Below are positions 1 to 63,956 of a stretch of 63,956 nucleotides of DNA, piece after piece. The position numbers and the translations under genes are program-made. The notes below the pieces were generated by a model. That model ran no database searches, was not told where the DNA came from, and was given only the letters and a program-made list of their open reading frames with translations. This stretch comes from Actinomycetales bacterium (lineage in GTDB: Bacteria > Actinomycetota > Actinomycetes > Actinomycetales > Dermatophilaceae): positions 1 through 63,956 of the forward strand of contig JBBPZD010000113.1 in the NCBI GenBank assembly GCA_038199265.1, read 5' to 3'. Position 1 is the first letter of the stretch; every line of letters starts with the position of its first letter.

Positions 1-180
1 GAGGTGCTCACGCTGATCGACAGTCATCAACTGTTCGGTTTAGGCATCGGGTATGTCGACGCACACCTGCTGGCCGCAACAATGCTCACTGCTAACGCCC
101 GGCTGTGGACACGAGATACACGACTCGCGGCAGTTGCTGCGCAGCACGGACTGGCCGGCGACGACGGCAAACAGTCCTGA
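1..180 (+). CDS. vapC: 3' end of PIN-domain (VapC-like) ribonuclease, truncated by window edge
   Basis: Frame 1 reads EVLTLIDSHQLFGLGIGYVDAHLLAATMLTANARLWTRDTRLAAVA...*, matching the PIN C-terminal motif 'GIGYVDAHLL..LWTRD'. Not in the ORF track. Confidence 0.8.
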   Translation, partial: EVLTLIDSHQLFGLGIGYVDAHLLAATMLTANARLWTRDTRLAAVAAQHGLAGDDGKQS

Positions 181-376
181 GCAGGACACCCCGTACGAGG
201 CCACGTCTGGGTGCTACTCGTGTGGCAGCGACGAGATGAGCCGGAGACGCATAGCAACGAGGTCGTTCAGCTTTTATAACACGGCCTCTGACGAAGGAGC
301 GATCCGCGCGGTACCTCCCGCGATGTTCCGGAGGAATGCCGGGCTGAACCCTGCCCGGGTGGAAGCTGGTGGCCTT

Positions 377-796
377 CTACGACGGGTTTGACAGGTCGAT
401 CACAACGAGCGCGGACTCCAGGCCAGTGAAGTCCTTGGCGTTTCGGGTCAGCAGGGTCAAGCCGTGCCGTGCTGCGACCGCAGCAATCTGCAGATCCATA
501 CGGCGTAGCCGAGGGCTACGGCCATGGTTGCGCACGAGGGCTGCTAGGGCTCCGTAGTACTCGGCAGTGGTCACATCGAACGGGAGTACCTCGAACTGGT
601 CCAAGATTGCCTGGACGCGCTGGCGTCGGTACATCTGGGTGAGGGGATCGGCTGCGGCGGTGATCCCGTAGTGCAGTTCGGCGATGGTCACCGCCGACAC
701 CGCGACCTCTTCGGCGACCTCGGCGACCCGCGCGGATGGGAAGTCGATCACGACCGAGGTGTCCAGAAGGGCACGACGCGTCGGGATTGTGGTCAA
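377..796 (-). CDS. vapC: VapC family PIN-domain toxin
   Basis: LLDTSVVI, SAVTIAEL, MDLQIAAVA and LLTRNAKDF PIN motifs, with acidic active-site residues intact. Confidence 0.9.
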   Translation of the reverse strand: MTTIPTRRALLDTSVVIDFPSARVAEVAEEVAVSAVTIAELHYGITAAADPLTQMYRRQRVQAILDQFEVLPFDVTTAEYYGALAALVRNHGRSPRLRRMDLQIAAVAARHGLTLLTRNAKDFTGLESALVVIDLSNPS

Positions 797-995
797 CGTA
801 AGCGTCGATCCAAGGGGTCGGTCGGCTCGTCCAGGCCGAAGATCTCATCGGCAGCGGCCTGGTCGGCCCGCCACGTTGTCGGCTCGGGGGTCGGGGCGGC
901 GGCGAATGCTTCGCTCAGGTCGGTAACCGGCACAAACTGACGTCTGCCGGTGTCGCGATGGTGTGGCACCACGTCGGCGCCGGACGACCGTCACG
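793..995 (-). pseudogene. Truncated and frameshifted Phd/YefM-type antitoxin remnant
   Basis: Minus strand reads RDGRP / (frameshift) ADVVPHHRDTGRRQFVPVTDLSEAF...RRLR*. Its stop overlaps the vapC start (TTGA), and there is no room for an N-terminus before the deaD stop at 1012. Confidence 0.6.
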
Positions 996-1011
996 ACGCA
1001 GACCGGCCCGG

Positions 1012-2811
1012 TCAGCCCTTCTGACGGGGCGTGCGAACCGCCCGGTCCTCGGAGAACTCCGTTGACCCCCGCGTGCCGTCTTCCTTGGCCAGGTCGATCA
1101 ACCTGCCCGAGATGCGGGTGGTGCGCAGCTTGGCCCAGACCTCGGGGGCCAGGTCGGTCGGCAGCTCGACGAGCGAAAAGTTGGGCAGGATCGTGATGAC
1201 GCCGAAGTCGCTGCGGCTCAGGCCGCCCTCGTTGGCGATGGCGCCGACGATCTGGCGCGGCTCCACCTTGTGCCGCTTGCCGACGTTGATCCGGTAGCTC
1301 GCGAACGTCACGTGGCTAGGCCTGACCCGGCGTTCGTGCTTGGCGCCGCGCTCGGGCCGGTCGCCGTGCTCCGCGCGATCGCCCCAGCTGGGCTTGGTGC
1401 CGGCGCCGCGGTCGGGCCGCTCGGCACGGACCGGTCGCTCGGTGCGCCGCGACTTCTCGGCGGCCGGGTCAAGCAGCAGCGGCTCGTTGCCCTGGGCCAC
1501 CACGGCCAGTGCGGCGGCCACGTCGACCTCGGGCACGTCGTGCTCGCGGACGTAGTGGGCCACGATCTCGCGGAAGCCCTCGATCCGGCCCGTCGCCTGC
1601 AGCGCCTCGGTGATCTGGTCGTCGAAGCGGGCCAGACGCGTGGTGTTGACGTCCTCGACGCTGGGCCAGGTCATCTGGGTCAGCGGCTGGCGGGTGGCCT
1701 TCTCGATGTGCTTGAGCAGATACCTCTCCCGCGGGGTGACGAACGAGATCGCGTCGCCACTGCGCCCGGCCCGACCGGTGCGGCCGATGCGGTGCACGTA
1801 GGACTCGGGGTCGGTCGGGATGTCGTAGTTCACCACGTGGCTGATCCGCTCCACGTCGAGGCCGCGGGCCGCCACGTCGGTGGCCACCAGGATGTCGAGG
1901 GCGCCGGACTTGAGCTGGTCCACGGTCCGCTCTCGGACGTTCTGGGCCACGTCACCGTTGATCGCCGTGGCCGAGAATCCCCGGGCCCGCAGCTTCTCGG
2001 CCAGGGTCTCGGTTTCGTTCTTGGTGCGGACGAAGACGATCATGCCCTCAAAGTTCTCGACCTCGAGGATCCGGGTCAGAGCGTCAACCTTCTGCGGATA
2101 GCTGACCGTGAGGTAGCGCTGGGTGATGTTGGCCGCCGTGGACGTCTTGCCCTTGACGGTGATCTCGACGGGGTCGTTGAGGTACTTCTTCGACAGCCGG
2201 CGGATCTGGGCCGGCATGGTGGCCGAGAACAGCGCGACGTTCTTGTCGCTGGGGGTGTCAGCCAGGATTGTCTCGACGTCCTCGGCGAAGCCCATTTTGA
2301 GCATCTCGTCGGCCTCGTCGAGGACCAGGAAGCGCAGCTGGGTCAGGTCGAGAGTGCCCTTGTCGAGGTGGTCCATGATGCGGCCGGGGGTACCGACGAC
2401 CACATGGACTCCGCGGCGCAACGCGGAGAGTTGTACGCCGTACCCCTGGCCGCCGTAGACGGGCAGGACCTTGACGCCCTTGAGGTGGGCGGCGTACTTC
2501 TCGAAGGCCTCGCACACCTGCAGTGCGAGCTCGCGCGTCGGGGCGAGAACAAGCGCCTGCGGCGTCTTCTGCGTCAGATCCAGGCGGGACAGGATCGGCA
2601 GCGCGAACGCCGCCGTCTTGCCGGTACCGGTCTGCGCGACGCCGACGACGTCACGGCCCTCGAGCAGCGGCGGGATGGTCGCGGCCTGCACCGCCGACGG
2701 AGTCTCATAGCCCACGTCGCGTAGCACGGCCTGCACCTTCTCGGGCAACCCGAGCTCGGCGAAGGTCGGCATCTCGCGCGCCGCCGGGGCCCCGTTCGCT
2801 ACATCACTCAC
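1012..2811 (-). CDS. deaD: DEAD-box RNA helicase DeaD/CsdA with DbpA RNA-binding domain
   Basis: AQTGTGKT, PTRELA, DEAD, SAT, ARGLD and HRIGRTGR motifs; C-terminal 'YRINVGKRHKVEPRQIVGAIANE'. Probable GTG start at 2811. Confidence 0.92.
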   Translation of the reverse strand: MSDVANGAPAAREMPTFAELGLPEKVQAVLRDVGYETPSAVQAATIPPLLEGRDVVGVAQTGTGKTAAFALPILSRLDLTQKTPQALVLAPTRELALQVCEAFEKYAAHLKGVKVLPVYGGQGYGVQLSALRRGVHVVVGTPGRIMDHLDKGTLDLTQLRFLVLDEADEMLKMGFAEDVETILADTPSDKNVALFSATMPAQIRRLSKKYLNDPVEITVKGKTSTAANITQRYLTVSYPQKVDALTRILEVENFEGMIVFVRTKNETETLAEKLRARGFSATAINGDVAQNVRERTVDQLKSGALDILVATDVAARGLDVERISHVVNYDIPTDPESYVHRIGRTGRAGRSGDAISFVTPRERYLLKHIEKATRQPLTQMTWPSVEDVNTTRLARFDDQITEALQATGRIEGFREIVAHYVREHDVPEVDVAAALAVVAQGNEPLLLDPAAEKSRRTERPVRAERPDRGAGTKPSWGDRAEHGDRPERGAKHERRVRPSHVTFASYRINVGKRHKVEPRQIVGAIANEGGLSRSDFGVITILPNFSLVELPTDLAPEVWAKLRTTRISGRLIDLAKEDGTRGSTEFSEDRAVRTPRQKG

Positions 2812-2936
2812 CTGACAACGGTAGTGGGTGAAACACCTGGCCCCGTTTCCACCCACCGCGAGGTGTGGAACGACGAGGTCGCGGACGGCCGCTCACGTGG
2901 CGCAGCACTTACTCAAAGTGACTTGACCGGCCCGGC

Positions 2937-3518
2937 TCACGAGACGCCGGGCTGCCAGGCGCGAGCTATGTCCGCCAGTCGTTTTCTGGCCGCTCGGAGT
3001 CGCTCTCTGGGCTCGGCGACTTTCGCCAGGTTCAGCGGTGGCCGAAGTTCGCGAACCACTGCCGTCTCGATGGCGTCGAGATTCTCTCCCTCAAACTTGG
3101 CCCACGTAGCCAGCGAGAGTCGCTGCTGCATCCAATCGCTCAACCGCGCCTCGCTGGGCGGGTCGAGGGCGAAGTTGGCGCCGCCGTCGGGCTTGGCGAT
3201 GTTGCGCGGTATGGGAACCAGCACGAGCTCTGCCGCCAGCAACCCGGCGAGGCTGCGCCGAACGGTAGACGAACCGGTCTTCCCCGCCGCGAAGTGCGTG
3301 CGGACGTCTCGCCCGTGGAGAGTTCTCTCCGCTTTGCCAACGTAAAGTGGCTGACCCTCGAACGCGGGAGCGAGGCCGAGCGAGGACCAGGTTGGTTCGT
3401 CGCCGTAGAACGCGTAGAGACCGGGCTCGTCTGGCACAACCCGAACAGCGACGTCGTACCCGTGTCGTACGCCGGCCAGCGATTGAAGCGCGGCGGCAAC
3501 AGTCGCGTCGCTGGTCAT
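2937..3518 (-). CDS. GIY-YIG nuclease family protein
   Basis: PGLYAFY...LYVGKA...R...E...PPLN pattern. Confidence 0.75.
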   Translation of the reverse strand: MTSDATVAAALQSLAGVRHGYDVAVRVVPDEPGLYAFYGDEPTWSSLGLAPAFEGQPLYVGKAERTLHGRDVRTHFAAGKTGSSTVRRSLAGLLAAELVLVPIPRNIAKPDGGANFALDPPSEARLSDWMQQRLSLATWAKFEGENLDAIETAVVRELRPPLNLAKVAEPRERLRAARKRLADIARAWQPGVS

Positions 3519-3752
3519 GCTTCATACTGTCGCAATCAGGACTCGGACGCGCCTGTCTGCCTCAGACCCACCGGGTCTGGCACGGCTATCCGCCGCCGGA
3601 GGGTCACTCCACTCGCTGCTTCAACTGGTAGAACCGAGCCCAGAAAATGCCGTCTCAAACAGCGCGATCAGACCCCTGCCGCTGATCTTCTTGCGGGCTG
3701 TGTGCGGACTGGGAGGGCCTATACCCCTTCTGAACTGGGCAAAGGCGCCGAT

Positions 3753-4832
3753 TCAGACGTTGAAGCGGAACTCGACCACGTCGCCGTCAGCCATGACGTA
3801 GTCCTTGCCTTCCATGCGGGCCTTACCGTGCGAGCGGCATTCGGCGATCGAGCGCAGCTCGACCATGTCCTCGAACGAGATGACCTCGGCCTTGATGAAA
3901 CCCTTTTGGAAATCGGTGTGGATGACGCCCGCAGCCTGCGGGGCGGTCGCGCCAACGGGAATGGTCCAGGCGCGGGTCTCCTTGGGGCCGGCCGTCAGGT
4001 AGGTCTGTAGGCCGAGGGTGTGGAAACCCTTGTGCGCCAACTGATCCAATCCACGCTCGGTGATGCCGACCGTCTCCAGCAGCTCGGCGGCTTCGTCGTC
4101 CTCCAGTTCAGCTACCTCCATCTCCAGCTTCGCGTTCAGGAAGATCGCCTCGGCAGGCGAGACCAGTTCCTGCATCGATGCCTGGAAGTCGGTGTCGGTC
4201 AGCTGGTCCTCGTCCACGTTGAAGACGTAAAGGAACGGCTTGGCCGTCAGCAGCCCCAGTTCACGGATCGAGGCCAGGTCGAGCTTGGCGCGCTGGGAGA
4301 ACAGCGTGGCTCCGGTATCGAGCACGTCCTTCGCGTCCACCGCAGCGTCGAGCACAGACTTCTCGACCTTCTTGCCCTTGACCTCCTTCTCCAACCGCGG
4401 GATCGCGCGGTCAAGGGTCTCGAGGTCGGCGAGGATCAGCTCGGTCTCGATGATCTCCTTGTCTCGCACCGGCGAGATCGACCCGTCGACGTGCACCACG
4501 TCGTCATCGTCGAACGCACGGATGACCTGGCAGATCGCGTCGGCCTCACGAATATTGGCGAGGAACTTGTTGCCGAGGCCCTCTCCTTCCGAGGCTCCCT
4601 TGACGATCCCCGCGATGTCGACGAACGACACCGTCGCCGGGATGATCGCCTTGCTGCCGAACACCTCCGCGAGCGCCGCGAGGCGCGAATCGGGCAAGGG
4701 GACGACACCGACATTCGGCTCGATAGTCGCAAAAGGATAGTTCGCCGCGAGCACATTGTTCTTGGTCAGCGCGTTGAACATGGAGGACTTGCCGACGTTG
4801 GGCAGTCCGACGATTCCGATGGTGAGGGCCAC
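3753..4832 (-). CDS. ychF: Redox-regulated ATPase YchF
   Basis: [30 protein letters not shown] and [19 protein letters not shown]. Confidence 0.97.
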
Positions 4833-4863
4833 GAGGTCAAGAGGTTACGCGGTCGCGCGCAGC

Positions 4864-4889
4864 GCATCCATTCGGCGTTTCGCTCCGAA
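4864..4889 (+). promoter_or_regulatory. SigK-dependent promoter, probably leaderless transcript
   Basis: GCATCC-N15-CCGAA, 8 nt before ATG 4898; matches the mycobacterial SigK consensus CCATCC-N15-CCGAA. Confidence 0.75.
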
Positions 4890-4897
4890 TATCACCT

Positions 4898-6604
4898 ATG
4901 AGTCAATTCCTCGACCGCCTCCGGGCCGCGATTACCCAGAAGCAGTCTCGAAGGGACGCCTGCGACGATGCTTCAGCTGAGTCTGAGCCCCGGTCCCGTC
5001 TGCAGCGGGTCCTGCATCCTGACAACCCCGAAGGCATGGTCACCCGCTGGCGGGCTGTCCTGATCGGCATCCTCGCAGCCGGGCTCGGGATGGCGATCGG
5101 CCACCTGGTTGCGTCCTTCAAACGGGCATCGGCCTCCCCCGTCCTCGCGATCGGCAATGCGGTCATCGACCGCACCCCGACTGCCTTGAAGGACTTCGCG
5201 ATCAAGCAGTTCGGCACCAACGACAAGCTGGTGCTGCTCGTGTCGGTATCGGCTGGAGCACTCGTACTCGCTGGCCTTGCTGGTCTCTTGGCAAGAAGGA
5301 TCTTCCTCGCGGGTCTCGGACTGGAGCTCCTCTTGGTCGCCATCGCCGGTTTCGCCGCGATGACCCGCCCTGCTGCCGTCGGCTCCGACATCGTCCCAAC
5401 CATCGCCACTGCCATCGTGGGCACCCTCACCCTGTTCGGACTCTTCTGGCTTTCCGGCGACAGCTTCACCCGCGACCTGGTCAACCAGGTGCTTCCATCC
5501 AAGGCAGCGGGCGATCCGCCGCGGTTCGCTGCGACTCGCCGCCTGTTCCTCGCGGGGGCCGGCGCCGTAGCCGGCGTCGCTGTCCTCAGCGCGGCCGTCG
5601 GGCAGAAGCTGGGTGCTGTCAAGAGCACTGCGAAGCTCGCGCTGCCGACCGCGAAGAAAAAGGCCGCCGCAATCCCTGCCGGCCTGACCGCCCAGTACCC
5701 CGCAATTACCCCGCTGCGCACGCCCAACGAGAAGTTCTACCGCGTCGACACCTCATTGGCGGTCCCCAACGTCGATCGTGACTCGTGGAAGCTCGAGATC
5801 GACGGCGGCGCAGGTGGCAAGAAGCTCTCGCTCAGCTACAAGGACATCGCCGCGATGGATCTCATCGAACGCAACATCTCCCTCACCTGCATCAGCAACG
5901 AGCCCGGCGGCAGCTACGCCGGTGGGGCAACCTGGCTCGGAGTGCGGACCCGCGACCTGCTCGAAATGGCCGGAGTCAAAGACGTCGGCAAAGGCAAACA
6001 GGTCTACAGCGAATCCTCTGAAGGCTTCTCCATCAGCACCCCGCTCGGCGCGATGATGGACGACCGCGATGCGCTGCTCGCCATCGGAATGAACGGCACC
6101 GCGCTGCCGCGAGCCCACGGATTCCCTGCGCGCCTGGTCACCCCGGGCCTCTACGGAATGCTCGGTTGCACCAAATGGGTCACGAAGATGACCGTGACGG
6201 ATTACGACCAGAAGAAGGCGTACTGGACCCAGCGCAAATGGACCACCGACGGTCCGATCAAGCCATCGGCGCGCATCGACACACCCAAGGACTTCGGCAC
6301 GGCGCAGAAGACCCAGGACGGCAAGACGGTGATCGGCGGTGTCGCCTGGGCTCAACGTCAAGGTGTCGTGAAGGTCCAGGTCAGCATCGACGAAGGTGCC
6401 TGGAAAGACGCAACCATGGGCCCGGACGTCGGCGTCGACTACTGGCGCCAGTGGGTCTACCTGTGGGACACCAAGGCCAAAGGCCAGCACCAGGTGCGCG
6501 CCCGCGTCGTGTTCGGAGACGACAAATTGCAGTCCACGACGCGCAAAGACGTATTCCCCGACGGCTCCAGCGGCATCGTCAACCTGTTCTTCTCCGTCGA
6601 GTAA
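4898..6604 (+). CDS. Membrane-anchored molybdopterin oxidoreductase (sulfite oxidase/MsrP-like)
   Basis: N-terminal TM helices, internal TRRLFL, FYRVDT, Mo-ligand LTCISN, HGFPARL and KWV. Confidence 0.88.
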   Translation: MSQFLDRLRAAITQKQSRRDACDDASAESEPRSRLQRVLHPDNPEGMVTRWRAVLIGILAAGLGMAIGHLVASFKRASASPVLAIGNAVIDRTPTALKDFAIKQFGTNDKLVLLVSVSAGALVLAGLAGLLARRIFLAGLGLELLLVAIAGFAAMTRPAAVGSDIVPTIATAIVGTLTLFGLFWLSGDSFTRDLVNQVLPSKAAGDPPRFAATRRLFLAGAGAVAGVAVLSAAVGQKLGAVKSTAKLALPTAKKKAAAIPAGLTAQYPAITPLRTPNEKFYRVDTSLAVPNVDRDSWKLEIDGGAGGKKLSLSYKDIAAMDLIERNISLTCISNEPGGSYAGGATWLGVRTRDLLEMAGVKDVGKGKQVYSESSEGFSISTPLGAMMDDRDALLAIGMNGTALPRAHGFPARLVTPGLYGMLGCTKWVTKMTVTDYDQKKAYWTQRKWTTDGPIKPSARIDTPKDFGTAQKTQDGKTVIGGVAWAQRQGVVKVQVSIDEGAWKDATMGPDVGVDYWRQWVYLWDTKAKGQHQVRARVVFGDDKLQSTTRKDVFPDGSSGIVNLFFSVE

Positions 6605-6622
6605 AAATGTTTCACCAGAAGC

Positions 6623-6648
6623 CAATCCGGCGTCTGGCGGACTCCGAA
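6623..6648 (+). promoter_or_regulatory. SigK-dependent promoter
   Basis: CAATCC-N15-CCGAA upstream of the fasciclin gene; same spacing as the 4864-4889 copy. Confidence 0.75.
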
Positions 6649-6713
6649 TGACTCATGTACTTCAGCACAAAGCCTCGCTCACAGCAGCGTGAACCAAACC
6701 AAGGAGATTTCCC

Positions 6714-7385
6714 ATGAAGACTCGCACCCTGACCTCCGCCGCAGCACTCACCGCGGTCGGCGCCGTAGCCCTCACCGCCTGTGGTGGCAGCAGCAGCGGT
6801 GGTAGCTCCAGCAAGGCAGCAGCTCCCGCGGCCTCGTCCTCGTCCAGCGCACCGGCCACCTCGAGCTCTTCGGCTCCGGCCACGAGCTCCTCAGCTGCCG
6901 ACGCCGCCAAGCCGTTCGGCCCCGGCTGCTCCGCAGTCCCCAAGACCGGTAAGGGTTCCTTCGGTGGCATGACCGAGGACACCGTCGCCACGGCAGCATC
7001 GAACAACCCGCTGCTCTCGACCCTGGTCACCGCCGTCAAGAAGGCCGGCCTGGTCGACACCTTGAACAACGCTCCCGAACTGACCGTCTTCGCGCCGACC
7101 AACGACGCGTTCGCCAAGCTCCCCAAGGCCACGCTGGACAAGGTCCTCGCTGACAAGAAGTTGCTCACCACCATCTTGACCAACCACGTCGTCGGCAAGC
7201 GCCTCACCCCGGAGCAGATCGTCGGCTCGCACGACACCCTGGCCAAGACCAAGGTCACCGTCAACGGCACCATTCCCAACCTGACGGTCAAGGGTGGCGC
7301 AGAGGCCAAGGTCATCTGTGGGAACGTCCAGACCAAAAACGCCAACGTCTACATCGTCGACTCGGTGCTCGTTCCGGCCAGCTGA
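6714..7385 (+). CDS. Fasciclin-domain lipoprotein (MPT83/MPT70-like)
   Basis: Lipobox LTAC, Ser/Ala linker, GPGC, TVFAPTNDAF and CGNVQTKNANVYIVDSVL; RBS AAGGAG. Confidence 0.92.
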   Translation: MKTRTLTSAAALTAVGAVALTACGGSSSGGSSSKAAAPAASSSSSAPATSSSSAPATSSSAADAAKPFGPGCSAVPKTGKGSFGGMTEDTVATAASNNPLLSTLVTAVKKAGLVDTLNNAPELTVFAPTNDAFAKLPKATLDKVLADKKLLTTILTNHVVGKRLTPEQIVGSHDTLAKTKVTVNGTIPNLTVKGGAEAKVICGNVQTKNANVYIVDSVLVPAS

Positions 7386-7447
7386 TCAACCTCAGTCAGG
7401 ACCGAAGCGTGACGTCGGTAACGCTCACATGGGGTTCATCCGTCAGG

Positions 7448-8047
7448 ATGGACCCCATGTCGGGTGCATTGCGGAGCGTGGACGCAGGAGTGTCGGACTC
7501 CACGCCGCAACTGGCTGACCTTCTCCAGGCAGCGGGTCGTGGCGATCAGGACTCCTTCGCCCGCCTGTACGACGCGACCAGTTCCCGCATCAACGGTTTG
7601 GTCGTCCGCTTGATTGTTGACCGTGCGCAGGCCGAAGAGATCACTCAAGAGGTATTCCTCGAGATCTGGCGCACCAGCCCCAAGTTCGACCCGGCGCGTG
7701 GTTCAGCCCTCAGTTGGATGTTCACCCTCGCCCACCGGCGGTCGGTGGATCGGGTGCGATCTGCGCAGGCCAGCCGGCGCAGGGATACCACGCACGCAAG
7801 GGAGTCGCAGGAAACCTCCTACGACTCCACCGTCGACCAGGTCACTGCACAGCTGGACGCAGACCGAGTGCGAGTAGCGATGAAGACGCTGGGAGACAAT
7901 CAACGGCAGGCGCTCAGCCTGGTGTATTTCGAAGGTCATACGCATGCGGAGGTCGCCGAACGACTCGGCATCCCGCTAGGAACAGCGAAGACACGCATCA
8001 GAGACGGACTACTGCGGCTGCGCACCGCGATGGGAGGCACATCGTGA
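7448..8047 (+). CDS. sigK: ECF sigma factor SigK
   Basis: ECF regions (AEEITQEVFLEIWR, HRRSVDRVR, PLGTAKTRIRDGL); fasciclin and rskA context. Confidence 0.88.
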   Translation: MDPMSGALRSVDAGVSDSTPQLADLLQAAGRGDQDSFARLYDATSSRINGLVVRLIVDRAQAEEITQEVFLEIWRTSPKFDPARGSALSWMFTLAHRRSVDRVRSAQASRRRDTTHARESQETSYDSTVDQVTAQLDADRVRVAMKTLGDNQRQALSLVYFEGHTHAEVAERLGIPLGTAKTRIRDGLLRLRTAMGGTS

Positions 8048-8751
8048 ACACCACCCATATCGACACCGCCGGATATGCGCTGCACGCCGTCGATGAACTG
8101 GAAAGGGCCCGCGCCGAAAAGCACCTGCGGGACTGTGAGCAATGCCGCGAGGAGGTGGCCGAGATGCAGGAGATCACCGCCATGCTTGCGATGGACACTC
8201 CGGAGGTCACTCCTTCAGCTGGCTTACGCGCCAATCTGCTCGATCAGATCCAGGTGACACCCCAAGAGTCGCCTGCCCCGGTCGCGTCTGCGACACGGCC
8301 CGCCTCGACAGGCCGCTCACGCCGCGCCGTGCTGGCAATGGTCGCGGCCGCCGCCGTCGTCGTCGGCGGGGTGGGAGTCGCGAAGGTCGCTCCGTGGTCG
8401 GACTCACCCTCTGGAGTGACCAACGCGGAAGCTCGCATCTCCAAGGCACCTGACGTCGTGCGCAGGACGGCTTCCTTCCGTGGCGGGACCGTTACGGTCG
8501 TGATGTCCCGGTCGTTGAATCAAGCGGTCGCGAAGCTCGACAAGGTTGCCGCTGCGGGCGGAGCGTCGAGCTACCAGGGCTGGTACATCAAGTCTGACGG
8601 GCCGACCAGTGCCGGGGTGCTCGGGACCGACGGCAGCACGACACTCGTTCCGAAGCTCCAGGGAGCCAGCGAGTTCGATATCACTGTCGAACCCAAGGGT
8701 GGCTCCACAGTGCCGACCACCACCCCGATCCTGGCTATCCCAATGATCTGA
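8044..8751 (+). CDS. rskA: Anti-sigma K factor RskA
   Basis: GTGA overlap with sigK; ZAS motif HLRDCEQC, one TM helix, C-terminal 'ITVEPKGGS..PT'. Confidence 0.85.
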   Translation: MNTTHIDTAGYALHAVDELERARAEKHLRDCEQCREEVAEMQEITAMLAMDTPEVTPSAGLRANLLDQIQVTPQESPAPVASATRPASTGRSRRAVLAMVAAAAVVVGGVGVAKVAPWSDSPSGVTNAEARISKAPDVVRRTASFRGGTVTVVMSRSLNQAVAKLDKVAAAGGASSYQGWYIKSDGPTSAGVLGTDGSTTLVPKLQGASEFDITVEPKGGSTVPTTTPILAIPMI

Positions 8752-8808
8752 CCTGAACTGATCTGTCCAGTTCACCTCAGCTGCGCCGTCTCTACCTAAG
8801 TTGGCCGG

Positions 8809-9768
8809 ATGCTCGTTCACCTGAGTCTGAATGTCCCGTCTGACCTCAGCTCGGCGGTCATTGACGAGCTGATCGACAACACCGCCGTCACGAATGTCAG
8901 CGTGATCCACGCTGCCTCGCTGCGCCCTGTCGGTGATCTCATCTATGCCGATGTAGCGAAGGAGACCGCGAGCGAACTGCTGAGTTGCCTGGAGAGGTTG
9001 GGGCTGGCCGAACACGGGGGGATCACGCTCGTAGAGCCCGCCGGTGCACCGTTCCAAGCGGCAAAGGACATTGACCGCGCCGCAGTCGGTGATCCTGATG
9101 ACGCCGTCGTGTGGGACATCCTGGTGGAACAAGCCAGTGATGCTGCACGACCGACACTGAGCTATCTCACCTTCCTGGTGCTGGCGGTAGCGCTCGCGGC
9201 AGTCGCGGTGATCACCGATTCCTCGATCCTGGTCGTGGGCGCGATGGTCATCGGGCCGGAGTTCGCGACGGTGGCAGCCATTTGCACCGGGTTCGCACTG
9301 CGTGACTTCTCCGTCGCCCGGCGCAGCATCGCGGTTCTGTTCGCGAGCTTCGTCTTTGCAGCGCTCGTCGTTGCGATCATCGCACTGGCCATCCGTGGCG
9401 TGGGTCTGCTGGAACCCGATGCGGTCACGCGCCCACGCCCGCAGACCCAATTCATCTGGCAGCCGACGTTCTGGTCCTTCGTGGTCGCGCTACTCGCCGG
9501 TGCTGCCGGGGTCCTCGCCGTTTCGGTGCAGAAAGCCCAAGCAATGGTGGGGGTCTTCATCTCGGTCACGACCGTGCCCGCCGCCGGCAGTTTCGCTCTC
9601 GCACTCGGCTTGTGGGTGCCGAGCGAGATGGGAGGCGCAGCAGCTCAACTCGGTCTGAATCTCGTGGGCATGATCACAGCGGGAACACTCACCCTCCTCG
9701 TCCAGAGATACGCGTGGCACCACGTGCAAAAGGCAGTCAAACCGGTACTGCGCCGAAGCAGCGCCTGA
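8809..9768 (+). CDS. DUF389 membrane protein
   Basis: DSSILVVGAMVIGPEF and VGVFISVTTVPAA motifs; multi-TM. Confidence 0.85.
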   Translation: MLVHLSLNVPSDLSSAVIDELIDNTAVTNVSVIHAASLRPVGDLIYADVAKETASELLSCLERLGLAEHGGITLVEPAGAPFQAAKDIDRAAVGDPDDAVVWDILVEQASDAARPTLSYLTFLVLAVALAAVAVITDSSILVVGAMVIGPEFATVAAICTGFALRDFSVARRSIAVLFASFVFAALVVAIIALAIRGVGLLEPDAVTRPRPQTQFIWQPTFWSFVVALLAGAAGVLAVSVQKAQAMVGVFISVTTVPAAGSFALALGLWVPSEMGGAAAQLGLNLVGMITAGTLTLLVQRYAWHHVQKAVKPVLRRSSA

Positions 9769-9823
9769 TCCTCCTGAGCCTGTCGGATACTCGACTGTCA
9801 GTGGTCGATGTGAAGCTTCCCCG

Positions 9824-11047
9824 ATGAATCCCTTCGCAGCGCTCCTTCTCGGCGTCGCCCTCGGGGCACTGCTCACAGCGCTCTACCTCCGGTTGCTCTA
9901 CACGGGCCGGACGCTGTCGGTCACGACTGAGCGAGATCTGCTGCGACAGCGCATCACCGATTTGGAGATTGCAGAACGCGAGGACCAGCGCACGGCAGGA
10001 GTGCTCACACCGCTGGGCGAGACCCTCTTGCGCGTCGAGCGGCAGGTTGCAGTGCTCGAACGCGACCGGATCGAGCAGTGGGGTGAGTTGGGGGCCCGGC
10101 TGGACCAGGTCGGCGACAGTACGGCCCGTCTACAGCGAGAGACCGCTTCGCTGGCCGGGGCGTTGAAGTCCTCCAACGTCACTGGGACCTGGGGCGAGAC
10201 GCAGCTACGACGGATTCTGGAGCACGCAGGCATGTTGGCGCGCTGCGATTTCGAGGAGCAGGCCACCGTTCACTTGCGCGACGGCGGCATCGCTCGGCCC
10301 GACGTCGTTGTCCACTTGCCCGGTGACCGGATCCTCGTCATCGACAGCAAAGCACCGTTGACCTCTTACCTGACCGCACAGCAGGACGGGCTGGACATCA
10401 CCGCTCGCGAAGCCGGTTTGGCGGCCCATTCGCGCGCGCTGAGCAAACATCTGGACGCGTTGGCGTCCAAGGCCTACTGGACTGCGTTCCGTCAGTCCCC
10501 AGAGATGGTCGTGGCCTTCATTCCCTCCGATGCCGTCCTGTCAGCAGCACTGCTCGCCGATCCGGCGATTTTCGAACGATCAATGGCGCGAAAGGTCGTG
10601 CTCGCCTCCCCCAGCACCCTCTTGGCGTTGTTGCGCACCGTCGCCTTCAGCTGGCAACACGATGATCTGCGCACGAACGCAGCTGAACTGTTGGAGCTGG
10701 GAAAGAGCCTGTACGAACGGCTCGCGACACTCGGCAAGCACACCGACAAGCTCGGCGGTTCCCTCAAACGGTCTGTCGAGGCATACAACGCCCTGCTCGG
10801 CACACTGGAGAGTCGAGTGCTCGTCACGGCCCGGAAGATGCATGAGTTGGGCCTGGCCGACACCCCTGCACCGACGCCGCTACCCATCGACACCGCTATC
10901 CGACCGATGACTGCGCGCGAACTCATCGACGCAGTAGACACCGACATCTCAGACAGCGGAGAGGTAACCCGTCCTCAGCTGGATTTCCGCACCGGATCGC
11001 GGAAAAGTTCAGGGGATGACGCTCAGCGCTCGGCTCCGGCGTCGTGA
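9824..11047 (+). CDS. rmuC: DNA recombination protein RmuC
   Basis: [24 protein letters not shown] and SPSTLLALL. Confidence 0.92.
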
Positions 11048-12048
11048 CGCACCTTGTCATCGGTTCTGCCCGCACGCTTGAGGTCCCGACGAATTTCGTT
11101 GGGCAGCGAGAACAGCAGACTCTCGGTAGCTGCGGTCACCGGGACGACGTCGTCGTAACCCCGCTCGGCAAGGTAGTCGAGCACTTCCCGCACCAGAAGT
11201 TCAGGCACCGAGGCGCCGGAGGTCACACCCACCGTTCCGACACCGTCCAACCACCGCTCGTCGATCTCGTCGGCGTAGTCCACCAGGTGCCCGGCTCGAG
11301 AGCCGTGCTCCAGAGCTACTTCGACCAATCGAACGGAGTTGGAGGAATTGCGACTGCCGACCACGATCATCAGATCGAGATCGGGCGCCATCTGTTTGAC
11401 GGCCAACTGGCGGTTCTGGGTGGCGTAGCAGATGTCGTCCGAGGGCGGGTCCTGCAGTTTCGGGAACTTCTCACGCAGCCGCCGGACGGTTTCCATCGTT
11501 TCGTCCACCGACAGCGTGGTCTGAGAAAGCCACACGATCTTCTCCGGGTCGCGAACCGTGACCCGCTCGACCTCCTCGGGGCTCTGTACCAGAGTGATGT
11601 GATCGGGCGCTTCCCCCGCCGTACCGACTACTTCCTCGTGGCCCTCGTGCCCTATCAGCAGGATGTCGTAATCCTCGCTGGCGAACCGGGTCGCCTCCCG
11701 GTGCACCTTGGTCACCAGCGGACACGTTGCGTCGATGGTCTTCAGATTCAGAGCCGCAGCTTCCTCGTGCACCACCGGCGCAACTCCGTGCGCGGAGAAG
11801 ATGACAGTGGCGCCCTCAGGTACCTCGTCGGTCTCATTCACGAAGATCGCCCCGCGCTTTTGCAGCGTGGTCACAACATGCTTGTTGTGCACGATTTCCT
11901 TGCGCACATAGACGGGTGCACCGTACAGCTCCAGCGCTTTCTCGACGGTGATGACGGCTCTGTCGACGCCCGCGCAGTACCCCCGCGGCGCCGCGAGCAG
12001 GACCCGCTTCTGGAGAATGGGTGCAGTGGCCGTGGGAGTGCTGGTCAT
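11023..12048 (-). CDS. ispH: 4-hydroxy-3-methylbut-2-enyl diphosphate reductase
   Basis: [31 protein letters not shown] and SSN. Confidence 0.97.
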
Positions 12049-12140
12049 GCCCCCGAGTCTACGGAGGTACCCAAGCCCGCTCGCCTGCGCCCGCGCGGTC
12101 AGGCACCTCGACGGGCCCGCACACGGCCTACGGTGGCAGC

Positions 12141-13388
12141 GTGAGTGCCCCTTTACCTGAGAAGGCCGCCGACACCACGGCCGAACGACCCTGGCCGGTA
12201 CGCACCCTGTCGGTGCGCATCAGCGACTACGTCGACAAGATGTCGGCCCTCTGGGTCGAGGGTCAGATCGTCCAACTGCAGCGACGACCAGGCGCCCCGA
12301 CCTGCTTTGTGACGTTGCGTGATCCGGATGTCGACATGTCCTTGTCCGTGACCGTGCACGTCAACACGCTGGACGCGATGGGTCCCGGCATCGGCCCGGG
12401 GGCACGTGTGGTGGTGCAGGCAAAACCCACGTTCTGGACCAAACGCGGAACGTTGCAACTCGACGCACGTCAGATGCGTCCGGTTGGCGTGGGTGATCTG
12501 CTGCTGCGCCTGGAGCACCTCAAACAGTTGCTGCGCAGCGAGGGGCTCTTCGACGATCGGCGCAAACGGCCATTGCCGTTCCTGCCCCGCACCGTGGGCC
12601 TCATCTGTGGGCGATCGAGCGCGGCCGAGAAAGACGTGGTCGAGAACACGCTGCTGCGCTGGCCCGCCACTCGCTTCCGGATCAAACAGGTCGCCGTGCA
12701 GGGCCCGGGCACCGTCGAACAGGTCAGCTCGGCCCTCGCCGAACTGGATGCTGCCCCTGACGTCGACGTCATCGTGATCGCCCGCGGCGGCGGGGCCTTC
12801 GAGGACCTCCTCCCGTTCAGCAACGAGGCGCTCTTGCGCGCAGTTGCGGCCACGCACACGCCCGTCGTCAGCGCCATCGGTCACGACGTCGACACTCCCC
12901 TGCTCGACTTCGTCGCTGATCTACGTGCGTCGACCCCCACCGATGCTGCTCGGCGCATAGTGCCTGACCTGCGTGAGCAACATGCGGAACTCGATGCGCT
13001 GCTCCTGCGCGCTGCTCGATCGTTACGGCACCATGCAGCCATCGAACGCCGACAGCTCGATCAGCTGTGTTCGGCCCCCGCGCTCATCGATCCGCTGGGA
13101 ATGGTCTCTGGTCGGCGCGAGGTAATACAGCAGTTACAGGATCGGTCGCGGTCTGTGTTGGTGCGACGTATCGAACGCGCCGCCGACCAGGTCGCACTGC
13201 TGGTAGGTCAGCTGCGGACCCTGTCCCCGTTGGACGTGCTCCAGCGCGGGTACGCCGTTGTGCGCACCCAGGACGGCGACGTGGTCATGGACGTCGATCA
13301 GGTGGCGCCGCAGGACCTGCTGCGTGTGACCGTCGCACGCGGTGACTTTGCCGTACGCCCCGTCAGCTTGTCCCGAGCAACCGAATGA
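12141..13388 (+). CDS. xseA: Exodeoxyribonuclease VII large subunit
   Basis: WVEGQI, ARGGG, SAIGH and ASTPT; GTG start at 12141. Confidence 0.95.
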
Positions 13389-13437
13389 AGCCCGTGTTCC
13401 TACCACCACTGACCCTGGAAGAACTGGAGCGCTAGAA

Positions 13438-13704
13438 ATGGCCACTGGAGAACAGACCGACGACGCCGCCCGACCCAACCCCACCGACAACGTCGAATCG
13501 GCACATGCTGATATCCCTGACCTCGGTTACGAGGGTGCGCGTGACCAGCTCGCTGCACTGGTGTCCCGTCTGGAGAGTGGGCAGCCGAGCCTCGAGGAGA
13601 GCATGCGCCTGTGGGAGCGCGGCGAAGCCCTCGCTGCGCATTGCAACAAGTGGCTCGCTGACGCCGAGCAACGCATCGACGCGATGACCGTAGACCGGGG
13701 CTGA
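13438..13704 (+). CDS. xseB: Exodeoxyribonuclease VII small subunit
   Basis: YEGARDQL..LE.G..LEESMRLWERGE; follows xseA. Confidence 0.92.
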   Translation: MATGEQTDDAARPNPTDNVESAHADIPDLGYEGARDQLAALVSRLESGQPSLEESMRLWERGEALAAHCNKWLADAEQRIDAMTVDRG

Positions 13705-13850
13705 CGCCCTGACCGATTTCGGCGAGAAATGTCTGGCAGAACAACTTACTAGTCGGTGACCTCCAGTGTCGAGGCGTTGTCCGACGAACAGGTTTGGAGC
13801 ATTATTCTCACTGACCTGCGTCCACGCCGGTCGCCGACGAAGGAGAGACC

Positions 13851-14006
13851 ATGGCAGAAAACAAGGATGGAAGCCCGGAAGCACGCCAAGAAGTTCAGAA
13901 CAACCTCATGCCCGAGCCCACGTCCCAGCAAGAGGCCGGGGAAGAGGCCGCATCCAAGGCTTCGCCGGACTTCCCGTCGGAGCCGGAGGAAACAAGCGGG
14001 GAGTGA
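13851..14006 (+). CDS. Small acidic hypothetical protein (51 aa)
   Basis: AAGGAG RBS, then MAENKDGSPEARQEVQNNLMPEPTSQQEAGEEAASKASPDFPSEPEETSGE*. Below the ORF-track cutoff. Confidence 0.55.
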   Translation: MAENKDGSPEARQEVQNNLMPEPTSQQEAGEEAASKASPDFPSEPEETSGE

Positions 14007-14292
14007 TGGCTGCGGGTTGAGGGGGGTACGCCTGATCCTGATCCTGGTCGGTGGCGATCGGCCCAGTCAGGTTTCGGGCCAGCGGTCATTCCGGCACAGG
14101 TAGCTACTCGTTCCCTACCTCGAGATAGGCCTCAGTAAGGACCTCTGAGGGACCACAGTTGGCTTCCCTCGCTGGCGGGAAACCCTTCGGGGTGTAGGCC
14201 ACACCGCTTCCGGATCCCGTCGGATTGGGCCGGGAGACAACCCCGGCGAGGGGGCCACTGGTCGCCTCGTCACATTTTGTGCCGAGGTGCGC

Positions 14293-14757
14293 ATGAACGC
14301 CACCGCATGGTCGACCTTGGTAAGCGCCGCGGCCGGTCTGATTCTTCTATGGCTGCTGCTCATCGTGGCCATGTGGCGGCTACGACCAGATGAACTGACC
14401 TTGAACGAAAGTCTGCGCCTGCTGCCGGACCTGTTGCGTTTGCTCGAGCGCCTGGCTGTTGACCCGGCCGTCCCCCGCGCTGCCCGGGTACGGCTGTGGC
14501 TGCTCCTGCTCTACCTGGCCTTCCCGTTGGACCTGATCCCGGACTTCATCCCCGTCATCGGATACGCCGACGACGCGGTGATCGTGGTGTTCGCGCTTCG
14601 ATCCGTAGTCCACCGCGCTGGTGCGCAGACCATCCGGCAACACTGGCCTGGCACTCCCCACGGCCTGACTGCAGTCCTTCAAATAGCGCGGATCGACGCT
14701 AGCGGGACCGACATCAGCCCGGCTGGCGATTCCGACACGTCAGGCAACCCGGATTGA
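14293..14757 (+). CDS. DUF1232/YkvA family membrane protein
   Basis: YLAFPLDLIPDFIPVIGYADD motif. Confidence 0.9.
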   Translation: MNATAWSTLVSAAAGLILLWLLLIVAMWRLRPDELTLNESLRLLPDLLRLLERLAVDPAVPRAARVRLWLLLLYLAFPLDLIPDFIPVIGYADDAVIVVFALRSVVHRAGAQTIRQHWPGTPHGLTAVLQIARIDASGTDISPAGDSDTSGNPD

Positions 14758-14871
14758 CCGGTTCCTGCAACGGGTTCGCGACCCACATCCCCATCGACCA
14801 GTGTCGCAAAGGCCAACCGGATACGGGAACTCCTCACGCATTCTGCCGGCGGGCAGCCTAGGGTCCCCCAT

Positions 14872-15177
14872 ATGACAGTCAAATTGGTCGTCCTCTATAC
14901 CCAGCCCGACGACACCGACGCGTTCGACGAGCACTACCTCGGCAAGCACGGACCACTGGTGGACACGGTCCCCGGTCTCGAACGTTGGGAGGGCGCCGTG
15001 TTCATCGCCGCAGCCGATGACGGCGAGCAGACCTACCACCGGATGGCCGAGCTGTACTTCACCGACGAGGATGCGATGCAGGCTGCCCTGGCCTCCGACG
15101 AAGGTAAGGCGACCGCCGGGGACTACCAGCAGATCGCCCCGCCCGGATCACGGATGTTGGTCGCCAAAGTCGACTGA
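14872..15177 (+). CDS. EthD family protein
   Basis: KLVVLY..P.D..AFDEHY...H.PLV..VPGL...AELYF pattern. Confidence 0.85.
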   Translation: MTVKLVVLYTQPDDTDAFDEHYLGKHGPLVDTVPGLERWEGAVFIAAADDGEQTYHRMAELYFTDEDAMQAALASDEGKATAGDYQQIAPPGSRMLVAKVD

Positions 15178-15294
15178 TACCCGCAGCACTGCGCAGCTGA
15201 CAGTAGGTCCTGAGGCCGATCAAGGGTTGCCGTGGCGTTCACGGTTCAACCGTGGGTCATGAGGGGCTCGGTTCGGGACTTCGCGGGCGGTGAC

Positions 15295-16389
15295 CTAGTG
15301 ACCCTCCGAGTCGGCGACGCTCTCGGCAGCCCTGAGCACGCGCAGAACGTTGCCGCCGGCGAGCTTGGTCAGATCGGTGCTGGACCAGCCGCGGTCGGCG
15401 AGGGCAGTGAACAGACGCGGATACGCGGCCACGTCCTCCAAGCCCTGCGGCATGGTCTCGTTGCCCATGTAGTCACCCCCGATGCCGACATGCCGGACGC
15501 CGACCACATCCCGCACATGCTCGATGTGCGTGACCACCTGAGCCAAGGTAGCGATCGGCGGCGGCGTCAACTCGGTCAACCGTGTCATCAGCAAGTCGTA
15601 AGCCGCCGTTCCCTTGCGCAGCCCACGGCGCCGAGCCTCGGACTTGGCCTCAGCGTTCCATTCGGCAACCGCAGGCGAGACGAAAGCGGGCAGAAACGTC
15701 ACCATGCAGACGCCGTCGTTCTTGGCCAACGCCACCAGGACGTCGTCGGGCACGTTGCGTGGGTGGTCGCAGACTGCCCTCGCTGAGGAGTGACTGAAGA
15801 TCGCCGGCGCGGCGGTTACCCGCAGCGCGTGCCGCATGACGTCGGCTGACACGTGCGACAGATCGACCAGCATGCCGAGGCGGTTCATCTCGCGCACTAC
15901 CTCCTCGCCGAACAGCGACAATCCGTGCAACACCGGCTCGTCGGTCGCTGAGTCGGCCCACGGCACGTTCCTGTTGTGCGTCAGCGTCAGATAGCGCACC
16001 CCCAATGCGCGCATCATGCGTAGGACCGCCAAAGATCCGTTGATGCAGTGGCCGCCCTCCATACCCAGCAGCGATGCGATCCGGTTTCCGGAGGCCTCGA
16101 CCTGGTCGGCGGTCGTCGCCAGCACCAGTCGGTCGGGGTAGCGGGTCACGAGGCGCCGGACGAAGTCGATCTGCTCCAGTGTGGCGACGACCGCTGCAGC
16201 ACCGGCAAAGAGATCCGGGGGTACGTACACCGACCAGAACTGTCCACCCACCCCGCCGGCATCGAGTCGCGCCAGATCGGTGTGCAGATCCGGGACGATC
16301 TGCGTCAGGTCAACGGCGCCCAGATCGGCGTCGTACTGCTGGCGCATCGCCCAGGCAAGATCGTTGTGGCCGTCGATCAGCATCGTCAC
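15295..16389 (-). CDS. Membrane dipeptidase (peptidase M19, renal-dipeptidase family)
   Basis: DGHNDL, GMEGGH, YLTLTH, VDLSH, FSHS, RNVPD and GIGGDY. Confidence 0.93.
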
Positions 16390-16641
16390 TTCTCCTACAT
16401 TTGCAGTCTGTTCGACCGGTACGTCTCACCGCGCGCATCGCACATCTCGTCCGCCTGAGGCTGCGCCGTGGACAAGGGCTTTCGCACTAGTCGAACACGA
16501 CCGACAGTACGTCCCGGACTGACTGCGCTCACCATGGTCGGCGACGGCATCGACTGTCTCCTCGGCACGCTCGACGGGTCGGTCATCCTCGTCTTCGCGG
16601 CTTCGGTCTCGGACAGCCGGATGGTCGTCCCCTCGGGTCGA

Positions 16642-16795
16642 TGTGATCCACGTCTCATGACGAACGGCGCTCTGCGACGAGCGAGCGGCGGGGTGGGACG
16701 GTCCGACGGTGATACCTGTCCCCCGGGGTCCAGGCGGCATACGGTGATTTCACGCCCGGCTCGAACGAGGTGCTCGGACAGCCGAGTGGATCCAG
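16642..16795 (+). promoter_or_regulatory. Promoter/operator copy 1: CRP-like site, phased LytTR-type repeats and TACGGT -10
   Basis: TGTGA-N6-TCTCA (16642-57); GACGAACGGC, AGCGAGCGGC and GTCCGACGGT at 21-bp period (16659, 16680, 16701); TACGGT at 16740. Homologous to 26113-26271 on the minus strand. Confidence 0.7.
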
Positions 16796-16861
16796 ATCTC
16801 GGGTGCGCACAGATGTGTCTAACCCGTGAGAAATTTCCCAGTTGAGGAAGTGGTGTGTCCG

Positions 16862-17332
16862 ATGACGGTAGTTGCAGAACCATCAAAACGAGCCGACCTT
16901 ATCGCCGAGCTCGGTCTGGACAGGCAGAACAAGGCATCCATCGGTCGAGTGTTGTCGACCGGAAACATCGCTGAGGCCACCGAGCGCGCCGACGGCACGA
17001 TGGAGGCGACGATCCGGATCACCGAAGACGAGTGCATCTGGGACCCGGCGATCCTGGTCCTCCCCCATGGCGGCGACCTCGAATTGACGGTCATCAACGA
17101 TGACACGAACACCCACTCCTGCCTGCTGCCCAGCAATGGCGACATGAAGTTCCTGTGGCTGTTGAACCACTCCAGGGGTACGGCTTCACTCAACCTGGAC
17201 GGCCCGGGCTACTACTGGTACAGCTCACCAGGCGGCAACGACGAGGGCCGCGGTCTGACAGCAGCGATCGTCGTCCGCGGCGAAGTCCCGCCAGAGGCCC
17301 GTCTCGACCGACCTGCTCAGCCCCGTCCGTAG
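16862..17332 (+). CDS. PQQ-associated cupredoxin-like protein (MSMEG_3727-like family)
   Basis: Cupredoxin-like strand pattern (WDPAILVLP..GDLELTVINDD..TH, PGYYWY...GL...IVV); directly upstream of the PQQ dehydrogenase. Confidence 0.75.
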   Translation: MTVVAEPSKRADLIAELGLDRQNKASIGRVLSTGNIAEATERADGTMEATIRITEDECIWDPAILVLPHGGDLELTVINDDTNTHSCLLPSNGDMKFLWLLNHSRGTASLNLDGPGYYWYSSPGGNDEGRGLTAAIVVRGEVPPEARLDRPAQPRP

Positions 17333-17347
17333 AAAGGCATCGAAGCG

Positions 17348-19054
17348 ATGACCATCGAATATGTGGAAGCACCAGAGGACTATGTGGACGCCGGTAAGGC
17401 GATCAACCACACTGCGCTGAGCGACGTACCCGGCACCGCGCCTGCAACGAGCACCGTCAATTACGACCGCCTTCTCGACGCCCGTTCGGAATCCCACAAC
17501 TGGATGACGTACTACGGCGCGTACGACGGTCAGCGGTACAGCCTGCTGGACCAGATCAACACCGAGACCGTGAAGAAAATCAGTCCGGCCTGGATTTTCC
17601 AGGCGGGCAGTGCCGGACAAATCGCAGGCTCATCGACGTACGCGTTCGAGGCCTGTCCGGTGATCGTGGACGGTGTCATGTACGTCACCGGCTGGGATGG
17701 CCACTTCTGGGCTCTCGACGCGGCCACCGGTAAGGAACTGTGGCGATACAAGCATGCGGTGCCTTTCGATGTGTCGCTGTGCTGCGGCAACGTCAACCGC
17801 GGTTGTGCCGTCGCAAACGGGAAGGTCTACTTCGTGACCCCGAACGCCCAGTTGCTGGCGTTGGACGCCACCAACGGCGAGACGGTCTGGAAGCGGACGA
17901 TCGGTGACGTACGCGCGGGTGAGAGTGCCTCCCTGGCTCCGCTGGTCGTCAAAGACATGCTGATCACCGGTAGCGCTGGCGGCGAGTTCGGGGTGCGTGG
18001 CCACATCGACTGCTGGGACCTGGAGACCGGTGAACAGCGCTGGCGCACCTACACAGTGCCCAAGCCTGGCGAGCCAGGCTCGGAGACCTGGCCGGATGAC
18101 GGTGAAGCGTGGCAGCGCGGCGGTGCTAACCACTGGGTGACCGGCACGTACGACCCGGAGACGAACCTGTACTACGCGGGCACCGGTAACCCGGCACCCG
18201 ATTTCGACGGTGACATCCGCCCCGGAGACAACCTCTACACCGACAGTGTGGTCGCTCTGAACGTCGATACGGGTGAGATCACCTGGCACTACCAGTTCAC
18301 TCCGCACGACCTGTGGGACTACGACTCCACGATGGAAATGACGTTGTTCGAACGGGACGGCAAGAAGTTACTGGGCCACTTCGACAAGAATGGCTACTTC
18401 TTCGTGCTGGACCGCACCAACGGCGAGCTACAGCACGTCACTCCATTCGTGGACCGGATCGACTGGGGAGTCATCACCCGCGACGGCAAGGTGACCCCCC
18501 GCAAATACCCGGACAAAGAGGGCGAGCCCGTCCACTTCTACCCCGGCCCGGCTGGTGCCAAGGAATGGACCCACGCGGCGTACAGCCAGAAGACGGAGAT
18601 GTTCTACGTCCCCGTCGCCGACGTGGGCGCTACCGCCACCCGGCGCCGCAGGGAGTTCAAAGAGGGCATGCCCTACTGGGGCGCTGCCGTTGCCGTGGAC
18701 ATCGACGACATGTCCGGGTCGGTCAGCGCTTTCGATACCCACGGTGAGGAGAAGTGGCGTCACCGCATCGACTACCCGATGGCCGCATCCGTACTCGCGA
18801 CCGCAGGCGACCTGGTGTTCGCCGGCACTCCCACCGGTGAGTTCCTCGCACTGGATTCCCGTACCGGTGAGAAGCTCTGGGAGTTCCAGTGCGGCAGCGG
18901 TCACCACAGCAGCCCTTCGACCTACAGCGTCGACGGCAGGCAGTACGTTGTCGTGCCAGTCGGCTGGGGGGGATGGCTCGAAGGCATCATTCCTGGAATG
19001 CTCGGCGCCGGTCACGGCAGCGCCTTGATCGCCTTCGCCCTGCCTGAGGCGTAA
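17348..19054 (+). CDS. PQQ-dependent alcohol dehydrogenase, methanol/ethanol family, no signal peptide
   Basis: RYSLLDQIN, vicinal CC in LCCGNVNRG, GGEFGVRG, GTGNPAP, HDLWDYD, repeated ALDA.TG..LW beta-propeller motifs, TYSVDGRQYV. Confidence 0.95.
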   Translation: MTIEYVEAPEDYVDAGKAINHTALSDVPGTAPATSTVNYDRLLDARSESHNWMTYYGAYDGQRYSLLDQINTETVKKISPAWIFQAGSAGQIAGSSTYAFEACPVIVDGVMYVTGWDGHFWALDAATGKELWRYKHAVPFDVSLCCGNVNRGCAVANGKVYFVTPNAQLLALDATNGETVWKRTIGDVRAGESASLAPLVVKDMLITGSAGGEFGVRGHIDCWDLETGEQRWRTYTVPKPGEPGSETWPDDGEAWQRGGANHWVTGTYDPETNLYYAGTGNPAPDFDGDIRPGDNLYTDSVVALNVDTGEITWHYQFTPHDLWDYDSTMEMTLFERDGKKLLGHFDKNGYFFVLDRTNGELQHVTPFVDRIDWGVITRDGKVTPRKYPDKEGEPVHFYPGPAGAKEWTHAAYSQKTEMFYVPVADVGATATRRRREFKEGMPYWGAAVAVDIDDMSGSVSAFDTHGEEKWRHRIDYPMAASVLATAGDLVFAGTPTGEFLALDSRTGEKLWEFQCGSGHHSSPSTYSVDGRQYVVVPVGWGGWLEGIIPGMLGAGHGSALIAFALPEA

Positions 19055-19125
19055 TCGCTTCTCTGCAGTCGGTGGTGACCAATACTGATCACCACTGTCC
19101 ACGTACCGAAAGAAGGAGAAACTCA

Positions 19126-19221
19126 ATGGTCGAAACTCTGCAGCAGTGGGTGTCCCCCACTGTTACCCAGATCCGGGTGTCTGCCGAAGTCACCGCCTAC
19201 GTGGCTACCTCGGACAACTAG
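19126..19221 (+). CDS. pqqA: PQQ precursor peptide PqqA, copy 1 (31 aa)
   Basis: AGAAGGAG RBS; MVETLQQWVSPTVTQIRVSAEVTAYVATSDN with W..P and E-x-x-x-Y; immediately before pqqB. Not in the ORF track. Confidence 0.93.
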   Translation: MVETLQQWVSPTVTQIRVSAEVTAYVATSDN

Positions 19222-19227
19222 TCGAAC

Positions 19228-19270
19228 CCGACGGGGGTGTCTGGGCAATCAAGCCCGACACCCCCGTCGG
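19228..19270 (+). terminator. Stem-loop between pqqA1 and pqqB (stabiliser or partial terminator)
   Basis: Perfect 14-bp stem CCGACGGGGGTGTC/GACACCCCCGTCGG; no U-tract. Confidence 0.7.
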
Positions 19271-19295
19271 CGAGTCTGGGAAAGGGCGATCGGGG

Positions 19296-20189
19296 ATGTG
19301 GATGCGCGTGCTGGGATCAGCCGCTGGCGGGGGCTTTCCACAATGGAACTGCACCTGTCCCCCCTGTCGTGCGGTGCGTACAGGAGCACGGCCTTGCACA
19401 CCACGCACCCAGTCCTCAATCGCGGTCAGCGGTGACCGGCAGCAGTGGTATCTACTCAACGCCTCTCCGGACATTCAGTCACAGATCGAGTCTTTTCCCG
19501 CGCTGCACCCCGCGGACGGCAGGGTGGTTCGGTTGCAGGCCACACTGCTCACCGATGCCGAGCTGGACCACACGCTCGGCTTGCTCTTGATGAGGGAGGG
19601 GCGCGGACTCGAGGTGCACGCGACCGAGTCGATGTACGAGACCCTCACCACCGGAACCGGAGTGCTCCGTACGGCTGAGGCGTACTGCCCGATCACATGG
19701 AGACAGGTGGTTCCCGGTACCGAGGTGCTGCTGGGAGGGGGGCTTTCGTACCGCGCGTTCGCTGTTCCCACCAAGAAACAGCTGCGCTTCACCGGTGCTG
19801 CGGAATACGGTCGAGTCGTCGGCTACCGCATCACCGACACCGCCAGCCGTCGAAGCCTGGTCTATCTGCCGGGCGTACAGCAGCTCACTTCAAGCATTCT
19901 GAAAGAGTTCGCTGATTGCTACGCCTTGCTGGTCGATGGCACGTGCTGGAGTGATGACGAGATGCCCCGCCTCGGCCTGGCCCAGAAAACGTCGCGCGAT
20001 ATGGGGCATGTGCCGATCAACGGTCCTGGGGGCAGCCTGGAGTTGCTGTCGCCGTTGGCCATCGACCGCAAGGTCTACATCCACATCAACAACACCAACC
20101 CCATCCTGCTCGACGACTCGCCAGAACGACTGAACCTCGACCGGCATGGCATGGAAGTCGCCGTGGACGGGTTGGAAATAGAAATTTGA
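19296..20189 (+). CDS. pqqB: PQQ biosynthesis protein PqqB
   Basis: VLGSAAGGGFPQWNCTC..C, RTQSSIAVS, NASPD, DHTLGL, MGH and YIHINNTNP. Confidence 0.96.
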   Translation: MWMRVLGSAAGGGFPQWNCTCPPCRAVRTGARPCTPRTQSSIAVSGDRQQWYLLNASPDIQSQIESFPALHPADGRVVRLQATLLTDAELDHTLGLLLMREGRGLEVHATESMYETLTTGTGVLRTAEAYCPITWRQVVPGTEVLLGGGLSYRAFAVPTKKQLRFTGAAEYGRVVGYRITDTASRRSLVYLPGVQQLTSSILKEFADCYALLVDGTCWSDDEMPRLGLAQKTSRDMGHVPINGPGGSLELLSPLAIDRKVYIHINNTNPILLDDSPERLNLDRHGMEVAVDGLEIEI

Positions 20190-20197
20190 GGAGCACG

Positions 20198-20890
20198 ATG
20201 ACAGCAGTACTCACGCCCGATGAACTCGAGGACGCACTCCGGGCTCATGCCAAGCAGTACCACAGTGAGCACCCCTTCTCCCGGCGGATGAACGAGGGGC
20301 AATCCAGCCCGGAGGAGATCCGTGGTTGGGTGGTCAATCGGTTCTATTACCAGGTGAACATCCCCCGCAAGGATGGCGCGATCCTCAGCAGCTGCCCGGA
20401 CCGTGAGGTACGGCGCCGCTGGGTGCAGCGCGTGATCGACCACGACGGCAGCACCGAGGGAACGGGTGGGATCGAGTCGTGGCTGCGCCTCGGCGAAGCT
20501 GTCGGCTTCACCAGGGAGGAACTCGATGACGAGCGACACCTACTCCCGGGGGTGCGGTTCGCTGTCGATGCCTACGTAACCTTCACGCGCACCCGGCCGT
20601 GGGTGGAGGCGGTGGCCTCCTCGCTGACTGAGCTGTTCGCACCCGACGTGATGGCAAAGCGTCTTGCGGCATTCGAACAGCACTACACGTGGATAGACCC
20701 CGGGGAGCTTGCCTACTTCCGTGCTCGTATCACCCAGGCACCCCGCGACTCCGAGCACGGTCTGGAGGTGGTGCGTCAGCACTGCGTCACCCCGGAGACG
20801 CAGACAGCCGCGATGGCAGCGTTGTCCTTCAAATGCGACGTGCTGTGGAGCATGCTCGACGCGATTGACCAGGGCTATGGAAATCGTTGA
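20198..20890 (+). CDS. pqqC: Pyrroloquinoline-quinone synthase PqqC
   Basis: YH..HPF, NRFYYQ..IPRKD, DHDG, VRFAVDAY, SLTELFAP and FKCDVLW. Confidence 0.96.
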   Translation: MTAVLTPDELEDALRAHAKQYHSEHPFSRRMNEGQSSPEEIRGWVVNRFYYQVNIPRKDGAILSSCPDREVRRRWVQRVIDHDGSTEGTGGIESWLRLGEAVGFTREELDDERHLLPGVRFAVDAYVTFTRTRPWVEAVASSLTELFAPDVMAKRLAAFEQHYTWIDPGELAYFRARITQAPRDSEHGLEVVRQHCVTPETQTAAMAALSFKCDVLWSMLDAIDQGYGNR

Positions 20891-21155
20891 CGGGGCCGCC
20901 CGGCCCAGATTGGCGCCGCACGTGCGGATGGTCTTCGACGCCGCGCGAGAGCAGTACACGCTGCTGTCGCCGGAGTCGATTCTCATCATCAACGCAACCG
21001 GCGCCGCGATAGTGAAGTTGTGCGATGCCCAGCGGACCGTGGCAGACATTCAATCCGAGCTGAGCAGCCAATACGACCAGGTCGCGGACGGCGAGGTGCA
21101 ACTCTTCATCGCTGATCTGGTCACCAAGCGCGGTATGGAGGTAGACCATGGATAA
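20877..21155 (+). CDS. pqqD: PQQ biosynthesis peptide chaperone PqqD
   Basis: RPRLAPHVRMVFD..R....LLSPE....N.TG..IVKLCD; lies between pqqC and pqqE. Confidence 0.92.
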   Translation: MEIVDGAARPRLAPHVRMVFDAAREQYTLLSPESILIINATGAAIVKLCDAQRTVADIQSELSSQYDQVADGEVQLFIADLVTKRGMEVDHG

Positions 21156-22332
21156 GCCCTACGGGATGCTGGCTGAACTCACGTACTCCTGCCCCCTGCA
21201 TTGCGCCTACTGCTCCAATCCTCTCCAGCTCGACGACTATCGAGATGAGCTGAGCACCACGGAGTGGCAACGGGTCTTCACCGAAGCCGCCGACCTGGGC
21301 GTGCTTCAGGTGCACCTCTCCGGCGGCGAGCCGCTGCAGCGCCACGACATCGTCGACCTGGTGAAGTGTGCCAACCAACTGGGCCTGTACACCAACCTGA
21401 TCACCAGCGGACTCGGATTGTCCAGCCGTCGCGCCGAGCAGCTCCGCGACGCAGGCCTCGACCACGTGCAGCTCAGTATCCAGGCCGATGAGCAGGCTCT
21501 ATCTGACCAGATCGCCGGCACTGTCTCATTCGAGCGCAAACAGGTGGCTGCGCGCCTCGTCAAGCAGTTGGGCTGGCCACTGACTCTGAACGTGGTGCTG
21601 CACCGAGAGAATATCGACCGCATCAGCGGCATCCTGGAGATGGCGGTCGCGATGAAGGCCGACCGTGTAGAGCTGGCAAATACGCAGTATGCCGGCTGGG
21701 CAGGGCCCAACCAGGCCGAGTTGCTGCCGAGCAGGGAGCAGCTGGAGCGCGCGGAGACGGTGGTGCGGGCTGCTCGGGAGCGGCTGGGGCAGCAGATGGA
21801 GATCATCTACGTCATTCCCGACTACTACAGCAAGTATCCGAAACCCTGCATGGACGGCTGGGCCAGTCGCCAGTTCACCGTGGTGCCCAACGGCGAGGCG
21901 CTGCCATGCCCGGCTGCCCATGAGATAGCCCGCTCCCTCGGCCTGCCCCCGGCCAGCGTGCGGGAGCACCCCCTTGAGTGGATCTGGGAGGAATCACCGC
22001 TGTTCCAACAGTTCCGCGGCGATGCCTGGATGCCGGATCCGTGCCGCAGCTGCGAGCGCAAAGAGATTGACTTCGGTGGTTGTCGCTGTCAAGCCCTCGC
22101 GCTCACCGGGGACGCCGCCCGGACTGATCCGGTCTGTCACCTCTCGCCTGACCACGGGTTGATCGAGGCCGCGGTGTCTGCAGCGAACGACCCGGCGCGG
22201 CCGCGGAACGGTTCGTTGATTCCCCGCCCACAGGTGGGCCGCCGGAAAACACAAGCGACCCCGGCAACCCGGGAACTGACCAGAAATACGCTCATTTCGC
22301 TGTCTCCGACCGTATTGGAGGGAGAAGAATGA
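21148..22332 (+). CDS. pqqE: Radical SAM/SPASM PqqA peptide cyclase PqqE
   Basis: AELTYSCPLHCAYCSNP, SGGEP, PKPCMDGW and CRSC...DFGGCRCQA. Confidence 0.96.
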   Translation: MDKPYGMLAELTYSCPLHCAYCSNPLQLDDYRDELSTTEWQRVFTEAADLGVLQVHLSGGEPLQRHDIVDLVKCANQLGLYTNLITSGLGLSSRRAEQLRDAGLDHVQLSIQADEQALSDQIAGTVSFERKQVAARLVKQLGWPLTLNVVLHRENIDRISGILEMAVAMKADRVELANTQYAGWAGPNQAELLPSREQLERAETVVRAARERLGQQMEIIYVIPDYYSKYPKPCMDGWASRQFTVVPNGEALPCPAAHEIARSLGLPPASVREHPLEWIWEESPLFQQFRGDAWMPDPCRSCERKEIDFGGCRCQALALTGDAARTDPVCHLSPDHGLIEAAVSAANDPARPRNGSLIPRPQVGRRKTQATPATRELTRNTLISLSPTVLEGEE

Positions 22333-22868
22333 TTGGTTTGATAGGTCTCGGTTTTGCCCTGAGCCTGGACAACTTTCGGACATCGATAGCGCTCGGAGGG
22401 CTCAAACCGACCTTGCGGCAGTCAACTCAGACGTCCCTGATCTTTGCCCTCTGGGACGGTCTGGCACCGATCGTCGGGTTGTTGGGCGGTGGGTATCTGA
22501 GCACCAGGATCTCCGCCGCCGGTGAAATGATCGCAGCGGCCGGACTTGCGTCATACGGCCTGTGGCTCATCGTCAGGGTGATCCGGTCACCCGAGCATGC
22601 CGATTTCGGCATGAAAACAGCCAGGCGCTGGCTGCCCATACCGTTGAGCATCGATAACGTCGCTGCGGGCGCGGCACTCGGTTTGGCGGGATATTCGCCA
22701 TGGTTTGCGCCGTTCCTGTTCGCGGCGACGACGTTCGTCATGTCGGTCGTCGGCCACCAGGTCGGCCGTACAGTGGCCAACTTCTTCCGCTTCCGCACCG
22801 ACCTGTGGACCGGGATCGCGTTTGTCCTGATGGGTGGCCTGGTTGTCGCGGGCGTAGGTGATTTCTGA
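22329..22868 (+). CDS. MntP/DUF204-like membrane protein, copy 1
   Basis: Two repeats ALSLDNF and PLSIDNV in about 6 TM helices; ATGA-coupled to pqqE. Confidence 0.75.
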   Translation: MIGLIGLGFALSLDNFRTSIALGGLKPTLRQSTQTSLIFALWDGLAPIVGLLGGGYLSTRISAAGEMIAAAGLASYGLWLIVRVIRSPEHADFGMKTARRWLPIPLSIDNVAAGAALGLAGYSPWFAPFLFAATTFVMSVVGHQVGRTVANFFRFRTDLWTGIAFVLMGGLVVAGVGDF

Positions 22869-23068
22869 TGGCGGACATGCGCTCGGGCGACCTGGGAGAC
22901 GCCGTTGTGCGCCCGCCGTGCTATCTGTGTGGCGAGTCGTACACCTCGGTCGATGCCGGTCGGCACACCGAGTCGGTCGATTGCAAGGTTTGTCCGGGCT
23001 GCAATTCAATGCCCGCTTGCTTCACGTGTCGGAACATGTACTGCTCGTGTGCTTTGCACCAACACTGA
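22868..23068 (+). CDS. Small cysteine-rich protein (66 aa, 9 Cys)
   Basis: TGATG coupling to the upstream gene; CxxC...CxxCxxC.....CxxC....CxC..HxH. Confidence 0.6.
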   Translation: MADMRSGDLGDAVVRPPCYLCGESYTSVDAGRHTESVDCKVCPGCNSMPACFTCRNMYCSCALHQH

Positions 23069-23092
23069 TGGCGCAAGGAGTTCTGAGCACAC

Positions 23093-25333
23093 TCAGGACT
23101 GATCGAACCGATCGAGGTTCATGACCTTGACCCACGCGGACACGAAGTCCTGCACGAAGGTCTTTTCAGCGTTCGGACCGGCGTAGAACTCCGACAGCTC
23201 GCGCAGTTCCGAATGGGCACCGAAAAGGAGATCAGTGCGACCGGCGACCCACTTCAGTTCGCCGGTGCGCCGGTTGCTGCCCTCGTAGGTCGTCTCCACA
23301 GTGGTGTTGCCCGGGATCGGCGTCCACACGATCTCGATGTCGAGCAGGTTGACGAAGAAGTCGTTGCTCAGGGAGCCCGGTGTCGAGGTAAGCACGCCAA
23401 CAGCGGATCGGCCGTGGTTCGCACCGATCACGCGCAGCCCACCGAGCAGCACTGTCATCTCCTGGGCGCTCAACGTCAGTTGATTCGCTCGATCGATGAG
23501 CAGCAGTTCAGACGGCAGTCGGTTGCCGGTGCCGAGGTAATTACGGAACCCGTCCGCTGTCGGTTCCAGCACGGCGAACCATTCGGGGTCGGTGCACTCC
23601 TGCGTTGCATCGGTGCGTCCCGGTCGGAACGGGACCTCGATGTGGTGACCCGCACTGGCAGCAGCGGCTTCGACCGCAGCGCACCCGCCAAGCACGATGA
23701 GGTCAGCAAGCGAAATCTTCTTGCCGCCGCGCTGACATTCATTGAACTGAGCACGGATCTGCTCAAGCGTGTCGAGCACCGAGAGCAGCATTTCAGGCTC
23801 GTTGACATCCCAGCTCAACTGCGGTGCCAGCTGGATGCGGCCACCGTTGGCCCCACCTCGTTTATCGCTATTGCGGAACGTGGAGGCCGACGCCCACGCC
23901 GTCAGGACCAGCTCCACCATTGACAAACCCGACTCGAGTAGTCGGCTCTTGAGGGCGGCGACGTCGTCCGCGTCGATGAGTTCGTGGTCAACGGCTGGTA
24001 ACGGGTCCTGCCAGATCAGTTGTTCGGACGGAACCAGCGACCCCAGATACCGCTGGGCTGGGCCCATATCGATGTGCGTGAGTTTGTACCAGGCCCGCGC
24101 GAATGCGTCCGCCATCTGGTCCGGGTTCTCCAGGTACCGCCGTGCGATCACCTCGTATCTGCGATCCTCCCGCAGTGCCAGGTCGATAGTGAGAACCGTG
24201 GGTGCATGTGTCTTGGACGGATCGTGAGCGTCCGGAACGGTGCCGGCGCCCGCGCCGTCTCTCGGGATCCACTGCCACAGACCGGCAGGGCTGAGCGTCA
24301 CGTCCCACTCATAGCCGAAGAGTGTCTCGAGATAGCTGTTGTCCCAGGTGGTCGGGGTCGGCGTCCAGATTCCCTCGAGCCCACTGTTGATCGTGTCGGC
24401 ACCGTTGCCCGTACCGAATGGGTTCGCCCAGCCCAGGCCCTGCGCTTCGAGCGGCGCCGCCTCGGGTTCAGGTCCGAGGTCGTAGGTGCCCCGGTTGGCC
24501 ACTCCGTGGGTCTTCCCGAACGTGTGCCCACCCGCAATCAGCGCGACGGTCTCCTGATCGTCCAACCCCATCCGAGCGAACGTTTGACGGATATCGCGCG
24601 CCGAAGAAATCGGGTCGGGCACCGTGGCGGGACCCTGTGGGTCGACGTAGATCAGCCCCATCTCGGTCGCTGCCAGCGGCTCGTCCAGATCCCGGATACC
24701 ACTGTGCCGCTCGTCTGCGAGCCATTCGTGTTCTGGGCCCCAATAGGTATCGTCGGCCTCCCACACCTCCTCACGGCCACCCGCAAATCCGAAGGTCGTG
24801 AACCCCATCGATTCCAGTGCTCTGTTACCCGCGAAGATCATCAGATCAGCCCAAGAGATCTTGGAGCCGTACTTCTTCTTCACCGGCCAGAGCAGGCGGC
24901 GCGCCTTGTCCAGGTGGCGGTTGTCAGGCCATGAGTTGAGCGGCGCGAAGCGCAGCATCCCCGCGCTCCCCCCGCCCCGTCCGTCAGTCGCGCGGTACGT
25001 TCCGGCGCTGTGCCACGCCATCCGCAATATGAGCGGACCGTAATGTCCGAAGTCGGCAGGCCACCAGCTCTGCGAGGTTGTCAGCGCCTCGTCGACATCG
25101 CGTGCCAATGCCTCGAGATCGAGGGAGAGGAACTCCTTGGCGTAGTCGAAATCGTCGCCCAACGGATTGGCCGCGCGGCCGGGCCGGGCCAGGGACTGCA
25201 GATTGAGCCGCAGCGGCCACCCGTCAGCTGGGCCCCCTCGTGTCCCACGATGACTGCTCCCCTTGAGCGACCGGCGCGTGTCCACGGTGGCGTGGTAAGT
25301 CCGGGTGACGTACGTATCAGGGTTTCCAGGCAT
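23093..25333 (-). CDS. katG: Catalase-peroxidase
   Basis: [48 protein letters not shown] and KVMNLDRFD. Confidence 0.96.
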
Positions 25334-25353
25334 CGGTTGTCTTCCCGCGATGT

Positions 25354-25402
25354 CGCGACCGGGGGTGTAAGGCTGGTGAGTCAGTCAACACCCCCCGACG
25401 CG
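25354..25402 (-). terminator. Stem-loop between pqqA2 and katG
   Basis: On the minus strand CGCGTCGGGGGGTGT...ACACCCCCGGTCGCG (two mismatches); homologous to the hairpin after pqqA1. Confidence 0.6.
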
Positions 25403-25407
25403 TTCGA

Positions 25408-25515
25408 CTAGTTGTCCGAGGTTGCCACGTAAGCAGTGACCTCAGCGGATACGCGGACCTGGGGCGCCGCAGGCGTCTGCCACGGTGGCAGAGTCTGGCC
25501 GACGAACTGAGCCAT
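25408..25515 (-). CDS. pqqA: PQQ precursor peptide PqqA, copy 2 (35 aa)
   Basis: GAGGAAGG RBS; MAQFVGQTLPPWQTPAAPQVRVSAEVTAYVATSDN. The last 15 aa are identical to copy 1. Confidence 0.92.
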   Translation of the reverse strand: MAQFVGQTLPPWQTPAAPQVRVSAEVTAYVATSDN

Positions 25516-25552
25516 CAGGTCCTTCCTCTCTCGATATCTGGACGATATTTGA

Positions 25553-26059
25553 TCAGGCAACGAATAGCAGGACAGGTACCGCGATGATCGACGCGACACC
25601 AGCGATACCGGCCGTGAGAATTTTGTTCTCGTGCACCTTCGGGATGGCGCGCACGATGGCGACACTCACGACGACGCCACCCAGGGCAAGCAGCGTGCTC
25701 GACGCGAGCTGCAAAGCGGCTGATGACGCTACCGAAGAGGAGTTGTCGAGTAGGCCGAAGCTGATGTTGTCGAGTGTCAGGGCGATTGGAAGGGCCCACA
25801 CCCAGCGGGTGTTGGCGACTCTCTGCGCGGTGATGGCCACGATGACCAGATAGACACCCAGGGCCAACAAAGCCGTCCCCGACACGATGCTGGCAGTGAG
25901 CTCAGACATCTCGTAGTGCAGCGCCGTCCCGAGAAGGAAGGCCCCGGAATCGGCTATTCCGAACAACATGGCGAACGGCAACCATGAACGGCGAGGAAGG
26001 AGGGCACCTACGGCGAGACATGCGATGAAGCTGTCAATTCCAAGTGCTAAAAAACCCAT
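25553..26059 (-). CDS. MntP/DUF204-like membrane protein, copy 2
   Basis: ALGIDSF and ALTLDNI repeats; multi-TM; RBS GAGAGG. Confidence 0.7.
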   Translation of the reverse strand: MGFLALGIDSFIACLAVGALLPRRSWLPFAMLFGIADSGAFLLGTALHYEMSELTASIVSGTALLALGVYLVIVAITAQRVANTRWVWALPIALTLDNISFGLLDNSSSVASSAALQLASSTLLALGGVVVSVAIVRAIPKVHENKILTAGIAGVASIIAVPVLLFVA

Positions 26060-26112
26060 GAGGACCTCTCTCGATCAACGAAGAGATGAAAAGGCACGTG
26101 TTTTGCCTCAGC

Positions 26113-26271
26113 ATCCAGAATCCGCTCGCTTGTCCAAACACCTCTTTTCGAACCGGGCGTAAAACGCACCGTATGCCGCTTGAACCCACGGGAACAGACA
26201 TTGCCGCCAGACCGCCACACGCTGCCGCTCGCTCCCAACAAGGAGCCGTTCGTCGTGAGACCTGGATCACA
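26113..26271 (-). promoter_or_regulatory. Promoter/operator copy 2
   Basis: On the plus strand: TGAGA-N6-TCACA (26256-71); GCCGTTCGTC (26245), GCCGCTCGCT (26224) and GCCGCCAGAC (26203) at 21-bp period; ACCGTA (26168-73). Spacing is the same as in copy 1. Confidence 0.7.
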
Positions 26272-26525
26272 CGGCCGGGCGACGTGCACGCATGCGGCTG
26301 AATGCTGCCGCCGCCGAGACGTGCCACCACCCCCGGACAACAAAATCGGCTGCCAACCGAATCAGTGACCAGCGTTGAGTGGGTGAGCACCGGGAGCACC
26401 CACCTGAGTATCTTGATCTATGCATCGCAGTGGCAGATAGCCTGTTGTGAAGTAACCACTACCCGTTCATGTCGGGCCTGTTCCGATGTCCCGTGCGGGC
26501 TTATGAACAGATCGAGAGCGCCACA

Positions 26526-27926
26526 ATGTCAGGTGTTCAACGACTCCAGTCGGCGTCCCGCACCTCGACGAAGACTGATGTCTACAGCGCGTGGGAACGC
26601 TTCGTGCAGGGCGATGACGACATTTCAGGCGTGCGGCCCGAAGTCGCAGTCTCCTGGCAGCGATCGCGGGATCAGTACCGCGTGGACCCGTTTCTATCGG
26701 TGGCACCGACGGCGGTCTCACAGTCTGCACACCCCCTCGACCACGACGTGGTCTTCGCAGAGTTGGGTTTTCGTGCCGCCGCCATCGCGCACGAGGTGGC
26801 GAACGCAGGAGGCGTTGTGATGGTTGCCGACGCGAACGGCGGGGTCCTGGGGGCTTGGGGTGATAAAAACACCCGTGCGATCGCCACTGACGGCGGACTT
26901 GCGCCGTGGTTCTCCTGGTCTGAGGGCGCGGTAGGTACGAACGGCATGGGCACCGCGCTCGAATCCCGGCACGCGATGATGATCAGTCGATCGGAACACT
27001 GGTGTAAGACTTTCCACGAGTGGTCCTGTGGCGGCATCGCTGTGCGAGACGTCGTCAGTAAGGATCCGATCGCGGTCCTGAACATCTCGTGTTGGCGAAG
27101 TGACCTTCCAGCGTCCGCGCGCGCGTGGCTGGAAGGTGCCGCGACCTACACCCAGTCCAGCTTGCGCAAGCGCGCGGGAGAAAGCGGTAGCGAGCTACTC
27201 GCAGCCTTCAGCCGTGCCCGAGCTCAGTCGACCGAGCCACTCGTCGCCGTCGACAGGGCTGGCGCGGTGGTCGTTGCCGACGACAGGGCGAGCATCATCC
27301 TCGGTGTCCCCGGCAATACCCCGGCGATCGATCCCGCAGTGCGCTGGACTCCGCAGTTGCCCGCGTTCATCCACGCCGCCCGCTACGCGACCGATCAGGC
27401 GGAGTCAGACCGGGATTGGACTGGTTCGACTCAGCTCTTCATCCCCCTCGCTGACGAACCGTCCCTGATCGGAATCCGGCCCGTGTTCCTTTACGGCAAT
27501 CTGATCGGCCACCTGATCTCTTTCGGTGCCTTCCCGGGTGAGCAATTCCCACACCACGAAGTAGGGCGATCCCCACAAGGGGGGTCCCGTCGGATCGTCG
27601 CCGTCCGTGAGGAGAACCGAATGGTGCTGCTGCGGACTGCGGAGGTCGCCGTGGCCGAATCGGACCATGACGACGTGTGGCTGGTGACGGATGAGGGAAG
27701 ATTGCGGGCGGCCCTATCCGGCCTCGACAAACTCGACAACGAACTGGCCGGCACCGGTACTTTCATGCGGGTCCACCGTCAGTATGTCGTCAACTTGGAC
27801 CGAATTCGGGAAGTCGAACGTCGAGACAAGGGGGAACTGATGCTGGTGATGGACGATAGCGAGAACACCATGGTGCCCGTGTCCCGACGGAACACTCGTG
27901 CGGTACGCCGTGCGCTCGGCATCTGA
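26526..27926 (+). CDS. Transcriptional regulator with AcoR-type GAF domain and C-terminal LytTR domain
   Basis: VRPEVAVSWQRS, WSEGAVGTNGMGTALE and EHWCKTFHEWSC (AcoR-like GAF); FMRVHRQYVVNLDRI...VPVSRR (LytTR). Confidence 0.88.
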   Translation: MSGVQRLQSASRTSTKTDVYSAWERFVQGDDDISGVRPEVAVSWQRSRDQYRVDPFLSVAPTAVSQSAHPLDHDVVFAELGFRAAAIAHEVANAGGVVMVADANGGVLGAWGDKNTRAIATDGGLAPWFSWSEGAVGTNGMGTALESRHAMMISRSEHWCKTFHEWSCGGIAVRDVVSKDPIAVLNISCWRSDLPASARAWLEGAATYTQSSLRKRAGESGSELLAAFSRARAQSTEPLVAVDRAGAVVVADDRASIILGVPGNTPAIDPAVRWTPQLPAFIHAARYATDQAESDRDWTGSTQLFIPLADEPSLIGIRPVFLYGNLIGHLISFGAFPGEQFPHHEVGRSPQGGSRRIVAVREENRMVLLRTAEVAVAESDHDDVWLVTDEGRLRAALSGLDKLDNELAGTGTFMRVHRQYVVNLDRIREVERRDKGELMLVMDDSENTMVPVSRRNTRAVRRALGI

Positions 27927-27929
27927 GGC

Positions 27930-28541
27930 TCATCGCCCCCGGAGAGAGCTGGTGCTGAGCGGTCGTAGAGCAGCAGCGAACGCATCAAGTTCCGCGAAGG
28001 GGGCGGTACCGATGACCACGGTGCTCAGTCCGCCGAGCGGCCCAGGTCGCACGAGCGAGCGCTGCTCGCCGTCACTGCGTTCCCAACGGGTCCAGGTCTG
28101 CCCTGCGATCGACGACGTGCCGACCTGCTTGGAGGCACCGATCTGTTGCTTGGTCCAGGCCTCGCTCGTACCAGCGGTTTGGACGACGGCGGCGTACTTG
28201 TTGTCCGGTGAGGTGTAGCCCGCCTGCCAGGTGTTCGGCTTACCGGAGATCAAGGTCACGTTGGTCGCGGTCCACCCCTGCGGCAACTGATCGGCCACGG
28301 CCACGTCCCACTTCTGGGTCTTGCTGACGTCCCGGGCGATCGATGCGACGTTCGCCGTCGTGGGCCGCACATTGTCGACCCTAGGCGTCAGTGCAAACAG
28401 GACGAGACACCCTGCGACCAACACCACCATCGAGGTGATGATGCTCTTCGCGGTGCCGCTCATGCCGCGTCGGGCGGGCGCGGGCGCAGGCGCGTCGGAC
28501 GTTTCAGCGGGTGGGGAAGTCACCTGTCTATGGTCGCGCAT
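27930..28541 (-). CDS. DUF4245 family protein
   Basis: Single TM, LPQGWTATN, WQAGY..P; divergent from glpX as in other actinobacteria. Confidence 0.82.
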   Translation of the reverse strand: MRDHRQVTSPPAETSDAPAPAPARRGMSGTAKSIITSMVVLVAGCLVLFALTPRVDNVRPTTANVASIARDVSKTQKWDVAVADQLPQGWTATNVTLISGKPNTWQAGYTSPDNKYAAVVQTAGTSEAWTKQQIGASKQVGTSSIAGQTWTRWERSDGEQRSLVRPGPLGGLSTVVIGTAPFAELDAFAAALRPLSTSSLRGR

Positions 28542-28645
28542 GCGGATTGTCTGACGACATCCGCCCGGTGTGCCTTCGCTGGCTACACTCGCGATGGAGT
28601 TCGAGGGTCCACTTCCAGGGCCCTACCCGCTGACGAAGGAGCCGC

Positions 28646-29668
28646 ATGTCCGCCAACGACACGCACCAGACGAGCAACCCCAGCAACGACGCCGTACCGG
28701 ATCGCAACCTCGCGCTCGAGTTGGTTCGCGTCACTGAAGCCGCTGCCATGGCGGGTGGCCGGTGGGTCGGACGCGGTGAGAAGAATGACGCCGACGGCGC
28801 CGCTGTTGCTGCGATGCGACGGGTCATCTCCTCGGTCGCGATGAACGGTGTCGTCGTCATCGGTGAAGGCGAGAAGGACGAAGCACCGATGCTCTACAAC
28901 GGTGAACACGTCGGAGACGGCTCAGGACCGGGTGTCGATGTAGCGGTCGACCCCATCGACGGCACAACCCTGACCGCCAAGGGCATGAGTAACGCCGTCT
29001 CGGTCATGGCGGTGAGCGAACGTGGTTCGATGTACGACCCCAGCTCCGTGTTCTACATGGACAAGCTGGCTGCCGGTCCGGACATCGCCGATGTCGTCGA
29101 CATCCGACTGCCGGTCGCCGAGAACATCCGCCGGGTCGCCAAGGCCAAGAAGGTGGGACCCGCCGACGTCACAGTCGTGATGCTGGACCGGCCCCGTCAC
29201 CAGCAGCTCGCACAGCAGATCCGCGACGCGGGCGCCCGGTTGCGCTACATCGCCGACGGAGATGTCGCCGGCGCAATCATGGCCGCTCGGCCGGACACCG
29301 GTATCGACCTGCTGCTCGGTGTAGGCGGTACCCCCGAGGGCATCATTACTGCGTGCGCCATGAAGGCTCTCGGCGGCACGATTCAGGGCATCCTGGCCCC
29401 CAAGGATGACGAGGAGCGTCAGAAGGCCATCGACGCAGGTCTTCACCTCGACACTGTCCTCGCGACCGACGACCTGGTCCGCGGCGACAATGCGTTCTTC
29501 GTCGCGACGGGCATCACTGACGGCGAGCTGCTGCGCGGAGTTCGCTACCGTGCCGACGGCTGCTACACCCAGTCCCTGGTGATGCGTTCGAAGAGCGGCA
29601 CGATCCGCACCATCGACGCGCACCACTCGGTGGCGAAGATGGCCGAGTACACGAGTGTGGACCGCTGA
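28646..29668 (+). CDS. glpX: Class II fructose-1,6-bisphosphatase
   Basis: [38 protein letters not shown] and GGTPEG. Confidence 0.97.
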
Positions 29669-29671
29669 TCC

Positions 29672-30613
29672 GTGGACGCACACCTCGTCATCGGTGAGGC
29701 ACTCATCGATATCGTGCACAGCGTTGACGGCTCGGTGCGTGAGCACGTGGGCGGCTCGCCTCTGAATGTGGCGATCGGTCTCTCGCGTCTCGGACACCGG
29801 GTGGTGCTGGCGACACATATCGCCGATGACCGGCACGGTCAGGACATCTGCGATCTACTCGACGCAGATGGGGTCGAACTCACCGACGGCAGCGCAACCG
29901 CTGTTCGGACGCCGACCGCTGCTGCATACCTCGACGGGTCGGGCGCTGCCACCTACGAGTTCGACCTGTCGTGGGACCCGGTCACGCCGTTCCCGGCAAC
30001 GACCGGGCATGTGCACACCGGATCTATCGCAACAGCCCTCCAGCCGGGTGCGAGCGGGGTTCGCGACACCCTTGTGACCCATCGCGACCTGGGCACGACA
30101 TCGCTGGACCCCAACCCGCGGCCGAGCATCATCGGTGCCGCGGCCGATATCCGGTCGGCAACCGAGGAGATGATCGGGCTCAGCGACGTCGTGAAGGCCA
30201 GCGACGAGGACATCGCATGGTTGTACGACGACGCCGCCGAACTCGGGCAAATCCTGCGGCTCTGGGCACAACTCGGACCGTCATTGGTGGTGGCTACTCG
30301 CGGTGGAAACGGGGCGCTCGCCTACCTGAGTGCAACCGATGAACTGGTCGACGTTCCTGGCCGCAAGGTCGATCTGGTCGACACCGTTGGCGCCGGGGAC
30401 TCCTTCATGTCGGGAATGATCTCCCAGCTCTTGGACGACGGGCTGCTGGGGGATGTCACCGCCCGGGAACGCCTGCGTGCGGCAGACCGCGAAACGCTCC
30501 TGGCGGCGGTCCACCGAGGTATCGCGACGTCGGCGGTCACCGTCTCCCGAGCCGGATCGCAACCTCCGCACCGCTGCGACCTGATCGGACCGCTCTCCCC
30601 GCCTCTGAACTAG
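29672..30613 (+). CDS. PfkB family carbohydrate kinase (fructokinase-like)
   Basis: GEALID, GGSPLNVA, DPNPRP and DTVGAGDSF. Confidence 0.92.
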   Translation: MDAHLVIGEALIDIVHSVDGSVREHVGGSPLNVAIGLSRLGHRVVLATHIADDRHGQDICDLLDADGVELTDGSATAVRTPTAAAYLDGSGAATYEFDLSWDPVTPFPATTGHVHTGSIATALQPGASGVRDTLVTHRDLGTTSLDPNPRPSIIGAAADIRSATEEMIGLSDVVKASDEDIAWLYDDAAELGQILRLWAQLGPSLVVATRGGNGALAYLSATDELVDVPGRKVDLVDTVGAGDSFMSGMISQLLDDGLLGDVTARERLRAADRETLLAAVHRGIATSAVTVSRAGSQPPHRCDLIGPLSPPLN

Positions 30614-30623
30614 TCGAACTGAC

Positions 30624-31313
30624 TCAGCGCGGGCCGGGTCGTACCGAAAGGTCCTCGACGGCGGCATCCTGAGGCATGTCTATCGCCAGCTGAACTGCAG
30701 CTGCTATCGACTCGGGTCGGATGTACAGGCTTCCGTCATAGTCCTCTCCCAGACCCTGCAGTTCTCGCTGCATGTCGGTGTCGACCCGTCCTGGATAGAT
30801 CGAGCAAACCCGGACGCCATGCTCGCGTTCTTCCTCACGCAGCGCATCAGCGAAGGCACGCGCTGCGAACTTGGTGGCCGAGTAGAGCCCGCCGCGAGCG
30901 GTCGCATGCAGGCCTGACCCGGAGTTGATGACGATCACCTGCCCACGAGCCCTGCGTAGTGCGGGCAGAGTCAGACGTGTCAGGTCGGCGACGGCGATCA
31001 CGTTCAGTTCCATGGTGGTGCGCCACGCGGCCCGATCCAAGGTGGCGGTGGAACCGTGACCCGCCACCCCCGCCGAATGCACCACGACATCCAACTCGTC
31101 GACCTTCTCAGCCGCCGCAGTCGTCGCGGCTTCGTCGCTCAGGTCTGCGACGAAGGCCGTCGCCGATCGCAATTGGGAACACACCCCGGCCACCGCTGAC
31201 GCATCCCGGCCACCGATCAACAGGTGGTGCGACGGAGCGAGCAGTCGGGCGATGGCCAGCCCGATTCCTCGGGTACCCCCCGTGATGAGAACGGTCTTCG
31301 CGTTGTCTGACAT
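30624..31313 (-). CDS. SDR family oxidoreductase
   Basis: TGGTRGIG, NSGSG and YSATK. Confidence 0.9.
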   Translation of the reverse strand: MSDNAKTVLITGGTRGIGLAIARLLAPSHHLLIGGRDASAVAGVCSQLRSATAFVADLSDEAATTAAAEKVDELDVVVHSAGVAGHGSTATLDRAAWRTTMELNVIAVADLTRLTLPALRRARGQVIVINSGSGLHATARGGLYSATKFAARAFADALREEEREHGVRVCSIYPGRVDTDMQRELQGLGEDYDGSLYIRPESIAAAVQLAIDMPQDAAVEDLSVRPGPR

Positions 31314-31352
31314 GTCGACAAGCCTACGAGTCGTGGCCGGCGGTGCTACGGG

Positions 31353-31718
31353 CTACCAGCGCAGTCCGGATCTCATCAGTGCTGCTTCGATTCCCAATCG
31401 TTGAGTCCGGGTCAACGGCGAGGTTCCCGGCAGGTCCAACTCCAACGCTGCGCAACAGTCCAACAGGACGTCGTCGTAAGCGAGCTCGATCGCAGTCAAC
31501 CGGCTCCAGCGCGCGGGCACGTTTCCCCGTCGTACCCGATCCTGTTCAGCGCTGAGGCGTTGCAGGTCGGAGGTGAGTCGCTCGATCGGTAGATGGGTCG
31601 GATGCGGGCGGATCCGTCGCTGGGTGAACGGTCGAATCAATTTCGGGAGGTGGATCAGCAGGTAGAGCAGCGATACCGGCAGGACGCACACGAAGGCGAA
31701 CTGTAGCCACGTGTTCAC
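31353..31718 (-). CDS. Hypothetical protein with N-terminal TM helix
   Basis: RBS GGAGG; 'PIE.L..DLQRL...AYDDVLLDCC.AL...R..IE.AL...G..W'. Confidence 0.6.
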   Translation of the reverse strand: MNTWLQFAFVCVLPVSLLYLLIHLPKLIRPFTQRRIRPHPTHLPIERLTSDLQRLSAEQDRVRRGNVPARWSRLTAIELAYDDVLLDCCAALELDLPGTSPLTRTQRLGIEAALMRSGLRW

Positions 31719-31739
31719 CCAGGGCCCTCCAGAAATAGG

Positions 31740-31775
31740 CGTAGGGCCGAGTCCGTGAACGGACTCGGCCCTACG
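31740..31775 (-). terminator. Intrinsic terminator-like hairpin after the sugar ABC operon
   Basis: Long perfect inverted repeat CGTAGGGCCGAGTCCG...CGGACTCGGCCCTACG. Confidence 0.75.
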
Positions 31776-31793
31776 TTCATTGAACTACTTCGG

Positions 31794-33071
31794 TCAAGAC
31801 GCCTTGTGCGCCCCTGTGTTCTCGGTCTTCTTGGACTCGATGGAACGAGCACGCTCCAACGCAGCCTTGCGCTGCTCTTCGTTGTCACGAGCGATCTCTG
31901 TCGCGCGCTCCTCATCGCGAGTCAGGCAGTCACCTGACTCGGGGTCGAAGACGTGCATCATCGACGGGTCGAAGGCCAAGTGGGCCTCCTGCCCCTCACG
32001 CACGACCGAACGGGCGTCGAGGTTGACGACCATCTGGGTGCGCATGCCCTCACCGTCGAGGTCGCGGTCCAGCTCCTCGAGCGTCTTCTGCATGGACGGG
32101 TCGGGCTCGAAGGGGATATAGGCATACTGCTCGTTGCCCAACCATTCCTTCACGTCGACGACGGCAGTGAATTCCACCCCGTTGTTGATGGTGTCGCCCA
32201 AGGTCGTGTCCTTGATGTGTTCGGGACGCAAGCCGACGATGACGGCCTTCTTCCCCTTGACCTTCTCTGCCATCTCGCCGGTGAGCTTGACGTCGGCGAT
32301 CGGCAACTTCAGCGTGTCGCCGTCGACCTGCGCGGGCAGGAAATTCATCGGCGGTGAACCGATGAAGCCGGCCACGAAGAGGTTGACGGGCTGTTCGTAG
32401 AGCTCGCGCGGCGACGCGCACTGCTGCAGGATGCCCTTCTTCAGCACGGCCACGCGGTCACCGAGGGTCATGGCCTCGGTCTGGTCGTGCGTTACGTACA
32501 GGCAGGTGAAACCGAGGCGGCGCTGCATGCGCGCGATCTCGGTCCGCATCTGACCACGCAGCTTGGCGTCGAGGTTCGACAGCGGCTCGTCGAAGAGGAA
32601 CGCATCCGCTTCACGGACGATCGCCCGACCCATGGCGACTCGCTGACGCTGGCCACCGGAGAGGTTCGCGGGCTTGCGCTCCAGGTGTTCTTCGAGTTCG
32701 AGCATTCCGGCTGCGTTGTGCACCTTCTCCTTGATCTCGCTGTCGCTGAACTTGCCCTTGGCAAGACGCAGCGGGAACGCGATGTTCTCAAAGACGGTCA
32801 GGTGCGGGTAGAGCGCGTAGTTCTGGAACACCATGGCCAGGTTGCGATCGCGCGGGGCGAGGTCGTTGACCCGCTTGTCGTTGATCTCCAGGTCACCCCC
32901 GGTGATGTCCTCCAGACCGACGACCATTCGCAGCAGAGTCGACTTCCCGCAACCGGACGGACCGACGAGGATCATGAACTCACCGTCAGCGATGTCCAGA
33001 GACACGTCGTTGACCGCAGGGAATCCGTCGCCGTACTTCTTGACAATGTTGTTGAGCTTGATGCTTGACAC
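31794..33071 (-). CDS. sugC: Carbohydrate ABC transporter ATPase (SugC/MalK-like)
   Basis: GPSGCGKS, MVFQNYALYPH, LSGGQRQR and DEPLSNLDAKLR. Confidence 0.92.
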   Translation of the reverse strand: MSSIKLNNIVKKYGDGFPAVNDVSLDIADGEFMILVGPSGCGKSTLLRMVVGLEDITGGDLEINDKRVNDLAPRDRNLAMVFQNYALYPHLTVFENIAFPLRLAKGKFSDSEIKEKVHNAAGMLELEEHLERKPANLSGGQRQRVAMGRAIVREADAFLFDEPLSNLDAKLRGQMRTEIARMQRRLGFTCLYVTHDQTEAMTLGDRVAVLKKGILQQCASPRELYEQPVNLFVAGFIGSPPMNFLPAQVDGDTLKLPIADVKLTGEMAEKVKGKKAVIVGLRPEHIKDTTLGDTINNGVEFTAVVDVKEWLGNEQYAYIPFEPDPSMQKTLEELDRDLDGEGMRTQMVVNLDARSVVREGQEAHLAFDPSMMHVFDPESGDCLTRDEERATEIARDNEEQRKAALERARSIESKKTENTGAHKAS

Positions 33072-33101
33072 TGTTGTGCTCCTTAGTGGCGGTAACGCCG
33101 G

Positions 33102-33962
33102 TCAGCCCTTGACGGCGCCGGAGGTGAGTCCGGCGACGATCCGGCGCTGGAAGACCAGAACCAAGATGACGACGGGAATGGTGACGACGACTGCTGCAGC
33201 ACAGATAGCCCCGGTGGGCTGAGTGAACTGACTTGCCCCGGTGAACGAGTTCAACGCCGCTGGGACAGTTTGGGCTCGAGCTGCGGTCAGATTACTGGAG
33301 AACACAAAATCATTCCAGGCTACGAAGAACGCAATGATGGCTGTCGTGAAAACGCCCGGTAGAGCCAACGGCGCGACCACCTTGACGAACGCCTGCCAGC
33401 TGCTTGCGCCATCGACCTGTGCTGCCTGCTCCATCTCCCAGGGGATCTGCTGGAAGAACGCGGTCAAGATCCAGATCGACAGCGGCAACGTCAGGGTGAT
33501 GTAGGGAATGATCAAGCCCGGGATCGTGTCGAAGAGGCCCAGGATGCGCCACAGGTTGAACAGGGGTGTCACCATCGCAATCACCGGGAAGAACGAAACG
33601 GTGAGCGCGGTGAGCAGGATCGCCTTCTTGCCGGGGAACTCCAGCCGGGCGATCGCGTAGGCGCAGAAGGTCGCCAGCACCACACTGATGACGGTGGCGG
33701 CCAGGCAGACGACGACGGAGTGCCACAGCGCCGGGACGAACAGCTCTTTGGCGCCGCCAGTGAAGATCAGGCTGTAGTTCTCCCACGAGATGTTCTTGGG
33801 CCAGAAGTTGCCCAGGACGTTCTGGCTCTGATCAGCCAGCGCCGTCTCGCTCTTCAACGACGTTGCCAAGATCCAGAGGATCGGCACGAGGGTCCAGATC
33901 ATGATCGGTATGGAGACCCCGGCGAGGCCCCACTTCGTCTTGTTCGTGACGTTGGTGTCCAT
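33102..33962 (-). CDS. sugB: Carbohydrate ABC permease (SugB-like)
   Basis: EAA loop EQAAQVDGAS; RRIVAGLTSGAVKG. Confidence 0.9.
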   Translation of the reverse strand: MDTNVTNKTKWGLAGVSIPIMIWTLVPILWILATSLKSETALADQSQNVLGNFWPKNISWENYSLIFTGGAKELFVPALWHSVVVCLAATVISVVLATFCAYAIARLEFPGKKAILLTALTVSFFPVIAMVTPLFNLWRILGLFDTIPGLIIPYITLTLPLSIWILTAFFQQIPWEMEQAAQVDGASSWQAFVKVVAPLALPGVFTTAIIAFFVAWNDFVFSSNLTAARAQTVPAALNSFTGASQFTQPTGAICAAAVVVTIPVVILVLVFQRRIVAGLTSGAVKG

Positions 33963-34924
33963 CAGTTCTTATCCCCCGTCAGGTCTACCTTGAAGCCGCG
34001 GACCAGAACCCCGGCGATGATCAACACGAAAATGAACAGCAGTACCGCAAGTGCGGAACCCATTCCGATCTCGGCTCGAGTGACCGTCTCTCGACCGACC
34101 AGCATCGAGAGGGTGTCGGTGTTGTTGGCGCCACCGGTCATTACGTACGGGTTGTCATAGATCCGGAAAGCATCGAGGGCGCGGAAGACAACGGCAACCA
34201 TGATGGCCGCCTTCATGCTCGGGAAGACCACCTTGACCTGGGTCTGCCACCACGAGGCACCGTCCACTTTTGCGGCTTCTTCCATCGACTGGTCCACCTG
34301 AGCCAAACCAGCCAATAGAAGCAGCGACATGAACGGAGTGGTCTTCCAGATCTCCGACAGACAGATGATGGTCAGCGAAGACCAGGTGCCACCGAACCAG
34401 TTGTAGCTCGGATCGAATGCACCGAAGGACAGGAAGTGCAGCCAGTGGTTGACAAATCCGGTGTCGAACTTGAACGCGTAGAGCCAGGAGAATGCAGAGA
34501 CCACGGTGATGATCGAGTAGGGGATCAATACGATGGTGCGGAGCGACTTGCGCGGCAGGACGATCTTGTTCATCACCATCGCGATCGCCATACCGAACAC
34601 CAACTCGACGATCAAGGTGATGATCGTGATCAGCGCCGTGATAGCCGTCGCTTTCCAGAACAGCGGGTCGCTCAGGGCCGTTTGGTAATTCTGCAGAAAC
34701 ACGAACTTGCGTGCGGCCGGATCGGTCAACCGGTAGTTGAACAACGACAGGTAGAGCGCGTAGGCGATCGGATAGAACGTCACCAAGATCATGACAAGGA
34801 ATGCTGGGCCCGCCAGCTTCCAGCCGAGCTTGCGTTCACCTCTCGTTCGATCCGATATCTGGGGCTTGGATTTACCCGATCGGCGCGTTTTTTCCTGCGC
34901 CGTGGTGTCTTCGACAGTGCTCAC
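33962..34924 (-). CDS. sugA: Carbohydrate ABC permease (SugA-like)
   Basis: EIWKTTPFMSLLLLAGL, EAAKVDGA and FRALDAFRIYD. Confidence 0.9.
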   Translation of the reverse strand: MSTVEDTTAQEKTRRSGKSKPQISDRTRGERKLGWKLAGPAFLVMILVTFYPIAYALYLSLFNYRLTDPAARKFVFLQNYQTALSDPLFWKATAITALITIITLIVELVFGMAIAMVMNKIVLPRKSLRTIVLIPYSIITVVSAFSWLYAFKFDTGFVNHWLHFLSFGAFDPSYNWFGGTWSSLTIICLSEIWKTTPFMSLLLLAGLAQVDQSMEEAAKVDGASWWQTQVKVVFPSMKAAIMVAVVFRALDAFRIYDNPYVMTGGANNTDTLSMLVGRETVTRAEIGMGSALAVLLFIFVLIIAGVLVRGFKVDLTGDKN

Positions 34925-36228
34925 AGCAGTGCCTTCCCCTTCAAAACGTTGCCGATGAATGTCTGGGCCTGCGCCGGCGTTTTCTGGTCTACAGAGCTCG
35001 GCGGGCTGAACTGCTGCTGCAGACCGGTGGAGATGTCACCCCAGTACGGCGACAGAGGACGCGGCGTGGCGGTCCCGAGCGACTCCAGGATGGTTTGGGC
35101 GATGCCGTTCGGGAACGCCTTCACCACCGCGGCATCCTTGAAAGCACCCTTGCGGCTGGCAGGGTTGCCGGCTTTGGCCATGTAGGAGGCCTGGTTCTTT
35201 TCGTTGGTGATGCACGCAGCTGCCTCATAGGCGACCTTGGGGTTCTTGCTGCTCTTACCCACGGCCAGGTCGATACCGCCGAACGGCGGCGCGGCGACCT
35301 TGTCAGCGACAGTCCGCGGGTACACGACAGCGCCGACATCGCTCTTGTCACCGGTCAGGGCCGCATAGGTGTACGGCCAGTTGACCAGGAACGCGGCAGC
35401 CTTGCTCTGGAAAAGGTCCAATGCTGCTGTCTCGTCCGAGGAACCCATAGCGGGGCCACCGAGACCGGTGTTGGCGATGGTCGAGATGATCTTGGCGGCA
35501 TCCTTGCCAGCAGGACTGTTGATCCCCAGTACGACCTTTTCAGCGGTGGCAGCCGGGTCCTTGATGATCGAGCCACCGCCACCGGCAATCAACGCGTTGA
35601 TCCACACCGAGTAGCCCTCGTACAACTTGGCCTGCACGCCGATCTTCTTCTTTTCCTTCTTGGCGGCAGCAATCACCTGTGCCCAGGTGACCGGCTTGGT
35701 CATATCGAGACCCGCAGCCTTGGCAACCTTCTTGCTGTACCAGAGCAGCTGGGTGTTGGCCCAGAACGGCACGGCGATCAGCTTGTCGTCGAAGGTCGCA
35801 CCCTTGAGAGCGGAGTCGACCCGGTCGGCCTTGAAGTTGTCGTACATATCCTTCGGCACGGGGGCCAATAGGTCGGCCGAGGCGAACTCAGTGACGAACG
35901 CCGGGTCCATGCTCATCAGGTCCATCGAGCTGTCGTTGGCGACGAGCCGACGCAACAGCTGAATCCGCTGATCGCTCGCGCTGTTGGGCAGCAGCTGGAC
36001 CTTGATGTCGTATTTGCCGCCTGATGCCTTGGAACACTCCAATGCCAGCGACGCCTGCCCCCCCTTTGTCGGATCGGTATTGCCGACGTCCGGGTTGATA
36101 TACCAGGTGAGCGAGGTCTTTGCGCCGCCTTCGTTGCTACTGCCGCAGGCCGCAAGACCGACGCTGGCAACCATGGCGCCGGCAAGTGCCAACGCCATGC
36201 CACGGCGACGTGGCAATGGTGTGTTCAT
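34921..36228 (-). CDS. lpqY: Sugar-binding lipoprotein (LpqY-like, probably trehalose)
   Basis: Lipobox LAAC, LTWYINPD, QRIQLLRRL, PFWANTQLLW and YEGY. Confidence 0.8.
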   Translation of the reverse strand: MNTPLPRRRGMALALAGAMVASVGLAACGSSNEGGAKTSLTWYINPDVGNTDPTKGGQASLALECSKASGGKYDIKVQLLPNSASDQRIQLLRRLVANDSSMDLMSMDPAFVTEFASADLLAPVPKDMYDNFKADRVDSALKGATFDDKLIAVPFWANTQLLWYSKKVAKAAGLDMTKPVTWAQVIAAAKKEKKKIGVQAKLYEGYSVWINALIAGGGGSIIKDPAATAEKVVLGINSPAGKDAAKIISTIANTGLGGPAMGSSDETAALDLFQSKAAAFLVNWPYTYAALTGDKSDVGAVVYPRTVADKVAAPPFGGIDLAVGKSSKNPKVAYEAAACITNEKNQASYMAKAGNPASRKGAFKDAAVVKAFPNGIAQTILESLGTATPRPLSPYWGDISTGLQQQFSPPSSVDQKTPAQAQTFIGNVLKGKALL

Positions 36229-36334
36229 GGAGAGAAGCTCCTTGACGGGGCGATGTTGGGGATGTGACGGGTGTGACTGGTTTCACTGTCCTTTTGGGAA
36301 CCAACTCTTGCAACCCACGGGCAGGACGCCAGTC

Positions 36335-36385
36335 TAAACGTTTCCGAATCGATACCTACTGACCGGTAACAGGTCCAACCGATTG
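36335..36385. promoter_or_regulatory. Candidate LacI-family operator sites upstream of the sugar ABC operon
   Basis: CG-centred palindromes AAACGTTT (36336-43), GAATCGATAC and CAACCGATTG (36376-85). Confidence 0.35.
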
Positions 36386-36465
36386 CGAAATCTGGCACCG
36401 GTGCTGCGTGCAGCCACATACGCTGACCTCCGATGATCCCGAGCCCCGCCGCCAAGGAGCCAGCC

Positions 36466-38151
36466 ATGCCCACGACCGAGTTCGGTTACGAGGACCTTCT
36501 CCCCGTCGGGCCGGACAACACCACTTACCGCTGCTTGAGCACCGACGGGGTCGGCGTCTCGACCGGACCGGGCGGTCGCACGTTCCTCGAGGTCGACCCT
36601 GCAGCACTTCGATTGCTTGCTGACACTGCGATGCACGACATCGCCCACTACCTACGCCCAGCCCACCTCGCGCAGCTGCGACGCATCATCGATGACCCCG
36701 ACGCCAGCAATAACGACAAGTTCGTGGCCCTGGACCTCCTGAAGAACGCGGGCATCGCTGCAGCCGGCGTACTCCCGATGTGCCAGGACACCGGTACCGC
36801 GATCGTGATGGGCAAAAAGGGTGGTCAGGTGCTGGTCGGGGGCCAGGAACCCGACGAGGCTGCGCTCGCCCACGGCGTCTATGACGCTTACACCCGGCTG
36901 AACCTGCGGTACTCCCAAATGGCTCCGCTGACCACGTGGGAGGAGAAGAACACCGGCTCGAACCTGCCGGCACAGATCGAGCTCTATGCCGACAGCGCCG
37001 CAGGGCACGAGACGACCTACAAGTTCCTCTTCATGGCCAAGGGGGGCGGCTCGGCGAACAAGTCTTTCCTTTTCCAGGAGACCAAAGCAGTCCTCAACCC
37101 TGACGCCATGATGGCGTTCCTGGATGAGAAACTTCGCGGTCTGGGCACCGCAGCGTGCCCGCCGTACCACCTGGCCATCGTCATCGGCGGCACCAGCGCG
37201 GAGTTCGCGCTGAAAACCGCCAAATACGCCAGCGCAAAGTACCTCGACGAACTACCCACGGAGGGGTCGGAGCTCGGGCGCGGATTCCGGGATGTAGAAC
37301 TCGAGGAACAGGTGCTGGAGCTGACTCGACGGTTCGGCATCGGCGCTCAATTCGGTGGCAAGTACTTCTGCCACGACGTGCGCGTCGTGCGGCTGCCCAG
37401 GCACGGTGCCTCTCTCCCGGTCGCAATAGCGGTCAGTTGTTCGGCCGATCGTCAATGCCTGGGCAAGGTCACCCCCGACGGGGTGTTCATCGAAGAACTG
37501 GAGACCGACCCGGCTCGGTTCCTACCCGAGATCACCGAGCAGCAGCTGAACGCTGCGGTAGACGTCGTCGAGATCGACCTCAACCAGCCGATGGAACAAG
37601 TTCTGGCCGAGCTCACCAAGCACCCGATCAAGACACGGTTGTCCCTGACCGGTCCGTTGGTCGTCGCGCGCGACCTAGCGCACGCCAAGATCAAGGAGCG
37701 GTTGGACGCGGGCGAACAGATGCCGCAGTACCTCAAAGAGAATGCCGTCTACTACGCAGGACCGGCGAAGACACCGCAGGGTTACGCGTCGGGATCATTC
37801 GGCCCCACCACCGCCGGCCGGATGGATTCCTACGTGGAGCAGTTCCAGGCGGCAGGCGGCTCGATGGTGATGCTCGCCAAAGGAAACCGCAGCACCCAGG
37901 TGACCGACGCGTGCAACACCCACGGCGGGTTCTACCTCGGGTCTATCGGTGGACCGGCTGCGCGCCTGGCTCAGGACTGCATCACTTCGGTCGAGGTCCT
38001 GGAGTACCCCGAGCTGGGTATGGAGGCCATCTGGAAGATCGAGGTTCGCGATTTCCCGGCGTTCATCGTGGTGGACGACAAGGGTGAGAACTTCTTCGCG
38101 GCGACCGCGAAGCCGACGGCCATGACGATCGAGAAGAGGCCTGGACTGTGA
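36466..38151 (+). CDS. fumA: Class I fumarate hydratase
   Basis: [34 protein letters not shown] and AKGNR. Confidence 0.95.
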
Positions 38152-38642
38152 ACGACTTCGAAGATCTGCTGCGTGCCAACGCAGAGTTCGGTGACAGCTT
38201 CGCCCTCGGTGGCTTCGACGGCGTCGCAGCTGCCGGCATCGCCATCGTGACCTGCATGGATTCACGCATCGATCCGTTGCGGATGGTCGGGTTGAAACCC
38301 GGCGATGCGAAAATCTTCCGGAACCCGGGTGGCCGCATCACCGATGCAGCGCTCGAGGCGCTCGTGCTGTGCGTGCACCTGCTCAATGTCGAGCGCGTTC
38401 TTGTGGTGCCGCACACCAGGTGCGCCGTCGCGACGTCAACTGAGAGCGAGCTGCGGGCACAGGTGGGCAAGTCCGCAGGAACCGACGTCACGTGGCACCG
38501 CTTCCACGTCATCGAGGATCAGCTCGAGGCGCTCGCTGAGGACGTTGCGAAGGTACGCACCCATCCGCTCATCGCCGGTCGGGCGACAACCGGAGGTTTC
38601 GTCTACGACGTTGACACCGGCCTGCTGCAGCAGCACTTCTGA
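38148..38642 (+). CDS. Beta-class carbonic anhydrase
   Basis: TCMDSR and HTRC zinc ligands; GTGA overlap with the fumarase gene. Confidence 0.9.
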
Positions 38643-38647
38643 GCATC

Positions 38648-39553
38648 GTGAACTCCCTGGACTCGTGGGTTGGATACCGTTCTACAGCTGCGCGCCGGTT
38701 CGCCCGGTCGGCGTACGAGGCGCTGGAGCCACTGCATGTCGTGGCGTACTTCAACCCCTCCATCCGAAGCCAGTGCAGGAACACCGGCCTGTCCCCGATG
38801 GCGCGTTACCTCGCAGGACGAGGCGCACCCCTCGGCAACGTGTCCGGTGCCTCAGTTGCGGCGATGTTCTACAACTTCAATCCCTCAGCAGTAGCTCCGG
38901 CCTGGGCAGAGGCGAAGGCCTACGGGCTACACCGAACCTTCGCGATGCACCTCGATGCGATTGAGCAGACACTGGACGCTGCGTTCGGACCCCTCGTCGA
39001 ACATCCTGCGCTCACGCAACTGGCAGATCGATTCGTGCAGATCGGCGGCAATCTCAACTACGCGGGTAGGCCCCTTGCGGCGGCGTGGGCCACCACCCTG
39101 ACGACGGAAGCCTCGCACCCGCCTCATCTGCGCCTCTGGCTTGCGCTCGCGCCACTTCGCGAGTTCCGTGGCGACGGCCACGTAGCCGCGTTGGTTCAAG
39201 CCGGTCTCTCCGATGTGGAGTCCGTTGTCTTCCACGAATCGCCGCATCCCGACCCCTCGCTCCGACGTCGCACTCTCGGCACCGCATTCGCGCGGACCTC
39301 GCGCGCGTGGTCAGAGCAGGAGTGGACGATGGCGCAGTCGTCTCTGGGGGCACGTAACCTGCTCGACAGTGACGCAACCATCAGCACCTCCGGATGCCGC
39401 CTGTACGCCGCCCTGGAAGACACCACCGATGACATGGCATCCGGGGTTTTTGAGGGTGTTCCCGATGCCGGCGAGTTGGTCAGCGGCTGCCGGCCGTTCG
39501 TCAAAGCCGTGATCGACGCGGGCGTGCTGCCCGGAACTGTCTCCAGAGCTTGA
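38648..39553 (+). CDS. SCO6745-like conserved actinobacterial protein
   Basis: EPLH..AYF, GRGAPLG, FYNF.P and LREFRGDGH. Confidence 0.75.
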   Translation: MNSLDSWVGYRSTAARRFARSAYEALEPLHVVAYFNPSIRSQCRNTGLSPMARYLAGRGAPLGNVSGASVAAMFYNFNPSAVAPAWAEAKAYGLHRTFAMHLDAIEQTLDAAFGPLVEHPALTQLADRFVQIGGNLNYAGRPLAAAWATTLTTEASHPPHLRLWLALAPLREFRGDGHVAALVQAGLSDVESVVFHESPHPDPSLRRRTLGTAFARTSRAWSEQEWTMAQSSLGARNLLDSDATISTSGCRLYAALEDTTDDMASGVFEGVPDAGELVSGCRPFVKAVIDAGVLPGTVSRA

Positions 39554-39591
39554 CCGCGATCATGCAGCTGCACCGTTCCTAGGATGGCCGT

Positions 39592-40440
39592 ATGCATGTC
39601 AGCGGCCTCCGAATCCATCCCGTCAAGTCAACCGCGATCAGGCCCGTCGAATCTGCGCAGATCACTCACGCCGGTCTGGCGGGCGACCGTGAATGGATGG
39701 TGGTCGATCGCGAAGGGAACCTGGTCTCGGCCCGCGAGCACCCTGGCCTGTTCGCCATCGTCACGGACAACCGCGCCAGCGGAGTGGACGTCGATCTGCT
39801 GCTGCAAGCCTGCGGCATGCCCGACCTCAAGGTCAGCTTCCCCGACGCCGCAGCCATCCAGGTGTCGATGTTCGGCGAGCCGCCGATGCTCGCGCGCCCA
39901 GCCGGAAGCGAGGCAGACAACTGGCTTCAGCGCGTCACAGGATTGGACGATCTGCGCCTGGTTTGGTGCGAAGACCCCACGCGGCGGCACCTGGACCCCG
40001 AATACAGCAAGCCGGGTGACTACACAGCTTTCGCGGACTGCTTCCCGGTCAACCTCGTCACCGATGCCTCAGTGCGACAGCTGGACCTTTGGGTTCGGGA
40101 GACCGCTGCCTCTCGAGGAACAGAACCGTTACCGACCCCCGCGTCGCGGTTCAGAGCGAATATCGAGATAGCTGGAGCTCTCGAGCCGTTTGCCGAGGAC
40201 CACTGGTCGCGGGTCCAGATCGGGGGCGTCATCTTCCGGGTGACACTACCGTCGGCCCGATGCGTGATCCCCACCATCGATGCCGACCTCCACAAAGGTA
40301 AGGAGCCGCTGCGAACTCTGGCCATGCACCGCCGATGGGATGGCGCCACCTGGTTTGCCGCGAACCTCATACCGGACACCGAAGGCGTCATCCGCGTCGG
40401 CGACGCGTTGACCGTTGTGCAGGATTCCCTCACTAGTTAG
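39592..40440 (+). CDS. MOSC domain protein
   Basis: IHPVKS, DREWMVVD, FADCFP, RFRANI, FAED.W and RC. Confidence 0.92.
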   Translation: MHVSGLRIHPVKSTAIRPVESAQITHAGLAGDREWMVVDREGNLVSAREHPGLFAIVTDNRASGVDVDLLLQACGMPDLKVSFPDAAAIQVSMFGEPPMLARPAGSEADNWLQRVTGLDDLRLVWCEDPTRRHLDPEYSKPGDYTAFADCFPVNLVTDASVRQLDLWVRETAASRGTEPLPTPASRFRANIEIAGALEPFAEDHWSRVQIGGVIFRVTLPSARCVIPTIDADLHKGKEPLRTLAMHRRWDGATWFAANLIPDTEGVIRVGDALTVVQDSLTS

Positions 40441-40536
40441 CGGGCGCCTGATGAGAGTCCATCGCAATCTGGGTGTCCGCGTTTTCGTGCACCCAGGTAA
40501 CGGAAGACGCAGACATTCCTACCTTTCGACGCGCCG

Positions 40537-41403
40537 TCAGCCGAGCATGACCTTGAGGGCGCCGGGCAGCACGCGGGCCGTGATCGGAAGCGTGGCCAGG
40601 GGCTCGCCGTCGGCATATGCCTCGACACCCTGAGCCTCGATGGTGACGACTCGACCTCGGGTCGTCACGACCTCCGGGTGGCGCGTATGCGTGCCTCTGT
40701 ACACGCTCGGTAGTCGGGAGATGAAGCGCGCCCGCCCGCCGGCACCCAACAGCACCACCTCGAGCAGCGCATCCCGTACATCGGCTTGCGGTGCAATGTG
40801 CATTCCCTTCCCGTAGTACCCGGAGTTGGCGACGACTGCCGTGAACCCGTCGTATTCGAACACGTCGTTGTCGACCATCACCCGGTAGGACGTGAGGGGG
40901 AAGGTCGCGAGTGCCCGGATGGCACCGTATGGGTACTGAAGCAGTGCGGGCATCCGGTGTAGTCCGTTGACGATCATCGAGGTACGGGAATCGACCCCCG
41001 CGTAGACACTGCCCACTACCACCTTCCCGCCAACGTCGATCGCATCGACAGCAGTCGGGGAATCCGCCATCAGCCACGTTGCCTGCGCCGCTGCCCCTGA
41101 AGGAATGGCGAGTTGTCTGGAAAAATCATTCCCACGCCCCGCAGGCACAATCCCGAGTGTTCCGCCGTGCCGAACCACTGATCCTGCGATCGAACTCACG
41201 GTCCCGTCGCCTCCGACAGCGACACATCGCTCTCCGAGGCGAACGCTCGCCGATACCAGTTCATCGACTGCCTGCACGCTGACACTCGCCGTCGTCCGAA
41301 CTCGCGCTCCCCGAGCGCGCAACGCTGCAGCCACCCGATCGGCCGCGGCGATCGAACGGCCGCCCCCAGCACGAGAATTGACGATGAGGTGAAAAGTTGC
41401 CAT
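40537..41403 (-). CDS. Diacylglycerol/lipid kinase family protein
   Basis: IVN..AG.G, GGDGT, PAGRGNDF, YYG.GM.IAP and ADGE. Confidence 0.9.
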   Translation of the reverse strand: MATFHLIVNSRAGGGRSIAAADRVAAALRARGARVRTTASVSVQAVDELVSASVRLGERCVAVGGDGTVSSIAGSVVRHGGTLGIVPAGRGNDFSRQLAIPSGAAAQATWLMADSPTAVDAIDVGGKVVVGSVYAGVDSRTSMIVNGLHRMPALLQYPYGAIRALATFPLTSYRVMVDNDVFEYDGFTAVVANSGYYGKGMHIAPQADVRDALLEVVLLGAGGRARFISRLPSVYRGTHTRHPEVVTTRGRVVTIEAQGVEAYADGEPLATLPITARVLPGALKVMLG

Positions 41404-41421
41404 GGCGATATAGTGTGACAC

Positions 41422-42003
41422 ATGACGCCTTCTCGTAACATTCCTGCTGAAGACGACAGACTCTTGGACGCAATCCGCGATTGCGTCCTTGCGGTCGGGT
41501 GGCGACGAACCACCATGACCGATGTGGCACGTCGCGCTGGAGTTTCGAGAATGACCGTCTATCGGCGGTGGCCGGATATGGCTGCACTCACCTCAGACCT
41601 CGTGGAGCGAGAGCTTCGGCTTTCGCTCGTGGTCGCCCTCTCGAGCGCCGGGAACGCCGAATCCACGTCGATTGCGGCGTGGATTGTCTCCCTCGTTGCC
41701 GAGATCGAGAAGAACCCGCTCTTCATCAAAATGATCGACGTCGACCCAGAGCTACTGCTGACCTACCTCTTGCAACGCCAGAGTGAATCCCAAGAATCGG
41801 TCGTCGCTGTTCTTACGGACGTAATCCGCAAAGCGCAACGCCAGGGGGACGTGCGGAGGGGGCGACCTGAGGTGCTGGCTCGAACCGTCGTCCTGATGTG
41901 CCAGGGGTTCCTGCTCTCAAGACGAACGATGAACGAAAACAGTTACACCGAGCGCATCGCGCACAGAGAGATGCGACGAGCACTGGTCAGCTACCTGACG
42001 TAA
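41422..42003 (+). CDS. TetR family regulator
   Basis: TTMTDVARRAGVSRMTVYRRW. Confidence 0.92.
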   Translation: MTPSRNIPAEDDRLLDAIRDCVLAVGWRRTTMTDVARRAGVSRMTVYRRWPDMAALTSDLVERELRLSLVVALSSAGNAESTSIAAWIVSLVAEIEKNPLFIKMIDVDPELLLTYLLQRQSESQESVVAVLTDVIRKAQRQGDVRRGRPEVLARTVVLMCQGFLLSRRTMNENSYTERIAHREMRRALVSYLT

Positions 42004-42017
42004 CCTGAGACGGCGAA

Positions 42018-42061
42018 ACCGATCTCGCCCCGTCCGCCATGGCGGACAGGGCGAGATCGGT
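42018..42061. terminator. Bidirectional hairpin between convergent tetR and ohr
   Basis: ACCGATCTCGCCCCGTCCGCC-AT-GGCGGACAGGGCGAGATCGGT. Confidence 0.75.
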
Positions 42062-42076
42062 CTCAGTTCGAACTGC

Positions 42077-42499
42077 TCAGGCTGCCGACACGGAGACGTC
42101 GATGTTTCCGCGAGTGGCCTTGGAGTACGGGCAGACCTGGTGCGCCTGATCAACCAGTTGCTGCGCGGTATCGGCATCTAGACCGGGGATGCTCGCGACG
42201 AGCTTGACCGCCAGTCCGAAACCGGACGCACCCTTGCCGAGGCTCACCGAGGCAGTGACAGTCGACTTGCTGACGTCGTGACCGGCAGGTTCGGCGACCT
42301 TCGCGAGGGCGCCTCCGAAGCAGGCTGCATATCCGGCCGCGAAAAGCGTCTCCGGATTCGCTTTGGGGTTCGAGGTGCTTCCGGGAGGGCCCAGCAGGAA
42401 GTCGACGACTCCGTCCGCGCTCTTGACATGTCCACCCCGGCCGCCCTCGGCGGTTGCGTCGGTGGTGTAGAGAACTTCGTCGAGTGCTTCGTAGGGCAT
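42077..42499 (-). CDS. ohr: Organic hydroperoxide resistance protein
   Basis: GGRGG, NPETLFAAGYAACF and AHQVCPYSKATRGN. Confidence 0.95.
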   Translation of the reverse strand: MPYEALDEVLYTTDATAEGGRGGHVKSADGVVDFLLGPPGSTSNPKANPETLFAAGYAACFGGALAKVAEPAGHDVSKSTVTASVSLGKGASGFGLAVKLVASIPGLDADTAQQLVDQAHQVCPYSKATRGNIDVSVSAA

Positions 42500-42587
42500 A
42501 GGTACACCTTTCATCGTGGAACAACGGTAACTACACATGCTTCAACGTCGAGGATGTTGGACCATTCCTCGATCGTCGGGACTGGGG

Positions 42588-43937
42588 TCAGTTCAGGGAG
42601 AGTTCTCTGGCCACCACGTCGGCAAGCCGAGTCGCCAGATCTTTCGCCTGCTGCGGTGTTTTGGCCTCGACCATGACACGGACCAGCGCCTCAGTGCCCG
42701 ATTTGCGAAGGAGCACCCGGCCGGTGTCACCGAGCTCGGACTCGACGTCTCGTACTGCGGCCTGGACCCCGGCGTGATGATCAGCTGCATGCTTGTCGAC
42801 ATCGGGCACATTCACCAGAATCTGCGGCAACCGGGTCACGCAACCAGCCAGCGTCGCCAACGGTAGCTTCGCGGAAGCGACGCAGGCCGCCAGCAGTAGA
42901 CCCGTCAAGAGACCGTCCCCGGTGGTTCCGTGCTCCAGCAGTATGACGTGACCCGATTGTTCGCCACCTAGCGAGAACCCTTGTGCACGCATCTCTTCCA
43001 GAACGTAACGATCACCGACACCGGTTTGTCGGACCTCTATCCCCGCGTCGCGCATCGCGTGATGCAGTCCCAGGTTGCTCATCACCGTCGCAACGAGAGT
43101 GTTCTTTGCGAGACGGCCGCGCCGCTTGAGGTCGATGGCCAGCACAGCCATGATCTGGTCGCCGTCGACGTCATGACCAGACCCATCGACAGCTAGACAT
43201 CGATCGGCATCGCCGTCGAACGCCAGGCCCAGGTCCGCGCCGGCCTCGAGCACCGCGGCCCTCAAAGGGCCGAGATGGGTGGAACCGCAGTCTTCGTTGA
43301 TGTTGATGCCGTCCGGCGTGGCGCCGATCAGGGTGATGCGGGCACCGGCCTGCTCGAAAGCGCGGGGAGCCACATCGAAGGCCGCACCGTTTGCGGCGTC
43401 CAAAACGATGTGCAGACCGTCGAGCCGGTGCGGCAGGGCACCGCGAAGGTGGGCCAGGTAGTGGTCGGCACCTTCCGGGTAGTCCGTCACCCGACCTACC
43501 GCCGCGCCCACGGGTCGGTCCCAGTTCTGGGCGAAGTGCTGCTCGATCGAGTTCTCGATCGAATCAGGCAGTTTGTGACCACCACGCGAGAAGAATTTGA
43601 TGCCGTTGTCCGCCATCGGATTGTGCGACGCAGAAATCATCACACCAAGGTCAGCTGAACTGTGCGCCGTGAGGTGGGCGATAGCGGGTGTTGGCAGCAC
43701 TCCGGCATCCCGGACATCGACACCGGCCGAAGCTAGCCCTGCGATTGTGGCCGCTGAGAGGAATTCCCCGGAAGCGCGCGGATCGCGACCGACAACTGCC
43801 CGCGGCCGATGCCCGGCTATCTGCCCTTCTTCGGACAACACCCGCGCAGCAGCGGCCGCCAGGCCGAGCGCGAGCTCGGCGGTTACGTCACGATTGGCCA
43901 GTCCGCGCACGCCGTCGGTGCCAAACATTTGTCCCAT
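42588..43937 (-). CDS. glmM: Phosphoglucosamine mutase
   Basis: [27 protein letters not shown] and SGTE. Confidence 0.97.
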
Positions 43938-43969
43938 GGGCTCACTTCCTAGATCAGACATAGATCAAA

Positions 43970-44007
43970 CGACCCCGGTGTCCTGAGAATCCAGGACCCC
44001 GGGGTCG
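43970..44007 (-). terminator. Terminator-like hairpin after rplM-rpsI
   Basis: CGACCCCGGTGTCCTG...CAGGACCCCGGGGTCG, followed by TTT on the minus strand. Confidence 0.65.
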
Positions 44008-44083
44008 GATGCAGCGTTTGGGCGTTGCACGAAACCTTGCAGGCTCCGGCCCGAAACGCAGCAGACCACGTAAAGGGCCTGAC

Positions 44084-44602
44084 TCAGCGCTTGCTGTACT
44101 GCGGAGCCTTACGGGCCTTCTTCAGACCGGCCTTCTTGCGCTCGGGTACACGAGCGTCGCGAGTCAGGAAACCGGCCTTCTTCAGCGGCGCACGGTTCAG
44201 CTCCGGGTCGATGCCGTTCAGCGAACGGGAGACACCGAGCCGAACTGCACCGGCCTGACCGGAGGGGCCACCACCATGGACCCGTACGAGCACGTCGTAC
44301 GCACCGTCGAGATCCAGGATCGTGAACGGGTCGTTGACCAGTTGCTGGTGAACCTTGTTCGGGAAGTACTCGGCCAGGGTGCGACCGTTGACCGTCCATT
44401 CGCCGGTGCCGGGGACGATGCGCACGCGAGCGATGGCCTGCTTGCGACGGCCGGTGCCGGCGCCGGGCTCGGAAGCCGAGCGGCGCCTGGTTTCATCTTG
44501 TGCGTCTTCGCCCACAGGCCCGCTGGACTCTGAGGTGTATTCGGACAGTGCGGGCTCGTCGGTCTCTAGGACGTCGAGCTCGGTGGTCTGGTCGTCAGCC
44601 AC
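44084..44602 (-). CDS. rpsI: 30S ribosomal protein S9
   Basis: [21 protein letters not shown] and [19 protein letters not shown]. Confidence 0.98.
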
Positions 44603-44647
44603 GATTCTCCTGAAGTTTTGAAAGGTAAGGGGGCAGCAGCCGGCGAG

Positions 44648-45097
44648 CTACTGCGCAACCTGGGTGATGAGGAACGGGACGGGCTGCTGGGCGCTGTGGG
44701 GGTGCTCGGGGCCGGCATAGACCTTGAGCTTCGCTATCTGCGCGCGACCGAGGCTGTTCTTGGGAACCATGCCCCGAACTGCCTTCTCCACGGCCTTGGC
44801 AGGATCCTTGGCCATCAGGTCGATGTAGGTGGTTGCCTTGAGGCCACCGGGGAAGCCTGAGTGGCGGTAGGCGATCTTCTTCTGCAACTTCGAACCGGTC
44901 AACGCGACTTTTTCGGCGTTGATGATGATGACGAAGTCACCGGTGTCCAGGTGCGGGGCGTAGGTGGTCTTGTGCTTACCGCGCAACAGACTCGCCGTGT
45001 GCGTGGCCAGCCGGCCGAGCACGACGTCCGATGCGTCGATGATGTGCCAGACGCGCTCCTGCTGGAGCTCCGCCGACTTGGGCGTAAATGTGCGCAC
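44648..45097 (-). CDS. rplM: 50S ribosomal protein L13
   Basis: [26 protein letters not shown] and HPHSAQQP. Confidence 0.98.
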
Positions 45098-45507
45098 TTC
45101 GTCAACTTTCTTGGTTCGGGATCACGTTGAGACAACTGTTCTCTCAACACGCCATGTAGCCGCCGACGGGGGCCGGAACCACGGGCGAGGAACGTGGGAC
45201 TGCGCTAACGCAGCGGCCCTCAGTCTAGAAAACTTCGGTCGCTTGGCTCAAATCGAACGAATTTCGTTCTCCCATAACGTTTTTCGAAGACGATTCACGA
45301 TCATCCAGCGGAGTAGATCAGGGGTTCTGCACAATAAGTGTGCAATCTCGCGCGGCCGATTGGAGCGACGCGTACGCGGTAATCAGACGAGAACTCACAC
45401 TACAATCTGCCTTGGTAATGGCGTGATACAAGCCGCAAATTCCAGATCGCGCTCCCGGACGCGTTCTGAACCACCCTGTTCAGGGGTATTGGAGACGATG
45501 AGGGCCC

Positions 45508-47655
45508 GTGGCAACCCAGGAACAATCCGATGGGGTCGTCCACTCATCGCGGCGATCCCGTAGGCAGCCTCCCCTCGAGCAGCATCCGATCCTGCCGAAG
45601 CTGTTACTGGACCGGTTGACCGCGCTAGGCGGCATCGCAGGAATCATCGGGCTCATCCCGTTCCTACCCGTCGGCATGCGCGTCGTGCTGATCGGAATAT
45701 TCGCTCTCTGCGCACCGGGCGGGCTAGTTCTCAGTGCGCTCGCGGCCCTGCCCCGTCTGGTCGCATCAGTCGCGCTGCCGGCCACCGGTGTCGCAGTACT
45801 TTCTCTCATCCTGTCGGCCGAGCTGGCCCTCAGCGAATTCCACCCGATCGCCACGACGGCCGTTATCTCGATTGCCGCTGTCGTCCGAGCGGTGCTGTCT
45901 TCCGGTCGCGACATCGTTGCCCCGCTCTCGGCACCCACGCTCCGAGGCCTGAGCCCCGAGCCCCGAACACGTGTGTCGGTCAGCTTGATCGTGGCCGCTG
46001 TGGCTGTCTTCGGTTGGTCTATCCATAGTGTGGCCGCAGCCAGTTACACGTCTTACGGGTTGCTCGTGGCTCAACCTCTCGTGCTGGTCGCCGCCTTGTT
46101 GGCGCTGGCGGCATTCGTGGCCGCGCTCAGGTGCTCTTCATTGGGCGCCATGTGGGGAGCAGCATTGACCCTCGTCATCGTCGTGCGCGGCTACACCTTG
46201 TTCTCCACCCCGCAGGCCTTGTACTACTACACCTACCGGCATTTGGGGGTCATGGACTGGTTCGCCCATTCTGGCGCCCTGGCTCGGGGGGTGGACGTCT
46301 ACTCAGATTGGCCAGGCGCACTGGCGACGGGGACGTGGTTCAGCGAGAGCAGCGGCGTTTCTACCTTCGCCATGGCGCACGGCTTCACCCTGATCTATCA
46401 CTTTGCGCTCCTTGCGGCGATGTTTGTATTGGCCCGTACGGCTGGCCTCGCCAGCCCGGTCGCGATGACCGCCGCAGTGATTCTCGAGGCCCTCAACTGG
46501 GTGGGGCAGGACTACCTTTCTCCACAGGCTTTCGCTTTCCTTCTCGCCCTCGTAGTTTTGTCGCTGATGTTGGTGGCTCGAGACGATCGACACACCAAGT
46601 CCGCTGGAATCTTGGCCGCGCTGATCTTCACCGCAGTGACCTGGTCCCATCAGCTCACCCCCGTATGGCTACTGGTCGTCGCCGTCGCGGCGGGTGTGTT
46701 CAAGACCACCAGACCTCGATGGATCGCAGCGCCGATGATCCTGAGCTTCACAGTGATGGTCGTCGTGAACTGGTCCTCACTCCTGGCCAACAATCCCGGT
46801 ATCTCCGCAGATGTGGCAGAGAATTCCGCTGGCAACGTGACGCAGATCGGAGCTGCAGGCCAACAGTTGACGTCCCAACTGACCCGAGGTGTGGCTCTTG
46901 CGCTCTGGATCACGGTGCTCGCAATCGTCGTGATTCAACTCGTGCGGCGTAGACCTTCGACGGCACCGATCATTATGTTCGGCAGCTCAGCCGTTGTGCT
47001 TCTGTCGAACTACGGCGGCGAAGCCGTCTTCCGTGTCTATCTTTACTCACTGCCGGGTGCCGCCATTCTGCTGGCCCCAGCGCTGAAGACAGCTCTGACA
47101 CATCGAACTCCCTCCGCACGGATGGGGCTTTTTCCGTTGGCGTCATCCGTCGCGGCACTGCTGGTCTTCATCGGGGCGATGCAATGCACTTTCGGGGGAT
47201 GGTTCACGGGGCTGGTCTCGACGCGCGAAGTAGCTGTCGAACGACATCTGGAGCGGGCAGCCGGCGAGAAGGGACAGATTGCCGCGGTCTCGTTGGGCTT
47301 TCCGCAGCAGCTGACCTGGAGGTATGTGCCGCAGGACCGAGCTGCGACAGTGCTCCAGGACCCGTTGTACGGCATCACCAACAGCTATCAGGGCACCAGT
47401 GGCGCCGACCCGACGTATGTCGACGCACTGGCGTACGCGGTCAAGACCCGCACGCCCGACCTGCCGGTGTATGTCGTGGTGAAGTCTCCCCTGCTCACGA
47501 CCCAGCTAGACCAGCTCGGCCTGCTGAAACAAGGCGCGTTGGAGCGCATCGCCACTCATTTTCGCAATACCGACTGGCAACCGGTTTACTCGGCCGCCGA
47601 TTTTCTCGTCTTCGCGAACCCGGCGGGAGTCAAATCCTGGGAGACCTCCGAATAG
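45508..47655 (+). CDS. Polytopic membrane protein, possible GT-C-type glycosyltransferase
   Basis: Many TM helices; motifs D.YSDWPG, NWVGQDYLSPQAF, HQLTP and YGGEAVFRVYLY; near a GT14 gene and a flippase. Confidence 0.55.
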   Translation: MATQEQSDGVVHSSRRSRRQPPLEQHPILPKLLLDRLTALGGIAGIIGLIPFLPVGMRVVLIGIFALCAPGGLVLSALAALPRLVASVALPATGVAVLSLILSAELALSEFHPIATTAVISIAAVVRAVLSSGRDIVAPLSAPTLRGLSPEPRTRVSVSLIVAAVAVFGWSIHSVAAASYTSYGLLVAQPLVLVAALLALAAFVAALRCSSLGAMWGAALTLVIVVRGYTLFSTPQALYYYTYRHLGVMDWFAHSGALARGVDVYSDWPGALATGTWFSESSGVSTFAMAHGFTLIYHFALLAAMFVLARTAGLASPVAMTAAVILEALNWVGQDYLSPQAFAFLLALVVLSLMLVARDDRHTKSAGILAALIFTAVTWSHQLTPVWLLVVAVAAGVFKTTRPRWIAAPMILSFTVMVVVNWSSLLANNPGISADVAENSAGNVTQIGAAGQQLTSQLTRGVALALWITVLAIVVIQLVRRRPSTAPIIMFGSSAVVLLSNYGGEAVFRVYLYSLPGAAILLAPALKTALTHRTPSARMGLFPLASSVAALLVFIGAMQCTFGGWFTGLVSTREVAVERHLERAAGEKGQIAAVSLGFPQQLTWRYVPQDRAATVLQDPLYGITNSYQGTSGADPTYVDALAYAVKTRTPDLPVYVVVKSPLLTTQLDQLGLLKQGALERIATHFRNTDWQPVYSAADFLVFANPAGVKSWETSE

Positions 47656-47787
47656 GACAGCAACGGGGCCGTCACAGCGCAGTCGGATCAGGTGACGGGG
47701 GCCGATCAGGACGAAGCCACCAGTGTTTCGCAGATCCACTGCCGTCAACGACTCCCGGCATCCTGTCGTCCTAAAGTAGGTCAGAAC

Positions 47788-48360
47788 ATGCATAACAGAT
47801 CTTCAACGCGAGCCCAGTCCCTACGCGTACTCGCCCATCCCCTTCGAACCAGGTTGCTTGCCCGCCTGAGGTTGGCGGGTCCCGCTACTGCAACCCAGCT
47901 GGCCGCAGATCTCGAAACGAATACCGGCGCCACCAGCTACCACCTGCGCAAATTGGAATCTGCACTCCTTGTTCGCGACACCGAGACCGGGGATGGGCGC
48001 AGACGCGTGTGGGAAGCAGCCGAGACCGCGTCGGGCGATACGGAACCCAGGACGGAGGACGAAAAGAGCATGGAGGTCTGGCTGCAAAAGGACTATCTGG
48101 AGTATTTCGCGTCGCGTGCCGATCAGTGGATCGCCCGGCAACACGAATCCTCCTTCGCTTGGCAGCGAATATGCGGTTTGTGCGACCGTCCACTGCTCGT
48201 CACCACCGAACAACTCGTTGCGCTCGACGCGGAACTGACCGAAGTCTTCGAGCGCTACCGCCGGATAGGTGCGGGCTCGCCGGGCGCCCGACGGGTAACC
48301 GCCTACGTCGACCTGCTTCCCGTTGATTTGCCCGCACGAGCAACGGCCAACCGGCCCTGA
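47788..48360 (+). CDS. ArsR-type winged-HTH regulator
   Basis: LAHPLRTRLL, ATATQLA and TSYHLRKL. Confidence 0.85.
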   Translation: MHNRSSTRAQSLRVLAHPLRTRLLARLRLAGPATATQLAADLETNTGATSYHLRKLESALLVRDTETGDGRRRVWEAAETASGDTEPRTEDEKSMEVWLQKDYLEYFASRADQWIARQHESSFAWQRICGLCDRPLLVTTEQLVALDAELTEVFERYRRIGAGSPGARRVTAYVDLLPVDLPARATANRP

Positions 48361-48477
48361 CCAAGACTCGGGGACACCTGAGGCTGTTGATCGGCCCGAA
48401 GACTAACGTTTGCGCACAAAGATGCGATTTGTCCCCTATGCCTAGAAGCACAACTCAGATCGACTCCGGCAAGTGCG

Positions 48478-49404
48478 ATGCCGTCACGCCAACTCATCGT
48501 GGTCGCGTACGATGTTTTGATGCCGTCACGACTACCGGCCGCGATCGTGGTGGCGCACGACAAGCCACAACATTTCCGGGACCTTATCTCAGCACTACAG
48601 CCAATCCCCTCTTTTGTCCATATAGATGCAAATACACCCGAACATATATTCGCTGAAATGATCCAAGATCTGCCGGAGACCGTCACACTGCTGCCGCGGT
48701 TACATGCCGGGTGGGCGCGCTCGGAAGTTCTAGAAGCTGAATTGGCGGGGTACAGAGCAGCTCTACGCGAAACCGATGCCGAGCATTTCATCCTGCTTAC
48801 CGGCGCGGATTACCCACTTGCGAGTGTATCGGCCATCTCGGAATATCTGAGTCACCACGACGGGCGGTCTTTCGTAGAGATCCACCCGATTCCGCGTCCG
48901 GGATGGGGCCGAACAGGTGGCGCCGATCGATTCTGGTTCCGGCAATGGCCGTGGCGCCACCATCGCATTGCTATACCCATTCCGCGACGTTCGCCGATAA
49001 ATGTCATTCGGGGTGCTGGATCGCAATCCAAAATACTGTGCCGCAGTGATGCTGAGTACATCGACCGTCTCCTTAGTGAACGTCCTGACCTGTGGGACTA
49101 TTTCCGCCGCTGCTGGACACCCGATGAAGTGACTATTCAGTCTTTACTGTTGAGTAGAGAACTCGGCAGTGGATGGGACGGCGTCACCTCACAAAAACTA
49201 GCCCTCTGGTACATCGACTGGGGAACTACGCCAGCTCGCAACCCACGGTCGCTGACAAAGGAAGATTTCCCGCTACTTGAGGCTGCCCGCTTCCGGAAGC
49301 ACCAGCCTGCACTTTTCGCTCGGAAACTTTCAGACACGAGTACAGAACTCCTCAGTCTCATCGACTCCGAACTCCGGACTGCGCCGGCGCCTCCACCAGA
49401 GTGA
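48478..49404 (+). CDS. GT14 (core-2/I-branching enzyme-like) glycosyltransferase
   Basis: AHDKP, VHID, W, LLTGADYP, GSQ, PDE and FARK motifs. Start may be ATG 48520. Confidence 0.82.
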   Translation: MPSRQLIVVAYDVLMPSRLPAAIVVAHDKPQHFRDLISALQPIPSFVHIDANTPEHIFAEMIQDLPETVTLLPRLHAGWARSEVLEAELAGYRAALRETDAEHFILLTGADYPLASVSAISEYLSHHDGRSFVEIHPIPRPGWGRTGGADRFWFRQWPWRHHRIAIPIPRRSPINVIRGAGSQSKILCRSDAEYIDRLLSERPDLWDYFRRCWTPDEVTIQSLLLSRELGSGWDGVTSQKLALWYIDWGTTPARNPRSLTKEDFPLLEAARFRKHQPALFARKLSDTSTELLSLIDSELRTAPAPPPE

Positions 49405-50867
49405 GCACCTCGGATCCAGCGTCGACCGGTAATGACACCTCGACCAGTTCCGGACCTGATCTGTTCGGGCGGGGAATGCTGTACGTACTCGTCTGGTCGA
49501 TGCAACTGATCGTCGGCACGCTCGTATCTCCGATCCTCACCCACATCATTCCTCGCGAGGAATTCGGCTCACTGGCTGCCGCGATCGCCCTCTATCAACT
49601 GTTGATCCTCGTTTCGGTCTTCGGCATCGACCAGGCACTGGAGATGCAGCGGATCGAGGATTCCGACGCGAAACGGTCGCGCGGACTGTTGGCCGTCGGC
49701 GTCCTGTTCGCGTTCGTGGTGACGGGTATCGCGGCGCTGACTTCGCCGCTGTGGGCCAGTGCCATCGGGTTCGACGGACCGGGTGGGCTGCCTACCGTCA
49801 CCCTGCTGTGGACCGCCCCCGGAGCCGCGTGCCTGATGGTCCTGGCCCTGCTGCAAGCCGAAGACCGGCTGCTGCGGTTCTGCACCATCAGCCTGTTGGC
49901 GACGGTAGGTGGGCAGGTCTTCGGCCTAGTCCTGTTGTTCACTGTCGAACGCTCGGCCGTGACCTATGCGTGGGGTGGGGTGCTGGGAAATTTCGCCGGA
50001 CTCATCCTCGGTCTCGCGTGGACCAAGCCTCGCCTGGGCGGTCTTCGCGACAGCGAGACAATCAGGCGGGCCCTGCGACTAGGGGTTCCCCTTCTCCTGG
50101 CGGGAATCGCCGATTTCGTCCTGAACGCGGCAGATCGCTTTATCATTCAGGCGTCGTTCGGACCCGGCCAGGTAGCGCGGTACCAGGTTGCTTTCACTGT
50201 CGGAAACGCAATCACCCTTATTCTGATTTTCACAAACCGAGCCTGGATCCCCCGACTCAAGAGCGTCGTGGATGTCGATGAGCGATGGCGTTTGATCGCT
50301 TCTTCGCGAGATGGCATCTACTGGTTGCTCGGGTGGTCTCTGTTGGCCATAACCGTCGCCTCGCCGGCGCTCCTGCGGATAGTCGCCCCAGCGGACTACG
50401 ACCAGCAGTCCCTCTCGATCGTTGTTTTCGTGATCGGATTAGCGGCGCTGCCCGTCGCCGCAACCGGCGCCACGTCCCGAATGTTGATAACCATTCGGTT
50501 GTCCCATCCGATTGCGTGGAGTTCAGCCGCCGCGCTGATAGTGAAACTGGTAGTCACGTTCGCGCTGTTAAAATCGCTGGGTCTAACAGGTGCAGCTCTA
50601 GGCACTCTCGCCGGCTTGGGCACCCAGGCAGTGTGGTTGAGAATTGCGACAGCTAAACGCCATCCTCCGATCCGATCAGGTCGGCCCGTCCTCCTATTTC
50701 TATTTTTGACAAGTATCGCATCCGCCATCTCCACAACCCTGCCGCAGAGCCTGGACTGGAATATTGGCCGCATGTGCTTTGCAGCGCTGTGCGCCGTTCC
50801 ACTGATACACGCGCTGCGGGCTCTGCAAGCCGGTCGGCAGCCCTTGGGTGGCCGCGCATCCGCTTGA
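49401..50867 (+). CDS. Polysaccharide flippase (Wzx/MOP family)
   Basis: SPILTH....EFG, ADRF and about 12-14 TM helices; GTGA-coupled to the GT14 gene. Confidence 0.82.
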   Translation: MSTSDPASTGNDTSTSSGPDLFGRGMLYVLVWSMQLIVGTLVSPILTHIIPREEFGSLAAAIALYQLLILVSVFGIDQALEMQRIEDSDAKRSRGLLAVGVLFAFVVTGIAALTSPLWASAIGFDGPGGLPTVTLLWTAPGAACLMVLALLQAEDRLLRFCTISLLATVGGQVFGLVLLFTVERSAVTYAWGGVLGNFAGLILGLAWTKPRLGGLRDSETIRRALRLGVPLLLAGIADFVLNAADRFIIQASFGPGQVARYQVAFTVGNAITLILIFTNRAWIPRLKSVVDVDERWRLIASSRDGIYWLLGWSLLAITVASPALLRIVAPADYDQQSLSIVVFVIGLAALPVAATGATSRMLITIRLSHPIAWSSAAALIVKLVVTFALLKSLGLTGAALGTLAGLGTQAVWLRIATAKRHPPIRSGRPVLLFLFLTSIASAISTTLPQSLDWNIGRMCFAALCAVPLIHALRALQAGRQPLGGRASA

Positions 50868-51010
50868 CCTCGCGGCGGGTTTGAAGATAGCCAGCGGCCG
50901 GGCAAAGGCCCCCCGACAAGTTACAGGCGACAGCGGCCGAAGGTCGCAGAAGAAGGGCGACGATCACGCGGGCACTCACATGGCAGGGAAGAGCGAAGGT
51001 CAGCGTCGAG

Positions 51011-51581
51011 ACACTCCCGGAGATGTACTCGGCCACGAGAGCATGGGCATCGGCCAGGAAGTCGGGGCAGATGTCCATCACATTGCACCGGGCGATCGCG
51101 TCGTGATTCCCTTCGATATCTCCTGCGGCCACTGCGATCGCGGCCTGATGGCTCAGTGCGAGACCACCTAGGTTCGTGAGCAGGGCAAGGGCGCCACGTT
51201 GTTCGGCTACACCGACATGTACGGCGCAGTGCCGGGTGGTCAGGCCGAGTACCTGCGGGCGTCGTCGACGCCGTCTGTATGGAGGCACGTGGGTCGCTGT
51301 TGAGCACCGCAGTCAAGGCCGCCGGACTACTGCCCGATGTGATCGCCGAGCCTCTCACCGACACGATGGGCGTCGACCGTCTCGCAGCGCTGCACACCGC
51401 GATCAAGAGCGTGCGTCGCGGTGGCACCGTGTCAGTCAGCGGCGTGTACGGCGGCCAGGTCGACCCCCTTGGACTCACTTCCCTGGCCACCCACCGGCTG
51501 CCGTTGGAAGTGGCGCCAGGCGCATACGACAGGTTCCAGAAGAAACAGGACGGCTGTATGAAGGTAGTCCTGAAGCCGTAG
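51011..51581 (+). pseudogene. Decayed Zn-dependent (formaldehyde dehydrogenase-like) MDR dehydrogenase
   Basis: Fragments VLGHESMG...GDRVVIPFDISCGHC...AQCETT*, LFGYTDMYGAVPGGQAEYLR, RRGGTVSVSGVYGG and THRLPL...FQKKQDGCMKVVLKP; TAG at 51169, missing N-terminus and internal deletions. Confidence 0.82.
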
Positions 51582-51599
51582 GACTGTGGCCCATCGCCT

Positions 51600-53315
51600 T
51601 CAGCGGCGGCCGCGCACCCGTCGCTCGTCCCAGACGGGTTCGTCGGATTCGTAGACGTCCCCATCGGCCCCGAAGACCAGGAACCGGTCGAAGCCCCGGG
51701 CGAACCAGCGGTCGTGGGTGACCGCTACGACCGTGCCCTCGAACGCCTCGAGACCCTCTTCGAGCGCCTCAGCGGAGTGCAGATCGAGGTTGTCGGTCGG
51801 TTCGTCCAGCAGCAGTAGCGTCGCCCCGGACAGTTCCAGCAACAAGATCTGGAAGCGCGCCTGCTGGCCTCCGGACAGCGAGCCGAACGTCTGCTCCGCA
51901 GCATGGGCCAGCCCATACCGGTCCAGGGCTTTGGAGGCCTGCTCTCGCGCCTTTCCCTCGCGATGCTCGTCACCGCGATGCAAGATCTCCAGCAGTGTCC
52001 GACTCATCAAGGCTGGATGTTGGTGGGTCTGGGCAAACCAACCCGGGCGCACCCGCGAACCCAACCGCACGACACCTCGGTGCACCACGCGCGCGGGTTG
52101 CACGTCCCCCACCGGCTGATGCTCGACATCCGGGTCGCTGCCGCCGGCCGCGAGGAGCCGCAGGAAGTGGGATTTGCCGGAGCCGTTCGATCCGAGCACA
52201 GCGACCCGTTCGCCGAACCAGAGCTCGGTGGTGATCGGCCGCATCAGCGTCTGCGCGCTGCCCCCCTCCCCTGCTGCCAGCTCCACTGCTTCGCAGATCA
52301 CCGCGCGCTTGGCGGTTCGTCCGCCTCGCAACCGCATGGTCACCTTCTGCTCAGTCGGGGTGACTTCGGGAGGACCGGCATCTTCGAACCTGCGCAGCCG
52401 GGTCTGCGCTGCCTGGTAGCGAGCGGCCATGTCGGAGTTGTAGACGGCCTTCTGCTTGTACATCTGCACCAGTGCCTTGAGCTTCGCCAGCTCTTCGTCC
52501 CACCGCTTACGCAACTCCTCGAGGCGGCTGTTTCGATCCTCCCGGGCTTGGGCATAGGTGGAGAACCGCCCGGGGTGCATCCAGGCGATCGACCCGGCGG
52601 CCGTCGGCTCCAAGGTGGCGACTCTCGTTGCGACCTGGTTCAGCAACTCCCTGTCGTGGCTGACGAAGAGCACCGTTTTGGGTGACTCGTTCAGTGCCTT
52701 CTCCAGCCAGCGTTTGGTGGGGACGTCGAGGTAATTGTCGGGCTCGTCGAGCAGCAGCACTTCTTCCGGACCACGCAGCAACGCTTCGAGAACGACCCGT
52801 TTCTGTTCGCCTCCCGAGAGTGTGGCGACATCGCGCCACTGAACCTTGTCGAATGAGGTACCGATGGCGGCAACAGTGCATTTGTCCCAGAGCGTCTCGG
52901 CCTCGTAACCGCCTACCTCGCCCCAGTCTGCGAGCGCCTGCGCGTAAGCCATCTGAGTGGGCTCGTCATCGCGCTCCACCATCGCGAGCTCTGCTGCATC
53001 GACCGCGCGTGCTGCATTCGCAATCGGTGCGGGTGCGACGCTCACCAAAAGGTCGCGCACAGTGACGCACTCGCCGTCGCGACCCACCTGCCCGATGAAC
53101 TGGCGCATCACACCGAGCCCACCGCTGCGGGTGATGGCTCCCTCGTCGGCTGTCAGCTCCGCGGAGATGATCCGTAAGAGAGTGGTCTTACCGGTGCCGT
53201 TCGGCCCGACCAGCGCCACCTTGGCGCCCTCCCCCACCCGCACGTTGACCCCGTCGAGCAGCGGTCTGCCGTCCGGCAAGGAGTATCCGATCGCATTGAC
53301 ATCGATGTGGCCCAC
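51600..53315 (-). CDS. ABC-F family ATP-binding protein
   Basis: Two ABC domains (GPNGTGKT/LSGGEQ and GSNGSGKS/LSGGQQ) with a coiled linker and no TM helices. Confidence 0.92.
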   Translation of the reverse strand: MGHIDVNAIGYSLPDGRPLLDGVNVRVGEGAKVALVGPNGTGKTTLLRIISAELTADEGAITRSGGLGVMRQFIGQVGRDGECVTVRDLLVSVAPAPIANAARAVDAAELAMVERDDEPTQMAYAQALADWGEVGGYEAETLWDKCTVAAIGTSFDKVQWRDVATLSGGEQKRVVLEALLRGPEEVLLLDEPDNYLDVPTKRWLEKALNESPKTVLFVSHDRELLNQVATRVATLEPTAAGSIAWMHPGRFSTYAQAREDRNSRLEELRKRWDEELAKLKALVQMYKQKAVYNSDMAARYQAAQTRLRRFEDAGPPEVTPTEQKVTMRLRGGRTAKRAVICEAVELAAGEGGSAQTLMRPITTELWFGERVAVLGSNGSGKSHFLRLLAAGGSDPDVEHQPVGDVQPARVVHRGVVRLGSRVRPGWFAQTHQHPALMSRTLLEILHRGDEHREGKAREQASKALDRYGLAHAAEQTFGSLSGGQQARFQILLLELSGATLLLLDEPTDNLDLHSAEALEEGLEAFEGTVVAVTHDRWFARGFDRFLVFGADGDVYESDEPVWDERRVRGRR

Positions 53316-53435
53316 AAGCGGTCATTCTCCCTGAGCCCACACCGAGCGTCACCTGCATTGGATCGCAGTGTCGGTGCCGACCCCTAGCGTCGTGATGCGC
53401 GGGGTGGTCTCGCGTCGAGAACGAGAGGCGAACCG

Positions 53436-54014
53436 ATGCCCACACCAGCAATCCACACCGAGGTTGAAGAATTCGCGCTGTTCCTGGGTGATCAACTGGC
53501 CGCTCTGCGTGCCTCGGCGCACGGGTTGACCGATGAGCAGGCCCGAGCAACCCCGTGTCGCAGCGGATTGTCGATCGGCGGGTTGATCGAACACGCCCTT
53601 TATGTCATGGGTGAACGTTTGCGCGGCCTGGCCGAGGGGAGTCGCGTGCGGGAGTTCACGCCGGCGGCTTTTGGGCAGTTCGCGGCAAGCTTCGCACTCA
53701 CCGGGGACGAGCCGCTGACTCTCGCGCTCGAGCGTTTCGACCAGACCGCCGAGGAGTACCTGCGCAGTGTTCGCGCGTCCGACCCGAACGCGCACACGCT
53801 CGAGCCACCGGCCCCCTGGGACGGTGTGCTGACCGCAACTGCCACGACCGAGCGCTTCTACCTCATGCACCACGTCGAGGAACTGGCTCGGCACGCAGGA
53901 CATGCAGACATCATCCGGGAGCAGCTCGACGGGGCCGATGCGGCCTCGCTCAGGGCCGCAATCGAAGGTCTCCCGGCAAACGACTTCGTCCAACCTTGGT
54001 CACCGGGCACCTGA
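53436..54014 (+). CDS. DinB/DUF664 family protein (thiol S-transferase-like)
   Basis: GLTDEQAR, SIGGLIEH and HHVEELARHAGHADIIRE.LDG. Confidence 0.88.
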   Translation: MPTPAIHTEVEEFALFLGDQLAALRASAHGLTDEQARATPCRSGLSIGGLIEHALYVMGERLRGLAEGSRVREFTPAAFGQFAASFALTGDEPLTLALERFDQTAEEYLRSVRASDPNAHTLEPPAPWDGVLTATATTERFYLMHHVEELARHAGHADIIREQLDGADAASLRAAIEGLPANDFVQPWSPGT

Positions 54015-54069
54015 GAAGTTCTCCTAGGCTGGGCAGCTGAATCAGTGTTTTCGACGGAGGAGACAACGC

Positions 54070-55326
54070 ATGCCGGCCCCCGGCACCCTTGAAGGCGAGG
54101 CCGATCCCGACCACGGCCGCCGACCTGACCACGAAATCGACTTCTGCCGCAAGTTCCTCCTGGAGTTGGGTGCTGACCTCCTGAGTGGCGGGCTGTCTGT
54201 GCACGACGTCGAGGAGATGCTGCGAGGGGTGGGAGCGGCCCTCGGCGCGCACGACGTCGTGGTCGCAGGCACCCCCACAGGGTTGTTCGTGGCGATGGGC
54301 GCCGACGATTCGACCGGATTTCGCCCTGTCGGCGCCGGTCAGCGGTTCGAGCAAACGGCGGATACGTTAGAGGTGATGCATGCCGTCCGCCGCAATGAAC
54401 TGGGCTGTCCGGACGCGCTCGCCCAGCTGCAGGTGATCCGTTCTCGCCCGGCTCCGTGGCCCGCGTGGGTTGCCGATCTCGGCGCCCTGCCCGTCGGCGT
54501 CGGGCTGTGCCTGTTCTTGCAACCGGCGCTGGCGAACGTACTCATCGCAGCGGTCGCTTCGCTACTGATCGCCGGCACGACCGCAGCGGCACGACGCTGG
54601 CCCTCCATGCGCCCACTGGTGCCCGTGGCTGCAGCTTTCAGTGTGTCCGTGGTGGTCCTGCTCGCTACTGAAGCCGGCTGGATGCAGGGCCCGTTGCGGA
54701 CGATCGTCGCGGTGCTGGCCGTCCTCCTTCCAGGTACTCTGCTGGTCACCGGCCTCTCGGAGATTGCCGCAGGTGCCCTCCAAGCAGGCACTGCTCGCCT
54801 GACAGCAGGGGCAGCTCAATTGGTGCTGTTCCTCACCGGCGTCCTAGCGGCAGTAGCGGTGACCGATGCGCCCATGTCCGTGCTCAACAACACCGCAGTA
54901 GCTCGCCAGGGTGGGTGGGCGATAGTCATCGGACTCGTCATCGCGGTAGCGGGTCTCAACATGAACTTGTACGTGCCGCTGCACGCCGTCGTGTCCATCA
55001 CCGCCGTCGTGGCCATCACCGCAGCGACCCAACTCGGTGTCCAACACTTCTACGGACCAGGATTCGGGGGCCTCGCCGGCGCGGTCGCGGCCGCGGGCGC
55101 CGCTGCGCTCGCGCACCGGTTGCCGGGCGGTCCATCCTGGCAGGTTGCATACCTTCCGGCGTTCTGGGTACTCGTTCCCGGCAGCTTCGGCCTGCTGAAC
55201 ACAGCCGGGATCGGGTCGGGCAGTGGGGCGCCTGCGATCCTGACGGCCGTGTTCGCAGTGGTGGGGGTGTCGGTCGGAACGTTGATCGGCGCGCCGTTCA
55301 GCAGGCTGGGTCTGCGCGCGGACTAA
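54070..55326 (+). CDS. Threonine/serine exporter (ThrE family)
   Basis: N-terminal VE..L, PT..F, LLPG..E.A.G....G.ARL and P.FWVLVPG. Confidence 0.8.
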   Translation: MPAPGTLEGEADPDHGRRPDHEIDFCRKFLLELGADLLSGGLSVHDVEEMLRGVGAALGAHDVVVAGTPTGLFVAMGADDSTGFRPVGAGQRFEQTADTLEVMHAVRRNELGCPDALAQLQVIRSRPAPWPAWVADLGALPVGVGLCLFLQPALANVLIAAVASLLIAGTTAAARRWPSMRPLVPVAAAFSVSVVVLLATEAGWMQGPLRTIVAVLAVLLPGTLLVTGLSEIAAGALQAGTARLTAGAAQLVLFLTGVLAAVAVTDAPMSVLNNTAVARQGGWAIVIGLVIAVAGLNMNLYVPLHAVVSITAVVAITAATQLGVQHFYGPGFGGLAGAVAAAGAAALAHRLPGGPSWQVAYLPAFWVLVPGSFGLLNTAGIGSGSGAPAILTAVFAVVGVSVGTLIGAPFSRLGLRAD

Positions 55327-56177
55327 CCAGCCTCAGATGCCGACGTACCAGGCAGTTCTCGTGTTGTTCGCGCCTGCGCCGCCCGAGCCGCGAGCCGGTC
55401 GTCCGCCGGATAGCTGATCTCCTCCAGGCAGAGGCCGTGCGGGGCCATCACTTTGACCGCCGGATGGCGTCGTCGACCGCTCATCACGTGCGCCGGCCAC
55501 TGCGGTTGCCGGGTTCCGTCGCCGACGGGCAGCACCACCCCGACCAGCGAACGCACCATGGAGTGGCAGAACGCGTCGGCGATGACGGTCGCTACGAGTG
55601 TGCCGTTCGCGATCCGCTCCCACCGGTACTCCAACAACGTCCGAACCGTCGTCGCACCCTCTCGCCGCTTGCAGAACGAAGCGAAGTCATTGAGACCCAT
55701 CAGCTGCGCAGCTGCCTCATTCAACAGTGCCAGGTCCAGCGACTGCTTGACGAATACCGTGTCGTGCCGGCGCAGCGGATCCCTCGTGCTCGGGTCATCG
55801 CAGATTCGATAGCTGTACCGGCGGCTCAATGCCGAAAATCTGGCGTCGAACCCTGGCGCAGCCTCACGCACCCGGTGCACGACGATGTCCGCCGGCAGCA
55901 CCCCGTTCAATCGGCGGGCGGCGGCCTCGGCAGGTTCCCGACCCGACCGGGCGGGCAACGTTTCGTAGGCCCGCGGATCGACATCGAGGTGGCAGACCGC
56001 ACCCCTTGCGTGCACCCCGGCGTCTGTCCTGCCGGCGATCGTCAACCGCGGTACCTGTGAGCGCAAGATCGTCCCGCAGGCCTCGCTCAGAGTCTGCTCC
56101 ACGGATCGCAGACCAGGTTGCATCGCCCACCCGATGAACTCGCGACCGTCATAGCCGAAATCGATCCGTAGCCGCAC
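55323..56177 (-). CDS. truA: tRNA pseudouridine(38-40) synthase
   Basis: YDG..F.GW..QP, AGRTDAGVHA, FDARFSA and FCHSMVR; GTG start at 56177. Confidence 0.96.
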   Translation of the reverse strand: MRLRIDFGYDGREFIGWAMQPGLRSVEQTLSEACGTILRSQVPRLTIAGRTDAGVHARGAVCHLDVDPRAYETLPARSGREPAEAAARRLNGVLPADIVVHRVREAAPGFDARFSALSRRYSYRICDDPSTRDPLRRHDTVFVKQSLDLALLNEAAAQLMGLNDFASFCKRREGATTVRTLLEYRWERIANGTLVATVIADAFCHSMVRSLVGVVLPVGDGTRQPQWPAHVMSGRRRHPAVKVMAPHGLCLEEISYPADDRLAARAAQARTTRELPGTSASEAG

Positions 56178-56317
56178 CAGCGAAGGGTAGCGAAGGCGCG
56201 TCCAAGACTTGAAAACAACGCGGTAGGACCTCCACGTTCTCAGCAAATGTGCCAGCCACCAGTGGAGGGGCGACGGATCATGAGCAAGACCACTGCGCCG
56301 TCCTGACTGTCTTGACC

Positions 56318-57781
56318 TCAGCTGTGCGGTGTCTGGTACACCACTCTCATCAGCGTCTCGCCGGCGCACAGCAGCCGGCGGTACCGCGAGCGGACTGCTG
56401 CGTACAGCTCCACCCCACCCGGGTCGGGCGTGAACCGGGCGCCGGTCGTCACCATCGCGGCTACGGCCTCGTCCCAGCCGGGGTGGATTCCGGCGCCAAC
56501 GGCGGCGCAGACTGCCGCGCCCAGACCGGCGGCGTCATCCATGCCGGTGCGTGTCGTGGGCCGGCCGAGTACATCGGCCAGGATCCGCATCATCAGATCC
56601 GATTTCGCACCTCCGCCGCTGACGATCAGCGTTGCGCGGCCTCGCCCGAGCACAACCTCCATGGCCTCGATGTGCTCCGCCATGGTGAGGGCGATGCCCT
56701 CCAGCACACATCGGTACAGAGCTCCGCGCCCCTGGGTGCCGTCGAAACCGATGAAGGCGCCACGCCGGTGCGGCTGCCCCGTGGGTGGCAACCAGTCCAG
56801 CAGTGCCGACAGCCCGTTGCACCCCGCCGGTTCGAGGCGTGCCTCCGCCTCCAGCATGAGCTCTGCAACCACGGCATCCCCGGCGACGTTCCCGGAGCGA
56901 CCTGGGGGCTCCAACAGATCCCGGATCCAGGACACCGTCCACATCCCGCGTCTGATGCCGTCGCTTTCCACCAGATACTCGCCGGGTGTCGCAGCGAAGT
57001 TGACCCAGTACTTCCCGGTGTCCCACCGCGGCTGTTCGCTCACCGCCATGGCGGCGATGTAGGTGCCTAGCGAGAGGAGGACACCGTCGGCCGGCGATCG
57101 CAGCCCGGCACCGAGCGCCTCGACCGCCTTGTCGTTAGCCGTGGCGTAGACGGGAGTTGCGCAGGGGATGCCGGTCGCCTCGGCAGCCGACGCCGTCACG
57201 TGGCCGAGCATCTCCCCCGGCGCCACCACGTCCATCAGCTGGTCCCGGCGCATCCCCGTTCGTTCGTAGTGCGTCGGATCGCCTGACCATTGTGCGGTCG
57301 ACTGGTCTATCGGCCAGACCCCCTGATAGTTGGCTGCCGCATCCCGGAACTCACCGGTCAATCGATGCCCGATGTAGCCCGACGATGTCGTGATGTACGC
57401 GGCCGGCTCGGCGCCCACCGGGTCGTAAGAGCGCGATACCCGTTCGTCCATCCAGCTGAGGACCGGTTCGAGCAACGTCCCGTCTGCGTCCAACATCGCT
57501 CGGCAGTACCGGATGGTGCACAGGCCGACTGCTTCGATGTCTTCGGGTCGGCCCCCGAAGGCTTCGACAGCGGCGCTGCAGGCAGCCCGGACCGAATCCC
57601 ACAGGTCATCATCGGGATGAACGACCTGGCCTGGTGCAGGGAACGTCGAGGGGCGCAACGGCTGGCGACCTGATGCGTGCACCCTGCCGTACTGGTCGAT
57701 CACCGAGACCTTGGTGCTCTGCGACCCGTTGTCGATGCTGAGCACGAACCGCAGCCCGGGCCTGGCCACCTGCGGATTCAT
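56318..57781 (-). CDS. ygcE: FGGY family sugar kinase (YgcE-like)
   Basis: IDNGSQSTKV, HPDDDLW, TANDKAVE, SLGTY and SGGG; ATG 57781 overlaps the upstream stop. Confidence 0.85.
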   Translation of the reverse strand: MNPQVARPGLRFVLSIDNGSQSTKVSVIDQYGRVHASGRQPLRPSTFPAPGQVVHPDDDLWDSVRAACSAAVEAFGGRPEDIEAVGLCTIRYCRAMLDADGTLLEPVLSWMDERVSRSYDPVGAEPAAYITTSSGYIGHRLTGEFRDAAANYQGVWPIDQSTAQWSGDPTHYERTGMRRDQLMDVVAPGEMLGHVTASAAEATGIPCATPVYATANDKAVEALGAGLRSPADGVLLSLGTYIAAMAVSEQPRWDTGKYWVNFAATPGEYLVESDGIRRGMWTVSWIRDLLEPPGRSGNVAGDAVVAELMLEAEARLEPAGCNGLSALLDWLPPTGQPHRRGAFIGFDGTQGRGALYRCVLEGIALTMAEHIEAMEVVLGRGRATLIVSGGGAKSDLMMRILADVLGRPTTRTGMDDAAGLGAAVCAAVGAGIHPGWDEAVAAMVTTGARFTPDPGGVELYAAVRSRYRRLLCAGETLMRVVYQTPHS

Positions 57782-59274
57782 GCCTGCGAGCGCGGCACCG
57801 GATCGGTGAACTCTTCCACGGGATAGATCGTGGCGGCGTTCATGATGCACAGCGGATCGAACTGCTTCTTCAGCCCTTCCAGCAAGAAGTAGGCACTGCC
57901 GTGTTCCTGCTGCACCCACGGCACGCGGTATTTTCCGATTCCGTGGTGGTGCACCATCGATCCATTGAATCGCAACGCTTCTTCGACGATGATCGCGTTC
58001 AGGGGCTTGTGGTATTCCTCGATCTCTTCGCGCGGCTCGCAGCGGATGTCGTAGTCGTAGACGAAGTACAGGTTGGTACCGGTCTGGTAACTGTGCGACG
58101 AGTGCCCGCCCAGCAGGCTCAGGTCCGCCGCATGCGGGAACTCGGCAGCGATACGGTCCAGCACCGCGTCGTACAGAGGCCCGGCCTGCGACCAGTCGAC
58201 CGATACCTCGGTGGTGTAACCCAGGTGCTTCTCCTGCAGCATGGTCTGCTTCTCGGCCTCGATCTTGTCGGCACCCCAGTTCAACCCCTCGAACCATTCC
58301 TGGATCAGCGCAGGGTCGACTGGCGTTGCACCCGGCATCGCCGCGAACTGCTCCTCGATGGCCTGCCCTGTCGCCGCGACGATCGGCGCCGGGCCCTCGG
58401 CCACCAACGCGACGACACACTTGCCGTCGGCGAAGTGCGAGAAATGCTGGCCCGCATCGCCGGCGGAGTACGCACGGCACACCGACGGACGGTACCCGGC
58501 TGTCACCAACTCGCGCAGCGAGTCGATCGCGGCCGCGAAGTCGTCCATCAGATATCCGAAGTAGCGGTTGTTGTCGGGGTAGTGCCGGAACACCGCGACG
58601 GTTACCTCGGTGATGTAGCACAACGCGCCCTCGTTGCCGATGACGACGTGGCGGATATCGGGCCCGGCCGCGCGCCGCGGCACGTTCTTGATGCGCGCGA
58701 CCTGTCCGCCGGGGAAGACGGCTTCCAGCCCGATGACCATGTCCTCGATACCGCCGTAGAGGGTAGAGAACTGGCCGATCGACCTGGTGGCCACGAGTCC
58801 GCCCATCTGAGCCAGCGGCTTGGACTGCGGGGAGTGCCCGGTCGTCAAACCCTGCTCCCGGAGCAGGTCCTCCAGCACCTGTAACGGCACACCGCACTGC
58901 GCAGTGACCCGCATGTTGACCGGGTCGATGTCCAGAATTGCGTTCATCGCCGAACCGTCGATCACGACGGTGTCCTCGACCGCAGTCTCCAGGCCCCCCT
59001 CGGTACCCGTGCCGCCGGTGCGCGGGACCACGTTGACCCGGTACTCCTGTGCGAAGCGCAGTAGCGCAGCCACCTGTTCCGTGCTGGTCGGACGCACGAG
59101 CGCAGCAGGCTGCGGCCCGTCGTAGATGCCGTGGACGGCGGCGTACTTCTTGAATCTGTCCACGCTCACCTCCTGCAGCTGGCGTTCGTCGGTCACAACT
59201 GCGGACGAACCGAGCAGAGCGACGAGATGGCCGACGACTGCCGAACGGGAAAGGGTGGAACGGGAAGCAACCAT
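57778..59274 (-). CDS. ygcU: FAD-linked oxidoreductase (YgcU / alkyl-DHAP-synthase-like)
   Basis: TGHSPQSKPLAQMGGLVATRSIGQFSTLYG, PRRAAGPD, GNEG and HHHGIGK. Confidence 0.88.
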   Translation of the reverse strand: MVASRSTLSRSAVVGHLVALLGSSAVVTDERQLQEVSVDRFKKYAAVHGIYDGPQPAALVRPTSTEQVAALLRFAQEYRVNVVPRTGGTGTEGGLETAVEDTVVIDGSAMNAILDIDPVNMRVTAQCGVPLQVLEDLLREQGLTTGHSPQSKPLAQMGGLVATRSIGQFSTLYGGIEDMVIGLEAVFPGGQVARIKNVPRRAAGPDIRHVVIGNEGALCYITEVTVAVFRHYPDNNRYFGYLMDDFAAAIDSLRELVTAGYRPSVCRAYSAGDAGQHFSHFADGKCVVALVAEGPAPIVAATGQAIEEQFAAMPGATPVDPALIQEWFEGLNWGADKIEAEKQTMLQEKHLGYTTEVSVDWSQAGPLYDAVLDRIAAEFPHAADLSLLGGHSSHSYQTGTNLYFVYDYDIRCEPREEIEEYHKPLNAIIVEEALRFNGSMVHHHGIGKYRVPWVQQEHGSAYFLLEGLKKQFDPLCIMNAATIYPVEEFTDPVPRSQA

Positions 59275-59312
59275 GGGACTTTCTTCTATGGGTATCGATG
59301 AACAGGTGTGAT

Positions 59313-60083
59313 TCAGCGGACCAGGTATCCGCCGTCGACGGCGAGCAGGTGTCCGTTGACGTAGTCCGAGGCCCGGCTGGCCAGGAAAACGATCGCGCCC
59401 ATCAGATCAGCCGGGTCTCCCCACCGCCCAGCGGGGATGTGCTGGGTGATCCGCTCGGCTCGCTCTGCCCGCGCAGCAGCGGCAACGGCCGTCGCGAAGT
59501 AACCGGGCGCGATGGCGTTGACCTGCACGTTGTACTGCCCCAGTTCGTCGCAGTACGCCTTGGTGAAGCCCGCGATCCCGGCTTTGGAGGCCGCGTAGGC
59601 CGGCGAGCCCCGACCGCCGAGGAAAGTGAACAACGAGGCGATGTTGATGATTTTTCCGTGACCCTGATCGCGCATCACCAGCCCTGCCTCGCGGGCCATG
59701 TCGAAGGCGGCCGTCAAGTTGATCGCGAGCATCGGGTCCCACTGATCGCGGGTGAAATCCTCCACGTTCGCGATCAGGCAGATGCCGGCACAGTTGACCA
59801 GGATGTCAACCGACCCCAACCGGTCGATGCACTCGCGCACCACCTCGCGCGCAACCTCGGCTCGGGTGATGTCGGCCTGCACGAACTCCAAGCGTCGACC
59901 CGCTCCCTCCACAAGGGAACGGGTCGTTCCGTCGTCGTCGGTGAGACCGACGACCAGGACGTCGGCGCCAGCCTTCGCGAGCGCCACCGAGAACGCCTGC
60001 CCTAGGCCGGAATTCCCGCCGGTCACGATGGCGTTTCGCCCCTCGAGTGAGAAGAACTCCAGCCCGAACTCCTCCATCCTCAC
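59313..60083 (-). CDS. ygcW: SDR oxidoreductase (YgcW/KduD-like)
   Basis: FFSLEGRNAIVTGGNSGLGQAF, YAASK, IAPGY and VDGGYLVR. Confidence 0.85.
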   Translation of the reverse strand: MRMEEFGLEFFSLEGRNAIVTGGNSGLGQAFSVALAKAGADVLVVGLTDDDGTTRSLVEGAGRRLEFVQADITRAEVAREVVRECIDRLGSVDILVNCAGICLIANVEDFTRDQWDPMLAINLTAAFDMAREAGLVMRDQGHGKIINIASLFTFLGGRGSPAYAASKAGIAGFTKAYCDELGQYNVQVNAIAPGYFATAVAAAARAERAERITQHIPAGRWGDPADLMGAIVFLASRASDYVNGHLLAVDGGYLVR

Positions 60084-60116
60084 GCAGTCATCCTCTCCTG
60101 CACTCCATTTCAGCCG

Positions 60117-61097
60117 TCAGGCGACGATGATGGCGTCGTCAGCACTGAGGGCGTTCGAGCCGTCCAATGCAGGGGGCGTTGCAGGTTCAACCGTCGCACC
60201 GACCAGGCGTAGGTCCTGGCCGATCAGGTCCTCGTAGAGTTTGAACGGGCTCATCTCGCCCGCCCGGTCCCCGTAGGTCGCGCGTGCGCGCCGATACACC
60301 TGCTCCACCAGCGCCGACACCTCGGCAGAGACTCCCACCGAGCGAGCCAGGTCGATCGACAGCCCGAGATCTTTACAGGCCAACGCCACTGCGAACCCTT
60401 CGTCGTAGTCTCCCGAGTCGAGGATGGACCGCACATCGTGCTGCACGAAGTTGCTGTTCGCCGGGCTGGCGATCAGTGCATTACGCAATACGCCGAGGTC
60501 GACCCCCGCCCTTACGCCGATCGCCATTACCTCAGCTGTTGCCACCAGGTGAGAGAACCAGAGCTGGTTCAGCATCAGCTTCACCGCGTAACCAGTTCCG
60601 TTGCCCCCGACGTGCTGGATCCGCTCCGGGTCGCCCATCGCCTCGAAGACCGGCAGCAGTCGGGCGAAATCGCTCGCCTCAGCGCCCACGAAGATCTGCA
60701 GCGTGCCATTGGCAGCGCCGATACTCATCCCCGACACGGGAGCGTCGACGCAGTGCAGGCCACGGTGCTGGTGCAGGTCACGCACCTGATCGGTCACATC
60801 GGGCACCGAAGTCGACATGTCAACCCAGGTGCCCCCGTTGGGAATGCCCTCCAGCACCCCACCGCGTCCGAGGATCACCTGCGAAACATGGCGCGGGGTG
60901 GGCAGCATAGTGATCACGACATCACTGTGGGCAGCAACCACGGCGGGCGAGTCACACCAGATTGCGCCACCGGGCAGCAGGTGTCGTGCGGCCTCGGTAT
61001 TGATGTCGTTCACCATCAGCGGGTAGCCATGATTCTGCAGGTTTGCGGTCATGCCCGAACCCATGTTGCCCAGCCCGATGAATCCGATCGTGGGCAT
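60117..61097 (-). CDS. Beta-hydroxyacid dehydrogenase (3-hydroxyisobutyrate / tartronate-semialdehyde family)
   Basis: IGFIGLGNMG, DAPVSG, G...KL..N and F.V.LACKDL. Confidence 0.88.
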   Translation of the reverse strand: MPTIGFIGLGNMGSGMTANLQNHGYPLMVNDINTEAARHLLPGGAIWCDSPAVVAAHSDVVITMLPTPRHVSQVILGRGGVLEGIPNGGTWVDMSTSVPDVTDQVRDLHQHRGLHCVDAPVSGMSIGAANGTLQIFVGAEASDFARLLPVFEAMGDPERIQHVGGNGTGYAVKLMLNQLWFSHLVATAEVMAIGVRAGVDLGVLRNALIASPANSNFVQHDVRSILDSGDYDEGFAVALACKDLGLSIDLARSVGVSAEVSALVEQVYRRARATYGDRAGEMSPFKLYEDLIGQDLRLVGATVEPATPPALDGSNALSADDAIIVA

Positions 61098-61113
61098 TGT
61101 CGCGCTGGCCACG

Positions 61114-61653
61114 TCAGCGCTCCTCAGCAGCTGTGGCAGTCGGGGTGTAGAAGGGATTGGAGAGATGGTCGCGTGCAGCCAGGACGTCCTGGATGGACGG
61201 CAGCTTGGAGGCTCCATTACGCAGCGCCTCGCGTGTCGCATGGCGGTTGTTGCAAAAGACCGAGTCCGCATCGTCGGCGGCAGGGTTGACCCACACGGCC
61301 ACGATCAACGCGAGTGCGTCGACCTGTTCGGCATCGATGATGCCCTCGGCGACAGCATCCGCTACCCCGCCTGCGACACCGGCCTGTGCCGGACCCCAGA
61401 TGAGCCGCCCGTGCTCGTCGCTCGCCGGGGCGGCCTTGGTCACGAACAAGGTCATCGGCTTCACCGGCAGCGAAGGCCGCATGACAGCCACGAACGGGAC
61501 ATGTCCCGGGCTCGGCGAGGCCAACGCTGCGGCCCATGCCGCACCAGCCGGACCCTCGCGGTCACCGAGAACGGTGTTGATGTGGGCGGCGTTGGGGCCG
61601 TCTCCGGTGAAACACTCCCCGATCTGAGTCGGTGAGAGGTCGGTAGTACTCAC
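61114..61653 (-). CDS. fae: Formaldehyde-activating enzyme (Fae) family protein
   Basis: IGECFTGDG..AAHI, VKP.TLF..K, GPAQAGVA..V.DAVAEGII and C-terminal NPF; the catalytic-position His (AHI) is retained. Confidence 0.88.
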   Translation of the reverse strand: MSTTDLSPTQIGECFTGDGPNAAHINTVLGDREGPAGAAWAAALASPSPGHVPFVAVMRPSLPVKPMTLFVTKAAPASDEHGRLIWGPAQAGVAGGVADAVAEGIIDAEQVDALALIVAVWVNPAADDADSVFCNNRHATREALRNGASKLPSIQDVLAARDHLSNPFYTPTATAAEER

Positions 61654-61747
61654 GGGTGTCTGACTTTCTGTGGCAGGACGAGCGGAAATCCCCTGACCTC
61701 CTTACTGCAGCACGGTTGGTGCAATCCGCGCATGTACTGTTCCCACT

Positions 61748-62623
61748 ATGGCAACAGTCGATCGCCCACAGTCGCCGAGAGGGCGCCGAAACTCCAGCGG
61801 ACTAGCCCGCGATCTAGATATCTTGAACTACCTCACCGACAGCTCCACCCCGCCGCAGGGATACGGCGTCGTCGCAGTGGCCCGCGGCATCGGTCGCGAC
61901 AAGGCCGCCGTATCTCGGGCGATGGCGACCCTCGCTGACGCCGGCGTGTTGTCCCGCGACGCCGAGACCGGCCGCTACTGCGTGGGAAACCGGATCTTCG
62001 CGATGGCGGCTCGCTCCTCGGACGCCACGTTGAGCAGACTGGCTCGCCCCTACCTACGACGAGTCGCCGCCCATAGCCGCGAAACAGCTCACCTGTGTGT
62101 ACTGCGAGGCGGGATCGTGCTGACCACGATCACGGAGATGGGCCCGCACGAGATGCACACCGCCCGATGGGAGGGATACAGCACCAATCCGCTGCGGACA
62201 CCGTCCGGGCGGGTCCTGATCAGCGACTGGCCGAAGTGGGAGTTAAAGCAGTTGTGGTCCGAACACGCTGCACGGGCAGCAGACGCGGCACCGGACGTAG
62301 CGTCCCTGACGCCGGTCACCTACGAGTTCGGAACCCTGCTGGATCAGATCGAGCAGATTCGACGGCGCGGATTCGCTGTCTCCGACGAGGAATTCGAGAC
62401 CGGGGTGGTGGCCGCCTCGGCCCCTGTACGCGACCACCTCGATCGTGTCATCGCCGCCATCAACGTCAGCGCCCCCAAGGGCCGGATCGCCTTGAACCTG
62501 GACCGCCTCGGCATCTATGTGGCGCACATCGCAGGCCAGTGTTCTACCTTCCTCGGAGCGGCAGGACAACCCGAATACCGAAGGTCCCCGCATGCCGTGT
62601 ACGGCATGCGGGGACCTCGCTGA
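61748..62623 (+). CDS. IclR family regulator
   Basis: HTH, ETAHL, GRVL, IRRRGFAVS.EE..GV..ASAPV and AAINVSAP; divergent from the fae operon. Confidence 0.92.
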   Translation: MATVDRPQSPRGRRNSSGLARDLDILNYLTDSSTPPQGYGVVAVARGIGRDKAAVSRAMATLADAGVLSRDAETGRYCVGNRIFAMAARSSDATLSRLARPYLRRVAAHSRETAHLCVLRGGIVLTTITEMGPHEMHTARWEGYSTNPLRTPSGRVLISDWPKWELKQLWSEHAARAADAAPDVASLTPVTYEFGTLLDQIEQIRRRGFAVSDEEFETGVVAASAPVRDHLDRVIAAINVSAPKGRIALNLDRLGIYVAHIAGQCSTFLGAAGQPEYRRSPHAVYGMRGPR

Positions 62624-62643
62624 CGACTCAGGATCGGGACGGA

Positions 62644-62823
62644 TCAGCCGTCGGTTGCCATCTCCGCGTCGGATTCGGCCTCAGCATCTGCTGCGGTCGC
62701 CCCTGCCGCAGCGACCTGCGCGTCTTTCCCGCCGGCATCGACCGTGCCTGCGGGTGCATCGAGCGGGTGCCCGTGCTCGCCTAAGCCCTGTTCAGTGCTG
62801 TTCTCTGCGGCTTCGCCACTCAT
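62644..62823 (-). CDS. Small acidic Ala-rich hypothetical protein (59 aa)
   Basis: AGGAG RBS, then MSGEAAENSTEQGLGEHGHPLDAPAG...ATDG*. Confidence 0.45.
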   Translation of the reverse strand: MSGEAAENSTEQGLGEHGHPLDAPAGTVDAGGKDAQVAAAGATAADAEAESDAEMATDG

Positions 62824-62901
62824 GAAGGTCTCCTACGGTTGGGTTAAATCATCGACCCAACCTTCGCACAGCCCACCCTTCGGCGCCCGAGGCTCCCGAG
62901 C

Positions 62902-62942
62902 AAAAGAAAGGCCCGCCCCGACGTGATGTCAGAGCGGGCCTT
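62902..62942 (-). terminator. Intrinsic terminator after rplQ
   Basis: AAGGCCCGC...GCGGGCCTT hairpin followed by TCTTTT on the minus strand. Confidence 0.85.
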
Positions 62943-62960
62943 CGAACTGGGAAGCGAAGA

Positions 62961-63713
62961 TCAGGCGTCAGTACCCTGATCGGCCGCTTCGGACACTTCC
63001 TCAGGCGATCCGGACTGAGCATCCTCGCCACCGGCAGGAGTGAAGCCCGCCGCAGCAGCCGCTTCAGACGTGGTGAACCACACCTCGGCGACGGTGCTGT
63101 CATACCAGCGCGAACCCTCGACGTGGTACTTCATCGAGTCCTCGTTGCCCTTGACCGTGAACTTCTCGGCGTCGGGTGACGCTCCGCCGTCCAACGGTTC
63201 AGCGGACTCCTCGCCGTACTTACCAGCGGTTGCATCGGTGCTTTCAGCGGCTGCCGCATCCTGCTCCGCGGCGTCCTCAGCGGCTGCGTCAGAGGCCGAA
63301 CGACGCGTTGCGCCTTCTGCCTCGGCGACGACGGCGCGTTTCGGCTTGGCCACGACGGACTCGCGGACTAGCTCGATCACGGCCATGGGGGCGTTGTCGC
63401 CCTTGCGCGGCGCAATCTTGGTGATCCGGGTGTAACCACCCGGACGCTCGGCCATGTCGGGCGCGATCTCGGTGAAGAGACGGTGTACGACGCTCTTGTC
63501 GTGCACCGTGGTCATCACGCGCCGACGAGCGTGCAGGTCACCGCGCTTGGCGAAGGTGACCAGACGTTCTGCGACGGGGCGCAGACGGCGGGCCTTCGCC
63601 TCGGTGGTGGTGATGCGGTCGTGCTCGAAGAGCGCCGTGGCCAGGTTGGCCAGCATCAGCCGCTGGTGCGCAGGACTGCCGCCGAGGCGGGCGCCCTTGG
63701 TGGGGGTAGGCAT
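62961..63713 (-). CDS. rplQ: 50S ribosomal protein L17 with C-terminal extension
   Basis: [20 protein letters not shown] and RPGGYTRI; extra domain [10 protein letters not shown]....WY..TVAEVWF. Confidence 0.97.
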
Positions 63714-63763
63714 TGAATCTCCTTGGGGTACGAATCCGTCGCGGTGGCGGCAGATTCAGCGGC

Positions 63764-63955
63764 TCAGTACTGCTCGTCCTCAGCAAAGCCGCCGTCTTCG
63801 TCGGCCGCCTCGTCTTCGTCATAGCGGTCAGCGATGGCGCTCGCGTCGAACCCGGGAGGGCTGTCCTTGAGCTGCAGGCCCATCTCGACCAGCTTCTCCT
63901 TGACCTCGTCGATCGACTTCGCGCCGAAGTTGCGGATGTCGAGCAGGTCCTGCTC
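63764..63955 (-). CDS. rpoA: 3' end of RNA polymerase alpha subunit, truncated by window edge
   Basis: [34 protein letters not shown]...EQY*. Confidence 0.96.
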
Positions 63956-63956
63956 C

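What the first reader, a model, noticed from the sequence alone, without database searches (positions are those of the whole stretch)
16642..27926. Two-armed PQQ alcohol-oxidation island: convergent operons with duplicated promoter, precursor and transporter, plus katG and a dedicated regulator
Seen: arm 1 (+) is cupredoxin-like, PQQ-ADH, pqqA1, pqqBCDE, MntP-like and Cys-rich. Arm 2 (-) is MntP-like, pqqA2 and katG. The arms converge at about 23080, start from homologous promoters, and the GAF-LytTR gene is divergent from arm 2. No cytochrome c gene and no export signal on the dehydrogenase are visible. Known: classical PQQ-ADHs are periplasmic and pass electrons to cytochrome c or azurin. 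Inference: a cytoplasmic quinoprotein system packaged with its own cofactor supply, metal transport and peroxide removal, possibly reoxidised by O2 or a non-canonical acceptor.
Basis: partly seen in the sequence, partly recalled or inferred. Interest (0 to 1): 0.88.

Follow-up and report, generated by a model that had tools for sequence, protein, structure and literature searches.

The report
Arginine-less KatG partnering cytoplasmic PQQ dehydrogenase
This actinobacterial gene island pairs a PQQ alcohol dehydrogenase that has no export signal with a distinct family of catalase-peroxidases that have all lost the arginine needed for catalase activity, so this enzyme likely works as a peroxidase that helps re-oxidise the dehydrogenase inside the cell rather than as an ordinary peroxide scavenger.

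Summary
The anatomy is real. Arm 1 is the known but uncharacterised M. smegmatis MSMEG_3721-3727-type cassette: a PQQ dehydrogenase with the lanthanide D-x-D motif and no signal peptide, a copper-less cupredoxin and pqqABCDE. This scan noted that core before on other DNA. The two-armed layout is only one of many arrangements; arm 2 looks like a decayed copy of the promoter-to-pqqA unit, with katG behind it.

New here is the katG. It belongs to its own clade, which keeps the haem site and Met-Tyr-Trp adduct but lacks Arg418 (62 of 62, against 26 of 26 controls with Arg). Published work calls this residue invariant and needed for catalase, not peroxidase, activity. In 401 class genomes the Arg-less motif occurs only in the 2 that carry the cupredoxin; 290 have the Arg motif. 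M. smegmatis KatG3 has Ile there.

Best reading (0.4): a peroxidase that likely acts as oxidant sink for a cytoplasmic methanol/alcohol dehydrogenase. Against: 9 of 9 genomes of another class carry the dehydrogenase with no katG found, and katG usually follows the LytTR regulator gene, so a sensing role (0.25) is a real rival.

The parts
15295..16389 (-). M19 (membrane dipeptidase family) gene, divergent from arm 1; likely the protease step of PQQ synthesis (inferred; no pqqF in the island)
   Evidence: PF01244. M19 genes lie in 15 of 118 class loci and in 8 of 9 loci of another class, there as a different subfamily
16642..16657 (+). CRP-like site (TGTGA-N6-TCTCA) upstream of the repeats
   Evidence: Sequence. 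A CRP-like site lies at this place in 29 of 91 promoters. The consensus is recalled
16662..16688 (+). Arm-1 direct repeat GA[AG]CGG-N15-GA[AG]CGG, predicted LytTR binding site
   Evidence: profile hits 110 times in 99 of 118 loci, 98 of them in front of the cupredoxin gene
16740..16745 (+). Predicted -10 element (TACGGT), 51 nt after the second repeat
   Evidence: TAnnnT at +51 in 68 of 92 promoters that have both repeats. The generic sigma-70 scan found no site
16862..17332 (+). MSMEG_3727-family protein: cupredoxin fold, His85 kept, Cys/His/Met replaced by Ser122/Asp127/Leu132, no signal peptide
   Evidence: TIGR04339, 270 bits. Fold match Z 10.1, rmsd 2.4, 95 aligned, to CupA 4f2e from a model of mean pLDDT 64. 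Ligand swap against exported relatives
17348..19054 (+). PQQ alcohol dehydrogenase, type I, lanthanide-type D324-x-D326, vicinal Cys145-Cys146, no signal peptide
   Evidence: TIGR03075, 637 bits. Best solved relative 6zcv, E 3e-114. Ten active-site columns invariant in 57 of 57
19126..19221 (+). pqqA1 (31 aa, EVTAY core), followed by a strong hairpin
   Evidence: Hairpin z -6.0
19296..22332 (+). pqqB, pqqC, pqqD, pqqE
   Evidence: TIGR02108, TIGR02111, TIGR03859, TIGR02109, all over cut-off
22329..22868 (+). MntP-like membrane protein 1; predicted cation transporter
   Evidence: PF02659. MntP-like gene in 43 loci, Na/Ca exchanger-family gene in 15, both in 0 of 118
22868..23068 (+). 66-aa Cys/His-rich protein, conserved, no family
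   Evidence: Hits in 36 of 79 loci. Conserved Cys pattern in 26 full-length copies. No Pfam or NCBIfam hit
23093..25333 (-). KatG of a dedicated clade: R104, W107, H108, D137, Y229, M255, H270 kept; Ile421 (codon within 24060-24091) in place of Arg418 of M. tuberculosis numbering
   Evidence: TIGR00198
25408..25515 (-). pqqA2 (35 aa), followed by the same hairpin as pqqA1, then katG where arm 1 has pqqB
25553..26059 (-). MntP-like membrane protein 2, a different subfamily from protein 1
   Evidence: 31% identity to protein 1; 64% to a gene between the dehydrogenase and pqqA in L032
26168..26271 (-). Arm-2 promoter: CRP-like site, direct repeat at 26225-26251, predicted -10 at 26168-26173
26526..27926 (+). 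One-component regulator: DhaR-like (GAF-type) N-terminus and LytTR DNA-binding domain; predicted activator of both arms
   Evidence: PF04397. Weak DhaR match, E 6e-9, below cut-off. In 68 of 79 loci

Best explanation
The island encodes a signal-less, lanthanide-motif PQQ dehydrogenase that likely oxidises methanol or other small alcohols in the cytoplasm, together with a specialised KatG that has lost its catalase-switch arginine and is predicted to act as a peroxidase that takes up the dehydrogenase's electrons in place of the missing cytochrome c or blue-copper acceptor.

SHOWN in sequence and comparisons: the genes, the motifs, the loss of export signals and copper ligands, the Arg-less KatG clade and its tie to this module, and the shared repeat promoter.

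INFERRED: (1) The GAF-LytTR protein binds the repeats and switches on both arms in response to an alcohol or aldehyde. (2) PQQ is made and kept in the cytoplasm; the second pqqA raises precursor supply, the M19 peptidase trims it, and the MntP-like or Na/Ca-exchanger slot handles the metal. (3) Reduced PQQ cannot hand electrons to menaquinone or NAD+ (redox potentials, recalled), so they must go to O2 or H2O2. (4) Without Arg418 the KatG does not split H2O2 to O2 and water, but uses it to oxidise a donor, most simply PQQH2, directly or through the copper-less cupredoxin as adaptor. Net: 2 alcohol + O2 gives 2 aldehyde + 2 water, with no energy conserved at this step, like an alcohol oxidase. 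(5) Formaldehyde goes to pathways that flank the module in many genomes; no Hps or Phi was found in this 87%-complete genome.

Arm 2 is a derived unit: a copy of promoter-(cupredoxin-dehydrogenase)-transporter-pqqA that lost the first two genes and put katG under the shared promoter.
For: Arg loss is clade-wide. 62 of 62 module-linked full-length KatGs lack it (I35 L22 V2 S1 A1 Q1) and 26 of 26 controls have it. 0 of the 120 best database hits have it. The clade has SH-aLRT 100 in a quick IQ-TREE run on 21 of the 62 plus all 26 controls.

Unbiased check. In 401 class genomes the Arg motif is in 290. The Arg-less motif is in 2, the same 2 that hold TIGR04339 over cut-off; in G207 the two lie 9 kb apart. 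Reverse test: 38 of 40 metagenome contigs found by the Arg-less motif alone carry a module gene, 26 of 40 the cupredoxin or dehydrogenase.

Meaning of the residue. Arg418 is described as essential for catalase but not peroxidase activity (10.1101/246249, whole text) and as invariant (PMC10839757, passages). The best solved match, 4c51, itself has Leu there. The haem triads and adduct residues are invariant in 67 of 67, so this is not a decaying gene.

Catalase is redundant here: two Arg KatGs and a monofunctional catalase. In the window and 13 other loci katG sits behind the repeat promoter, a pqqA or the dehydrogenase/pqq operon. Of 10 genomes checked (9 with no katG at the locus, 1 with only a remnant), 8 hold an Arg-less copy elsewhere.

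The old acceptor is gone: exported relatives keep His/Cys/His/Met and a signal peptide, the actinobacterial ones do not. In katG-less loci of another class a flavoprotein (4 of 9) and a 2Fe-2S ferredoxin (5 of 9) recur, and in 0 of 118 class loci, as if another redox partner fills the slot.

C1 substrate: among 118 loci rpe 23, rpiB 22, glpX 17, fba 17, phi 12, hps 11, tkt 9. FdhA, Fae, Mtd and Gfa lie in other loci.
Against: KatG is not obligatory. 0 of 9 cassette-bearing genomes of another class gave a katG hit, and PF00141 found none in the 5 of them tested while ringing in 5 of 14 controls. The genomes of L062 and L064 have only Arg KatG.

In 61 of 99 scored katG starts the gene directly follows lytTR, and the repeat box was found in that direction upstream of only 1 of 79 lytTR genes. 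There katG is probably not co-induced with the dehydrogenase. Distance matrices track katG-lytTR 0.62, katG-cupredoxin 0.57 and katG-dehydrogenase 0.51, against 0.83 for dehydrogenase-cupredoxin (56 loci; confounded by linkage and kinship).

The Met-Tyr-Trp residues, needed for catalase only, are kept, so some catalase-type chemistry may remain. Clade-specific Arg139 and Arg171 (61 of 62 each) could compensate; I had no coordinates to test that. One Arg-less KatG (L114) lies outside the clade and one clade member (L109) has no module within about 9 kb either side.

In M. smegmatis the cassette did not rescue a mycofactocin mutant on C2-C6 alcohols, and wild type did not grow on methanol (PMC6529628, passages; no lanthanide is named in the carbon-source passage I saw). 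No biochemical or expression data were obtained.
Confidence: 0.4

Rival explanations
1. The Arg-less KatG is part of the sensing circuit. Made together with the GAF-LytTR regulator, it turns alcohol plus trace H2O2 into the aldehyde that the regulator senses, or relays a redox signal to it, and so primes the dehydrogenase operon.
For: katG directly follows lytTR on the same strand in 61 of 99 scored starts, often 14-37 nt apart, with no repeat box upstream in that direction (1 of 79). The highest distance correlation of katG is with lytTR (0.62). In the other class katG, a full-length lytTR orthologue and the paired boxes at the cassette promoter are all missing together (lytTR searched genome-wide in 5 of the 9).
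Against: In the window and 13 other loci katG is downstream of the regulated promoter or inside the dehydrogenase/pqq operon. L062 and L064 have a LytTR homologue (46-48%) and no Arg-less KatG. Peroxidatic alcohol oxidation by KatG is not something I could document.
Confidence: 0.25
2. The KatG is a local H2O2 scavenger for peroxide from PQQ synthesis and PQQH2 autoxidation. The arginine was lost because catalase is redundant, or it is compensated by other clade-specific changes.
For: The adduct residues are invariant. The site tolerates I, L, V, M, S, A and Q, which fits relaxed selection as well as selection against Arg. Clade-specific Arg139 and Arg171 exist. The dehydrogenase occurs without KatG in another class.
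Against: No reversion in 104 of 104 non-control motif matches or in 120 of 120 best hits. A dedicated scavenger adds little in a genome with three other catalases. G207 shows only the Arg-less motif, which cuts both ways.
Confidence: 0.2
3. The KatG is a maturation enzyme in the manner of MauG (recalled). It uses H2O2 to form the dehydrogenase's vicinal disulfide in the reducing cytoplasm, to modify the cupredoxin, or to finish an oxidative step of PQQ synthesis.
For: Cys145-Cys146 is invariant in 57 of 57 signal-less enzymes, although the cytoplasm has no disulfide-forming system (established knowledge). katG often sits behind pqqA or pqqE-transporter genes.
Against: The same cysteines and pqqBCDE are present in the 9 katG-less genomes. 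Ordinary PQQ producers need no KatG (recalled).
Confidence: 0.1
4. The dehydrogenase is exported by an unrecognised route and coupled to the membrane cytochrome, and katG is an incidental passenger of the island.
For: The genome has a di-haem cytochrome c. The island is patchy: TIGR04339 over cut-off in 0 of 40 relatives, inserted between xseB and DUF4245, which are adjacent in L150.
Against: No signal on either partner in 81 and 83 ORFs. The katG tie holds in both directions and across many gene orders.
Confidence: 0.05

Closest known systems
M. smegmatis PQQ cassette MSMEG_3721-3727 with MSMEG_3729 (KatG3, KATG3_MYCS2)
   Same: Same gene families: TIGR04339 next to TIGR03075 in one cassette with the pqq genes (PMC3023750 and PMC6529628, passages). 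MSMEG_3729 is one of three katG genes (PMC9325904, passage). The protein named KATG3_MYCS2 is 73% identical to the window's KatG and has Ile at the switch site.
   Different: The cassette is annotated only; in the passages read it has no demonstrated function. The window splits it into two convergent arms with a second promoter, pqqA and transporter. I equate KATG3_MYCS2 with MSMEG_3729 from name and locus number, not from a call.
PedH/ExaF-type lanthanide PQQ ethanol dehydrogenases (PDB 6zcv, 6zcw; the name PedH is recalled, the call lists 'quinoprotein ethanol dehydrogenase')
   Same: Best solved relative, E 3e-114. Vicinal cysteines, Glu, Asn, catalytic Asp and the extra Asp align.
   Different: No signal peptide, no cytochrome c or binding-protein partner; the partner cupredoxin has lost its copper ligands.
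Canonical catalase-peroxidase KatG (M. tuberculosis structures 2cca, 1sj2, 8czp; 4c51, which has Leu at 418)
   Same: Both domains, distal Arg-Trp-His, Asp137, proximal His-Trp-Asp and the Met-Tyr-Trp residues.
   Different: Mobile Arg418 replaced in the whole clade. Most members also have N231D (44 of 62), E233Q (45 of 62), Arg139, Arg171 and a more hydrophobic 344-353 hairpin.
Exported blue-copper relatives of the MSMEG_3727 family (P0143, P0148, P0149, P0185)
   Same: 30-44% identical across the distant set, same fold and C-terminal tail.
   Different: They keep a signal or lipoprotein peptide and His/Cys/His/Met; the actinobacterial form has neither.
Yeast peroxisomal alcohol oxidase plus catalase (recalled)
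   Same: Works-like analogy only: alcohol oxidised inside the cell with O2 as final acceptor, a haem enzyme handling H2O2, formaldehyde fixed on a pentose phosphate.
   Different: Unrelated proteins (flavin oxidase, monofunctional catalase); no membership claimed.

Membership tests
Type I PQQ alcohol dehydrogenase (TIGR03075) | HMM over cut-off; vicinal Cys-Cys and PQQ/metal ligands | tested here: met
   637 bits against cut-off 480; residues invariant in 57 of 57
Lanthanide-dependent PQQ dehydrogenases (XoxF/PedH type) | Extra Asp two residues after the catalytic Asp | tested here: met
   D324-Y-D326 aligns with D-F-D of 6zcv; Asp in 57 of 57
Lanthanide-dependent PQQ dehydrogenases (XoxF/PedH type) | Activity depends on a lanthanide | not testable with these tools
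   Needs purified enzyme
Classical periplasmic quinoprotein systems | Signal peptide on the enzyme | tested here: not met
   No RRx[FL] motif in 81 ORFs, N-terminal hydropathy at most 1.66; a simple rule, no SignalP run
Classical periplasmic quinoprotein systems | Cytochrome c or blue-copper acceptor in the cluster | tested here: not met
   No cytochrome family among families in 4 or more of 118 loci; copper ligands lost
MSMEG_3727 family (TIGR04339/PF23509) | HMM over cut-off, next to a PQQ enzyme | tested here: met
   270 bits against 75; dehydrogenase in 79 of 79 loci
Type-1 blue-copper cupredoxins | Cupredoxin fold | tested here: met
   Z 10.1, rmsd 2.4, 95 aligned to 4f2e; cupredoxin-domain proteins fill the list; model pLDDT only 64
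Type-1 blue-copper cupredoxins | His, Cys, His, Met ligand set | tested here: not met
   His85, Ser122, Asp127, Leu132 invariant in 57 of 57; Cys/His/Met in exported relatives
Catalase-peroxidase KatG (TIGR00198) | HMM over cut-off, haem triads, Met-Tyr-Trp residues | tested here: met
   1026 bits against 770; invariant in 67 of 67
Catalase-peroxidase KatG (TIGR00198) | Mobile Arg418 | tested here: not met
   Ile421; 62 of 62 clade members lack Arg
Catalase-peroxidase KatG (TIGR00198) | High catalase activity | not testable with these tools
   Needs assay
PqqA precursor (TIGR02107) | Short ORF with E-x-x-x-Y, HMM over cut-off | tested here: met
   25.5 and 21.2 bits against 20
MntP manganese exporter (NF008546) | Equivalog cut-off | tested here: not met
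   28 bits against 214; PF02659 met for protein 1 only
LytTR one-component regulator | LytTR domain and spaced direct repeats in target promoters | tested here: met
   PF04397; two repeats 21 nt apart in 92 of 96 aligned promoters; binding itself untested
RuMP methylotrophy in this genome | hps and phi genes | tested here: inconclusive
   Not found by tblastn in the 87%-complete assembly; hps or phi in 18 of 118 related loci

The most novel reading that the evidence does not exclude
A naturally catalase-disabled KatG is the soluble terminal acceptor of a cytoplasmic, lanthanide-dependent quinoprotein: an alcohol to PQQ to haem to O2/H2O2 chain that needs no periplasm, cytochrome c, copper or quinone, and that gives KatG's peroxidase activity a physiological donor.
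Probability: 0.3. Interest if true: 0.92.

Novelty: new variant of a known kind. Interest (0 to 1): 0.77.

Why it matters
Arg418 is described as invariant in KatG and has been studied through engineered mutants. Here a whole natural clade lacks it, including the named KatG3 of the laboratory strain M. smegmatis mc2 155, and that clade is found almost only beside one uncharacterised PQQ dehydrogenase module. This gives a ready system for two open questions: what KatG's peroxidase activity oxidises in the cell (that this is open is recalled), and how a PQQ-lanthanide enzyme can be re-oxidised in a bacterium with no periplasmic acceptor. It also suggests why the M. smegmatis cassette has seemed silent (it may need a lanthanide), and it warns that these genes, annotated as catalase/peroxidase HPI, may not be catalases. 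The C1 genes around the module point to an overlooked route of methanol use in soil actinobacteria.

Tried and rejected
Complex prediction (dehydrogenase + cupredoxin + KatG N-domain) was not available, so no binding claim is made.
RNA runs: none was listed for 16500-26400; this is no evidence on expression.
ESM Atlas for the Cys-rich protein gave no answer.
The generic sigma-70 promoter scan found 0 sites; the promoter rests on the comparative profile.
No solved relative of the regulator's N-terminal 235 aa; 'GAF' rests on a weak DhaR match.
'Two-armed convergent design is conserved': rejected. Convergent arms recur in L006, L008 and L205 (Paenarthrobacter-type), but lytTR-katG-promoter-cupredoxin-dehydrogenase is the commonest order.
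'Duplicated transporter': rejected as a recent duplication.
'KatG is obligatory': rejected.
Mycofactocin as acceptor here: no MftC over cut-off in this genome.
GC content does not mark the island; GC3 is 0.73-0.81 against 0.76-0.85 in flanking genes.
The pqqA1 query was out of frame; its hits were ignored and pqqA counts come from the pqqA2 query.
The FastTree support printed (0.069) is unreliable after re-rooting; I rely, which is the quick search without bootstrap. L003 was dropped as a duplicate view of L004.
My CxxCH scan missed the cytochrome found.
Literature: ten full-text searches gave no paper on a natural Arg-less KatG or on the function of this cassette; one search was swamped by 'katG315' papers. 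The primary mutant paper (Zhao 2012) could not be opened and Iwao and Nakata 2018 was not read, so a published remark on KatG3's residue or activity could have been missed. No supplements were read.

Full report
Observation. Arm 1 runs 16862-23068 on +, arm 2 runs 26059-23093 on -, and the regulator 26526-27926 points away from arm 2. The two longest inverted repeats in 14-30 kb are the two promoters (105 nt, 77%) and the two pqqA-plus-hairpin units (103 nt, 77%). The two membrane proteins are only 31% identical over 113 residues. The island sits between xseB and a DUF4245 gene, which are neighbours in a same-family genome (L150), and TIGR04339 passes cut-off in 0 of 40 relatives.

The core is a known but uncharacterised cassette. 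[quoted passage not shown] PMC6529628 (passages) lists MSMEG_3721-3727 and finds that it does not replace mycofactocin on alcohols. Earlier notes of this scan already describe the signal-less enzyme with a copper-less cupredoxin in other genomes, one of them with a catalase-peroxidase. I re-tested these points. The enzyme's closest solved relative is 6zcv, and the D-x-D motif, vicinal cysteines and other ligands align and are invariant in 57 of 57. None of 81 dehydrogenase and 83 cupredoxin ORFs has a twin-arginine motif or a strong hydrophobic start, whereas six distant relatives of the cupredoxin have a hydrophobic leader, and four of those six keep Cys, His and Met where ours has Ser122, Asp127 and Leu132. 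A moderate model (pLDDT 64) matches cupredoxin domains.

Synteny. The dehydrogenase is in 79, lytTR in 68, katG in 67, pqqE in 45, the Cys-rich gene in 36. Among 118 loci (78 of these plus 40 metagenome contigs) an MntP-like gene is in 43, a Na/Ca-exchanger-family gene in 15 and both in none, so the slot looks like an interchangeable cation transporter. Ribulose-monophosphate and pentose-phosphate genes recur, and in several Pseudonocardiaceae loci a second repeat box faces them. This points to methanol and formaldehyde, though hps and phi were not found in this genome.

Promoter. A profile grown from the window's two copies hits 110 times in 99 of 118 loci, 98 times in front of the cupredoxin gene. 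It holds two GA[AG]CGG repeats 21 nt apart and a TAnnnT 51 nt downstream in 68 of 92. In this genome only the two window copies score strongly. That a LytTR domain binds such spaced repeats is established knowledge; binding here is predicted. Arm 2 reads as a derived unit. L003/L004 has a full duplicate promoter-cupredoxin-dehydrogenase-pqqA-katG, L005 a promoter-cupredoxin remnant-katG, L014 promoter-pqqA-katG, and L032 has the arm-2 type transporter between dehydrogenase and pqqA.

The KatG. Of 67 full-length KatGs aligned (75 hits, 8 dropped for coverage), all keep R104, W107, H108, D137, N138, Y229, M255, H270, W321 and D381, but 63 lack Arg418. The 4 with Arg are this genome's two other katG genes and two second copies in Streptomyces loci. 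With 22 more KatGs from relatives as controls and one duplicate removed, the count is 62 of 62 without Arg against 26 of 26 with. The module KatGs form one clade (all 88 rows in FastTree; SH-aLRT 100 on 47 rows). The top solved match, 4c51, has Leu at this site while 8czp has Arg. Two papers state that the residue is needed for catalase but not peroxidase activity, one calling it invariant (10.1101/246249, whole text; PMC10839757, passages). A review says that without the adduct route the oxidising equivalents pass outward to one-electron substrates (PMC11951088, passages).

The link holds in blind tests. In one even draw of 401 class genomes the Arg motif is in 290 and the Arg-less motif in 2, the same 2 with TIGR04339 over cut-off (the Arg-less pattern covers codons whose middle base is not G). 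Of 40 metagenome contigs picked by the Arg-less motif alone, 38 carry a module gene and 26 the cupredoxin or dehydrogenase. L109 is a clade member without the module; L114 is an independent loss outside the clade. None of the 120 best database hits has Arg. One of their clusters holds the protein named KATG3_MYCS2, which has Ile; MSMEG_3729 is one of the three katG genes of that species (PMC9325904, passage). This genome also has a monofunctional catalase.

Results against the simplest story. Twelve of the 79 loci lack katG. I checked the genomes of 9 of them plus L037, which has only a remnant: 8 of 10 hold an Arg-less copy elsewhere, and those of L062 and L064 do not. In a phylum draw of 401 genomes, 9 from another class carry the cassette. 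None gave a katG hit (PF00141 empty in 5 of 5 tested), and their loci show no lytTR homologue and no paired box at the cassette promoter. They carry instead an N-terminally short ClpB (6 of 9), a 2Fe-2S ferredoxin (5), a flavoprotein (4), an M19 peptidase (8) and, in some, formaldehyde genes. So the signal-less dehydrogenase can occur without KatG. In 61 of 99 scored katG starts the gene lies right behind lytTR, where no repeat box was found upstream, and katG distances follow lytTR (0.62) slightly better than the dehydrogenase (0.51). In the window and 13 other loci, by contrast, katG is under the repeat promoter or in the dehydrogenase/pqq operon.

Mechanism. A cytoplasmic PQQ enzyme has no cytochrome c, its old copper acceptor is dismantled, and menaquinone and NAD+ lie too low in potential (recalled). 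Its electrons must reach O2 or H2O2. A KatG that keeps the haem site but not the catalase switch would spend H2O2 on a donor rather than release O2, which fits a role as oxidant sink (0.4). The flavoprotein/ferredoxin pair in katG-less loci may be another solution to the same need. The gene order fits a sensing or priming role with the regulator nearly as well (0.25). Plain scavenging with relaxed or compensated Arg loss (0.2), maturation (0.1) and export (0.05) remain. No step of the chemistry was shown, no complex could be predicted, and no RNA run was listed.

Verdict. Real; a new variant of known parts. The core module is annotated and was seen before by this scan. The Arg-less, module-bound KatG clade was not found in ten paper searches or in the scan's notes, with the caveat that the primary KatG mutant paper and the M. 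smegmatis three-katG paper were not read. It can be tested directly in M. smegmatis. Interest 0.77.

Noticed in passing
window 14287-15177: DUF1232 and EthD-family genes lie inside the inserted region; DUF1232 recurs near the module in 7 of 79 loci.
   Followed up: partly
window 13700-14280: Non-coding stretch between xseB and DUF1232 at the left edge of the insertion; no integrase seen in the island, and no boundary repeat stood out among the repeats listed (one search covered 14000-30000 only).
   Followed up: no
L196:10848-15576, L201:4831-9155, L202:3357-7872, L203, L204: In another class the cassette travels with an N-terminally short ClpB, a TcuA-like flavoprotein, a 2Fe-2S ferredoxin and ChrB_N; possibly an alternative redox or activation module.
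   Followed up: partly
L114:1361-3619: An Arg-less KatG (Leu) outside the clade in a 56% GC contig with no PQQ genes nearby: an independent loss.
   Followed up: partly
L109:8732-11038: Clade KatG standing alone behind a permease-like gene, with no module gene within about 9 kb on either side.
   Followed up: partly
L003/L004: Psychromicrobium silvestre has a complete divergent duplication of promoter-cupredoxin-dehydrogenase-pqqA, one copy followed by pqqBCDE and the other by katG.
   Followed up: partly
L028, L045, L047, L049, L052, L056 and others: Many loci carry a second GAF-LytTR paralogue, mostly about 40% identical to the window's.
   Followed up: no
window 16862-17332, residues 79-85 and 122-132: The two former copper loops now hold invariant Asn, Asp and Glu (N79, D80, D81, N83, N126, D127, E128), which could form an oxygen-rich site for a lanthanide, Ca or Mn.
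   Followed up: no
L198:10322-20000; L200:10872-13469; L062:3116-4336; L064:8731-9897: Different formaldehyde routes flank the cassette: Fae/Mtd (methanopterin), Gfa/FrmA/esterase (glutathione) and FdhA-type dehydrogenases.
   Followed up: partly
G000:C138 8635-9969: A distant GAF-type paralogue of the regulator (27% over 186 aa) lies among genes that look like a molybdenum-hydroxylase cluster.
   Followed up: no
P0393 (KATG3_MYCS2): M. smegmatis KatG3 has Phe for Trp135 and Phe for Ser109, extra changes near the haem that most clade members lack.
   Followed up: no
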